Assembly (NCBI RefSeq): GCF_006345805.1
Contig: NC_043026.1
Span: 14,735,579-14,799,578, forward strand
From: Octopus sinensis
Lineage: Eukaryota
Length of the DNA stretch: 64,000 nt
Direction of reading: 5' to 3'
A model generated the notes under the pieces. It had not been told where the DNA came from. It worked only from the letters and a program-made list of their open reading frames with translations, and ran no database searches. A program made the position numbers and the translations under genes. Below are positions 1 to 64,000 of the stretch, piece by piece; position 1 is the stretch's first letter; every line of letters begins with the position of its first letter.

Positions 1-189
1 CTAATAGTGGTTTTATCTATAATTTAATTTATATTTATATTGTAAAATTAGATTTAATCCTAAATCTAATTTTTCCCTAATATTATTATATATACATATA
101 TATAATAATAATATTAGGGAAAAATTAGATTTAGGATTAAATCTAATTTTACAATATAAATATATATATATATATCACGTCACCATCAT

Positions 190-484
190 CATGTGACCGA
201 CCAGTCCATCAGATGTAGTTACACATCGCTGGTCACAATGCGTTCGCATTGTTTTAGCCTTCGAATGACGCCACCCCGCTGGCTAAGCGAGCAGGCCAAC
301 AGAAGAGAGATTGGGAGAAAGAATGGTGAAAGAGTACAGCAGGGATCACCTCCCCCTGCCGGAGCCTCGTGGAGCTTTTAGGTGTTTTCACTCAATAAAC
401 ACTCACAACGCCCGGTCTGGGAATCGAAACCGCGATCCTACAACCGCGAGTCTGCTGCCCTAACCACTAGGCCATTGCGCCTCC
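190..484 (-). mobile_element. tRNA-derived SINE sharing its head with 25249 but with a different 3' part
   Basis: Reverse complement begins ggaggcgcaatggcctagtggttagggcagc...ggtttcgattccc. Confidence 0.7.
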
Positions 485-848
485 ACACACACACACACAT
501 ATATATATATATGCATACATAGGCTTGCCTGTGTGGTAGGAAGTTTGATTTCCAACCACATGGCTTGGGGTTCAGTCTGTATCCAAGACTGTGTCCAAAT
601 TGCTCTGGCATCAAAGAGTCCCAATTTTGATGGAATTGTAACAAAAATCAAGCAACAACATTTCTCCAAAACCTGAAGTGAAAAAGCTTCTAGAAAAATC
701 CTTTTGCATCAAGCAACCAACAACAACAACAGCCACATCTCCCTCGAATCATGACAACACGGGGATACTGTAAAGCAGTGATATGCAATGACTGTTAGAT
801 AGAGGGGATGGTCATGGATGGAGCGTGAAGGTTAAAAGTTCTCCTTAC

Positions 849-933
849 CTTGTCGGGATGAACAAGTATTACTTGCTTCTTGTAATATTTCTTTATGTCT
901 TCATCTGTGCTCTGGCATTTCAAACCTAAAATA
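849..933 (-). CDS. DNAJC14: DNAJC14-like coding exon 5, J-domain with HPD motif (ILGLKCQSTDEDIKKYYKKQVILVHPDK)
   Basis: tatccag| acceptor, |gtaagg donor; 85 nt; canonical J-domain helix II and HPD; the gene continues beyond the window. Confidence 0.92.
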
Positions 934-1796
934 CTGGATACAAACACAGACCAATATATATATATATATATACACAACTTTAATGACACTTTGGAAATTA
1001 GTAGGAAGTAATATAATGTACTATTGACTATGCATATTTGCATCTAGGTACTAATGTGTGTATGTTTATTATCACAATATTAAATTGAAAACTGAAACAT
1101 TGAATGTGGAACATATATATGTTTACTAATTTATATTATTTATTTACATCATTATCATCATCATCATCATCATCATCATCGTTTAACGTCCGTTTTCCGC
1201 GCTAGCACGGGTTGGACGGTTTGACCGGGGTCTGGGGAGCCAGGGGCTGCCCCAGGCTCCAGTCTGATCTGGCAGTGTTTCTACAGCTGGATGCCCTTCC
1301 TAACGCCAACCACTCTGCGAGTGTAGTGGGTGCTTTTTACGTGCCACCTGCACAGGTGCCAGAGGGGTCTGGCATCGGCCACGATCGGTTATTGCCTTTT
1401 TTCGTTGCATTGTGGCAGGGGGGAGGGTTCCGGCAGAGGGGAGAGAGAGTGGGGGGTGCATGTAATATAGGGGAGCACCAGTGGGGAAGGTTTGGGGTAA
1501 AGAGAAACGATGACGTATATGTATATTTTTATATGTATAGGAATGTGAGTATATGCACTCATATGTATATCTCCGAAGAGGCCTTATGATATTTTTGTAA
1601 ATGTCTCAGTTATATCTATATATTGACCTACCATAAAAGGCTAATATTGGTAAAATGAGACATACTTATCTACATGGCCGAAACAGCTGTAAGATGTAAT
1701 CTATACTTATATTTATATTTACTTATATTTATATTCTCTTTTTTATATATATTCTACTTATTATACATGTATATATATACATACATATATATCTAT

Positions 1797-1827
<31 letters not shown>

Positions 1828-1856
1828 CACATATATATATATCACATAAGGAACGT

Positions 1857-2076
1857 AAAAGTGGTAATCGATGAAAAACTTCCAGAGTTGCTCAATCGAA
1901 AGGGTGTTTTTTTCCTTCAAGACAACGCTAGACCTTGTGTTTCCTAGCAGACCGGGCAGAAATTGGTGCAGCTTGACCGGAATGCTCTGCAGCAGCAACT
2001 GTATTCACCTGGACTTGTACGGTCAGATTTCAATATAGTTTGATCCCTTATCAATTCCAATTCTTTGGAATAGTGT
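1857..2076 (+). pseudogene. Mariner transposase fragment (copy 1)
   Basis: ELLNRKGVFFLQDNARPCVS*...YSPGLVRSDF resembles the HDNARPH..YSPDLAPSD motifs. Confidence 0.7.
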
Positions 2077-2233
2077 TAGAATGACTTGGACACTATCATT
2101 ATCCAGAATGATGCCAGCTTCTGGGAGGAAGGGATCATGAAGTTGTCTTGAAGATGGCAAATATTGTTTTTGAATTTTACTTAAAAACCAGAACAAACTT
2201 TTGTTGCAACAAATACTTATATATATACACATA

Positions 2234-2640
2234 GGCGCAGGAGCGGCTGTGTGGTAAGTAGCTTGCTAACCAGCCACATGGTTCCGGGTTCAGTCCCACT
2301 GCGTGGCACCTTGGGCAAGTGTCTTCTGCTATAGCCCTGGGCCGACCAATGCCTTGTGAGTGGATTTGGTAGACGGAAACTGAGAGAAGCCTGTCGCATA
2401 TATGTATATATATATATGTGTGTGTGTGTGCCTGTATGTTTGTGTGTCTGTATTTGTCCCCCTAGCATTACTTGACAACCGATGCTGGTGTGTTTACGTC
2501 CCCGTTACTTAGCGGTTCGGCAAAAGAGACCGATAGAATAAGTACTGGGCTTACAAAAGAATAAGTCCCGGGGTCGAGTTGCTCGATTAAAGGCGGTGCT
2601 CCAGCATGGCCGCAGTCAAATGACTGAAACAAGTAAAAGA
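2234..2640 (+). mobile_element. Representative of the dominant ~400-bp tRNA-headed SINE family
   Basis: Head ggcgcaggagtggctgtgtggtaag..ggttcagtccc, central (TA/TG)n, tail gaaacaagtaaaagag. Dozens of full or partial copies, e.g. about 6630, 14235-16610, 19306, 22845, 33542, 44951, 50826, 55125 and 58900. Confidence 0.85.
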
Positions 2641-2687
2641 GTATATACACATATATAGAATGTGTCAGAAAGAGTGAGAGACAATAC

Positions 2688-2739
2688 CTGTAAGGGTCTT
2701 TCCCACGACAATTCAACAACCTTTGCATAGCTTCTTCAC
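2688..2739 (-). CDS. DNAJC14: DNAJC14-like coding exon 4 (EEAMQRLLNCRGKDPY)
   Basis: tttccag| acceptor, |gtattg donor; 52 nt, phase 1 to 2; lead-in to the J domain. Confidence 0.9.
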
Positions 2740-3903
2740 CTGGAAATAAAAGAGAGAATGTGAGGGAGTTAAAGACAAACCTTTGGTATAGTCATACGAA
2801 CAGGGCTTGTCCCTACTTCTTCTGGGTGTCGACCCCAGATCAAGCATCTGCCCATCCCTACACCTGTTTCTCATCCCTAACATCCACGGGACTTTTCAGC
2901 TGCTGTTACCACCTGAGAGCTAACCCCCCCCCCCCAACACACATTGCATCCTGCCTCCTTCTGGTTACCCCCATCCTTCCATCCTTACCCACATTAGGAT
3001 CCCTACCAACACTCTTCCTACCACTCACCTCCCTCATTTGCCATCATTCTCAATGCCCCCTTCCTTCCCCCCCTTATGCCCCTACCCGCATCTTCCTCCT
3101 CCTACACCTTGCACATCATTGATTTATTCTCCTCCCGAACCACTCCGTTATCTCACCTCACCCCTTCTACCATTTCCTTCAATCGAACCCTTCCCACCCC
3201 CATCTTTTTACCACCTGTTACACCCACCCACCCGCATCACATCTTATGAAAGCATTCCCTCTCTCCTCCCATGACCCACTCTCCATATCCTTCTTGTACC
3301 TTGACTGTTTGCTTCGGCACCCCATCACATCTTTTCTTTTATCTTATCTGCTCCTGCCCATCCCTATATATAAAAAGGGGTTAGCCATGTATTTCCTCTA
3401 TAACATCTCTTGTCCCTCTATCTTACTTCAGCCTTTCAACATTCAGCATAAACCCTAACCCCTCTCAAATACTTGCCATTTAGCCTAGGCAAGATTTAGT
3501 GGTTAACCCCATCTGAGAGGACTAGACTTTCAACAGCAGATGAGATGGACCCATCCATTACAACGACAACAACAACAACATGGAAAATGGAAAATGGGAG
3601 TAGAATGAGGAGGATGGTGATGGTGTGAGGGTCAGATCTAATTGTTTGCCTCACTTCATCATCACCTTCCATGCTGGCATGGGTGGGACGATTTGACAGG
3701 AGCTGGCCAGGCGGAAGCCTGCATCAGACTTCTCTGTCTGTTTTTACAGCTGGACTTCTCTGTCTGTTTTTACAGCAGGGATTTTACAGCTGGACGCCTT
3801 ACCTAACACCAATCACTCAGCAGAGTGGTCAATACATTTGATATCGATCTAAGTTAGGCTCTACTACTACAACAACAACAACAACAACAGCAACAACACT
3901 CAC

Positions 3904-4076
3904 CTGTAGCAGGAAGTTTGATGTTTTCATCAAGACCAATTTTGTAAGCGAACTTTTCATCCGTCTGCTTTCGTTTGCTGCCCCCCTGGGACAGGTGTCT
4001 CTTCCAGACATGCATCAAGACCAATGTCCATAGATGGCTGACCACTAATATAAGGACATGCAGCACAGTGGTGACA
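3904..4076 (-). CDS. DNAJC14: DNAJC14-like coding exon 3 (hydrophobic segment ...GLDENIKLPATG)
   Basis: cttaccctccag| acceptor, |gtgagt donor; 173 nt, phase 2 to 1; continues the hydrophobic stretch of exon 2. Confidence 0.85.
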
Positions 4077-4790
4077 CTGGAGGGTAAGAGAGAGAGAGAG
4101 AGAAAAAGAGAAAGAGAGATCATAATCATCACCACCAACACCATCATCATCAACGGTCAGTATGGTGTTGAGTCACTTGACCAATGAAGCACATGCAATA
4201 GATCATGTGAGTCAGAGCTAATCTGGAGCTGCAACCCATCATCATCATCATCATCAGAGATACAAGACCATTACATAAGAACTTTACTGACAGAATCACA
4301 TGCATTTGCCGCCGCCACAAAACTGGCGAACTCATCGAGAAAGCATCACAAGTAGGCAACTGATATTCCTCTGCCTTCTTACATTATATCCACATTTTAA
4401 GTATGATGTACAGCAATGGCCCTCAACCAGGACCCACAACAAAATAGCAAATTTTAAGGTCTCCTGAAAAAATTTTGCTTTAGCTGTATGTATTGCAAGA
4501 CCCGACAAGAAATAAAATTTTAAAGGATGACATTTCCATTTGCTTAAATGCAACCAAAACGATCCATTTTTGAAAAGAACGATGGATTTTTGGCAACAAA
4601 GTGGTATTGAAAAGATCCTGAAGACAATAAAATAAACCACTTTTAATTAGTCCAAGAAACATTCCTTGTGTGAAGAAGGTGTCGCTCTGTATTTGGTGGG
4701 GTTGAAAGGGTTTTATGTATTATGAGCTCTTTCTTACAAAGGGTTCTTAAGTAGAAATTAGATAAATATTGTGTACAATTAAGCAGATTA

Positions 4791-5009
4791 AAAGTGGTAA
4801 TCGATGAAAAACTCCCAGAATTGCTCAACCGAAAGGGTGTTGTTTTGCTTCAAGACAACGCTAGACCCTGTGTTTCCTAGCAGACTGGGTAGAAATTGGT
4901 GCAGCTTGACCGGAATGCCCTGCAGTAGCAACTGTATTCACCTGGACTTGTACGTTCAGATTTCAATATAGTTTGATCCCTTATCAATTCCAATTCTTTG
5001 GAATAGTGT
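4791..5009 (+). pseudogene. Mariner transposase fragment (copy 2, near-identical to 1857-2076)
   Basis: Same boundaries and same in-frame stop. Confidence 0.7.
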
Positions 5010-5909
5010 AAAAATTTTACGCAGTTCAACCTACACAAGTTAAAACATTAATAAACTACATCATCATCATCAATGTTTAACGTCCGCTTTCCATGCTAGC
5101 ATGGGTTGGACGGTTCAACTGGTGTCTGGGAAGCCAGGAGGCTGCACCAGGACCAGTCTGATCTGGCAATGTTTCTACGGCTGGATGCCCTTCCTGACGC
5201 CAACCACTCCGTGAGTGTAGTGGGTGCCTTTTACGTGCCACCGGCACGGGGGCCAGACAAGGCTGGCACACGGCCACGATCGGATGGTGCTCTTTACGTG
5301 CCACCAGGCAAGGCTGGCAACGGCCACAATTGGATGGTGCTTTTTACGTGCCACCGGCACGAGGCCAGTCGGGGCGGCGCTGGCAACGGCCACGTTCGGA
5401 TGGTTCTCTTACGAACCACCGGCACTGGTATCACAGCTGCAATTTCCATTGATGTTGATCGACTTCGATTTTGATTGCTATAAAACTAGTTTTTAAACAT
5501 CAGATGGGTATGAGGGTCCACCAAAACAAAACAGCAATCAAAGGGGCCCATAAATAAAAAATGGTTGAGTACTCCTGATGCACAGAATGTTATACAATTC
5601 AAATTCTTAGTCCGTTGCAGTTGTCTCCCCTGTTCTTTGTGAATTGGAAATAATAACCACCAGGGTACACTAGACATTACTCTTTTACTCTTTTACTTGT
5701 TTCAGTCATTTGACTGCGGCCATGCTGGAGCATCGCCTTTAATCGAGCAACTCAACCCCAGGATTTATTCTTTGTAAGCCCAGTACTTATTCTATCGGTC
5801 TCTATTGCCGAACCGCTAAGTGACGGGGACGTAAACGCACCAGCATCGGTTGTCAAGCAATGCTAGGGGGACAAACACAGACACACAAACACACGCATAT
5901 ATATATATA

Positions 5910-6286
5910 CTAGCAGTATCGCCCGGCGTTGCTCAGGTTTGTAAGGGAAATAACTATAAAGCATTTTTAGAGAGTTATAGCCAAAAAATAGCAAAAAAAT
6001 GGAAAAAAAATGATGGTAAATTTTTTTTGAGAGTTAAAAAAGGTGGAGTTGCGTCCCCTAGACGGTCTGTGGTTTGGGTTTCTGATTCTCGACCCCATGT
6101 CGAATTTATCGATTTTTTTCAGAACTGGGGGAACTTTTCAAAATTTTCGCTGCGTTAGTTTTGAATTATGACATTGGGCTATGTGTGTGTCAAGTTTCAT
6201 CAGAATCGGTTGAAAGCCGTGGTTAGAGTGAGGGTACGAGAAAACAGACACACAGAAAACGCACAGACAAACTGCCGTTTATATAG

Positions 6287-6291
<5 letters not shown>
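5910..6291 (-). mobile_element. Non-autonomous Helitron-like element A
   Basis: Minus strand: 5' TC(TCTCTATATAAA), 3' GC-rich hairpin gcaacgccggg plus CTAG, inserted between A and T, no TSD. Confidence 0.7.
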
Positions 6292-6327
<36 letters not shown>

Positions 6328-6793
6328 TACGACAGGCTTCTTTCAGTTTACGTCTACCAAATCCACTCACAAGGCATTGGTCGGCCCAGGGCTATAGCAG
6401 GAGACATGAGCCCAAGGTGCCACGCAGTGGGACTGAACCCGCAACCATGTGGTTGGTAGGCAAGCTACTTACCACACAGCCACTCCTGCGCCTGCATATT
6501 ATTTCCTAAACTACTGAGGAAATGCCGTTTCAATTTTCGCTTTCTGGGTGCTGCCAATCTCTTCCCTTATTAACCAACAATATAGAACTGGTCTTTTTGA
6601 GTTATTCCCCTTAGAACAATAAAACACAGGAGTGGCTGTGTGGTAAGTAGCTTGCTAACCAACCACATGGCTCCGGGTTCAGTCCCACTGCGTGGTATCT
6701 TGGGCAAGTGTCTTCTGCTATAGCCCCGGGCCGACCAATGCCTTGTGAGTGGATTTGGTAGACGGAAACTGAAAGAAACCTGTCGTATATATG

Positions 6794-6843
<50 letters not shown>

Positions 6844-7092
6844 TCCCCCTAGCATTGCTTGACAACCGATGCTGATGTGTTTACGTCCCCGTCACTCAGC
6901 GGTTCGGCAAAAGAGACCGATAGAATAAGTACTGGGCTTACAAAGAATAAGTCCCGGGGGCCGATTTGCTCGACCAAAAGGCGGTGCTCCAGCATGGCCG
7001 CAGTCAAATGACTGAAACAATTAAAAGAGTAAAAGAGAGTAAAGAGAGAGAAGATGGTGACATGCAGACAGAGAGACAATCAGAGTACTTAC

Positions 7093-7186
7093 ATAGCCAA
7101 TAGTAAGACCATCGTAGTGACAGACAGAGTCCACAGTTGCTGGCCCAGCCAATAGAGTTTCTCATTCAATAATTTGGACATTTTAG
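7093..7186 (-). CDS. DNAJC14: DNAJC14-like coding exon 2 (AKMSKLLNEKLYWLGQQLWTLSVTTMVLLLA)
   Basis: ctctctcag| acceptor and |gtaagt donor; 94 nt, phase 1 to 2, matching both neighbours. Confidence 0.8.
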
Positions 7187-7253
7187 CTGAGAGAGAAAAA
7201 AGAAATAATTAGCGGTTGCATTAGACTGATCTGTAATCAACTGACCCGTTTAA

Positions 7254-9110
7254 CCCTTTCGTTACTATATTTATTTTGAGGTGCTTTGTGTTTCTTTCAA
7301 TTACTTTAAATATAACAAAGAATTTAGTAAAATAACTTAGTTATCATTAAGCTAGTGTTAGGAACATAAATTGTGATTAAGGTTTGGGGGAAGATTTTAA
7401 TTCAAAACTTATGAAAACAAGACATTTGTACTACAGAGACAGAAGTGGTTTCAGTCAGATTGGTATCAAAAGGGTTAAGAATTGTTTCTCTATTATATAT
7501 TTCAACCCTTTCGTTACTATATTTCTTTTGAGATGCTCTGTGTTTCTTTCAATTATTTTAAATATAACAAAGAATTTAGTAAAATAACTTGGTTATCATT
7601 AAGCTAGTGTTAGGAACATAAATTGTGACTAAGGTTTGGTGGAAGATTTTAATTCAAAACTTATAGAAACAAGACATTTTACCACAGAGTCAGAGGCAGT
7701 TTCAGTCAGATTGGTATTGAAAGGGTTAAAAACACCTCTACATTTGGGCAGATGGACATTAGAAGCAGTTGGAAGGGTGTGGATTGAAGGAAATTTAGGC
7801 TATTATTTCTCGCATATAGAGTGACCACATTGAGGTCTCCTTCTCTCATGTTTTCTGCTGATTATTTTTCTTCTTAACCCTTTCGTTACTGCATTTATTT
7901 TGAGATGCTCTGTGTTTCTTCTAATTATTTTAAATATAACAAAGAATTTACTAAAATAACTTAGTTATCATTAAGCTAGTGTTAGGAACATAAATTGTGA
8001 CTAAAGTTTGAGGGAGAGTTTAATTCAAAACTTATAGAAACAAGACATTTTACCACAGAGCCAGAGGCAGTTTCAGTCAGATTGGTATCGAAAGGGTTAA
8101 GAATTGTTTCTCTATTATATATATTTTAACCCTTTTGTTACCATATTTATTTTGAGATGCTCTGTGTTTCTTTCAATTACTTTAAATATAATAAAGAATT
8201 TAGTAAAATAACTTAGTTATCATTAAGCTAGTATTAGTAACATAAATTGTGACTAAGGTTTGGTGGAAGATTTTAATTCAAAACTTATGGAAACAAGACA
8301 TTTGTACTCAGAGCTAGAAGTGGCTTCAACCAGGTTGGTACCAAAAAGGGTTAAGAATTGTTTCTCTATTATATATTTCAACCCTTTCGTTACTGCATTT
8401 ATTTTGAGATGCTCTGTGTTTCTTTGAATTATTTTAAATATAACAAAGAATTTAGTAAAATAACTTAGTTATCATTCAGCTAGTGTTAGGAACATAAATT
8501 GTGACTAAGGTTTGGTGGAAGATTTTAATTCAGAACTTATGAAAACAAGACATTTGTACTACAGAGACAGAAGTGGTTTCAACCAGGTTGGTACCAAAAA
8601 GGGTTCAGAATTGTTTCTCTATTGTATATTTCAACACTTTTGTTACCATATTTCTGTTGAGATGCTTTGTGCTTCTTTCAATTAATTGTAAATATAACAA
8701 AGAATTTAGTAAAATAACTTAGTTATCATTCAGCTAGTGTTAGGAACATAAATTGTGACTAAGGTTTGGTGGAAGATTTTAATTCAAAACTTATGAAAAC
8801 AAGACATTTGTACTACAGAGACAGAAGTGGTTTCAACCAGGTTGGTACCAAAAAGGGTTCAGAATTGTTTCTCTATTGTATATTTCAACACTTTTGTTAC
8901 CATATTTCTGTTGAGATGCTTTGTGCTTCTTTCAATTAATTGTAAATATAACAAAGAATTTAGTAAAATAACTTCGTTATCATTCAGCTAGTGTTAGGAA
9001 CATAAATTGTGACTAAGGTTTGGTGGAAGATTTTGATTCAAAACTTATGAAAACAAGACATTTGTACTACAGAGACAGAGCCGGTTTCAGCCAGGTTGGT
9101 AACAAAAGGG
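7254..9110 (+). mobile_element. Tandem array of seven ~220-bp piggyBac-type MITEs (CCCTTT...AAAGGG, TTAA flanks)
   Basis: Copies start at about 7254, 7506, 7878, 8130, 8382, 8635 and 8889; TTAA at 7250-7253 and 9111-9114. Confidence 0.75.
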
Positions 9111-9129
9111 TTAATCTATTTCTCATTAA

Positions 9130-9351
9130 CCCTTTAGTGTTTGCATTATTCTGCCAAAATTAATCCTTTTTCATCCACATTGCCTTGTACTAATCAGGCA
9201 TTAATCTTGTAGTTATGAGATTTTAATGAGGTAGCTGTTAATTTTTAAAACGATATTGTAGGGTTGGCGTGAGAGACCAGATCTGGCCAGTCGGAACATA
9301 AAACAGGCAGAATACTTTTGGCCGGATATGGCCAGTTTAAATGCTAAAGGG
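9130..9351 (+). mobile_element. Second TTAA-flanked piggyBac-type MITE family
   Basis: TTAA|CCCTTTAG...CTAAAGGG|TTAA; homologous to the copies at 42400-43759. Confidence 0.7.
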
Positions 9352-10507
9352 TTAAACAACCTAATCCTCACACACACCCCTCCTCACCATTCCAATCACA
9401 AAAGATTGGCCACAGAAAAGGTGATCACAGAGGCAGTGCTCCAGCTTGGTCAAAGCCACTGAGCTAAAACGGATAACAGACTATATAGAGGACTCCCTCT
9501 CTCAGGGTAAAAGACAGACTGCATGATGCTCGTGTTTTGCCTTTCATCCTTTCGGGGTCGATTAAAGAAGTACCAGTTACGCACTGGCGTTGATATAATC
9601 GACTTAATCCATTTGTCAGTCCTTGTTTGTCCTCTCTGTGTTTAGCCCCTTGTGGGTAGTAAAGAAATAGGTTGTATTCCATGATAATGAGGCATGAGCC
9701 CAGAATGCAGAAGACGTAGGATAAACTAGAGAGACATGGAATCTAGGATGCTCTCATGGATGTGCAACATCAGTGTGCATGTGCAACAAAGCGCAGAAGT
9801 GCTGACAGAAAAGTTGGACAACTGCAGTATGCAAGAGAGAGGACAGATGCATGAAGAAGTGCCAATCACTTAAAGTAGAGGACACCTGTTGAAGAGGGAA
9901 ACCCAGCAAGAGATGTGATTATGTGGTGAGGGCCGTTCTCAGGATGAAATGGGCCCCATGGAAGAGATGACCAGGACGACTGGTAATATAAGGTTCTTGA
10001 GAAGACCCACTCATTTCAGCAAAACCGAGTTCTGGAAGCACTGTGTGTTCCACCCACATGTAACAATACAATGTTTAGCCTATCTCTCTCTCTCTGATGA
10101 CAGTGTGCTTGGCCTATGGTGTCCTCACCCGACACGATGTTCCAATAGCTGGGACATTCTAGAAACCTTTTATTATATAAGAAAATTAAATGTCCTCGTC
10201 AAGTCTTGCCAAACCGTTTGCCTTTTCTTTTCTGTTTTAACGTATAGCTATACTGACTCAAGGGGAAGCCACTTCCAGCCGCTTTGGACAAAGCAGTCAC
10301 AAAATCACACCTGGAATTTTAGTAGCATAAAGATTTGAGCCTTTAGAGTGCATAGCTATTGGCTGGAGTCAACCTGATTGACGAAAACTCCTAGTATCCT
10401 TTATATATATATGTGTATGTGTATGTATATATAATATATATTTAATTTTTTTAAAATTTTATCTAGTTCCAGCTCACGAGCTGTGGCCATGCTGGGGCAC
10501 CGCCATT

Positions 10508-10570
<63 letters not shown>

Positions 10571-10780
10571 GTATAAAAACATGAACAGGTACAATGAGAG
10601 AGAGAAGATAGACAGACAGACAGAGAGAGCATGTAGAGAAAATGAGAAAAGACGAAAAACAGAAGATGCCAAAAAGTTGAGTGGTGGGCATGGATGGAAG
10701 GGAGTTTAATGTTGGAGAGACGTGAGAAGGGGTGAGGGAGGGAGGGAGGGGTTGAAAGAGATATAAAGTGTAAAACTTAC

Positions 10781-13700
10781 CGAAAGATGGATAATCAATG
10801 CCAAAGAGTAGTCGAGAATGTTGGTGGTGATGATGATGCAGATGATGATGATGGTGGTGGTGTCGGTACGTGCCCTTGTTCCTTGACCTTCCGCCGGAGG
10901 TCGACTGCGATGATCTGGCACCAAACATATAGGAAGAGTAGTCATTCGAACCATTCCCACCATCACCACCAGCACCACCACTACCACCACCGCCGTCGTC
11001 GTCGTTGTTGTTGTTGTTGTTACTGTAGCTACTACTACCACCACTGTTGGTTCTACTCCCACCTCCGCTGCTGCCTCCGGTTCCTCCTCTACCACCACCA
11101 CCAGCACCACCACCACCACCACCGCTGCTGCTGCCGCCGCCACCACTACCAGCGCTGCCGCCGCCACCACCACCGCCACTACCAGCGCCGCCGTTGCCGT
11201 TGTCTCCGCCACCAGCGCCATCATCCAGCCTTCCTGATTTCCCTCCGCTCCGACTATTATTGCTGTAACTGCCACCACCACCACCGCCGCCACCACTACT
11301 ACAGGTACTCATGTTCGGGTGGCTATGTTTACCATGGACAACATTATCATTATTACTCTTGCAGTGAGTATTACCATTGTGATCATTATGATTATTATTA
11401 TTAGCATTGTTATTACGATTATTATTTCTATTATTATTATAATTATTATTATTATTATTATTATTAATATTATTGCTACTGTTGTTTGCGTAAGCGGGAT
11501 GCTGGTTAGGCAGCGCATCCGTGGAACAGGCGGTGGTGTTGGTGCACTTCTTGAAGTGATGCAGGTCGTTATTGATGTACCCCAGGGACTGCCTGTGCTG
11601 CCACCTACCCTGGGACCGCGACGGCATTCCGTTGTTTAGTATGTTCGGCGACGGAGTGCTCCGCCGCCTCATGCCGCCCTCACCACCACCACCACCACCA
11701 CCATCAGCCAACGGAGACTCTGGCAGCTGTTTCCGTTGGCGACGGTGGCTGCTCTGTCCATCTTCCGTGCATTTGGAGCCATCCAGGCTGCACTTGGGTG
11801 GATGCTGCTGTTGCTGGGGGAGGTGCCACGACCCAGCAGCAAAGGGTGGGGAAGCAGGAGAGGGACTAGTAAGGGGACTGTGGTGTGACGATGACGATGA
11901 TGCTGATGATGACGGCGCTGGCGTTGATACTGCAGCTGAGGAAGATGGTGATGAGAAGAAAGCAGGAGATAGTGGAGGAGGTGAAGGAGGAGGAGGAACG
12001 GCTGCTGTAGTGAAGTTCTTCTTCTTCTTCCTGCTGCTGCGAGAGGATTTGTTGCTTGGCTTACCCTGGCAACAACTGTCTGACCTCTCGTACAAAGGCG
12101 ACGCCCTATTCTCTCGATCCACATCGCCGCCGCCGCCAACACTGGTATCATAACTGTCACCGCATACTGTGGTTCTATCTTTTCTGGTGGTGGATGCTGT
12201 TGTTGTTGTTGTTGTTGTTGTTAAGCCCATTGCATTCTCATACGCGGGGACATTCGCAAAGGAAGCAGATTTTCTCCCACTGTCAATACTGCTGTGACCC
12301 CTGCTATCGACGGGGTTCGCAGAGAACATTGCAGTCGGATTTGGTTGCGAAGAAAGGGAAACACCTAAGCCCGATGTCGACAGGGGTACACTAAAACTGG
12401 ATGTTGAGAGGCACGCACCGATGCCAGGCACAGATGGGGGGCCCATACCAAAACCAGGCGCTGAGAGGGTTGCATGGAGGCCCGATGCAGAAAGGCTCGA
12501 CGTAGAGGGAGAGAGTGATGCTGAGCTGAAGACAGGTGTGGTTTTCTGTCTCTCTTTGGCCAGCTTTGCTACCTGTGAATAGGTGCGTCTCGACGAACAC
12601 ACCTCTTCTTTGTTGCTGCAGTTACTACCCTGCTCTGATGCCGGTGATGACAGCGACAGTGGGGGCAGAGGGGGTCTTGGTAAATTTGATGCTGGTGTTG
12701 GTGTTGCTGCTACTGCTACTGATGGTGGTGATGGTGCAGCACTATCAACAAGGAGCTCAGAGTAGACAAATTCATTGTTGTAAGTCCAAGAGTGGACACG
12801 AAGAGGTGGTGAAACCCCTGCAAAATCTGTTGACCTTCCATGTGGTTGACACTCTTCCTCCCGCATTCGTTGTTGTTGCTGCTGCTGTTCCCACAATTGC
12901 TGCTGTTGTTGTTGTTGATAATGCTGCTGTTGCACAGCATGGTCTTGTTGTTGTTGTTGCTGTTGTTGAAGAAACCGCAAATGCTGTTGTTGCTGCTGCT
13001 GTTGTTGTTGCTGTTGTTGTTGTAGTAACAGCTGGTGCAGTACGTACGCACGACTGGCTTCGGCAGACTTCCTCTCGCTGCCGATTGCACCCTTGGTGGA
13101 CGACGACATGCAGTAAAGCGGGAGAGCGTCCCCGCAGTGAGGGGGCAGCGGCACCGGGGCTGAAAGGGACGGCGGCGGCAGCGGTAAATGCGGCACTGAC
13201 AAAGGTAGCGTCGGAGAGGAAGACGCGGGCAGAGTCGGAGGGATCACGACGGAGACGCCTCCAAGCTGTTCCCCACCATGACGTGGCTTAGAGCCAGGGA
13301 CACTGCCAGTCATAGTGGTGGTGGTCATGGTATGGAGGGGGGGAAGTTGAGCAAAGGCTTGTTGCATCTCTGCAATAGAAATGAATTCCTCGTCCTTGAA
13401 ACCGTTCTGAAGGCAACAACTATCTCCAGCCTCGCTGCCAACAATGGCCCCACTACTAACGGGTTGCTCCAGCATGGACAAACTGCAACGAAGAGGACAA
13501 CCCAACCCAGGTTGATGGTTCGTCATTTGGGCTTTGGTTAAGGTTTCACTGGAGACCAAGTTGAGGACAGGGTTGGCGGTGAGGCCGCAGATAGTCAGCA
13601 GGGGCGCCGCAGATGAAGCTGCTATTGTTGTCATGGCGACAGTCGTCAAGGAAGCTTCAGCCACTGTTGACGTCAACAAGGCATTTGTTGTTGTTGCTGT

Positions 13701-14117
13701 TGTTGTCAACGAGGCACTAATCGCCCTCGTCATGACAGATGAAGATGAGTGCGAGGGGACGGGAGTGTTTGCATCCGGGGAGCCTGCATTGGTGGGGTAA
13801 CTGTGACAGCTGTATGTAGGTTGACCCAAGGGGAACAGAGACATAGTGCCACCAACACTTCTGAAACCAGCCCAGTTGATGTTGCTGTTGTTGCTGTTAT
13901 TGTTGTTGCTATTACTACTAGTACTGCTGCTACTGGTCAAACTCTCGCTCTTGTCCGTACTCAGATCCACACCACCGTCACCACCACCACCCCTGTCCAG
14001 GCAGTAGGTGAACTCCTCACGCAGGTGAGTATTCACTGTGTACTCTTTGCCCGTTGCGCAATGTCCTCCAACACCGAACCTGAAGCCAGCATCCCTGTTG
14101 TTCACTGTGTCGACCAT
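10781..14117 (-). CDS. DNAJC14: DNAJC14-like J-domain protein, first coding exon (3337 nt; low-complexity N-terminus)
   Basis: Open frame from ATG at 14117 in GCCACCATGG context; polypyrimidine/CAG acceptor opens the exon at 14193; ends TTC G|gtaagt (donor 10780-10775, phase 1) and splices in frame to the exons below. Orthology is inferred from the architecture (long N-terminus, TM region, ..LPATGEEAMQRLL..KDPYSILG..HPDK). Confidence 0.8.
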
Positions 14118-14193
14118 GGTGGCAGGATTACTGGAGTTTCATGGCCGGATGATGAAGAAAAAAAAACGGCCTGGCAAAATGTCTTCAATAAAC
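14118..14193 (-). promoter_or_regulatory. 5' UTR part of the DNAJC14-like exon with Kozak sequence and a 4-codon uORF (14142-14128, MKLQ*)
   Basis: ATG AAA CTC CAG TAA ends 10 nt before gccaccATGG; the splice acceptor at 14194-14196 implies an upstream non-coding exon. Confidence 0.65.
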
Positions 14194-14617
14194 CTGAGGA
14201 AAAAAAAGAAAAAAATTCATTATAATACACATACGCAGGAGTGGCTGTGTGGTAAGTAGCTTGTTTACCAACCACATGGTTCTGGGTTCAGTCCCACTGC
14301 ATGGCACCTTGGGCAAGTGTCTTCTACTATAGCCTCGAGCCAACCAAAGCCTTGTGAGTGGATTTGGTAGGCGGAAACTGAAAGAAGCCCGTCGTATGTG
14401 TATATATATATATAGATATATATATATATAAATATAAATATAGGCGTAGGAGTGACTGTGTGGTAAGTAGCTTGCTAACCAACCACATTGTTCCAGGTTC
14501 AGTCCCACTGCGTGGCCTCGGCAAGTGTCTTCTACTATAGCCTCGGGCCGACCAAGCCTTGTGAGTGGATTGGTAGGCGGAAACTGAAAGAAGCCCGTCG
14601 TATGTGTATATATATAT

Positions 14618-15372
14618 AGGCGTAGGAGTGACTGTGTGGTAAGTAGCTTGTTTACCAACCACATGGTCCCAGGTTCAGTCCCACTGCGTGGCACCTCGGG
14701 CAAGTGTCTTCTACTATAACCTCGGGCCGACCAAAGCCTTGTGAGTGCATTTGGTAGACGGAAACTGAAAGAAGCCCATCGTATATATATAAATATATAT
14801 ATATATGTATGTGCGTGTATGTTTGTGTGTCTGTGTTTGTCCCCCTAGCATTGTTTGACAACCGATGCTGCTGTGTTTACGTCCCCGTAACTTAGCGGTT
14901 CGGCAAAAGAGACCAATAGAATAAGTACTGGGCTTACAAAGAATAAGTCCCGGGGTCGAGTTGCTCGATTAAAGGCGGTGCACCAGCATGGCCGCAGTCA
15001 AAATGACTGAAACAAGTAAAAAGAGAACAAAAAACAGAGAATATATTAGAAGGATATCCAGCGTTGTCCTGAAAACGAAGCACCCATCGGTTAGCCAGTG
15101 ATTTGAACTCAAATCCTTGAGGCTCTGCATAAGATTACTATTTCAGACACATTATATTATTTATGACATTTGTTATTTTACTTTACTTTTTTACTTGTTT
15201 CAGTCATGTGACTGTGGCCATGCTGGAGCACCACCTTTAGTCAACCCCAGGACTTATTCTTTGTAAGCCTAGTACATATTTTATCAGGCTCTTTTTTGCC
15301 GAACCGCTAAGTTATGGGGACGTAAACACACCATATGTTGGGGGGGGGGGCAAACACAGACACACAAACATG

Positions 15373-15404
<32 letters not shown>

Positions 15405-16402
15405 ATGGGCTTCTTTCAGTTTCCGTCTACCAAATACACTCACAAGGCTTTGGTCAGCCCGAGGCTATAGTAGAAGACACTTGCCCAAGGTGCCACGCAG
15501 TGGGACTGAACCCGGAACCATGTGGTAGGTAAGCAAGCTACTTACCACACAGCCACTCCTGCGCCTATGAACAATTTATTTACTTTTCAATAACTGCCTT
15601 CCTAAAAGGGAAGGCAAACATTATATAAATTATATATGTATATATATATATATATATTATAGGCGTAGGAGTGACTGTGTGGTAAGTAGCTTGCTAACCA
15701 ACCACATGGTTCCGGTTCAGTCCCACTGCGTGGCACCTCGGGCAAGTGTCTTCACCTACTATCGCCTCGGGCCGACCAAAGCCTTGTGTTGCATTTGGTA
15801 GACGGAAACTGAAAGAAGCCCATCGTATATATATATAATATATTATTGTATGTGCGTTATGTTTGTGTGTCTGTGTTTGTCCCCCTAGCATTGTTTGACA
15901 ACCGATGCTGCTGTGTTTACGTCCCCGTAACTTAGCGGTTCGGCAAAAGAGCCAATAGAAAGTACTGGGCTACAAGAATAAGTCCCGGGGTCGAGTTGCT
16001 CGATTAAAGGCGGTGCACCAGCATGCCGCAGTCAAAATGACTGAAACAAGTAAAAAGAGAACAAAAAACAGAGAATATATTAGAAGGATATCCAGCGTTG
16101 TCCTGAAAACGAGCACCCATCGGTTAGCCAGTGATTTGAACTCAAATCCTTGAGGCTCTGCATAAGATTACTATTTCAGACACATTATATTATTTATGAC
16201 ATTTGTTATTTTACTTTACTTTTTTACTTGTTTCATCATGTGACTGTGGCCATGCTGGAGCACCACCTTTAGTCAACCCCAGGACTTATTCTTTGTAAGC
16301 CTAGTACATATTTTATCAGGCTCTTTTGCCGAACCGCTAAGTTATGGGGACGTAAACACACCATATGTTGGGGGGGGGGGCAAACACAGACCACAAACAT
16401 GC

Positions 16403-16433
<31 letters not shown>

Positions 16434-16680
16434 CGATATATATACGATGGGCTTCTTTCAGTTTCCGTCTACCAAATACACTCACAAGGCATTGGTCAGC
16501 CCGAGGCTATAGCAGAAGACACTTGCCCAAGGTGCCACGCAGTGGGACTGAACCCGGAACCATGTGGTAGGTAAGCAAGCTACTTACCACACAGCCACTC
16601 CTGCGCCTATGAACAATTTATTTACTTTTCAATAACTGCCTTCCTAAAAGGGAAGGCAAACATTATATAAATATATATAT
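14618..16680. repeat. ~1043-bp direct tandem duplication
   Basis: 14618-15660 is repeated at 15661-16680 with scattered 1-bp indels. Confidence 0.85.
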
Positions 16681-16689
16681 GTATATAAT

Positions 16690-16920
16690 GTAAAGTATAG
16701 AAGCCATCTCAATATGGCTAACCACAAAGGAGGGGGGGATTTACTGTAGCTTTCTAGCCCCAGGAGATCATCGTCTCCAGCTGGCTTTAGACACACTCTT
16801 TCTGTGCCGAAAGTGTGTCTAAAGCCAGCTGGAGACGATGATCTCCTGGGGCTAAAAAGCTACAGTAACACCCCACCAACACTTGTGGTTAGCCATATTG
16901 AGATGGCTTTTCTACTTTAC
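16690..16920. repeat. Fold-back palindrome, ~110-bp arms
   Basis: Left arm is the reverse complement of the right arm; the right arm plus flank is repeated at about 17165-17330. Confidence 0.85.
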
Positions 16921-17349
16921 GTTGTCGAGTGGTTACTGTTTACATCTCGTTCTGAGATTTAATAATGCTTACAGTCAGTTTTTCGAAATCAGTGGCAGAC
17001 GTCACTAGAAAAACTCTTATATATTTGCAGGGAGGCCTTCTCTTTCATCGTGACCTGGTGATTACCGCCCGTTGATAAGAGACAATAATCTCGAAACCGG
17101 TCCGGTCCGTATCACTCAGGCTTACAAGGAAGGGATGGCCTCCCTTTGCAAATACTTTAAGGGCACAGAAAGTGTCTAAAGCCAGCTGGAGACGATGATC
17201 TCCTGGGGCTAAAAAGCTACAGTAACACCCCCCACACACACTTTGTGGTTAGCCATATTGAGATGGCTTTTCTACTTTACATTGTCGAGCGGTTACTGTT
17301 TACATCTCGTTCTGAGATTTAATAATGCTATATTTCTCTTTTATCTCTT

Positions 17350-17930
17350 TTCTCCATTGTTTCAGTCATTTGACTGCGGCCATGCTGGAGCACTGCCTTT
17401 AGTCGAGCAAATCGACCCCAGGACTTATTCTTTGTAAGTCCAGTACTTATTCTATCGGTCTCTTTTACTTGTTTCAGTCATTTGACTGCGACCATGCTGG
17501 AGCACCGCCTTTAGTCGAGCAAATCGACCCCAGGACTTATTCTTTGTAAGTCCAGTACTTATTCTATCGGTCTCTTTTACTTGTTTCAGTCATTTGACTG
17601 CGGCCATGCTGGAGCACCACCTTTTAGTCGAGCAAATCGACCCCAGGACTTATTCTTTGTAAGCCCAGTACTTATTCTATCTATCGGTCTCTTTTCTGTT
17701 TTTATTGTTGTCAGTCATTTGACCTGCAGACCATGCTGGAGCACCGCCTTTAGTCGAGCAAATCGACCCCAGGACTTATTCTTTGTAAGTCCAGTACTTA
17801 TTCTATCGGTCTCTTTTACTTGTTTCAGTCATTTGACTGCGGCCATGCTGGAGCACCGCCTTTAGTCGAGCAAATCGACCCCAGGACTTATTCTTTGTAA
17901 GTCCAGTACTTATTCTATCGGTCTCTTTTG
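17350..17930 (-). repeat. Five tandem ~112-122-bp SINE 3'-end units
   Basis: Units join at tctctttt; a two-unit version lies at 55125-55345. Confidence 0.85.
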
Positions 17931-18467
17931 CCGAACGGGGACGTAAACACAGCAGCATCGGTTGTCAAGCAATGCTAGGGGGACAAACACAGACATATAC
18001 AGACACATATATATATATATATACATATATATGACAGGCTTCTTTCAGCTGGACAGTCCAGCATGGGTTGGACTGTTTGACCGGGGTCTGGGAAGCCAGA
18101 AGGCTGCACCAGGCTCCAGTCTGATCGGGCAATGTTTCTACGGCTGGATGCCCTTCCTAATGCCAACCACTCCGTGAGTGTAGTGGGTGCTTTTTACGTG
18201 CACACCGGCACGGAAGCCACTCAAGGTGGCGCTGGCATCGGCCACATACGGATGGTGCTTTTTAGGTGCCAGGGTAGGGTGGAAATGGCCACGATCGGTT
18301 GATGCTTTTTACATGCCACCGGCACGGAAACCAGTCAAGGTGGCGCTGGCATCAGCCACGTATGGATGCTGCTTTTTAGGTGCCAGGGTAGGCTGGCAAC
18401 GGTCACGAACGGTTGGTGCTTTTTACGTGCCATATTATATATATAGTGTATATATTGTATATATATA

Positions 18468-18980
18468 TCTATATATATAAAACTGTAGTTGTGTGAGTGT
18501 CTGTCCCCTTCGATTTAGATTCCTTACTACTCCCACATTTTGCGGTGCAGTTTAACCAAATTCGGGTATCTTATAGTCGTGATTCATATCGAGCCCGTCT
18601 GCGTACTAGCGCGCGTCTACGATGAGTCTACGATTTTAAAAATAAATTAACATCATTTTTTATTCCATTTTAATAATTTTTCGTGTGTCGATGGCGGCGG
18701 AGTTGGCGTCCACGCTCAAACACCTGCACCTGTGTTTGCTTCTCCCCCTTCTTCCCTCCCTCGTGAAGCTGTGGGGAAGGGAGTGTAAGGAAATCAACAT
18801 TGTAAAGCGTTGTCAAGGAGACCAGTGTTCTTTTAGAACAACGACTTCATGGCTTGAAGACACCAAAACAGAAATAGCTAAGAAAGCCCGAATTGGCATC
18901 TATAAGGGAAGTAACTCTCTAAAAATGCTTATATAGTTATTTCCCTTACAAACCCGAGCAACGCCGGGCGATACTGCTAG
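18468..18980 (+). mobile_element. Non-autonomous Helitron-like element B
   Basis: A|TCTATATATATAAA...cccgagcaacgccgggcgatactgCTAG|T; absent from the paralogous inverted copy near 23520. Confidence 0.75.
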
Positions 18981-19698
18981 TTGTATATATGTATGTCTGC
19001 CTTTATATATGTGAGATAATAATTTCACTTTAACAGTTTCAGTATTAATAGTGAAACTATTTATCTGACATTACAATAGGAAGTTATTGACACGTAATAC
19101 TGAAATAGTAGAAGATAATAAGAGATTGTTCTGGCCTTGCATTAAGCAAAAAACTGAAAGTGTTTTTGGTCCATGACACTACATGGACCAAAGTACGTAA
19201 GGAACGTGTAAAATTTGAAGGAACACAGTTGTGTAGTTCTCGAGTTTTAGGGATTCACAGACACACAGACAGACACATATTCACATCTTTTTATATATAT
19301 GTATACTCTCTTTTACTTGTTTCAGTCATTTGACTGCGGCCATGCTGGAGCACCACCTTTAGTCGAGCAACTCGACCCCGGGACTTATTCTTTGTAAGCC
19401 CAGTACTTATTCTATCGGTCTCTTTTGCCGAACCGCTAAGTGACGGGGACGTAAACACACCAGCATCGGTTGTCAAGCAATGCTAGGGGGACAAACACAG
19501 ACACACAAACACACATACATATATACGACAGGCTTCTTTCAGTTTCCCTCTACCAAATCCACTCACAAGGCATTGGTCGGCCCGGGGCTATAGCAGAAGA
19601 CACTTGCCCAAGATGCCACGCAGTGGGACTGAACCCGGAACCATGTGGTTGGTTAGCAAGCTACTTACCACACAGCCACTCCTGCGCCTATATGTATA

Positions 19699-19737
<39 letters not shown>

Positions 19738-20396
19738 CTGTATTACATGGATGATAATATTTTCAACGACATTACAACAGTTCCCCAAAAGCTTCAATTC
19801 TGCCTCTCTAGATATATTTACTCGAATGCTGACATCTACCGTATTGGTTTGATGCGTCATTTTCCACCATTAATAAGACTCTAGGCATGTTTGATGACAC
19901 GGGTATACTATGAAACATAGATACAGACACACACACACTAACACACAATGCGATTATAAAAGACATTTTATATATATTATTTACAATACATTTTTCATAT
20001 ATATATATATATATATATATATGTAAGTTCAGCAAAAATTTAGATTCAAATGAATATGGTACTTAATTTAGATGCACCAGAATTTTGTATGGTGTTATCC
20101 ATAAAAATCCGTGGGGTGATTATAATCAAAATAAGCAACAAGAATGACTCCGGTAATTTGATACGAAACGATCGTACCAAATTACCAGAGTCATTCTTGT
20201 TGCTTATTTTGAGTATATATATATATATATATATATATATGGCGATATCGAAAGAATGCCACGCGCATATATATACCCACGCACACATATGAGGGAATAG
20301 GCATGTATGTGTATATGTGTGGGTGCATATATATATATATATAACGGAGTAAGAACATAAATGTGAAACAAGGTGGAAAAAAGAGTACTCAAATAC

Positions 20397-20566
20397 GGTC
20401 CTACTTGAGAACACTCGCGCAAGCTAGTCGTGACTAATCGATCCTACAACGACTACCAAGCAAAGTAAATAAAACACAAAAAACACAAAGTAAGGATCGA
20501 CTAGTCATGACTAGCTAGTGCGGATGCGCGAGTGCGCGCACTGGGACCACTGTTCTCAAGTAGTAC
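20397..20566. mobile_element. 170-bp palindromic MITE with 9-10-bp TSD (Mutator-like by TSD length)
   Basis: TIR ctacttgagaaca/tgttctcaagtag; TSD ACTCAAATAC at 20387-20396 and 20567-20576. Confidence 0.6.
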
Positions 20567-20594
20567 ACTCAAATACCAGAGGTAGAACAATATG

Positions 20595-20783
20595 CTTTAT
20601 TTAAATGCAGCAGAAGTAAAACAAAAGCTGTTACTCAAGAGTTTCACTTTCTCGTTAGTCGGACATTTTTGTAACCGCGACGTTACGGGGACGTAAACAA
20701 ACCCACGTCAGTTCGTCCGACGAACGGGAACGTGAAACTCTGAGTAACAGCTTTTGTTATATTTCTGCTGCTTTTAAATAAAG
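20595..20783. repeat. Inverted repeat, ~75-bp arms
   Basis: ctttatttaaatgcagcag..gctgttactc..gagtttcac versus gtgaaactctgagtaacagc..ctgctgcttttaaataaag. Confidence 0.8.
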
Positions 20784-20790
20784 TGTATAC

Positions 20791-20824
<34 letters not shown>

Positions 20825-21054
20825 ATGTATGTATATGTATATATATATGTGTGTATATGCATATATATATATATACTTATATACATGTATATATATATAT
20901 GTGTGTGTGTGTGTATATATGCATACATAGATATATATATATACTTATATACATGTATATATATATATTTGTATGTATGTGTATATATATATACATACAA
21001 ATGTAAAAATATATATGCATACATACATATATATGCATACATATATATACTTAT

Positions 21055-21086
<32 letters not shown>

Positions 21087-21739
21087 ACATACAAATATAT
21101 ATATATGCATACATATATATATATACTTATATACATGTATATATATATATATATATAACATACAAATAAATATATATGCATACATATATATATATACTTA
21201 TATACATGTATATTAATATATATATACATACAAATATATATATATATATATACAAATATATATATATGCATACATATATATATATATACATGTATATATA
21301 TATATATATATACATACAAATATATATATATATGTGTATATATATATATATATATACATAAAATATATATATATGCATACATACATATATATATATATAC
21401 ATGTATATATACACATATATATATGTATATACATCTAAACATAAAGCTATGTGTGTGTGTGTGTGTATACATAATGCAAAACACTTACAGGAAAGATGTT
21501 GTTGCTGTTATGATTGGCGATGCATCAACGATGCTGTTATATCGGCAGAAGTGTAGGTATGTAAGGTGGTAACCTTGTCTTCAGACACTAGATTGACACT
21601 GCAGTGGCAGCGAAAGCCACACTGCACGGCAAAAAATCGCACTGCAAATGGCCTGAGATTGTGAATTACAATTTGGTTAATTGCACACTGATACGGCCAT
21701 GTTGTAAATGTGTCGAATGGCTTAGTGAGGTGGTAGGAG

Positions 21740-22560
21740 GAAGGGGAGGAGGAGAGTTACGGAAAGAGTAGATAGCTAGTGAGGGAGGGTGTTGCCAGGG
21801 GTGGGGGGGAAAGAGTAGGACGTCGTGAGAGAGGATTGGTGAGAGGTTGGAGAGTTACTGATGGTGTGACGTGGTAGGAGGAACAAACGGAGGAGAGAGT
21901 TACGAGCAGAGTAGATAGCTAGTGAGGGAGGGTGTTGCCAGGGGTGGGGGGAAAAGAGTAGGACGTCGCCAGAGAGGATTGGTGAGAGGATTGGTGGGAG
22001 GTTGGAGAGTTACTGATGGTGTGACGTGGTAGGAGGAACAGGAAGAAACGGAGGAGAGAGTTTACTAGTGAGGGTGTTGCCAGGGGTGGGGGAAAAGAGT
22101 AGGACGTCGCGAGAGAGGATTGGTGAGAGGTTGAAGAGGTACTGATGGTGTGACGTGGTAGGAGGAACAAACGGAGGAGAGAGTTACGAGCGGAGTAGAT
22201 AGCTAGTGAGGGAGGGTGTTGCCAGGGTAGGGAAAAGAGTAGGACGTCGCAAGAGAGAGTGATGGGAGGATTGGTGAGATGTTGGAGAGTTACTGATGGT
22301 GTGATGTGGTAGGAGGAAGAAACGGAGGAGAGAGTTACGAGCGGAGTAAATAGCTAGTGAGAGAGGGGGGTTGAGGGTGGAGAAAAGACTAGAACGTTGT
22401 GATAGAGAGTCGAGAGGAATAGTGAGAGGTAAAAGAATTGAGGTAGTAGGAGGAAAAAGAGGAGAGAGTTACGAGCGAAGTAAATAGCTTGTGAGGGAGG
22501 GTGAGAAAAAATGTAGGACGTTGTGAGAGAGTGCTGAGAGGATAGTGAGAGGTTTGATTT
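21740..22560. repeat. Purine-rich ~125-bp degenerate tandem repeat
   Basis: Repeated gtggtaggagga..cggaggagagagttacgagc..agctagtgagggagggtgttgccagggg. Confidence 0.75.
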
Positions 22561-24124
22561 ATAATGATTGTGGCGGTGGAAAGGATTATGGGAGGAGAGG
22601 CAAGGGCGGAGTAGATGGCTAAGAGAAAGGATATGTTGTCAACTGGAAGGGGAAGGGTGAAGAGTGATCAGATGTTTAATGATTGAGTAACGTGGTAGGA
22701 GGGCTGGGAAGGGAGTGGGTGTTGTCAACGACATAGTAGGAGGAGAAGGGAAGAGTTAGAGGTGGAGTAAATGACTAATGACTGTGCTGAGTGATGATAG
22801 CGAGAGTGAAAATTATAGATGTCAATGTATATACATGGTTCCGGGTTCATTCCCATTGCGTTGCACCTTGGGCAAGTGTCTTCTGCTATAGCCCCGGGCT
22901 GACCAATGCCTTGTGAGTGGATTTGGTAGACGGAAACTGATAGAAGCCTGTCGTATGTATGTATATATATATATATATATGCGTGTGTGTGTTTGGGTGT
23001 CTGTGTTTGTCCCCCTAGCATTGCTTGACAACCGATGCTGGTGTGTTTACGTCCCCGTTACTTAGCGGTTCGACAAAAGAGACCGATAGAATAAGTACTG
23101 GGCTTACAAAGAATAAGTCCCGGGGTCGAGTTGCTCGACTAAAGGCGGTGCTCCAGCATGGCCCCAGTCAAATGACTGAAACAAGTAAAAGAGAGTATAC
23201 ATATATATAAAAAGATGTGAATATGTGTCTGTCTGTGTGTCTGTGAATCCCTAAAACTCGAGAACTACACAACTGTGTTCCTTCAAATTTTACACGTTCC
23301 TTACGTACTTTGGTCCATGTAGTGTCATGGACCAAAAACACTTTCAGTTTTTTGCTTAATGCAAGGCCAGAACAATCTCTTATTATCTTCTACTATTTCA
23401 GTATTACGTGTCAATAACTTCCTATTGTAATGTCAGATAAATAGTTTCACTATTAATACTGAAACTATTAAAGTGAAATTATTATCTGACATATATACAG
23501 GCAGACATACATATATACAATATATATATAATATGGCACATAAAAAGCACCAACCGTTCTTGACCGTTGCCAACCTACCCTGGCACCTAAAAAGCAGCAT
23601 CCGTATGTGGCCAATGCCAGTGCCACCTTGACTGGTTTCCATGCCAGTAGCACGTAAAAGGCACCAACCATTATTGACCGCTGCCAGCCTACCCTGGCAC
23701 CTAAAAAGCACCATCCATACGTGGCCGATGCCAGCGCCATCTTGACAGGTTTCCGTGCCGGTGACATGTAAAAAGCACCAACCGATCGTGACCATTGCCA
23801 GCCGACCCTGGCACATAAAAGGCACCATCCGTACGTGGCCGATGCCATTACCACCTTGACTGGTTTCCATGCTGGTGGCACGTAAAAAGCACCAACCGTT
23901 CGTGGCCGTTGCCAGCCTACCCTGGCACATAAAAAGCACCATCCGTACGTGGCCGGAGTGGTTGGTGTTAGGAAGGGCATCCAGCCGTAGAAACATTGCC
24001 AGATCAGACTGGGCCTGGTGCAGCCTTCGGGCTTCCCAGACCCTGGTCGAACAGTCCAACCCATGCTAGCATGGAAAACACGTTAAACGATGATGATATA
24101 TATATATATATATATTATGTAAGC

Positions 24125-24395
24125 TTGCAAGGTTTGAAGCCACTATACTCCGCTGGATGTGTAATGTCAGTGTGCACACATGACAGAGTGTAAGTGCCCT
24201 GAGAGAAAAGTTGGACCTAAAAGGCATCAGATGTGGTGTGCAAGAGAGCCGACTGCGTTGGTATGGGCATGTGGTGAGAATGGATGCGGATAGCTGTGGG
24301 AAAAAGTGTCACGCCCTAGCAGTTGAGGGAACCAGTGGAAGAGGTATACCCAGGAAGACCTGGGATGGGTAAGTGAAGCACGACCTTCGAACATT
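24125..24395 (+). mobile_element. RTE LINE ORF2 fragment
   Basis: RLRWYGHVVRM..CHALAVEGTSGRGIPRKTW, homologous to 42503-42775; a more decayed copy lies at about 9720-9960. Confidence 0.7.
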
Positions 24396-24396
24396 T

Positions 24397-24795
24397 GTCT
24401 TATGAAGAAAGGCTGAAGACACTCGACCTTTATTCTCTAGAAAAACGCAGCCGCCGCCAAGGTGATCTCATTCTCACTCACAACATCATAAGCGGAAAGT
24501 CTAACCTCTCGAAGAGCTGCTCTTCACTCCTGCTCCAGAGTGTCGGCTGCGGGCTCACTCCGAAAAGCTCTATCTGCGACGATTTCATCTCAATCGAAGG
24601 AGAGGGGCTTTCTCCATCCGGGTTGCAAATCTGTGGAATAAGCTGCCGGACAAGATAGTGAAGATGCCGACGACCGCTCGGTTCAAAGTCTCTCTTGACC
24701 AGAAATGGCCTGAACTCTTTGCATGGACACCACCCTATACATAACTCCATGTCCTGGTTTTTTGCTTTTTGAGCCAAAAAATTAACTTAACTTAA
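24397..24795 (+). mobile_element. CR1/L2-clade LINE 3' end
   Basis: SYEERLKTLDLYSLEKRR..GDLI...FSIRVANLWNKLP motif (frameshifted) and (TTAAC)n tail. Confidence 0.75.
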
Positions 24796-24959
24796 CATCT
24801 CCCTGGAATTAACTCTCACCCAAGTGTGATCAGTGAATCATAGGACACTTATATGACATCTGGCTACCTTGCAATCATTGCCTGGGATCTTTCCTATAAA
24901 TTGATCATTCGTATATCACTTTCTAGCTCTACTCTTAATCTCTCTTCCCACCCAGAAAG

Positions 24960-26060
24960 CCATCAGTAAATGTCTGGAAGGAGACTGGTTCAGACATTTT
25001 AAGGAAGGTGATGCTAGTCTCAAAGACAAAGGTCTGGAAGGCTTTTTGTTATGGAAGACGAGGGCCTGCTTGAACAACAGCCAAGCACAGGCAGTTAAAC
25101 TTGCAGTCATCAGAGCTTGATCCATCACAAAGCATCATCAATTGACAGCTCCTTAAGCTCAGCCTGGTGAATTGATGTCGTCGAGAAAGTCCTCATGAAC
25201 TGACCAATGCTCTAATGATGTGTTTTTGGTGTTGAATTGTAAATGGAGTGGAGGCGCAATGGCCCAGTGGTTAGGGCAGCGGACTCACGGTCGTAGGATC
25301 GCGGTTTCGATTCCCAGACCGGGCGTTGTGAGTGTTTATTGAGCGAAAACACCTAAAAGCTCCACGAGGCTCCGGCAGGGGATGGTGGTGATCCCTGCTG
25401 TACTCTTTCACCACAACTTTCTCTCACTCTTACTTCCTGTTTCTGTTGTACCTGTATTTCAAAGGGCCGGCCTTGTCACTCTCTGCGTCACCCTGAATAT
25501 CCCCGAGAACTACGTTAAGGTGTCTGTGGAGTGCTCAGCCACTTACACGTTAATTTCACGAGCAGGCTGTTCCGTTGAACGGATCAACCGGAACCCTCGT
25601 CGTCGTAACCGACGGAGTGCTTCTTCTCTGTAAATGGAGATGAAAAAATGGATCCTATTTTCACAATCTTAATAATAAGAGAAATCTGTGGCTTCATTCC
25701 AGCCAGGTTTTAGGACCTATTGTCAAACAAAAGTGGTTTGAATCAAAAGTCATGTTGTGTGTTTGTTGGGATTTCGAGGGGCTGTTGCACTTTTGAGCTT
25801 GTCTCAGATGGTCATGCTGTGAACGCTGACCTTTATACCCAGCAACAGCAGATAGTGGGTGATGCTTTGAAAGCCTGCTACTTGGCATAGGTCAATCAAA
25901 GACACACACTCCTACAGCATGACAAAGCCACATCACACCCTGCAAACTTGGGGAACTTGACGGGTTGGAAGTGCTGCCTCACCCTGCCTACAGTCCAAAG
26001 TTGACACCATCAGATGATCACATCTCCCAAGCCATTGATCATTTCCATATTTTTTTGAGT
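24960..26060 (+). pseudogene. Degraded mariner (DD34D) transposase interrupted by a SINE
   Basis: WFRHFKEGD.., GDEKWI, KVMLCVCWD.EG, LQHDKA, WEVLPHPAYSPKLTPSD motifs across frameshifts. Confidence 0.75.
25249..25628 (+). mobile_element. tRNA-derived SINE with 11-bp TSD
   Basis: A-box TGGCCCAGTGG, B-box GGTTTCGATTCC; TSD TGTAAATGGAG at 25238-25248 and 25629-25639. Confidence 0.85.
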
Positions 26061-27222
26061 TCAAATTCCGCCGAGGTCGACTTTGCCTTTCATCATCATC
26101 ATCATCATCATTTAGCGTCCGCTTTCCAAGCTAGCATGGGTTGGACGGTTCAACTGGGGTCTGGGAAGCCAGAAGGCTGCACCAGGCCCAGTCTGATCTG
26201 GCAGTGTTTCTACGGCTGGATGCCCTTCCTAACGCCAACCACTCCGTGAGTGTAGTGGGTGATTTTTACGTGCCAGACGGGGCTGGCAAATGGCCACGGA
26301 CAGATGGTGCTTTTTACGTGCCACTGGCACGGGGACAGGCAAGGCTGGCAACGGCTTTCAGGGTCGATAAATAAAGTACCAGTTTCCCACTGGAGTCGAT
26401 GTAATCGACTTAATCCCTTTGTCTGTCCTTGTTTGTCCTCTTTATGTTTAGCCCCTTGTGGACTGTAAAGAAATACATTTCCTCCACAGACACAAGGTAT
26501 ATATTTTAATGAATAAACATTTTCTGTATGTAATTTGAACTTTTAATTAAAGCCTGAAATGCAAAAAAAAAAAAAAAGGGGGTGACTCAACTTGGTATAT
26601 ATGCATAAATATGTATGAACCAACCAATGAGAGAGTCTTCCACATGGTAGCTAGACCAGGTAGAAAAAACAGCCAAATCTCCCTCAAATTACACCTATGG
26701 TTTTTGTATGTATAAGCTAATAAGACAAGATTCTACATGGTAAACCAGCCCTTATGTATATGTAGAGTCTAATGAGAAAGATCTGTGGAAATTCTGAGGG
26801 TCTGAGAAATTCTTCACAATAAAAACCAGTGTTTTACATTATTATTGTGGCGGCGAGCCAGCAGAATGGTTAGCATGCAGGACAAAATAGCTTGATGGTA
26901 TTTCCTACGTTGTGAGATCAAATTCTACCAAGGTCAACTTTGCCTTTTATCTTTTTGTGGTCGATAAATTAAGTACCAGTTACATACTGGGGTCAATGTG
27001 ATTGACTCCCTCCCTCAACAAAATTTCAGGCCTTGTGCCGAGAGTAGAAAAGATTATTCTTATGATTAAGACCATGAGCTGGGATGATTGTTAGTATGCC
27101 AGGGGTCAATGCAATGGATTCATCCCTTTCCACAAAGTGGCTGCCCTTGTGGCAAAATTTGAAACTTATTATTATTAGATTATTTTTGTTGACACTGATT
27201 TCAAATAAACTAGTTTCATTAA

Positions 27223-27818
27223 CCCTTTTGTTACCATATTTCTGTTTTGAGATGCTCTGTGTTTCTTTCAATTACTTTAAATATAATAAAGAATTTAGTA
27301 AAATAACTTGGTTATCGTTAAGCTAGTGTTAGGAACATAAATTGTGACTCAGGTTTAGTGGAAGATTTTAATTCAAAACTTATGAAAACAAGACATTTGT
27401 ACTACAGAGCCAGAGGCAGTTTCAGGCAAGTTGGTATCGAAAGGGTTAAAAACATCTCTACATTTGGGCAGATGGACATTCGAAGCAATTGAAAGGGTGT
27501 GGATTGAAAGAAATTTAGGCTATTATTTCTAGCATATAGAGTGACCACATTGAGGTCTCCTTCTCTCAAGTTTTCTGCTGATTATTTTTCTTCTTAACCC
27601 TTTCGTTACCATATTTCTGTTGAGATGCTCTGCGTTTCTTTCAATTAATTTTAAATATAACAAAGAATTTAGTAAAATAACTTGGTTATCATTAAGCTAC
27701 TGTTAGGAACATAAATTGTGACTAAGATTTGGTGGAGGATTTTAATTCAAAACTTATAAAGACAAGACATTTGTACTCAGAGCCAGAGGTGGTTTCAGCC
27801 GGGTTGGTAATGAAAGGG
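27223..27818 (+). mobile_element. Composite MITE-spacer-MITE piggyBac-type unit
   Basis: TTAA at both outer ends; same two-MITE plus ~145-bp spacer arrangement as 7506-8096. Confidence 0.7.
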
Positions 27819-29079
27819 TTAAATTAATACAAAGGGCCATTTGTGTTATGTCATAAATTGTACAATAGAATATGTCGTGGACAAGTTAGAGGGTAAACAG
27901 AGAAGGAGGAGTTAACAAAATCAGCTTGAGGAAAGAATTCTCTGCGGGTTCAATTCTTGGCTGACTCTGAAACAACCAAGGTTAACAAAATTTTTTTCAA
28001 CCTGTGTTTTTTTTTAAAAATAAAATTACAAAAGCATCATTATAATTATCATCAACATATTCGTCATCATTATTAACATCATTACTATCTTTATTATTAA
28101 TAATCAAAATTATCAACATCATCATTATAATTAATAATATTAACATCATCATCATCATCATCATCATGATTGTTATCAGAAAAACATGCTTCTCTGTGTC
28201 TGGAATTTTAAATAAAATTCTTCAGGCAGTTCATTTGGGAATTATAGCTTTTCTTTTAAAAAAAAATGTTTATTTTTGTAATTTTATACTTTTTTTATTA
28301 CAGTTTTTTTTTATATTTCAAATTTTAATTTCTCAATTTCATTTTCAACTTTTGTTTTTGTGTGTCTATGTGTGTTTGTGTGTGTGTGTGTGCATGTGTT
28401 AGCACGCACAGGGTACTAGACTTTTATACTATATATATTTCTATGCATAAATAAGCAATTTATATACCAACACACATACACACACACACATACATACATA
28501 TATACACACAAACATACAAACACTGATCTTTGTCTACCTATTTATTTATTTATACACACACATATATATATATATACACATATACATACACACACATATA
28601 TATATACATATATATATACATACACACATACACATATATACATATATATATACATACACATATATATATACATACACATATATACATATATATATACATA
28701 CATACACACACACACACATATATATATACATATATATATATACATACACACACATATATATACATACATACACACACACACATATATATATATATATACA
28801 TACACACACACACATATATATATATATACATACACACACACATATATATATATATACATACACACACATATATATACATACACATATACACACACATATA
28901 TATACATACACATATATATACATACACACACATATATACATATATATATACATACACACGCACACACATATATATATATATACATACACACACATATATA
29001 TATATATACATACACACACATATATATATATACAAACACACAGACACACACACATATATATACATATATATATATACAT

Positions 29080-29120
<41 letters not shown>

Positions 29121-30502
29121 CATACACACACACACATATATATATACTTTATTCTCTTAAGAACATAATGAATCTAACATGTAAAGTAACTGATTTTCAT
29201 TGGACGCTGGCCCTGCGTGTACCCCAAAACCTCTAAACAAATGAAGCTATACTTAATTACCCTTCACTTCAAATTTTAACTTAATCCCATTGGTACCATG
29301 TTACAAACAAACTTCTAATGGAATCATAAACAGTAGATACATTAGTTTATTATGACCATATTATTGCACAATATCATATATCATCTTGCCAAATTATTAC
29401 ATGCCAAATTATATGATACACTGTGCCAATAATACATTTTATTTCTGAAACACACAATAATATCCAAATAATGGCTGTTTTATCATTATTACTATCTTTC
29501 TATCACTCTCTACACGCACAAACAAAAAAAAAGGGCACTCAACACATTTATTGGGAATCACATGTATGAATCAAAACGGCTTGGTTCAAACTCCTTGGTT
29601 CTCTAAGTTTCAAGTGTGATACTAATCATCAGCTATAGGGATTTGAAATTCCTACGGCCAAAGATTAGCATCACACTTGAAACTCAGAGCACCAAGATGT
29701 TTCAACCAAACTGTTTTGAGCCATATAATATATTATACAAACACACAACACTCACCTATAATGCCCAGAATTTCCTGGCAAGCTGCAGGTACGAAGTTAT
29801 CCATCTGCCAATGAATACACATACCACACCTCATAAGCTGTCAAGTAGAATGGTAACACACCGGATATTTCTAACTTGTGGCTTTCCCCCAAAAGTTCCA
29901 AGTACTGTATCTGAGCGTTCTATGCTAGTATAATATATTAATTATATTTCAATGATTTTGCAGTGACAGAGCTACAGAGGGGTGATTAATTTATCTGTCT
30001 CTCTCTCTCTATATATATATATATATACACACACATGCTCACACACACACACATGCTATATATTTATATTTACCAGGGGCAATGCTAACTGGACACAGGC
30101 TAAAGCTTGTTTTACCCTCTGGGATAAGGGGCCTGATGCAGAAAATTCAAAACACCTAATGACCCCACAATGATGAATTAGGTTCATCTACACTTACAAT
30201 TTTTCCTATCCGTATACTTCATTTGTATATATGTTATATATATGTATATATGATATATATATATTATATATATTCTATGTATGTATGTATATATATATAT
30301 ATAAATATATATGTTTGTGTATATATATATATATGTATGTGTATATATATATATAGATATGTATGTGTATATATATATATATATATATATGTATGTTTAT
30401 ATATAATATATATTTATGTGTATATATATATATATATGTATGTGTATATATATATATATATATATTATGTGTTGATATATATATATGTATTATATATATA
30501 TG

Positions 30503-30543
<41 letters not shown>

Positions 30544-30839
30544 ATAATATATATATATATGTATGTGTGTGTATATATATAATATGTATGTGTGTGTATA
30601 TATATATATATGTATGTGTGTGTATATATATATATATGTATATATATTATATATATGTATGTGTGTGTATATATATATATATGTATATATATATGTATAA
30701 TATATAATATGTATGTATGTATATATATATATAATATATATTATATAATATATATACATACACATATGTATATATACATATATACAATTACATCCATATA
30801 TACATACATACATACATATATACAACTACATCACCATAC

Positions 30840-30888
<49 letters not shown>

Positions 30889-31719
30889 CATATAATTATA
30901 TGTATGTATGTATGTATACAGCTTTGTTAATCAAAGAATATTATAAACAGAAAAAACATATACTGGTGGGACTGATTCTAGACAACTTATTAATTATCTT
31001 AGGGTTGACTGGGGCTTCAAATTTCACATTTAGCAGCTTATTCAACCAGGTTGACTGACTGACTGAATAAAAATTGAAAATGAGAATGGAAGTCAAGGTC
31101 ATCCCTTAAAAATTTTTTAGGAATGAGTCAAGGTCATCCCTAAAATATCTTCACACACACACACACACACACGCATGCGTATGTACTAAGGCTTCAGTAC
31201 TGCATACACCTAGGAGCTAAGAATGAAAAAAAAAAAAAAAAGAGTTCAACATGGGTATAGAGAGAGTAATAGATATATATATTTAGGTGAGTGGGAAAGC
31301 AAAAAAAAAATCAATTTATATCTATATCGGTGATTGGTAGGTTTTCATCATCTTCGTAATGAATCGATGAAAAAAACTGGACAGTGAGAAAATTACATTT
31401 AGTTTCCCAAATCCTACGCCGCCCACCACCACACACATTTAAGATATAACTTTTATACACACACACACAGTTAAGACGTAACTTTTACATACAAACACAC
31501 ACACATTTTTTCAATTGTATTTCAATGTTTTTTAAATCTAAAATTTGACTACACATTATCATTATTACCATTATTATTATTATTATTAAATTGTTTATTT
31601 TTATTTGGTTGGGGACATTGTTTTGTTTTGTTTTTCAAACAAATTTAGAGAAAATGACAAAAAAAAAACCCAAAAACCAAAGGGAAACAGTTACATGATA
31701 TGTCTGCTGTGGTGGTGGT

Positions 31720-32100
31720 CACCATAGTTATTGCTACTGTTGTTACCATTATTATTGTTTTTGTTGTTGCTGGAGTGGCTGTTGTTGTTGTTGTTGCTAT
31801 TGGTATTATTGTTGTAGTAGTTGTTCTTGTTGTTGCCACTACAGCTGTTTCGAACACGTTTTCCAATAGTAAATGTGTTTTTGTTGTTGCTGGGGTTGTT
31901 GCTGTTGTTGTTGCTATTGGTATTATTGTTGTAGTAGTTGTTCTTGTTGTTGCCACTACAGCTGTTTCGAACACGTTTTCCAATAGTAAATGTGTTTTTG
32001 TTGTTGCTGGGGTTGTTGCTGTTGTTGTTGCTATTGGTATTATTGTTGTAGTAGTTGTTCTTGTTGTTGCCACTACAGCCGTTTCGAACACGCTTTCCAA
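31720..32100. repeat. Three 126-bp units built on (GTT)n
   Basis: gccactacagctgtttcgaacacg recurs every 126 bp. Confidence 0.8.
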
Positions 32101-33337
32101 TAGTAAATGCAGTTACAGGAGAGAGAGAGAGAAAAAAAAGGCAAGGGTGGCACCACACGGGGAGCCACTGCCACGGTTAATTCAACAATGGACTAACTGA
32201 CACTCCGACCGGGTGATCCGTCCAGCTGGAGCAACAGGGAACATAACAACATAATATCAGTTTGAAGAAGCAAAAGAGATGAGAAAAAAAAAACAAGTAA
32301 AAAGGTGGTAGTAGTTGTAGCAGTGTGAGTAGTAGTAGTAGTAGTAACAGTAGTAGTAGTGGTGGTGGTGGTGGGTAAACTCCTTATTTCCTGTTTCGAT
32401 TTCTTTTTTTTTTTTTATTAAAGTATTATTACGTATTTTTCTTGCAAATTTGTCTTTCCTCTGATTTATAATTCTCATCCGTTGTCTCCTTGTTCAAGGA
32501 GCCATCAATCAACCAATCATGTCGTTATTCAGCTGGATGCAGCCCATATAATCAGAGACAGTAACACCACTATGGCCAATACCACCAACAGAATTACACA
32601 CATGTTCCTCCGGGAGCGTTTCTGAAATGTACAAAACGAAAGTGAAAGTAAATAGCAGACAAACAACAACTCTATATATATCTTTTATCTTTTACTTGTT
32701 TCAGTCATTTTGACTGCAGCCATGCTGGAGCACCACCATTTTTAGTCGAGCAAATCGACCCCAGGACTTATTCTTTGTAAGCCTAGTACATATTCTATCG
32801 ATCTCTTTGCCGAACTGCTAAGTTACAGGGACGTAAACACACCAGCATCGGTTGTCAAGCGATGTTGGGGGGACAAACATAGATACAAACACACACACAC
32901 ACACACATATATAAATATATATATATATATATATAGACATATATACGACAGGTTTCTTTCAGTTTCCGTCTACCACATCCACTCACAAGGCTATGGTCGG
33001 CCCGAGGCTATAGCAGAAGACACTTGCCCAAGGTGCCACGCAGTGGGACTGAACCCGGAACCGTGTGGCTGGTAAGCAAGCTACTTACCACACAGCCACT
33101 CCTACGCCTATATATATCTTTTATCTTTTACTTGTTTCAGTCATTAGACTGTGGCCATGCTGGGGCACTGCCTAGAAGAATTTATAGTCAAAAGTATCGA
33201 CCCCCAGTACTTCTTGTTTTAAGCCTAGTACTTATTCTATCAATCACTTTTGCTGGACCGCTAAGTTACAGAGACATAAACACACCAACACTGGTTGTCA
33301 AGTGGTAGAGAGGAGATAAACACACAAACAGACACAC

Positions 33338-33372
<35 letters not shown>

Positions 33373-33706
33373 CATACGAAAGGCTTCTTTCAGTTTCCAT
33401 CTACCAAACCCACTCACAAGATTGTAGTCAGCTTCAAGTTAAAGCAGAAGATACTTGCCCAAGGTACCATACAGTGGGAGTGAACCCAGAACCATGTGGT
33501 TGGGAAGCTGCACCTATATATATATATATATATATATATATAGGTGCAGGAGTGGCTGTGTGGTAAGTAGCTTGCTAACCAACCACATGTTCCGGGTTCA
33601 GTCCCACTGCGTGGCATCTTGAGCAAGTGTATTCTACTATAGCCCTGGGCCGACCAATGCCTTGTGAGTGGATTTGGTAGACGGAAACTGAAAGAAGCCT
33701 GTCATA

Positions 33707-33759
<53 letters not shown>

Positions 33760-34265
33760 TTGTGTGTCTGTGTTTGTTCCCCTAGCATTGCTTGACAACT
33801 GATGCTGGTGTGTTTACATCGCAGTCACTTAGTGGTTCGGCAAAAGAGACCGATAGAATAAGTACTAGGCTTACAAAGAATAAGTCCCGAGGTTGATTTG
33901 TTCAAGTAAAGGCGGTGCTCCAGCATGGCCGCAGTCAAATGACTGAAACAAGTAAAAGAGAGTAATCCCTCGCCATGTCATGGTTCACCTATCACAGTTC
34001 TCATTCCCAGGGAATGTGGCGGACGTTATTTCCCAGTTCACATTACTTTTCAAGTCACTGCCTAGGATTGAACTTAGTATCCGAGGGTTAGTAGCCAGCA
34101 CTATATGCTTTTATTTGCCGCTGTTATTTTTTCTTGTTATTTCCCAAGTCCCGGCTTAAGACTGAACTCAGAAAGACAAAAAAAAAAAAAAAAAAAGAAA
34201 ACACCAGTAAAAAAAACAGAATATCTCATTAGTCAAATAAAAGGTCTGGGTTTGAAATTCCCTCA

Positions 34266-34312
34266 GGACACCTGATGAAGGCTGGAGAGTACACCAGCCG
34301 AAATGCTGGGCT
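34266..34312 (+). pseudogene. Degenerate minimal hammerhead motif, Penelope-like element type
   Basis: CTGATGA A GGCTGG agagtaca CCAGCC GAAA; stems I and III not intact. Confidence 0.5.
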
Positions 34313-34354
34313 AACAACAAATCCAGATGAGGACGTCTGTCCGTCCAATGTAAA

Positions 34355-34787
34355 TCTCTCTCTATATAAATGGCAGTTTGTCTGTCTGTGTGTCTGTCAG
34401 GTTGTACCCTCACCCTGACCATGGCTTTCAACCGATTCTGATGAAACTTGACACACACATAGCCCAATGTCATAATTCAAAACTAACGCAGTGAAAATTT
34501 TGAAAAATTCCCCCAGTTCTGAAAAAATCGATAAATTCGACATGGGGGTCGAGAATCTAAGCTTTTTATATGCAACACATTTTCTGTCTAGGGGACACAA
34601 CTTGACCTTTTTATCGCTCAAAGGGACAGCTGGGAACATCGTATACACAGAAGTATTCGAGTGAAGAGAAGACATTGCAACCTACACATGCGCCTTCGTT
34701 CCCCTAGAGGGAAAGGACTAGATTTGGATTAGTCGTTGCCTACTAGGGGCTCTTGCATACCCGGGCAACGCCGGGCTATGCTGCTAG
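34355..34787 (+). mobile_element. Non-autonomous Helitron-like element C
   Basis: A|TCTCTCTCTATATAAA...cccgggcaacgccgggctatgctgCTAG|T. Confidence 0.7.
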
Positions 34788-36067
34788 TAATGTTCTAAAA
34801 ATAAGTCTGTCTGTTCTGATAAGACTTAATAACCAGTCCAAAGTCAATAAAAATCTGAACAAGTCTTGATATGACAATCTCTCCAATAAATAAAAGCCCC
34901 CCACCTCCATACACACACACACACACACACACAAACACAGTGACATTAACGATAATGCTGTACTTCAGACAGTTTTTGCTGTTAGAGGAAATCTATCAGA
35001 CAACAGATTGGGACTGGTTTAATTGTATTGTTTCAGCTTTGCTGGCGTCACACAGTGCCACACCAAAGCTACCCCACTTTAATGTCGTCATGCCTGGGCC
35101 ACACTTGACTCAATTATTATGCTGCGTGGTAAGAAGCTTGCTTCTCAACAACATAATTCCAGGTTCAATCCCACCGCATGGTACCTTGGGGCAAATGTCT
35201 TTTACTGTAGCCCTGGGCCTACCAGAACCTTGTGAGTGAATTTGGTGGATAGAAACTGAAAGAAGCCCATCAGTTTCCATCTACCAAATCCACTCACAAG
35301 GCTTTGGTCGGCCCGAGGCTATAGTAGAAGACACTTGCCCAAGGTGCCACACAGTGGGACTGAACCCGGAACCATGTGGTTGGTAAACAAGCTACTTACA
35401 ACACAGCCAGTCCTGCGCTTACATATATAAATATATATATATATGCATATATACGATGGGCTTCTTTCAGTTTCCGTCTACCAAATCCACTCACAAGGCT
35501 TTGGTCTGTCTGAGGCTATAGTAGAAGACACTTGCCCGAGGTGCCACACAGTGGGACTGAACCTGGAACCATGTGGTTGGTTAGCAAGCTACTTACAACA
35601 CAGCCAGTCTGCGCTTACATATATAACTATATATATCTATATGCATATATAACGATGGGCTTCTTCAGTTTCCTCTTTCCCGTCTACCAAATCCACTCAC
35701 AAGGCTTTGGTCTGTCTGAGGCTATAGTAGAAGACACTTGCCCAAGGTGACACACAGTGGGACTGAACCTGGAACCATGTCTGACTGGAACCAAGTCAGA
35801 CTGGAGTCTGGTGTAGCCTTCCAGCTTGCCAGCTTTTGTCAAACCATCCAACCCATGGACAACAGACATTAAATGATGATGATGATGATGATATATATAT
35901 ATACTAAATTAGAAAATGGAGAAATATACTTAAATCAATCAATCATCAACCATCAGATATATATATAATCAATATCAGGGCAGCAAAAAATTCAAGAGAA
36001 ATTTTTCGCCACTAGCGGTCCAGTGAGAAAGAAAAAATAGTCAACAGACTATATATATATATATAAT

Positions 36068-36254
36068 TTCAACAATATTAAGGAATGGCCTTGATAGGCC
36101 ATTCGACCCACTAGAAAGAGCAGCTAAACTCAAACCGCTAAATAGTTATGTTTTTATTTCCTTTGGTTTCTGAATTACAATTATAGAGCGGTTTGAGTTT
36201 AGCTGCTCTTTTCTAGTGGGTCGAATGGCCTATCAAGCCATTCCTTATTTGTTG

Positions 36255-36256
<2 letters not shown>
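36068..36256. repeat. Inverted repeat, ~70-bp arms
   Basis: 36068-36139 versus 36187-36256. Confidence 0.85.
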
Positions 36257-36290
<34 letters not shown>

Positions 36291-36291
<1 letters not shown>

Positions 36292-36600
36292 AAAAGGAAA
36301 TGAAGAAAATGCTGACAAAATAATTTAAGTAAGGGAGAGTGTATTTAATTAGGTGAAAGTTCTTTTTACCGGTTGCGCATTTGTTATGCTTATCAAAAGA
36401 TATTTTTTAAGAGAGATAGAGTTCCTTTCTGATAGATTTTTTTCTCTTATCTGACTTTATGTTGGGTTTGCTGTCTCTTAAAAAAATATCTTTTGATAAG
36501 CATAACAAATGCGCAACCGGTAAAAAGAACTTTCACCTAATTAAATACACTCTCCCTTACTTAAATTATTTTGTCAGCATTTTCTTCATTTCCTTTTTTT
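36291..36600. repeat. Near-perfect inverted repeat, ~124-bp arms, ~59-nt spacer
   Basis: 36291-36414 versus 36474-36600, flanked by (TA)n. Confidence 0.9.
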
Positions 36601-36854
36601 ATATATCACAACTCGTGTTCCACATCTCCTTTTTTAAATATATATATATATATATATTTATGTACATCCATGAGGATTATCCTTTGCCATGTGGTGATGA
36701 TGGGCAGTGGTGCTGGTTGAAAGTTTTTAGTCTATCCACTTCCTCCCCCCTCTTTGATGACCTGGGGGTGGGTGGGGGTGGAAAACAAAATAATAACAAA
36801 ACAAAACATAAAAAAATAAAAATATGAAAAGTTACAAGATCAGGGAGTGGCAAT

Positions 36855-37392
36855 GAGAGAGAGAGAGAGAGAGAGTGAGAGAGAGAGAGAAATTAAGGAT
36901 GAAGAGAGAGAGAGAAATTAAGGATGAAGTGAGAGAGAGAGAGAGAGAAATTAAGGATGAAGAGAGAGAGATTAAGGATGAAGTGAGAGAGAGAGAGAGA
37001 GAATTAAGGATGGAGAGAGAGAGAGAGAGAGAGAAATTAAGGAGAGAGAGAAGAGAGAGAGAGAGAAATTAAGGATGGAGAGAGAGAGAGAGAGAGAGAA
37101 ATTAAGGATGGAGAGAGAGAGAGAGAGAGAAATTAAGGATGGAGAGAGAGAGAGAGAGAGAAATTAAGGATCGGAGAGAGAGAGAGAGAATTAAGGATGG
37201 GAGAGAGAGAGAGAGAAGAAATTAAGGATGGAGAGAGAGAGAAATTAAGGATGGGAGAGAGAGAGAGAGAATTAAGGATGAGAGAGAGAGAGAGAAAAAT
37301 TAAGGATGAGAGAGAGAGAGAGAGAGAAATTAAGGATGAAGAGATAGAGAGAGAAATTAAGGATGAGAGAGAGAGAGAGAGAAATTAAGGAT

Positions 37393-37426
<34 letters not shown>

Positions 37427-38030
37427 TAAGGATGGAGAGAGAGAGAGGAGAGCCTTAAGGAGGATGAGAGAGAGGAGAGAGAGAAGGAAAAATTAGGATG
37501 AAGAGAGAAGAGAGAATTAAGGATGAAGTGAGAGAGAGAGAGAGAAATTAAGGATGAAGAGAGAGAGAGAGAAATTAAGGATGGAGAGAGAGAGAGAGAG
37601 AAATTAAGGATGGAAGAAGAGAGAGAGAGAGAAATTAAGGATGGAGAGAGAGAGAGAAATTAAAGATGGAGAGAGAGAGAGAGAGAAATTAAAGATGGAG
37701 AGAGAAGAGAGAGAGAAATTAGGATGAAGGAGAGAGAGAGAGAAATTAAGGATGGAGAGAGAGAGAGAATTAAAGATGAGAGAGAGAGAGAGAGAATAAA
37801 GATGGAGAGAGAGAAGAGAGGAGAAATTAAAGATGGAAGGGAGAGGAGAGAGAGAGAAATTAAGGATGGAGAGAGAGAGAGAAATTAAGGATGCAGAGAG
37901 AGAGAGAAAGAGAAATTAAAGATGGAGAGAGAGAGAGAGAGAAATTAAGATGGAGAGAGAGAGAGAGAGAGAGAGAAATTAAGGATGGAGAGAGAGAGAG
38001 AGAAATTAAGGATGCAGAGAGAGAGGGAAA
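36855..38030. repeat. (GA)n-AATTAAGGATG compound minisatellite downstream of the syntaxin stop codon
   Basis: Dozens of units of gagagagaaattaaggatg. Confidence 0.9.
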
Positions 38031-38494
38031 GTGTTGAGGGAGAGGGAGAGAAGAATAAAGACAGATCATTGAGAAAGAGAAAGAGAGGGTTGGGAAACTG
38101 AAAGAACAAAAGGAATGAGAGAAATGAAAGAAAATCTGGTTTGCATGGAGAACCCCTGATGAATAATTAAAAATGAAAAAAAAATTAAAAAATAAAATTT
38201 TTAAAAAAATTAAAATTAAAAAAAAAAAAAATTTTTAAATAAAAATAAAAAAAATATAAATAAATAAATAAAATTAAAAAATAAATAAATAAAAATAAAA
38301 TAAAATAAAAATAAAATAAAAATAAAAATAAAAATAGAATAAAATAAAATAAAAATAAAAAGAACAGAAAAGAAAAAAAAATTGAAAATTATATTGAAAT
38401 AAAATGGAAAGAAAAATAACACAAATAAACGATAATGAAAGAAAAAAAAATAAATATGAAGAAATAAAATAATGATTTGGGAGGGGTGAAATAC

Positions 38495-38602
38495 CTAATT
38501 GCTGGATGTTGCTCCATAATAAATGGCCAAAATGACACCAATGAGAACAACAATAACAACTACTGTTACGAGAATACAACATTTTTTCTTTCGAACTTTG
38601 GT
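38495..38602 (-). CDS. STX7: Syntaxin-7/12-like last coding exon with TM anchor (TKVRKKKCCILVTVVVIVVLIGVILAIYYGATSSN*)
   Basis: tttccacag| acceptor, phase 0; basic patch, CC and hydrophobic tail, TAG stop at 38497-38495. Confidence 0.92.
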   Translation of the reverse strand, partial: TKVRKKKCCILVTVVVIVVLIGVILAIYYGATSSN

Positions 38603-38766
38603 CTGTGGAAATAAAATAGAAAAACAAACAAAAAAAAAAAAAAAAAAAAAAATTTAGTGAATAATTTGCGTGGTGCATGCTGGGAAATAGCAATAAAAGA
38701 AACAAAAGTTTATGGCAGTGATGCATGCTGGGATGTAGGGATCATGGGGTGAGAGAGAGTCTAGAG

Positions 38767-38883
38767 CAGTGGTTTTCAACCAGGGTTCCGCCAGTACAGT
38801 CCAGGGGTCCCGCAAGAAGTTACAAAACTGCTAAAATCGGCAGTAATTTTTAAGTCTCCTGTGCAGATATGTGTGCATAAGAC
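38767..38883 (+). mobile_element. hAT/Charlie-like MITE left end
   Basis: gTCTAGAg target then CAGTGGTTTTCAAC; shares ctcctgtgcagatatgtgtgcataagac with 54806-54918. Confidence 0.55.
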
Positions 38884-38889
38884 ATAGAG

Positions 38890-38972
38890 AATACCAAACG
38901 AGTTCCCTATGGATACCGTATTTATTACGAGTTGTAATAAATACGATATCCATAGGGAATGAGTTTGGTATT
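38890..38972. repeat. Compact hairpin (~39-bp stem, 5-nt loop)
   Basis: aataccaaac..ttccctatggata..cgtatttattac gagtt gtaataaatacg..tatccatagggaa..gtttggtatt. Confidence 0.8.
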
Positions 38973-39387
38973 TTATTTATTACACACGAATAAACGACCA
39001 TATTTTATTAACCCAATAACTAAATTCTTCACATCATGTTGACGCGCGCATGAATACAGCTTGATTTCACGTCAGTGACATCACAATGTGTAACTGTAAA
39101 AGATGTCATGCCGCAGGAAGATAGTCCGACTTTATAGCGCTAAGTTTTCAGGTGAAATGACTGATAACTGATGACTGTTTAACATTTTGTTAACATTCAA
39201 GTTCACGTTCAAGAAATACACAACACAGATTGAATCTTCAATAACTTTAATAATACTCAAACCTGTTTTCGAGTACCTGCACTGCAAGAGTATCGACGAG
39301 CAGACGAAATATGTTGTGATTTTTTTGGCAACAAAAAATTTGTGGTTGGTTAGCAAGCTACTTACCACACAGCCACTCCTGCGCCTA

Positions 39388-39419
<32 letters not shown>

Positions 39420-39534
39420 GATTCAGATGAATATGGTACTTAAGTTAAAGGCACCAGAATTTGTATGGTATTATCCATATAAAACCAAATGGGGTGATTA
39501 TAATCAAAATAAGCAACAAGGATATCCAAGGTAG

Positions 39535-39614
39535 TGTAGTACAATTGTTTCATGCTACTTCATTTTATTAAACACTGTCATCAGTTCTAAAATGTCGAGC
39601 AATCTTCAGCCACA
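39535..39614 (-). ncRNA. Hammerhead ribozyme motif, related subfamily, U-U mismatch at the 10.1:11.1 pair
   Basis: TGTGG CTGAAGA TTGCT...AGCAT GAAA CAATTG TA CTACA on the minus strand. Confidence 0.55.
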
Positions 39615-39730
39615 TATAGAATTTTTTAATTAAATGGACAGTGCACGTTCTTATACTTATTTGAAATGAAGTAGCATGAAACAATTGTACTACACTGCCT
39701 TGGATATCCTTGTTGCTTATTTTGATTATA

Positions 39731-39761
<31 letters not shown>

Positions 39762-39918
39762 CAACCAAACACAACCATAGTTTTGGTCAGTTAGTGGCTG
39801 GACTTCACAACCTCATATGTTCTTAAAATTTAATTCTACATCTTTATCTGTATATCTACCTTCTCTAAAATGTTACTACTTGATTTAAAAGCTTTTGTAT
39901 TATTGGAAAACCTATATT

Positions 39919-40006
39919 TTTGGCTGAAGAGCACTCGACATCTTAAATCTGCTGTAATAATTACAACTTTTAATAAAATGTTGTAGTGCAAAACTATTGT
40001 ACCAAA
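39919..40006 (+). pseudogene. Degenerate hammerhead ribozyme copy (G12 to A)
   Basis: TTTGG CTGAAGA GCAC...GTGC AAAA CTATTG TA CCAAA followed by the same tail as the 51.8-kb element. Confidence 0.55.
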
Positions 40007-41403
40007 TTACCGGAGTCATTCTTGTTGCTTATTTTTGATTATAATCACCCAACAAATTTTTTATGGATAACACCATACAAAATTCTGGTGCATCTAAATT
40101 AAGTACCATATTCATTTGAATCTAAATTGTTGCTATATATATATATATATATATATTATATTAAATTAGAGATAAAACCACTATTAGGCAAATCATACAA
40201 TGAAAAACTTAAGCCAATACATAAGATTAATTTATATTATTTTATATTTAAAATAATATAAATTAATTATCCTATGTATTGGCTTAAGTTTTTCATTGTT
40301 TGATTTGCCTAATAGTGGTTTTATCTCTAATTTAATATAATATAATATTTTACTATAAAATTGGATTCAATCCTAAATCTGATTTTGCCCTGTAAGTTTG
40401 GATTTATTCCCTAATATTTATGATATATATATATATATAATCTATATACTCATTATCTTTTATTATACTTTTAATAATTTTGATATATATTTAAAATAAT
40501 ATAAATTAATTAATTTTATGTATTGGCTTAAGTTTTTCATTGTATGATTTGCTTAATAGTGGTTTTATCTCTAATTTAATATAATATAATATTTTACTAT
40601 AAAATTGGATTCAATCCTAAATCTGATTTTTCCCTGTAAGTTTGGATTTATTCCCTAATATTTTATTTTATTTTATATATATATATATATATGTAATTTC
40701 TATTTCTATTTAGCAGAAGCAATAGAGCGATTCAAAATTCGAGAGTTTTGTGCATTAGCACTTACCAACTGATAACACATGAAACTTCCAGCCTCTGAGT
40801 CAATCTGTTGCTTCTGATAAATATCAATAAACATACACCATAGCTGTGTGGTTAGGGAGCTTGCTTTCTAGCTACATGGTTTCGGGTTCAGTCCCACAGC
40901 GTGGCACTTTGGGTAGGTGTCTTCCACTATAGCCCCAAGCAGACCGAAGCTTTGTGATTGAATTCGGTAGGCGGAAGTTACTGCCGTGTGTGTTTGTGTG
41001 TGTGTGTGTGTGTGTAGGTGCTCAGTGCCTCTCCGAAAGAGAGAGAGAAGGTATCTGTGTATATACACTGTATTTTCTGGCTTAAAAGATGACCTCTTGC
41101 ATTAGAGGCACCTCTACTTTACAAGCGCATTCTGGGGCAAAAAAAAGCTAATTTAGTAGGATTCAAAACACACCCATACATGTGGTATAGCATCCTTTAT
41201 ACGGCCGCATTTGATGCGTAGCATTGAAGAGTAATAAAGCGGATTTCGTGTATCAGTATATACGGTATACATACGCACACATGTTATTCAGCAATGCTCA
41301 TTGGCAAGGGCTATAAACGTAAGCAAGAAAATGCTGTAGTGTAAGAGCTTATCAATCAAATTCTTTGGCTTCCTTAGTAAAGCAGTGACAGCCACTTTAT
41401 TCT

Positions 41404-42140
41404 CACTTGTGAAGACCTGTTGAGGCAAATGAAAATCAAAATCGATCAACATCAATGGAAATTGCAGCTGTGATACCAGTGCTGGTGGTACGTAAGAGAA
41501 CTATCCAAACCTGGCTTATGCCAGCGCCACTCCAGCTGGCCTCGTGCCGGTGGCACATAAAAAGCACCATCCGATCGTGGCCATTGCCTGCCTCGCCTGG
41601 CATCCGTGCCGGTGGCACATAAAAAGCACCATCCAATCGTAGCCGTTTGCCAGCCTCGCCTGGCCTCCGTGCCGGTGGCACATAAAAAGCACCATCCGAT
41701 CGTGGCCATTGCCTGCCTCGCCTGGCCTCCGTGCCGGTGGCACATAAAAAGCACCATCCGATCGTGGCCATTGCCTGCCTCGCCTGGCCTCCGTGCCGGT
41801 GGCACATAAAAAGCACCATCCGATCGTGGCCATTGCCTGCCTCGCCTGGCCTCCGTGCCGGTGGCACATAAAAAGCACCATCCGATCGTGGCCATTGCCT
41901 GCCTCGCCTGGCCTCCGTGCCGGTGGCACATAAAAAGCACCATCCGATCGTAGCCGTTTGCCAGCCTCACCTGGCCCCCGTGCCGGTGGCACGTAAAAAA
42001 CACCCACTATACTCATGGAGTGGTTGGCATTAGGAAGGGCATCCAGCCGTAGAAACATTGCCAGATCAGACTGGGCCTGGTGCAGCCTTCTGGTTTCCCA
42101 GACCCCAATTGAACCGTCCAACCCATGCTAGCATGGAAAG
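41404..42140 (+). mobile_element. RTE LINE 3' UTR-derived repeat with ~62-bp internal tandem units
   Basis: Homologous to 42840-43393; ends gctaaacgatgatga. Related copies at about 1180, 5075, 18060, 23530, 26110, 59720 and 62815. Confidence 0.7.
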
Positions 42141-42231
42141 CGGATGCTAAACGATGATGACAAAGAAAAAAAACAAAGCAACCATGCCACAATAAATACA
42201 ATGAATATCTGAAGAAATCGCTTCCACTTAC

Positions 42232-42314
42232 TTGGTATTCTTTTGCTTTGCTTAACTGTACAACGCCTTCTTCTATGCTGATCTCAGCACTTACAACGTT
42301 TGCTTCAATGCTGT
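42232..42314 (-). CDS. STX7: Syntaxin-7/12-like exon (DSIEANVVSAEISIEEGVVQLSKAKEYQ)
   Basis: ccattgtag| and |gtaagt; 83 nt, phase 1 to 0. Confidence 0.93.
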
Positions 42315-42399
42315 CTACAATGGAGAGAGAGAGAGAGAGAGAGAGATAGAAAGGAAGAAACCATTTGTTTGTGACCAAGACGTAATTGGATTTGTTTAA

Positions 42400-43759
42400 C
42401 CCTTTAGTGTTCAGATTATTCTGTCAAATGTGATGTTTGTTTATTTAAAATGGTTTGAATTAACCCTTTAGTGTTCGCATTACTCGACAGAGCGTTAGTA
42501 CCTTGAGAGAAATGTTGTACCTAAGAAGCATCAGTTGTTGTGTGCAAGAGAGACGATTGCGCTGGTATGGTCATGTGGCGAGAATGGATGAAGATAGGTG
42601 TGTGAGAAAGTGCCAATCCCTAGCAGTTGAGGGAACCCGTGGAAGAGGTAGACCCAGGAAAACCTGGGACGAAGTGGTGAAGCACAACCTTCGGACGTTA
42701 GGTCTCACCATGGAAATGACTAGAGACCGAGACCTATGGAAGTATGCTGTGCGTGAGAAGACCCGGCAAGACTAGTGAAGCCATAATCCGTGGCCCCTAC
42801 CTGGGACGTAGTCAGTCCACCTGTGCATACCTTCCTTCTTGTGACACTTGTGAAGACCTGTTGAGGCAAGTGAGAATCGAATCGAATCAAATCAAATCAA
42901 ATCGAACCAAATGAACATCAATGGAATTTGTATCCTTGTGGTACCAGTGCCGGTGGCACATAAGAAAACCATCCGAACGTGATCGTAGCCAGTACCGCAA
43001 CGACTGGCCTCCGTGCTGAGGGCACATAACAAACACCATCCGAGCGTGGCGGCCGTCCGCCAGCCCCGTCTGGCACCTGTGTCGGTGACACATAAGAAAA
43101 CACCATCCGAGCGTGGCCGTCAGCCAGCCCGTCTGGCACCTGTGTCGGTGGCACATAAAAAACACCATCCGAGCATGGCTGTCTGCCAGCCTCGTCTGGC
43201 ACCTGTGTCGGTGGCACATAAAATCACCCACTACACTCTCGGAGTGGTTGGCGTTAGGAAGGGCATCCAGCTGTAGAAACACTGCCAGATTGACTGGCCT
43301 GGTGCAGCCTTCGGGCTTGCCAGACCCCAGTTGAACCGTCCAACCCATGCTAGCATGGAAAGCGGACGTTAAACGATGATGATGATGATGATGATTACTC
43401 TGCCAAAATTAATCCTTTTTCATCCACATTGTTTTGAACTAATCATGCGTTATCTTGTAGCTTTGAGATTTTGATGAGGTAGCTGTTAATTTTTGAAACG
43501 ATATTGTAGGGTTGGTGTGAGAGACCAGATCTGGCCAGTTTGAACATAAAACAAGCAGAATACTTTTGGCCGGATATGGCCAGTTTAAATGCTAAAGGGT
43601 TAATCCTGCATTATCTTGTAGTTTAGAGATTTCAGTGATGTGATTTTTTAGTTTTAGAATGACATGGTAGGGCTGAGGTCAGAGGCGAGATCCGGTCAGT
43701 TTCAATATAAAACAGGTTAAATATTTTGGCCAGATATGGCCGGTTTGAATGATAAAGGG
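42400..43759 (+). mobile_element. Nested TTAA MITEs (outer 42400-43759, inner 42464-43599) hosting an RTE LINE
   Basis: Inner element flanked by TTAA at 42460-42463 and 43600-43603, interrupting a homologous outer copy. Confidence 0.7.
42486..43393 (+). mobile_element. 5'-truncated RTE-clade LINE (ORF2 C-terminus, 3' UTR, (GAT)n tail)
   Basis: RLRWYGHVARM...RGRGRPRKTW; 7-bp TSD ATTACTC at 42479-42485 and 43394-43400. Confidence 0.85.
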
Positions 43760-43789
43760 TTAAGGGGCAGTCTTAATTATACACACACA

Positions 43790-44680
43790 CTCACGCTGTC
43801 ACACATGCCCACCCCTCATGAGTTCCCTTATATACAAACAAACACGCTTCCACACATGCCCACCCCTCATGAGTTATCTTATATACACACACACATGCCC
43901 ACTCCGCCTCATACACACCCACACACATACTTCCACACACACCCAGCCTTCATTAGTTCTCATATACACACACACACACACACGCATGTTTCCACACATG
44001 CCCACCCCTCATGAATCCTCTTATATACACACCCACACACATACTTCCACACACGCCCAGCCTTCATTAGTTCTCATATACACCCACACACACACACACA
44101 CACACGCATATTTCCACACATGCCCACCCCTCATGAGTCCTCTTATATACACACACACACATGCCCACTCCGCCTCATACACACCCACACACATACTTCC
44201 ACACACACGCCCAGCCTTCATTAGTTCTCATATACACATACGTTTCCACACATGCCCACCCCTCATGAGTCCGCTTATACACACACACACACATGCCCAC
44301 TCCGCCTCATACACACCCACACACATACTTCCACACACGCCCAGCCTTCATTAGTTCTCATATACACATACGTTTCCACACATGCCCACCCCTCATGAGT
44401 CCGCTTATACACACACACACACACATGCCCACTCCGCCTCATACACACACACACACGCCCAGCCTTCATTAGTTCTCATATACACATACGTTTCCACACA
44501 TGCCCACCCCTCATGAGTCCGCTTATACACACACACACACATGCCCACTCCGCCTCATACACACCCACACACATACTTCCACACACGCCCAGCCTCCATT
44601 AGTTCTCATATACACACACACACACACGCATGTTTCCACACATGCCCACCCCTCATGAGTCCCCTTATACATGTGCTGCC
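43790..44680. repeat. CA-rich minisatellite (cacacatgcccacccctcatgag...)
   Basis: Recurring ~110-bp compound units. Confidence 0.85.
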
Positions 44681-44833
44681 ACACATTCCCAACACTGCTG
44701 ACGCCCCCAAGTGCATTTCCCACTCACCATTTCCCAGCATCAACACACACACATGCACGCACGCACACACACGCACGCACACACACACACAAGACCCCTG
44801 CCCCGCATCCACACACACCCACACATGGCTTAC

Positions 44834-44906
44834 CTATTCCTTCTCCTTGTTCATGCACCATGACTCCAAGTTCTTTAAATATTTGGTTCACATCTCGAAT
44901 ATCACT
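44834..44906 (-). CDS. STX7: Syntaxin-7/12-like exon (SDIRDVNQIFKELGVMVHEQGEGI)
   Basis: ctgttgttag| and |gtaagc; 73 nt, phase 0 to 1; HEQG zero-layer Gln. Confidence 0.93.
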
Positions 44907-46040
44907 CTAACAACAGAAAAAAGAAGAAAAAAAACAAAAGTAAATAAATAGGCGCAGGAGTGGCTGTGTGGTAAGTAGCTTGCTTACCAACCACATGATT
45001 CCGGGTTCAGTCCCACTGCGTGGCATCTTGGGCAAGTGTCTTCTGCTATAGCCCCAGGCCGACCAATGCCTTGTGAGTGGATTTGGTAGACGGAAACTGA
45101 AAGAAGCCCGTCGTATATATGTATATATATATGTGTGTGCGTGTATGTTTATGTGTCTGTGTTTGTCCCCCTAGCATTGCTTGACAACTGATGCTGGTGT
45201 GTTTACGTCCCCGTCACTTAGCGGTTCGGCAAAAGAGACCGATAGAATAAGTACTGGGCTTACAAAAGAATAAGTCCCGGGGTCGATTTGCTCGATTAAA
45301 GGCGGTGCTCCAGCATGGCCGCAGTCAAATGACTGAAACAAGTATAAGAGTATAAGAGTAAAGAGTAAATATTAATACACATATCTAGTCTTTTTGTCTG
45401 TCTGCTTGTCTGTCTGCCCGTCTGTGTCTGTCTGTCTGTCTGTCTATCTGCCTGCTTGTCTACCATTTGTCTGTCTGCCTGGCTACCTGCTTGTCTGTCT
45501 GTCTGTCTATCTGCCTGCTTGTCTACCATTTGTCTGTCTGCCTGGCTACCTGCTTGTCTGTCTGTCTGCCCGTCTGTGTCTGTCTGTCTGTCTATCTGCC
45601 TGCTTGTCTACCATTTGTCTGTTTGCCTGGCTACCTGCTTGTCTGTCTGTCTGTGTGTGTGTGTGTCAGTGTGCCTCTTAGTGTGTGTGTGTATACGAGT
45701 GTGTATGCATGTGTGTGTATGTATGTGTGAATGTGTATATGTTTGTCCCCCATCACTGCATGACAACTGGCTTTAATACATGTCCCTGTAACTTAGTGGT
45801 TTGCAGGAAGAGACCAATAAAATAGGCACCAAACATAGTGCTCCAGCATGGCCACATCCAATGACTAAAACAAGTAAAGGACAGGCGATGTATCTCGACA
45901 TGTGGCATTACCACCAACCTACTCTATGTCGGTGATGATGATGATGACAGAGGGGGAGGTACAACATGAAATCAGAAGGACTGTGTAGAATGTTTAGGGA
46001 GAAGCAGTTTAGGTATAGGAAAGAGAGATTGAACACTCAC

Positions 46041-46131
46041 CTCTAGTTTCACTATTGCCTCTTCTCGTTCTTGGATCAATTGTAGGTCCACATCTTCTTC
46101 CATCTGTAACACCTGCTTTGTTTGAGAGAAC
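46041..46131 (-). CDS. STX7: Syntaxin-7/12-like exon (FSQTKQVLQMEEDVDLQLIQEREEAIVKLE)
   Basis: ctgcag| and |gtgagt; 91 nt, phase 2 to 0; start of the Qa-SNARE motif. Confidence 0.92.
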
Positions 46132-46441
46132 CTGCAGATTTAAAAAGTATGATATATATATAATATATATATATATATTATATAATAATAATAATAATAA
46201 TTTGAGGGAATATTATTCCTAACTTACAGGGAAAAATTCAATTTAGAAATACTAAATCAAATTTCACAAAATATAATAAATATAAAAAAATTTAGAAAAA
46301 GAACCATCTTTTATCAATTCAAAATGAACAATAAAATTATTGAAGGTCTGTGAGATACTCAGCCACTTGCTCTTTAATTCAATGGAGAAAAAAAAGAGTT
46401 TAGTGTTTTGAACAAATGGAATACTTGTGGCTGAAACTAAC

Positions 46442-46478
<37 letters not shown>

Positions 46479-46533
46479 GAAAATGCATATATACACATAT
46501 ACAGCCCTCCACACACACACACCCAATACTCAC

Positions 46534-46583
46534 CCTCCAACATTAACCAGATGATCATCACTGCTCTTCTCTTCAGCAAAATC
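46534..46583 (-). CDS. STX7: Syntaxin-7/12-like linker exon (DFAEEKSSDDHLVNVGG)
   Basis: ttttatccag| and |gtgagt; 50 nt, phase 0 to 2, bridging its neighbours exactly. Confidence 0.8.
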
Positions 46584-46675
46584 CTGGATAAAATGAAAAA
46601 AAAAAAAGAAAATTTAATTAAAAATCATTTAAAAAATCAAAGTAATTATTTAAATTGGTAATCTTAATGATATAT

Positions 46676-48970
46676 AGATTGGCATATTTCGGTCATATTA
46701 TGCAGAGAAAATCCCTGGAGAAGGACATCATGCTCGGAATGGTCAGTGGCAAGAGAGGAAGAGGCCGACCAATGGAGGAGTTCTTAAGCAGATAAGGCCG
46801 AAAATGTCACTAGAAGCTAGGATCACCAAGCATAGATTGGCATATTTTGGTCATATTATGCGGAGAAAATCCCTGGAGAAGGACATCATGCTCGGAATGG
46901 TCAGTGGCAAGAGAGGAAGAGGCCGACCAATGGAGGAGTTCTTAAGCAGATAAGGCCGAAAATGTCGCTAGAAGCTAGGATCACCAAGCATAGATTGGCA
47001 TATTTCGGTCATATTATGCAGAGAAAATCTCTGGAGAAGGACATCATGCTCGGAATGGTCAGTGGCAAGAGAGGAAGAGGCCAACCAATGGAGAAGTTCT
47101 TAAGCAGATAAGGCCGAAAATGTCGCTAGAAGCTAGGATCACCAAGCATAGATTGGCATATTTCGGTCATATTATGCAGAGAAAATCTCTGGAGAAGGAC
47201 ATCATGCTCGGAATGGTCAGTGGCAAGAGAGGAAGAGGCCGACCAATGGAGGAGTTCTTAAGCAGATAAGGCCGAAAATGTCGCTAGAAGCTAGGATCAC
47301 CAAGCATAGATTGGCATATTTCGGTCATATTATGCAGAGAAAATCTCTGGAGAAGGACATCATGCTCGGAATGGTCAGTGGCAAGAGAGGAAGAGGCCAA
47401 CCAATGGAGAAGTTCTTAAGCAGATAAGGCCGAAAATGTCGCTAGAAGCTAGGATCACCAAGCATAGATTGGCATATTTCGGTCATATTATGCAGAGAAA
47501 ATCTCTGGAGAAGGACATCATGTCGGAATGGTCAGTGGCAGAGAGGAAGAGGCCAACCAATGAGAAGTTCTTAAGCAGATAAGGCGAAAATGTCGCTAGA
47601 AGCTAGGATCACCAAGCATAGATTGGCATATTTCGGTCATATTATGCAGAGAAAATCTCTGGAGAAGGGACACATGCTCGGAATGGTCAGTGGCAAGAGA
47701 GGAAGAGGCCAACCAATGGAGAAGTTCTTAAGCAGATAAGGCCGAAAATGTCGCTAGAAGCTAGGATCACCAAGCATAGATTGGCATATTTCGGTCATAT
47801 TATGCAGAGAAAATCTCTGGAGAAGGACCTCATGCTCGGAATGGTCAGTGGCAAGAGAGGAAGAGGCCGACCAATGGAGGAGTTCTTAAGCAGATAAGGC
47901 CGAAAATGTCGCTAGAGCTAGAAGTAGGATCACCAAGCATAGATTGGCATATTTCGGTCATATTATGCAGAGAAAATCTCTGGAGAAGGACATCATGCTC
48001 GGAATGGTCAGTGGCAAGAGAGAGGAAGAGGCCCCACCAATGGAGAAGTTCTTAAGCAGATAAGGCCGAAAATGTCGCTAGAAGCTAGGATCACCAAGCA
48101 TAGATTGGCATATTTCGGTCATATTATGCAGAGAAAATCTCTGGAGAAGGACATCATGCTCGGAATGGTCAGTGGCAAGAGAGGAAGAGGCCAACCAATG
48201 GAGAAGTTCTTAAGCAGATAGGCCGAAAATGTCGCTAGAAGCTAGGATCACCAAGCATAGATTGGCATATTTTGGTCATATTATGCGGAGAGAAAATCCT
48301 GGAGAAGGACATCATGCTCGGAATGGTCAGTGGCAAGAGAGGAAGAGGCCGACCAATGGAGAAGTTCTTAAGCAGATAAGGCTGAAAATGTCGCTAGAAG
48401 CTAGGATCACCAAGCATAGATTGGCATATTTCGGTCATATTATGCAGAGAAAATCTCTGGAGAAGGACATCATGCTCGGAATGGTCAGTGGCAAGAGAGG
48501 AAGAGGCCAACCAATGGAGAAGTTCTTAAGCAGATAAGGCCGAAAATGTCGCTAGAAGCTAGGATCACCAAGCATAGATTGGCATATTTTGGTCATATTA
48601 TGCGGAGAAAATCCCTGGAGAAGGACATCATGCTCGGAATGGTCAGTGGCAAGAGAGGAAGAGGCCGACCAATGAGGAGTTCTTAAGCAGATAAGGCCGA
48701 AAATGTCACTAGAAGCTAGGATCACCAAGCATAGATTGCCATATTTGGTCATATTATGCGGAGAAAATCCCTGGAGAAGGACATCATGCTCGAATGGTCA
48801 GTGGCAAGAGAGGAAGAGGCCAACCAAGAACCCGCTGGCTTGACACCATCAGGAGTGATACCGGAATGGACATAGCCAATCTGAAAGAAGCGGCCCAGGA
48901 TAGATCTGACTGGAGGACACTGATCCAACGAGTAACCGAGAGTCGACTTCGACTGAGTGGATAGAGAGAG
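46676..48970 (+). mobile_element. 5'-truncated RTE-clade LINE with an internal 158-bp tandem array (~13.6 units)
   Basis: RLAYFGHIMRR..MLGMVSGKRGRGRPRTRWLD..RLRLSG*; 10-bp TSD AATGATATAT at 46666-46675 and 48971-48980. Confidence 0.85.
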
Positions 48971-49329
48971 AATGATATATGAACAAGCATCATCATCAAG
49001 ACAAATTTTCTATGGTTGGGTGCCTTTCCTACCACCAACCTTCACCTGTTTCCTTGCAAGGGTATACTTCCCTGCGGCCAGACATGTTTTCACGGAAGAT
49101 TGGAAAGAAAGAGTAATACTTGTATGACAGTGACAAGACAAAGAGGCACCTGTCCCACCTCACACACACACATGTAGAAATACATGTGTGTGGGCGGGTG
49201 GTGTGTATGTAGTTTATTTTAGTGAACCTGAAGCTCCGAGTTGGCTTCAAGTCTTGACTTTCATACCATTGTGATCTTCAGGCAAAACTGTTACGACCTG
49301 GTATTGGGGAGAGAGAGAGAGGGAGAGAG

Positions 49330-49520
49330 ATTGACCGATAGATGGATGGATAGATAGATGGATGGATGGATAGATAGATAGATTGACCAATAGACGGACA
49401 GACGGACGGACGGACGGACGGACGGACGGACGGACGGACGGACGGACGGACGGACGGACGGACGGACGGACGGACGGACGGACGGACGGACGGACGGACG
49501 GACGGACGGACGGACGGACG

Positions 49521-49584
<64 letters not shown>

Positions 49585-49615
49585 CAGACAGACAGACAGA
49601 CAGATAGATAAGTAG
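49330..49615. repeat. Compound tetranucleotide array (GATA/GATG)-(GACG)n-(GACA)n; TCTG array at 45395-45660
   Basis: Direct inspection. Confidence 0.95.
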
Positions 49616-50512
49616 ATAGTAAAGACAGAGAGAGAGATCCACTGATGTAGGCTTATTTAGTGCTGATACTGAATCATAAAAGTTCTCATCTGAAGATCAC
49701 AATTGCATGAAACTCTAGTGGCAAGATAAATCTCAGCTCCAGTTTCAATAATAATAAAAAAAAAATGCATCCTCTAGGACTTGTATTGAGCATTACATTG
49801 TCATCTGTTTGCTTGATATAAAATTGTATAATATATACATATGTATAATAAATATATATATATATCATACATACACATATATAATACACATATACATACA
49901 CATACATATATACATACACACATATATACATACACACACATATATACATATACATACACACATATATACATACATATATACATACATACATACACACATA
50001 CACACACATACATACATACACACATACATACACATACATACATACACATACATACATACACACATATACATACAAATACATACACATACATATACATACA
50101 TACATACACATACATATACATACATACATACACATACATACATATACATACATACACATACATACACATACATATACATACATATATACAGACATACATA
50201 TACATATACATACATACATATACATACATACATATATACAGACATACATATACATATACATACATACATATACATACATACATTATATATATATATATAT
50301 GCATAAACATATATGATGGGCTTCTTTCAGTTTCCATCTACCAAATCCACTCACAAGGCTTGGACCAACTCAAGGATATATAAGAAGACACTTGTCCGAG
50401 GTGGCATGCAGTGGGACTGAACCTGGAATCACGCAGTTGGAAAGCAAACACATCAGGAACCACAGGGACCCCACATGCACTCTCCCGTTTACTTACTCAA
50501 AATCTGACTCAC

Positions 50513-50656
50513 CATGGGCCCATAACCGGAATGGGCGCGAGCCCGGTGCACACTGGCTCGCTCCTTCTCGGCCGCAGTTCTCTGCACTGTCTGGAAATTA
50601 TTCAAAGCATCGCTGAACTCGGAACGCAGTCGTTCATTCTGCATCTTACGCTGACG
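50513..50656 (-). CDS. STX7: Syntaxin-7/12-like exon (RQRKMQNERLRSEFSDALNNFQTVQRTAAEKERASVHRARAHSGYGPM)
   Basis: cttttgcag| and |gtgagt; 144 nt, phase 0 to 0; Habc helix c. Confidence 0.92.
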
Positions 50657-51038
50657 CTGCAAAAGAAGGAACGGAACATTACAGAGAGATAAATAAATAA
50701 TCGCAAGTGGCAGTGAGGCGGGGGGGAGGTGTTGATGCATTTTCCCCCCCATCACCCAGGAAACAAATATAAAAAAAAAACAAACAACAAACCACCGCCG
50801 CAAGAATTGCAATAACAACTACACTCTTACTTTTTTACTTGTTTCAGTCATTTGACTGCGGCCATGCTGGAGCACCGCCTTTTTAGTTGAGTAACTCGAC
50901 TCCGGGACTTATTCTTTTGTAAGCCTAGTACTTATTCTATCGGTCTCTTTTGCTGAGCCGCTAAGTGACGGGGGACATAAACACACCAGCATCGGTTGTC
51001 AAGCAATGCTAGGGGGACAAACACAGTCACACAAACAT

Positions 51039-51071
<33 letters not shown>

Positions 51072-51776
51072 CGACGGGCTTCTTTCAGTTTCCGTCTACC
51101 AAATCCATTCACAAGGCTTTGGTCGGCTCGAGGCTATAGTAGAAGACACTTGCCCAAGGTGCCACGCAGTGGGACTGAACCCGGAACCATGTGGTTGGTA
51201 AACAAGCTACTTACCACACAGCCACTCCTGCGCCTATAATGATAACTCTTACTCTTTTACTTGTTTCAGTCATTTTGAGCACCACCTTAAAGCCTTTTTT
51301 TAGTCACAGAAACCAACCCCAGGATTTATGCTTTGTAAGCCCCAGAACTTATTGTATTGGTCTCTTTTGCCCAACTGCTTCGTTATAGGGACATAAACAC
51401 ACCAACATCAGTTACCAAGTAGGACAAATAGAGACACAAAGACACACACACACACATACATACATATATATATAGTGGGCTTCCTTCAGTTTTTGTCTAC
51501 CAAATTGATTCACAAGACTTTGATTGACCCATTCTTATAGTAGAAGACACTTGTCCAAAGTGCCATGCAGTGGGACTGAACCTAGACCCTTGGGGATGGT
51601 TCTTGCCACACATACATAGATATCTGTACCTATATACATATATGTATATGATGGGATTCTTTCAGTTTCTATAGTAAAGGACTCATGCTTGAGATTCCAC
51701 GCAATGGGACTGAACTTGAAACCTATCTGGTTTGGAAGCAAGTTTCTTACCACACACACAAATATCTATATCTATT

Positions 51777-51804
<28 letters not shown>

Positions 51805-51810
<6 letters not shown>

Positions 51811-51964
51811 CAAAATAAGCAACAAGAATGACTCCGGTAATTTGGTACGATCGTTTCGTACTACATCATTTTATTAAATGTTGTAAGTATTACAACAGTT
51901 TTAAAATGCTGAGCACTCATCAGCCAAATTACCGGAGTCATTCTTGTTGCTTATTTTGATTATA
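51805..51964 (-). ncRNA. Type I hammerhead ribozyme motif, intact core
   Basis: Minus strand reads: 41-bp perfect stem I, CTGATGA (51923-51917), stem II GTGCT/AGTAC, GAAA (51857-51854), ACGATCGT stem III, GTA cleavage triplet. Confidence 0.8.
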
Positions 51965-52070
51965 ATCACCCCACGGATTTTTATGGATAACACCATACAG
52001 AATTCTGGTGCATCTAAATTAAGTACCATATTCATTTGAATCTAAATTTTTGCTGAACTTATATATAAAA

Positions 52071-52361
52071 TAGAGATAAAACCACTATTAGGCAAATCAA
52101 ACAGTGAAAATCATAAACCAATACATAAAATTAATTAATAAAAAATATATAAAATATAAAATTTAAAATTTAAATTATTTAAATTTAAAGTTATATATAT
52201 AAGTATAAATTATTAATTTAAATAATTTTTAAATTTTAAATTTTAACTTTAAATTTAAATAATTTAAATTTTGAATTTTATTTTTTATTAATTAATTTTA
52301 TTTCTATGTATTGGTTTATGATTTTCACTGTTTGATTTGCCTAATAGTGGTTTTATCTCTA
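52071..52361. repeat. AT-rich fold-back of a dispersed family (also at 1-150, 40156-40340, 40500-40660)
   Basis: tagagataaaaccactattaggcaaatc... versus ...gatttgcctaatagtggttttatctcta. Confidence 0.8.
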
Positions 52362-52444
52362 ATTTAATATATATATTTATACTATAAAATTAGATTTAAT
52401 TCTAAATCTAATTTTTCCCTGTAAGTTTGGATTTACTCCCTAAT

Positions 52445-52490
<46 letters not shown>

Positions 52491-52678
52491 GACAGGCTTC
52501 TTTCAGTTTCCATCTACAAAATTCACTCATAAGGTTTTGGTTAATCCAAGGCTATAGTAGAAGGTATTTGCCCAAGGTGCTACACAGTAGGACTGAACCC
52601 AGAACCATGTGGTTGGGAAGCAAGCTTCTTACCACACAGCCACACCTGCGCCCATACATAGAAGAAGAGTTTGGTTAC

Positions 52679-52778
52679 CTGGTCAGATGCAGAGGCTGGT
52701 TGCGGGAAGTGAGCCAGTTCTTTGAGGTAAGAAGTTGTTTCTTTTGCCAGTTGGTTGGTGTAATGTTGGATCTCATGC
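52679..52778 (-). CDS. STX7: Syntaxin-7/12-like exon (HEIQHYTNQLAKETTSYLKELAHFPQPASASDQ)
   Basis: tttcag| and |gtaacc; 100 nt, phase 2 to 0; YTNQLAKET motif typical of STX7/12 Habc helix b. Confidence 0.92.
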
Positions 52779-53374
52779 CTGAAACACAACGCAATTAACA
52801 GTGGCATTAATTAATGAATTCATCGTTAATTACTGCGGGGACAATAACCATGCTGCTATCTATCTTTTATTGGTTTCATCATTAGGTGTGTGGCCAGGCT
52901 GGGGCAGCACACTGAGGAATTTTAGTTGAATGAATTGACCTCAGAACTTATTTTAGGGCATTAAGTTCGTTGATTGACGCTAGATGTAGGCTATTGTCAC
53001 GCGACCATCACCCAACAGGTCAATCTGTATTTCCACTGACGACATTCACAAAAGCAGAAACACTTGCAGTTATCTGACCTGCTTACTCAGTCAATGTCAG
53101 CTAATTATTTACTCATATTGAAAACTGGTGATAAACACAATAAAAATATGTTTTAGCTCCACATAAGTGCCAACTACAAGAGTGAAACGCAGGAAGACCT
53201 AGGATGAAGCCCTGAAGACCAATCTCAAGACATTGAGCCTTACCAAGGAGATGACTAAGGACCGAGATATCTGGTGCCTTGCTGTAGTCAAGAAGACCTG
53301 ACCACCACTGCAGAATTGCTACTGGTGCTGGTGCCACATAGGTAGCACCCGGTGCATTCTGTGGAGTGGTTGGT

Positions 53375-53570
53375 GGCGAGCTGGCAGAATCGTTAGCACG
53401 CCGGGCAAAATGCTTAGCGGTATTTCGTCTGCCGTTACGTTCTGAGTTCAAATTCAGCCGAGGTCGACTTTGCCTTTCATCCTTTCGAGGTCGATAAATT
53501 AAGTACCAGTTACACACTGGGGTCGATATAATTGACTTAATCCCTTTGTCTGTTCTTGTTTGTCCTCTCT
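53375..53570 (+). mobile_element. Third SINE family (ggcggcgagctggcagaatcgttagc...)
   Basis: tRNA-like head with gagttcaaattc B-box-like motif; related copies at about 9535, 26050-26480 and 26848. Confidence 0.65.
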
Positions 53571-53793
53571 GTCAGCTAATTATTTCCTCATAGTGAGAAG
53601 GACAGAGATAGAGAAACAAAGAGAGAGGGAGACGCAAAGAGGACAGAGAGAGAAAGGGCAGTCCCTTCTCCATCTTGACTTGCCTTTCCAGGTGGAATAT
53701 TTAAAAGTTTGAAAATGGGGTTTGGTTAAAATCAACATTGATATTCTACAGACAATACAGAACGACAACAACGACAACAACAAGATTACTTAC

Positions 53794-53863
53794 AGTTTGT
53801 CTCGTAAATCTGTAGAATCTTTTGCAGTTCCAATATGTTGAACCATTCTTTGTAGTTCAGCAA
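53794..53863 (-). CDS. STX7: Syntaxin-7/12-like exon (VAELQRMVQHIGTAKDSTDLRDKL)
   Basis: ccacag| and |gtaagt; 70 nt, phase 1 to 2. Confidence 0.9.
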
Positions 53864-53871
53864 CTGTGGAG

Positions 53872-54806
53872 TGGGGGAGAGAGAAAGTTGAGTGTGAGTG
53901 GAGGAGAGAGTGTGGTGAGTGAATGTGAGTGGGGGCAGGAGACAAAGTGGAGAGTGAGTGTGAGTGGAGGAGAGAGTGTGGTGAGTGAATGTGAGTGGAG
54001 GCAGGAGACAAAGTGGAGAGTGAATGTGAGTGGAGGAGAGACAAAGTTGAGTGTGAGTGGAGGAGAGAGTGTGGTGAGGAGACAAAGTGGAGAGTGAGTG
54101 TGAGTGGAGGAGAAGGTGTGGTGAGTGAATGTGAGTGGGGGCAGGAGACAAAGTGGAGAGTGAGTGTGAGTGGAGGAGAGAGTGTGGTGAGTGAATGTGA
54201 GTGGGGGCAGGAGACAAAGTGGAGAGTGAGTGTGATTGGAGGAGAATGTGGTGAGTTAATGCGAGTGGGGGCAGGAGACAAAGTGGAGAGTGAGTGTGAG
54301 TGGAGGAGAATGTGGTGAGTGAATGTGAGTGGGGGCAGGAGACAAAGTGGAGAGTGAGTGTGAGTGGAGGAGAAAGTTGAGTGTGAGTGGAGGAGAGAGT
54401 GTGATGAGTGAATGTGAGTGGGGGCAGGAGACAAAGTGGAGAGTGAGTGTGAGTGGAGGAGAAAGTTGAGTGTGAGTGGAGGAGAGAGTGTCGTGAGTGA
54501 ATGTGAGTGGGGGCAGGAGACAAAGTGGAGAGTGAGTGTGATTGGAGAATGTGGTGAGTGAATGCGAGTGGGGGCAGGAGACAAAGTGGAGAGTGAGTGT
54601 GAGTGGAGGAGAAAGTTGAGTATGAGTGGAGGAGAGAGTGTGGTGAGTGAATGTGAGTGGGGGCAGGAGACAAAGTGGAGGGTGAGTGTGAGTGGAGGAG
54701 AGAGAAAGTTGAGTGTGAGTGGAGGAAAGAGTGTGGTGAGTGAATGTGAGTGGGGGCAGGAGACAAAGTGGAGAGTGAGTGTGAGTGGAGGAGAGAGTGT
54801 GGTGAG
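53872..54806. repeat. GT/GA-rich minisatellite abutting a syntaxin acceptor
   Basis: Repeated gtggtgagtgaatgtgagtgggggcaggagacaaagtggagagtgagtgtgagtggagga. Confidence 0.9.
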
Positions 54807-54918
54807 TTTTTAATTCTCCTGTGCAGATATGTGTGCATAAGACTATTAAATTATTGCACAGGGGTTCCTTGAATGTTTCCTTGGGGTTCCGCTCCAGCAA
54901 AAAGTTTGAAAAGCACTG
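54806..54918 (+). mobile_element. hAT/Charlie-like MITE right end
   Basis: Ends GTTTGAAAAGCACTG followed by aTCTAGgg. Confidence 0.55.
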
Positions 54919-55443
54919 ATCTAGGGTATTAATCGACAGCACATATTTCATCTCTTGGCCCTAAGGCCATTGTTCACATGAGCATTCATCCTCCATTCGC
55001 ATCCCCCACACTATTTTCCACCAACCTCTCCTATTCTGTGCTTTCATTTCTCTCTTGCCCTCCACTTTGGCCGACATACATCACAGCTCCACCATACCTC
55101 TCATACCTGCAACCATTCTCCCTTTCTCTTTACTTGCTTCAGTCATTTGACTGCGGCCATGCTGGAGCACCGCCTTTAGTCGAGCAAATCGACCCCGGGA
55201 CTTATTCTTTGTAAGCCCAGTACTTATTCTATCGGTCTCTTTTCTTGTTTCAGTCATTTGACTGTGGCCATGCTGGAGCACCGCCTTTAGTCGAGCAAAT
55301 CGACCCCGGGACTTATTCTTTGTAAGCCCAGTACGTATTCTATCGGTCTCTTTTGCCGAACTGCTAAGTTACGGGGGACATAAACACACCAGCATCGGTT
55401 GTCAAGCAATGCTAGAGGGACAAACACAGACACACAAACATAT

Positions 55444-55476
<33 letters not shown>

Positions 55477-56739
55477 CATATATACGGCAGGCTTCTTTCA
55501 GTTTCCGTCTACCAAATCCACTCACAAGGCTTTGGTCGGCCCGAGGCTATAGTAGAAGACACTTGCCCAAGGTGCCACGCAGTGGGACTGAACCCGGGAC
55601 CATGTGGTTGGTAAGCAAGCTACTTACCATACAGCCACTCCTTTTCATTTACATAACATTGATACCCTTCTGCCATCGTTGTCCCTTCAGCTACCCTTAT
55701 ATATCTCTCACCTCCATCTCTTCCACTGTACATCATCAGACACTCCCTACTTTCTGATCAGTCGACCAATTGATGACACTGCTTCTCTCCGTTCCTCCTG
55801 ATCTGCCCCTTGTAACCACTCCATTCCCGAGTTACCTCCTCTACCTCATTCACCTCTCCCCCTCCATACCAATACTTCCCATCAACCACACCGCCACCTT
55901 TGTTCCTCACCCACTACATTCACCTCTTCGACAATCTCTAACCATGAGTTCCTCTCCTCTCACTCACCCATCCTTCCCCTTATCACTGTCTCTCTCTCCT
56001 CTCTTGTGCTCACCTTCTTGTATCTTGAGAGTTCACTCTGGCTTGTGTCTCCATCATCTCTACTCACTTTTCAGCTGCACCCACCTACCCTTATATAATT
56101 TGGGGTAACCACATATCTCCTCTCTTACAACACACCAATACTTTCCCCTCTATTATATTTAGCATCTTTTTTTTTTCCTCTTTCTTTCCATTTACGATCC
56201 CTTTTGATCGAAAACAAATACCCCTTTTTTTATCCCCAAAAAGAAAAGCTCTACCTTGTAATTTGTCCCGTCTGTGTGCAGCCCTGTGTGGCTAATAAAG
56301 AAACATACATTTAGCATCTCAGCACCTCTTGCAAAAATCCAGACGCCACACAGTCAAGAGGCTTTTTCTTTTTCTTGTCTTGCAAGATACTTGACAACCT
56401 CAGTGGTGCTGGTGCCACATAAAAAAAGCACTCCAGCCCACTCTGTAAAGAGGCTGACATTAGGAAGGACATTGTCCAGCTGTGGAAACCATGCCGAAAC
56501 AGACATTGGAGCTTGATGCAGTCCTGTCAAAGCATCCGATCCATGCCAGCCTAGAAAATGGGCAGTAAAAGATGATGAGATACACACAGAGTCTATTTCA
56601 GTTCCAGATGCACTGTACAACATCCCAGCGAATGGTCAGGTCTTGGCCAGGGGCAGTGGGGGGGTGGCAGTAGTGAAGTGGGGCGGGGGAAAAGAGGTGG
56701 TGGTCATGGATAATTGGGAGTTGAAAACATGGTACTTAC

Positions 56740-56814
56740 CATTTTTGACAATTTTCTGTATGTTGTTGCTGACGGATTTGGAGAGCCTGGCAAACTCATT
56801 CTCATTCTCACTGT
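56740..56814 (-). CDS. STX7: Syntaxin-7/12-like, first identified coding exon ([24 protein letters not shown])
   Basis: ttttgctcaacag| acceptor, |gtaagt donor; 75 nt, phase 1 to 1; Habc helix a. STX7 versus STX12 cannot be resolved from sequence alone. Confidence 0.85.
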
Positions 56815-56994
56815 CTGTTGAGCAAAAGAAAACAGAAATAATAATAACAACAACAACAACAAACAACAGTCCTTTCTATTATAGGCACGAGGGCAGAAAT
56901 TTTGGAGCGGGGAGGTGGGGTGGTTGGTTACTTTGACCCCAGTACTTGAGTCTGAAAGGAAGAGAAGCAATGCCTGAATGACCTTGCCAACCAT

Positions 56995-57017
56995 TATATG
57001 AATATATATATTATATA

Positions 57018-57067
<50 letters not shown>

Positions 57068-58000
57068 CATATATTATATATATATATATATATATGTGCA
57101 TATATATATATATATGCATATATATATGCATATATATATGCATATATGTATGTATATATATATGCATATATATATATGCATATATATATGCATATATAAT
57201 ATATATATATATATGCATATATAATATATATATATATGCATATATATATATGCATATATATATGCATATATATATAATATGCATATATATATATGCATAT
57301 ATATATTATATATATATATATGCATATATATATATATATATATTGCATATATATATATGCATATATATATGCATATATATATATATAGATATATATATAT
57401 ATATATGCATATATATATATATGCATATATATATATATATGCATATATATATATGCATATATATATATATATGCATATATATATGCATATATATATATAT
57501 ATATGCATATATATATATGCATATATATTATATATATATGCATATATATATATATGCATATATATATATATATGCATATATATATTATATGCATATAATA
57601 TATATAATGCATATATATATATGCATATATATATATATATATGCATGTATATAATATATTGCAATATATATATGCATATATATAATGCATATATATATAT
57701 ATATGCATATATATATATGCATATATATATATATATGCATATATATATATATGCATATATATATATATGCATATATATATATATGCATATATATATATGC
57801 ATATATATATATATGCATATATATATATATGCATATATATATATATGCATATATATATATATGCATATATATATATATATATGCATATATATATGCATAT
57901 ATATATATATATATATGCATATATATATTATATGCATATATATATATATATGCATATATATATATATATATAATATATATGCATATATATATGCATATAA
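56995..58000. repeat. (AT)nGC compound microsatellite, ~1 kb; similar TA/CA arrays at 20780-21460, 28530-29145, 30220-30920 and 49855-50310
   Basis: Direct inspection; source of the spurious YI/CI/HI ORFs. Confidence 0.95.
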
Positions 58001-58106
58001 AGTTGTGCAGATACTCTAAAGTAACCCCCCTTCCACTATGCTTGATAATGTTTGGCAAGGTCATTCGAGCATTGCTTCTCATCCTTTCAGACTCAAGGAA
58101 ATAAGT

Positions 58107-58268
58107 ACCAGTTGCACACTAGGGTGGGTCAAAGTAACCAACCACCCCACCTCCCCAGATAACCAGATAACCGAAGAGATGGTGTTGTGGATTTCCACTT
58201 CGGCATCCGAAACACGGAGTTTTATCTTGGCTATTGAATATTTGTCACATATTATTTTACAGATATAT

Positions 58269-58302
<34 letters not shown>

Positions 58303-61300
58303 ATACAAATGAAAAAAAACAATTTAGATGGTTCATTCAGCTTTCAGATATCAGAATGTTGACTTATTTATTTATTTAACAAAAATGAGGACCTTAATAG
58401 CATACATATATACATTATAATTCAATACATATAAGAAAGAATACAAATACAAAAATCATAATATAAATTATTGAAATCATTAAAATCACTCCTTACAGCT
58501 GTTTCAGCTGTGGATAAAAGTAGTTTTTTTTCCAGTGCCTATAGTTGTCAATTGTATGAGGGTTGTAGGTATTTAAAAATAGGTTAATTATATATAACCA
58601 TAGGCCTCGTCAGAGATTATAAAGAACTCCCAAAAATATAATACATGCAACAGGATACACATATAATTTAATATATATAAAAAAATGCATATATATTTAT
58701 TATGAAACTATATATAGAAGTCTGCTTGACGACTGGTGCTCATGTCTGTGTGTCCTTAACATAGTGGTTTGGCAGCATAAACTGATAGAATAAGTATCAG
58801 GCTTAGAAAAGAAGTTCTGAGGGAGATTCACCAAACTAACGTTCTTCAAGGGGGTGCACCAGCATGGCCACAGTCGAACCATTGAAACAAGTGACTATAT
58901 ACTCTTTACTCTTTTACTTGTTTCAGTCATTTGACTGTGGCCATGCTGGAGCACCGCCTTTAGTCGAGCGAATCGACCCCGGGACCTATTCTTTGTAAGC
59001 CTAGTACTTATTCTGTCGGTCTCTTTTGCCGAACCACTAAGTTACGGGGACGTAAACACATCAGCCTCGGTTGTCAAGCGATGTTGGCGGGACAAACACA
59101 GGCACACAAACATATACACACACATGCATATATATATATATACATATATACGACAGGCTTCTTTCAGTTTCCCTCTACCAAATCCATTCACAAGGCTTTG
59201 GTTGGCCCGAGGCTATAGTAGAAGACACTTGCCCAAGGTGCCACGCAATGGGACTGAACCCGGAACCATGTGGTTTGTAAGCAAGCTACTTACCACACAG
59301 CCACCCCTACGCCTACATATACATAAACATAATATATACACACATATATGTATGAAGGAAAAATAGGGGCTAAATATATTCAGGTGAATCCGTTTTTTTG
59401 AAGAGGTATTAGCCCAGATTTAAAAGCACTTAAAAGCAGTTCATGGAAATGGAACCTGCTTCACTAAATGTCCAGGTATCAATACAACAATCCATATACC
59501 TTGTTATTAATTTCTGAGGCAGGTACAATTTGCAAATACAAAGTCGAGCACCAATTAATTTGGTGGATTAATTAGAAAAAGTGTGGCTGGAAAAGAAGTA
59601 CAGAATGACAATGCATTTTAGTGATTTCTTTAGCAGTGTGTATGCATTCACTATGATACATAGATGGCTGTTTTAATTAAATACTGCCGCAGCTCTGCAT
59701 ATAACATATTTAACATGGCCAATGCCAGTGCCGCCTAGGCTGGCTTCCGTGCCGGTGGCACGTAAAAAGCACCATCCGAATCGTGGCCGATGCCAGTGCC
59801 GCTTTGACTGGCTTCCGTGCCGGTGGCATGTAAAAAGCACCATCTGAATCGTGGCCGATGCCAGCGCCGCCTTGACTGGCTTCTGTGCCGGTGGCACATA
59901 AAATGCACCAATCCGATCGTGGCCGTTGCCAGCTTCGCCTGGCACGTAAAAACCAGCCACTACACTCACGGAGTGGTTGGCGTTAGGAAGGGCATCCAGC
60001 TGTAGAAACACTGCCAGATCAGACTGGAGCCTGGTGCAGCCTTCTGGCTTCCCAGACCCCAGTCGAACCATCCAACCCATGCTAGCATGGAGAACGGACG
60101 TTAAACGATGATGATGATGGGGTGGGGTGCCATTTACAACGTTTCCTATATCAGGGGTGATAAATTCTCTGGATCAACGTGAAATAAAGTGTCATCCTTA
60201 AGGACACAAAGCCCCACAGGGAATCGAGCTCAAAACCTAATGATCATGAAGCGAAGATCCTAACCACTCAGCCATGATTCTTTACTCAAAGCCCTGACAT
60301 AAAGGTTTACAAAAGCCAAAGTATAAATACTAGGGAACTTTTCCGTTTGAACGGCAGATTTCAACACAATTTCTAGGTAACTAAACACTTTTAAACTTCG
60401 TATACTGGTAGAATGTGTTTATAAAACATCATTTTTCTCTTGGTTTTATTGAGAAAATTCTATAGTTAGAAAGAAAATCCGAGCATTTCAGCAATTTTAA
60501 CCAATCGATTACCTCCATTCAACTAAAATCATTTGCTGCGTCTAAAACTGAGAAACATCCTGTAACTAACCCTAACCCTAATTTTTTTTTTCTTAATTGT
60601 TAAATTAATTTAATTGTTACGCGTGTAAAAAAAAATGAAAGCAATGGAAAATGATTTAACCCTTTTCTTACTATATTTCTGACAAAATACACCCCTCATG
60701 AGTTTCAATTAAATTCTAAAATAATCATGAATCTAGGCTTGTAACTTTTTTACTTATCAACATTTTAATGTGATATTTGGAACATAATTAAAGAAAGGGT
60801 TCTTAATCAAAAAAATGCCGAAAAAAATGTGGAAAAAAAATCTCCCAAAATCAGGGAATTAAAATTACATTCGATCGTTGTACAAAACTGTAGATAACTG
60901 TTTACGAAGCATAATCACGTGTTTTCACGAATGTACTAAAGAGATTTGCTCTGATATTCTCATTTAAATATGAATAGGTAAATTCGGGCAGTTTGGTCAC
61001 ATTAACCAAAATTTTTTCGGGCGGCTTGGGCGCGTTTGGTAACGAAAAGCGTTAAACAATTAACAAACAAAAAGATTTTTATAATTTATACACACGCTTC
61101 TGNNNNNNNNNNNNNNNNNNNNNNNNNNNNNNNNNNNNNNNNNNNNNNNNNNNNNNNNNNNNNNNNNNNNNNNNNNNNNNNNNNNNNNNNNNNNNNNNNN
61201 NNACCAGTTGCACACTAGGGTGGGTCAAAGTAACCAACCACCCCACCTCCCCAGATAACCAGATAACCGAAAGAGATGGTGTTGGATTTCCACTTCGGCA

Positions 61301-61361
61301 TCCGAAACACGGAGTTTTATCTTGGCTATTGAATATTTGTCACATATTATTTTACAGATAT

Positions 61362-61398
<37 letters not shown>

Positions 61399-64000
61399 AT
61401 ACAAATGAAAAAAAACAATTTAGATGGTTCATTCAGCTTTCAGATATCAGAATGTTGACTTATTTATTTATTTAACAAAAATGAGGACCTTAATAGCATA
61501 CATATATACATTATAATTCAATACATATAAGATAAGAATACAAATTACAAAAATCATAATATAAATTATTGAAATCATTAAAATCACTCCTTACAGCTGT
61601 TTCAGCCTGTGGATAAAAGTAGTTTTTTTTTCCAGTGCCTATAGTTGTCAATTGTATTGAGGTTGTAGGTATTTAAAAATAGGTTACTTATATATAACCA
61701 TAGGCCTCGTCAGAGATTATAAAGAACTCCAAAAATATTAATACATGCAACAGGATACACATATAATTTAATATATATAAAAAATGCATATATATTTATT
61801 ATGAAACTATATGATAAGAAGTCTGCTTGACGACTGGTGCTCATGTCTGTGTGTCCTTAACATAGTGGTTTGGCAGCATAAACTGATAGAATAAGTATCA
61901 GGCTTAGAAAAGAAGTTCTGAGGGAGATTCACCAAACTAACGTTCTTCAAGGGGGTGCACCAGCATGGCCACAGTCGAACCATTGAAACAAGTGACTATA
62001 TACTCTTTACTCTTTTACTTGTTTACAGATTTGACTTGTGGCCATGCTGGAGCACCGCCTTTAGTCGAGCGAATCGACCCCGGGACCTATTCTTTGTAAG
62101 CCTAGTACTTATTCTGTCGGTCCTCTTTTGCCGAACCACTAAGTTACGGGGACGAAACACATCAGCCTCGGTTGTCAAGCGATGTTGGCGGGACAAACAG
62201 GCACACAAACATATACACACACATGCATATATATATATATACATTATACGAAAGGCTTCTTTCAGTTTCCCTCTACCAAATCCATCACAAAGGCTTTGGT
62301 TGGCCCGAGGCTATAGTAGAAGACACTTGCCAAGGTGCACGCAATGGGACTGAACCCGGAACCATGTGGTTTGTAAGCAAGCTACTTACCACACGCCACC
62401 CCTACGCCTACATATACATAAACATAATATATACACACATATATGTATGAAGGAAAAATAGGGGCTAAATATATTCAGGTGAATCCGTTTTTTTGAAGAG
62501 GTATTAGCCCAGATTTAAAAGCACTTAAAAGCAGTTCATGGAAATGGAACCTGCTTCACTAAATTGTCCAGGTATCAATACAACAATCCATATACCTTGT
62601 TATTAATTTCTTGAGGCAGGTACAATTTGCAAATACAAAGTCGAGCACCAATTAAATTTGGTGGATTAATTAGAAAGTGTGGCTGGAAAAGAAGTACAGA
62701 ATGACAATGCATTTTTAGTGATTTCTTTAGCAGTGTGTATGCATTCACTATGATACATAGATGGCTGTTTTAATTAAATACTGCCGCAGCTGCATATAAC
62801 ATATTTAACATGGCCAATGCCAGTGCCGCCTAGGCTGGCTTCCGTGCCGGTGGCACGTAAAAAGCACCATCCGAATCGTGGCCGATGCCAGTGCCGCTTT
62901 GACTGGCTTCCGTGCCGGTGGCATGTAAAAAGCACCATCTGAATCGTGGCCGATGCCAGCGCCGCCTTGACTGGCTTCTGTGCCGGTGGCACATAAAATG
63001 CACCAATCCGATCGTGGCCGTTGCCAGCTTCGCCTGGCACGTAAAAACCAGCCACTACACTCACGGAGTGGTTGGCGTTAGGAAGGGCATCCAGCTGTAG
63101 AAACACTGCCAGATCAGACTGGAGCCTGGTGCAGCCTTCTGGCTTCCCAGACCCCAGTCGAACCATCCAACCCATGCTAGCATGGAGAACGGACGTTAAA
63201 CGATGATGATGATGGGGTGGGGTGCCATTTACAACGTTTCCTATATCAGGGGTGATAAATTCTCTGGATCAACGTGAAATAAAGTGTCATCCTTAAGGAC
63301 ACAAAGCCCCACAGGGAATCGAGCTCAAAACCTAATGATCATGAAGCGAAGATCCTAACCACTCAGCCATGATTCTTTACTCAAAGCCCTGACATAAAGG
63401 TTTACAAAAGCCAAAGTATAAATACTAGGGAACTTTTCCGTTTGAACGGCAGATTTCAACACAATTTCTAGTAACTAAACACTTTTAAACTTATATACTG
63501 GAGAATGTGTTTAGAAAAACATCATTTTTCTCTTGGTTTTATTGAGAAAATTCTATAGTTTGTAAGATATTTCGTCTGAAAATCCGAGCATTTCAGCAAT
63601 TTTAACCAATCGATTACCTCCATTCAACTAAAATCATTTGCTGCGTCTAAAACTGAGAAACATCCTGTAACTAACCCTAACCATAATTTTTTTTTTTTCT
63701 TAATTGTTAATTAATTAATTGTTACGCGGTGTAAAAAAAAATGAAAGCAATGGAAAATGATTTAACCCTTTTGTTACTATATTTCTGACAAAATACACCC
63801 CTCATGAGTTTCAATTAAATTCTAAAATAATCATGAATCTAGGCTTGTTTCATTAAATAACTGTAACTTTTTTACTTATCAACATTTTAATGTGATATTT
63901 GGAACATAATTAAAGAAAGGGTTCTTAATCAAAAAAATGCCGAAAAAAATGTGGAAAAAAATCTCCCAAAATTCAGGGAATTAAAATTACATGTCGATCG
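58107..64000. repeat. ~2.8-kb direct duplication across the gap (58107-60877 versus 61203-64000)
   Basis: Colinear near-identity with small indels; copy 2 starts exactly at the gap edge. Confidence 0.9.
61103..61202. other. Assembly gap (100 N)
   Basis: Run of exactly 100 n. Confidence 0.99.

What the first reader, a model, noticed from the sequence alone, without database searches (positions are those of the whole stretch)
51805..51964. Intact type I hammerhead ribozyme with a perfect 41-bp stem I, in sense orientation in a syntaxin intron
Seen: the minus strand reads ...ggtaatttgg CTGATGA GTGCT [extended stem II with catttta/taaaatg and tgttgtaa/ttacaaca] AGTAC GAAA CGATCG TA^ ccaaattacc..., closed by a perfect 41-bp inverted repeat (51805-51845 / 51924-51964). 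Established: CUGANGA, G10.1-C11.1, GAAA, A15.1-U16.1 and an NUH (GUA) triplet define the hammerhead core. A very short stem III with a palindromic loop (ACGAUCGU) is typical of metazoan Penelope-like/retrozyme type I hammerheads, which can cleave as dimers. Inference: the syntaxin gene is also on the minus strand, so this motif is transcribed in the intron between exons 52778-52679 and 50656-50513. It could cut the pre-mRNA between 51846 and 51845, affecting splicing or RNA yield.
Basis: partly seen in the sequence, partly recalled or inferred. Interest (0 to 1): 0.82.

Follow-up and report, generated by a model that had tools for sequence, protein, structure and literature searches.

The report
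Transposon-borne hammerhead ribozyme in syntaxin intron
The hairpin holds a real, complete hammerhead ribozyme motif, but it is a young fragment of a repeated retroelement sitting in a cephalopod syntaxin intron, and its 41-bp "stem I" is an inverted duplication made at insertion, so this is an ordinary member of a known class.

Summary
There is a perfect 41-nt inverted repeat (51805-51845 / 51924-51964). On the minus strand it encloses CUGAUGA, a 59-nt helix II, GAAA, the palindrome ACGAUCGU and A17. The motif is in sense orientation in an intron of a syntaxin-12-like gene.

It is not a unique gene feature. Three more copies of the same element lie in the window, at about 20.0, 39.4-39.7 and 39.9-40.1 kb. 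All four abut (TA)n. All share a conserved 3' module of about 100 nt. Their 3' ends, 5' truncations and inverted partner arms vary.

Copies 3 and 4 show that the native ribozyme has a 5-bp helix I, with compensatory changes in helices I and II. The 41-bp stem exists only because an inverted partial copy, ending within a few bases of the cleavage site, was joined next to the core. This anatomy matches Penelope-like or retrozyme-type retroelements that carry hammerheads.

Predicted activity as a monomer is weak:
- The helix III hairpin adds no stability.
- A competing pairing is 4 kcal/mol better than the active fold.
- Helix I has no loop 1 for tertiary contacts.
- The -64.7 kcal/mol helix I would hold the cleavage products together.

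An effect on syntaxin pre-mRNA is untested and probably small. Verdict: new member of a known kind, modest interest.

The parts
51924..51964 (-). Helix I 5' strand of the hammerhead. Read on the + strand, it is the first 41 nt (segment B) of an inverted partial copy that begins at, or within about 6 nt of, the ribozyme cleavage site.
51917..51923 (-). Catalytic box C3-A9, CUGAUGA
51858..51916 (-). Extended helix II, 59 nt, 22 bp in four segments, starting at G10.1-C11.1. It is conserved with compensatory changes in copies 3 and 4.
51855..51857 (-). G12 A13 A14 of the core
51847..51854 (-). Helix III: ACGAUCGU. It has two base pairs (A15.1-U16.1, C15.2-G16.2) and a GAUC loop. It is an 8-nt palindrome; the self-duplex is -10.0 kcal/mol.
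51846..51846 (-). A17. The predicted scissile bond lies between 51846 and 51845.
51805..51845 (-). Helix I 3' strand. This is segment B of the ribozyme-bearing arm. It ends ...GATTATA directly on (TA)n, with no tail.
51965..52061 (+). Tail C. It continues the conserved 3' module (B-C) of the inverted arm and is present on this side only. It ends ...GAACTTA next to TA-rich sequence.
51762..51804 (.). (TA)n microsatellite abutting the element
20023..20217 (+). Copy 2: C'B' - ATACGAAACGATCGTA - B - (TA)n. It has the same architecture as copy 1 and is 98.6% identical in C'B'. Most of the core is missing. Its flanks are unique, so it is an independent insertion.
39919..40133 (+). Copy 3: 5-bp helix I, CUGAAGA, helix II, AAAA (G12A, so dead), CUAUUG, UA, then B-C, then (TA)n. 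It has no inverted arm and is antisense to the syntaxin gene.
39420..39730 (-). Copy 4. The main unit runs from about 55 nt upstream of the core through a hammerhead (CUGAAGA, U10.1-U11.1 mismatch, GAAA, palindrome ACAAUUGU, A17 at 39540) and B-C to (TA)n. A head-to-head inverted partial arm (39664-39730, + strand) starts inside helix II. The main unit is in sense in the last syntaxin intron.
52679..52778 (-). Syntaxin-12-like exon upstream of the host intron
50513..50656 (-). Syntaxin-12-like exon downstream of the host intron. Its 3' splice site is 1189 nt downstream of the cleavage site.

Best explanation
The 160-nt hairpin is a young, head-to-head double insertion of the 3'-terminal part of a hammerhead-bearing retroelement. 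The element is of the Penelope-like (PLE) or retrozyme kind, and it landed in a (TA)n microsatellite inside a syntaxin-12-like intron of a coleoid cephalopod.

One arm (minus strand) keeps the complete type I hammerhead plus 41 nt downstream of its cleavage site. The other arm (plus strand) is a copy of the same 3' module, B plus tail C. Its inner end lies at the cleavage site, give or take a few bases.

Joining the two arms through the ribozyme's own 5-6-nt helix I complementarity turned the native 5-bp helix I into a perfect 41-bp duplex.

Shown here:
- the motif itself
- the family of four copies
- the native 5-bp helix I, with compensatory changes
- the conserved 3' module
- variable ends that all abut (TA)n
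- the sense orientation in the intron

Inferred:
- The two arms are two cDNAs primed from both strands of the target, as reported for a PLE protein in vitro, and annealed at helix I.
- The element is a passenger with no host function.
- As a monomer in the pre-mRNA it cleaves slowly, if at all.
- Any cleaved halves stay clamped together by the -64.7 kcal/mol duplex.
For: Core and helices:
- All conserved positions are present, and Rfam RF00163 aligns end to end.
- The chance expectation is 0.01 per window.

Family:
- Four copies are found by BLAST and pattern search.
- A family covariance model finds three hammerhead copies in the window and none elsewhere.

Structure across copies:
- 92.9% of cells are paired.
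- Three pairs change on both sides: helix I U-A to G-C; helix II U-A to C-G; and G.U, A-U, G-C at the next pair. Slid controls give none.
- Helix III is palindromic in copy 1 (ACGAUCGU) and in copy 4 (ACAAUUGU).

The stem is secondary:
- Copies 3 and 4 share the upstream sequence ...CTATAT.T.TGG and a 5-bp helix I.
- In copies 1 and 2 that sequence is replaced by the reverse complement of B.

Retroelement anatomy:
- The roughly 100-nt B-C module is highly conserved.
- The 3' ends vary (GAATC, GTTGC, GAACTTA), and all are followed by (TA)n.
- Arms without a tail end at GATTATA plus (TA)n.
- The tail is on one side only in copies 1, 2 and 4.
- The inverted arms have different inner ends.
- Copy 2 has unrelated flanks.

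Literature match:
- PLE insertions are 5'-truncated. They often carry an adjacent inverted 5'-truncated copy and a tail at one end. They favour microsatellites, (TA)n included, and carry hammerheads in their pseudo-LTRs (PMC8557442).
- A PLE protein cleaves and extends both target strands, uses two reverse-transcription start sites (the tail), and has its hammerhead about 90 nt upstream of them (PMC11167929).
- PLE and retrozyme hammerheads have a short palindromic helix III (PMC4209133, PMC7229834).

Lineage-specific: the orthologous intron in a relative lacks the element.

Energetics:
- The active monomer fold is 4 kcal/mol above the minimum-energy fold.
- The helix III hairpin adds +0.3 kcal/mol.
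- Helix I is -64.7 kcal/mol.
Against: - No reverse transcriptase or GIY-YIG reading frame is linked to any copy, so the PLE assignment rests on anatomy and on the type of hammerhead.
- There are only four copies, all from one 64-kb window. No copy was found outside it.
- The tail here is about 75-97 nt (75 in copy 4, 90 in copy 3, 97 in copy 1). Tails described for PLEs are 30-40 nt.
- The PLE studied in vitro started reverse transcription at a site not homologous to the target. Here the tail-less arms end in TATA next to (TA)n.
- Copies 1 and 2 share the same architecture. The hairpin could therefore have been copied as a unit from a master element rather than re-formed at each insertion.
- No cleavage or expression data exist.
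Confidence: 0.65

Rival explanations
1. It is a host-adopted intronic ribozyme. The hammerhead cuts the syntaxin pre-mRNA during transcription and so tunes splicing or mRNA yield. The precedents are the CPEB3 ribozyme and the amniote intronic hammerheads.
For: - The core is intact and in sense orientation, 1189 nt upstream of the next 3' splice site.
- A second, weaker sense-strand hammerhead (copy 4) lies in the last intron of the same gene.
- The CPEB3 intronic ribozyme does modulate expression of its host gene (PMC10919898).
Against: - It is one of four copies of a mobile family.
- The perfect arms indicate a recent insertion.
- It is absent from the orthologous intron of a relative.
- The monomeric helix III is unstable and a competing fold is favoured.
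- A continuous 41-bp helix I leaves no loop 1 for the tertiary contact that fast natural hammerheads need.
- Cleaved halves would stay paired (-64.7 kcal/mol).
- With published rates of 0.004-0.1 per min for comparable motifs (PMC7229834), under 6% would be cut before the acceptor site is transcribed.
- About 43% of Xenopus retrozyme copies lie in introns, so an intronic position is not special (preprint 10.64898/2026.07.22.740005).
Confidence: 0.08
2. It is a miniature inverted-repeat DNA transposon (MITE or foldback element) with 41-bp terminal inverted repeats and a TA target duplication. It happens to carry a hammerhead in its loop.
For: - The inverted arms are perfect and end in TATA within (TA)n.
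- Copies 1 and 2 have the same arm structure at unrelated sites.
- A genuine MITE with ~60-70-bp terminal repeats lies right next to it, so such elements are active in this genome.
Against: - The termini are not symmetrical. Tail C is always contiguous with one B arm and missing from the other in copies 1, 2 and 4.
- Copy 3 has the core and B-C with no inverted arm.
- The inverted arm of copy 4 starts inside helix II, not at helix I.
- The 3' ends differ between copies.
- TA target duplications cannot be scored inside (TA)n.
Confidence: 0.12
3. The main consequence is the double-stranded RNA, not the ribozyme. The 41-bp perfect intronic duplex would be a substrate for A-to-I editing, which is very active in coleoid cephalopods, or for small-RNA production.
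For: - The duplex is perfect, 41 bp, -64.7 kcal/mol, and transcribed in a pre-mRNA.
- Generic long-hairpin microRNA models in Rfam score on both strands.
- That long duplexes are edited and diced is established knowledge, not tested here.
Against: - The Rfam microRNA hits are far below their gathering scores and reflect only hairpin shape.
- There are no expression, editing or small-RNA data.
- This would be a by-product of any inverted-repeat insertion, not a function.
Confidence: 0.12
4. It is a chance match. An AT-rich hairpin loop happens to contain CUGAUGA and GAAA at the right places.
For: - The Rfam score (27.2 bits) is below the gathering score of 34.
- Scaling the E-value to one family and a genome of a few gigabases would predict roughly 0.1-0.2 such hits by chance.
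Against: - Two more family copies keep the same three helices, with compensatory changes and a consensus functional core.
- The descriptor control gives 0.01 hits per window.
Confidence: 0.02

Closest known systems
Hammerheads of Penelope-like elements (pseudo-LTR hammerheads; Cervera and de la Pena 2014, PMC4209133; Craig et al. 2021, PMC8557442; Frangieh et al. 2024, PMC11167929)
   Same: - Type I topology
- Native helix I of 4-5 bp
- Long helix II
- G10.1-C11.1
- Short palindromic helix III, suited to dimeric action
- The hammerhead lies a short distance upstream of the element's 3' end
- Insertions are 5'-truncated, with an adjacent inverted 5'-truncated copy, a tail at one end only and a microsatellite target
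   Different: - No reverse transcriptase/GIY-YIG frame is linked here.
- There is no unpaired base between A9 and 10.1.
- Helix II is much longer: 59 nt against 6-8 bp.
- The tail is about 75-97 nt against 30-40.
- The inverted partner abuts the core, giving a 41-bp perfect helix I, which I did not find described in the papers I read.
Metazoan non-LTR retrozymes (Cervera and de la Pena 2020, PMC7229834; preprint 10.64898/2026.07.22.740005)
   Same: - Non-coding, AT-rich elements of a few hundred bases with a type I hammerhead
- Helix III of two base pairs plus a tetraloop, as in invertebrate motifs
- A U.U mismatch at the base of helix II in copy 4, like axolotl HHR_Amex2
- Solo copies are common, many of them in introns
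- Thought to derive from PLE pseudo-LTRs
   Different: - There is no tandem array, so it cannot release a circular RNA by double cleavage.
- The 3' ends are fixed and carry a conserved module, rather than being permuted monomers.
Conserved intronic ribozymes: amniote HH9/HH10 hammerheads (cited in PMC7229834, ref. 22) and the CPEB3 HDV-like ribozyme (PMC10919898)
   Same: A self-cleaving motif in sense orientation inside an intron of a protein-coding gene.
   Different: - Those are single-copy and conserved at orthologous sites over long evolutionary spans. CPEB3 has been shown to affect its host gene.
- This one is a young, multi-copy transposon fragment and is absent from a relative's orthologous intron.
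MITE / foldback DNA transposons
   Same: A short non-coding element with long, perfect inverted arms, flanked by TA.
   Different: Asymmetric ends, variable breakpoints and a conserved 3' module point to reverse transcription rather than cut-and-paste.

Membership tests
Hammerhead ribozyme, type I (Rfam RF00163) | Conserved core: C3 U4 G5 A6 N7 G8 A9, G12 A13 A14, A15.1-U16.1, H17 (not G), G10.1-C11.1 | tested here: met
   CUGAUGA, G..C, GAAA, A-U and A17 are read directly and aligned by Infernal to all 45 model positions.
Hammerhead ribozyme, type I (Rfam RF00163) | Three helices around the core, with helix I open-ended, supported by covariation | tested here: met
   Over three copies 92.9% of cells are paired and 3 pairs change on both sides. 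Slid controls give 0. The minimum-energy fold of copy 3 is exactly the hammerhead secondary structure. With only three sequences the shuffle control is not significant.
Hammerhead ribozyme, type I (Rfam RF00163) | Score at or above Rfam's gathering threshold (34 bits) | tested here: not met
   27.2 bits, and nothing at the gathering threshold. Nearly all of helix II (55 nt) aligns as an insertion relative to the model, which probably accounts for the shortfall. This is a curation threshold, not a biochemical criterion.
Hammerhead ribozyme, type I (Rfam RF00163) | Loop 1 / loop 2 tertiary contact, needed for fast cleavage at physiological Mg2+ | tested here: inconclusive
   Helix I is a continuous 41-bp duplex with no bulge or loop. 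Helix II has internal loops after 5 and 7 bp. No contact can be inferred from the sequence.
Hammerhead ribozyme, type I (Rfam RF00163) | Site-specific self-cleavage after H17 | not testable with these tools
   This needs in vitro transcription and a cleavage assay.
Penelope-like elements (PLE) | A single reading frame with a telomerase-like reverse transcriptase and a GIY-YIG endonuclease | not tested
   All four copies are short 5'-truncated fragments. No long retroelement-like frame was evident next to them in the list of ORFs of 110 aa or more, but no domain search was run. A test needs full-length elements from the whole genome.
Penelope-like elements (PLE) | A hammerhead with a small palindromic helix III in the terminal repeat near the 3' end | tested here: met
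   ACGAUCGU in copy 1 and ACAAUUGU in copy 4. The cleavage site lies 41 nt from the tail-less 3' end and about 120-140 nt from the tailed 3' end.
Penelope-like elements (PLE) | Insertion anatomy: 5' truncation, an adjacent inverted 5'-truncated copy, an optional tail at one end only | tested here: met
   Copies 1, 2 and 4 are head-to-head pairs with tail C on one side. Copy 3 is a plain 5'-truncated copy. The tail is longer than the 30-40 nt described.
Penelope-like elements (PLE) | Preference for microsatellite targets | tested here: met
   Every scorable outer end (both ends of copies 1, 2 and 4, and the 3' end of copy 3) abuts (TA)n or TA-rich sequence.
Non-LTR retrozyme | Tandem repeats (at least 2 units of about 150-450 bp), each with a type I hammerhead | tested here: not met
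   Tandem Repeats Finder shows only (TA)n and AT-rich arrays. The family model finds one hammerhead per locus, and the two neighbouring ones are on opposite strands.
MITE (DNA transposon derivative) | Identical terminal inverted repeats at both ends of every copy, plus a target-site duplication | tested here: not met
   The outer ends are asymmetric (tail C on one side), and copy 3 has no inverted arm. TA duplications cannot be scored within (TA)n.

The most novel reading that the evidence does not exclude
The inner end of the inverted arm may be a DNA fossil of ribozyme cleavage in vivo.

- In copy 1 the arm ends within the 5-6 nt of helix I next to the scissile bond.
- In copy 2, an independent insertion that lacks the helix I 5' strand, it ends 0-1 nt from the scissile bond.

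If confirmed genome-wide, this would show two things:
- One of the two cDNAs made at insertion ran off a template RNA that the hammerhead had already cut.
- The two cDNAs were then joined through the ribozyme's own helix I complementarity.

That would link hammerhead cleavage mechanistically to the unexplained inverted-repeat architecture of Penelope-like insertions. It would also give the in vivo evidence of cleavage that is still missing for these elements: PMC11167929 found no RNA-seq reads ending at the cleavage site.
Probability: 0.2. Interest if true: 0.6.

Novelty: new member of a known kind. Interest (0 to 1): 0.3.

Why it matters
Hammerhead motifs carried by Penelope-like elements and retrozymes number in the thousands in many animal genomes, and many sit in introns. 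One more copy does not change the picture.

Three points have modest value:
- It documents such a family in a coleoid cephalopod gene, with an unusually long helix II that is conserved with compensatory changes across copies.
- It shows how an insertion-made inverted duplication can mimic a "perfect stem I". This is a caution for motif-based ribozyme annotation.
- The inverted arm ends at the cleavage site. That gives a simple, genome-wide testable prediction about whether these ribozymes cut their own template RNA in vivo and how inverted PLE insertions are formed.

Tried and rejected
- Rfam at gathering thresholds found nothing in the whole window. The hammerhead appears only in the permissive local search. 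The microRNA-family hits there are generic long-hairpin matches far below threshold, and I rejected them.
- External copies: two exact-pattern scans of metagenome contigs, one with the arm and one with the conserved end of B, found nothing.
- A protein search with the reading frame that runs through C'B' and into the core was meant to catch ORFs called on other copies in public assemblies. It found nothing.
- The syntaxin peptide search gave only relatives. The best were a 95%-identical exon on ENA contig ERZ21867824:ctg120220l and 93%-identical exons in Logan runs. One of those runs, ERR12945500, is cited as Acanthosepion esculentum reads. I therefore infer a coleoid cephalopod, but the species was not identified.
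- The relative's locus (L001) shares only exons with the window and has no hammerhead.
- A family-specific covariance model found no further copies in the window or in the fetched loci.
- Snap-back (self-primed) second-strand synthesis can explain the copy 4 arrangement. It cannot explain copy 1, where the tail is on the arm without the core. I rejected it as the general mechanism by reasoning, not by a test.
- Segmental duplication of copy 1 into copy 2 is rejected because their flanks are unrelated.
- An apparent similarity between the far-upstream regions of copies 3 and 4 did not hold up in a local alignment.

Full report
**Observation.** The sequence is as described. The arms 51805-51845 and 51924-51964 are 41 nt long and 100% complementary, with 78 nt between them. 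On the minus strand those 78 nt read as follows:
- CUGAUGA: 51923-51917
- A 59-nt helix II that starts at G10.1-C11.1: 51916-51858
- GAA: 51857-51855
- ACGAUCGU: 51854-51847
- A17: 51846

Rfam's type I hammerhead model aligns over all 45 positions at 27.2 bits, with E = 1.1e-4 for the 381-nt local search. This is below the gathering score of 34, so the default whole-window scan was empty. Nearly all of helix II (55 nt) aligns as an insertion relative to the model, which probably explains the shortfall. A relaxed descriptor of my own finds only this site in the window, against 0.01 hits per window in Markov shuffles. The hairpin folds at -83.2 kcal/mol, z = -16.6.

**It is a repeat family, not a one-off.** Pattern and BLAST searches found three more copies in the window. 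Aligned in ribozyme sense, the four copies are:
- Copy 1 (the finding): C'B' - core - B - (TA)n. B is the 41 nt after the cleavage site, C is a tail that follows B, and primes mark reverse complements.
- Copy 2 (20023-20217): C'B' - ATACGAAACGATCGTA - B - (TA)n. It is 98.6% identical to copy 1 in C'B'. Its flanks are unrelated, so it is an independent insertion.
- Copy 3 (39919-40133, + strand): native upstream sequence - core - B - C - (TA)n, with no inverted arm.
- Copy 4 (39420-39730, minus strand): native upstream sequence - core - B - C - (TA)n. It also has a head-to-head inverted arm (39664-39730) that starts inside helix II and ends at the end of B on (TA)n.

A covariance model built from the three cores finds no other copy in the window or in the fetched loci.

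**The ribozyme is real at family level.** The three cores are:
- Copy 1: CUGAUGA ... GAAA
- Copy 3: CUGAAGA ... AAAA (G12A, so dead)
- Copy 4: CUGAAGA ... GAAA, with a U10.1-U11.1 mismatch. A mismatch of this kind is described for an axolotl retrozyme hammerhead that keeps some activity (PMC7229834).

Over the three copies 92.9% of cells are paired. Three pairs change on both sides: helix I U-A to G-C, helix II U-A to C-G, and G.U / A-U / G-C at the next pair. Versions of the structure slid by 1-3 columns show none. With only three sequences the shuffle control is not significant, so this is supportive evidence rather than proof. Helix III is an 8-nt palindrome in copy 1 (ACGAUCGU) and, through two coordinated changes, in copy 4 (ACAAUUGU). 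It is not palindromic in the dead copy 3.

**What the 41-bp "stem I" is.** Copies 3 and 4 share the upstream sequence ...CTATAT.T.TGG. Their helix I is only 5 bp: UUUGG/CCAAA and UGUGG/CUACA, at about -2.7 kcal/mol. In copies 1 and 2 that upstream sequence is replaced by the reverse complement of B and C. The long stem is therefore an inverted duplication. Its junction lies inside the native helix I, where the two sequences cannot be told apart.

The family has these properties:
- The 3' module B-C (about 100 nt) is highly conserved among all four copies, while the first 20 nt of B vary.
- The outer ends vary (GAATC, GTTGC, GAACTTA), and every one is followed by (TA)n.
- Arms without a tail end at GATTATA plus (TA)n.
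- The tail is on one side only.
- The inner ends of the inverted arms differ between copies 1/2 and copy 4.

These are properties of reverse-transcribed insertions, not of a cut-and-paste element with fixed terminal repeats. They match published descriptions of Penelope-like elements (PLEs):
- 5' truncation, an adjacent inverted 5'-truncated copy, an optional tail at one end, a microsatellite target bias, and hammerheads in the terminal repeat (PMC8557442).
- A PLE protein that nicks and extends both target strands, starts reverse transcription at two nearby internal sites (the origin of the tail), and has its hammerhead about 90 nt upstream of them (PMC11167929).

My inferred model for copy 1 has three steps:
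- Two cDNAs are primed from the two target strands.
- One starts at the end of C and stops at the cleavage site. The other starts at the end of B and runs through the core.
- Their 3' ends (ATTTGG and CCAAAT) anneal because they are the two strands of helix I.

Alternatively the hairpin, once formed, was copied as a unit, since copies 1 and 2 share it. Two copies cannot decide between these.

**Gene context.** The syntaxin-12-like gene is on the minus strand. I located these exons:
- 53886-53789
- 52778-52679
- 50656-50513
- about 46103-46071
- 42321-42232
- 38593-38495, the transmembrane exon, which ends in a stop codon

Copy 1 is therefore in sense in the intron 52678-50657. Copies 3 (antisense) and 4 (sense) lie in the last intron. 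Copy 2 is outside the gene.

The closest peptides come from cuttlefish read sets and an unnamed ENA assembly, so the source is a coleoid cephalopod of undetermined species. In the ENA relative the orthologous intron is about 366 bp and has no hammerhead.

**Likely behaviour of the RNA.**
- As a monomer the two-pair helix III adds no stability (+0.3 kcal/mol).
- A competing pairing of U4-U7 with the loop of helix III makes the minimum-energy fold 4 kcal/mol better than the active fold.
- Helix I has no bulge or loop to contact helix II.
- The predicted dimer is a classic double hammerhead, at -173.2 against 2 x -83.2 kcal/mol. It requires the two 41-bp hairpins to swap arms, which I judge kinetically unlikely. 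This is inference.
- Published rates for comparable motifs run from 0.8 and 0.1 per min (coral, mussel) down to 6-22% per hour for monomeric axolotl motifs (PMC7229834).
- The 3' splice site is 1189 nt downstream. Assuming about 2-3 kb/min for RNA polymerase II (my own knowledge), under 6% would be cut before the acceptor exists unless the motif is of the fastest kind.
- If cut, the two halves remain joined by a -64.7 kcal/mol duplex. That favours re-ligation and would let splicing proceed.

An effect on syntaxin expression is therefore possible but probably small. The duplex itself is a plausible substrate for RNA editing or small-RNA production. That is untested.

**Comparison and verdict.** At sequence level this is a type I hammerhead of the PLE/retrozyme kind. 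It is not a retrozyme array, because there are no tandem units. It is not a canonical MITE. PLE membership is supported by anatomy only, because no reverse transcriptase frame is linked. Intronic copies of such elements are common: about 43% of Xenopus retrozyme copies lie in introns (preprint 10.64898/2026.07.22.740005). Hammerhead_1 hits have also been reported in a cephalopod genome (235 in the giant squid, PMC6962438). I rate it a new member of a known kind, with interest 0.3. The one lead worth following is that the inverted arm ends at the cleavage site in two independent insertions.

Noticed in passing
window 39527-39618 (minus strand); A17 at 39540: A second hammerhead-like motif lies in sense orientation in the same syntaxin gene, in its last intron. 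It reads CUGAAGA, GAAA, palindromic helix III ACAAUUGU and a 5-bp helix I, with a U10.1-U11.1 mismatch at the base of helix II. It is part of copy 4 of the family.
   Followed up: partly
window 52071-52361; also 40165-40330, 40480-40580 (inside a 244-bp tandem duplication at 40243-40692), 1-60 and 116-169: A separate palindromic MITE-like element with terminal inverted repeats of ~60-70 bp (TAGAGATAAAACCACTATTAGGCAAATCA...) and an AT-rich centre. It sits in TA-rich sequence right next to the hammerhead element at both copy 1 and copy 3. I cannot tell whether the adjacency is a shared target preference or a composite element.
   Followed up: partly
window 51310-51600, 50899-51199, 55297-55612, 19359-19690, 52495-52660 and about 20 other places: A SINE-like repeat of about 300 bp is very abundant. 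It ends ...CACACAGCCAC.CCTGCGCC.AT and is usually followed by (TA)n or (CA)n. These tails seem to supply the microsatellites into which the hammerhead element inserted, for example just upstream of copy 4.
   Followed up: no
window 10401-14117 (minus strand): An uninterrupted 1238-aa reading frame, rich in poly-Q, poly-N, poly-G and poly-S runs. It could be a large single coding exon of a low-complexity nuclear protein. No search was run on it.
   Followed up: no
window 41436-42121, 42887-43348, 23433-24064, 59673-60080, 62774-63175: Repeated frames of the type MGWTVQLGSGKPEGCTRP...FYVPPARRPGEAGNGHDRMVLFMCHRHG recur on the minus strand. Inside them are tandem units of about 100 nt. This looks like another dispersed repeat with an internal satellite. 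Two of the arrays lie in syntaxin introns.
   Followed up: no
window 61103-61202: A run of 100 N, which is an assembly gap.
   Followed up: no
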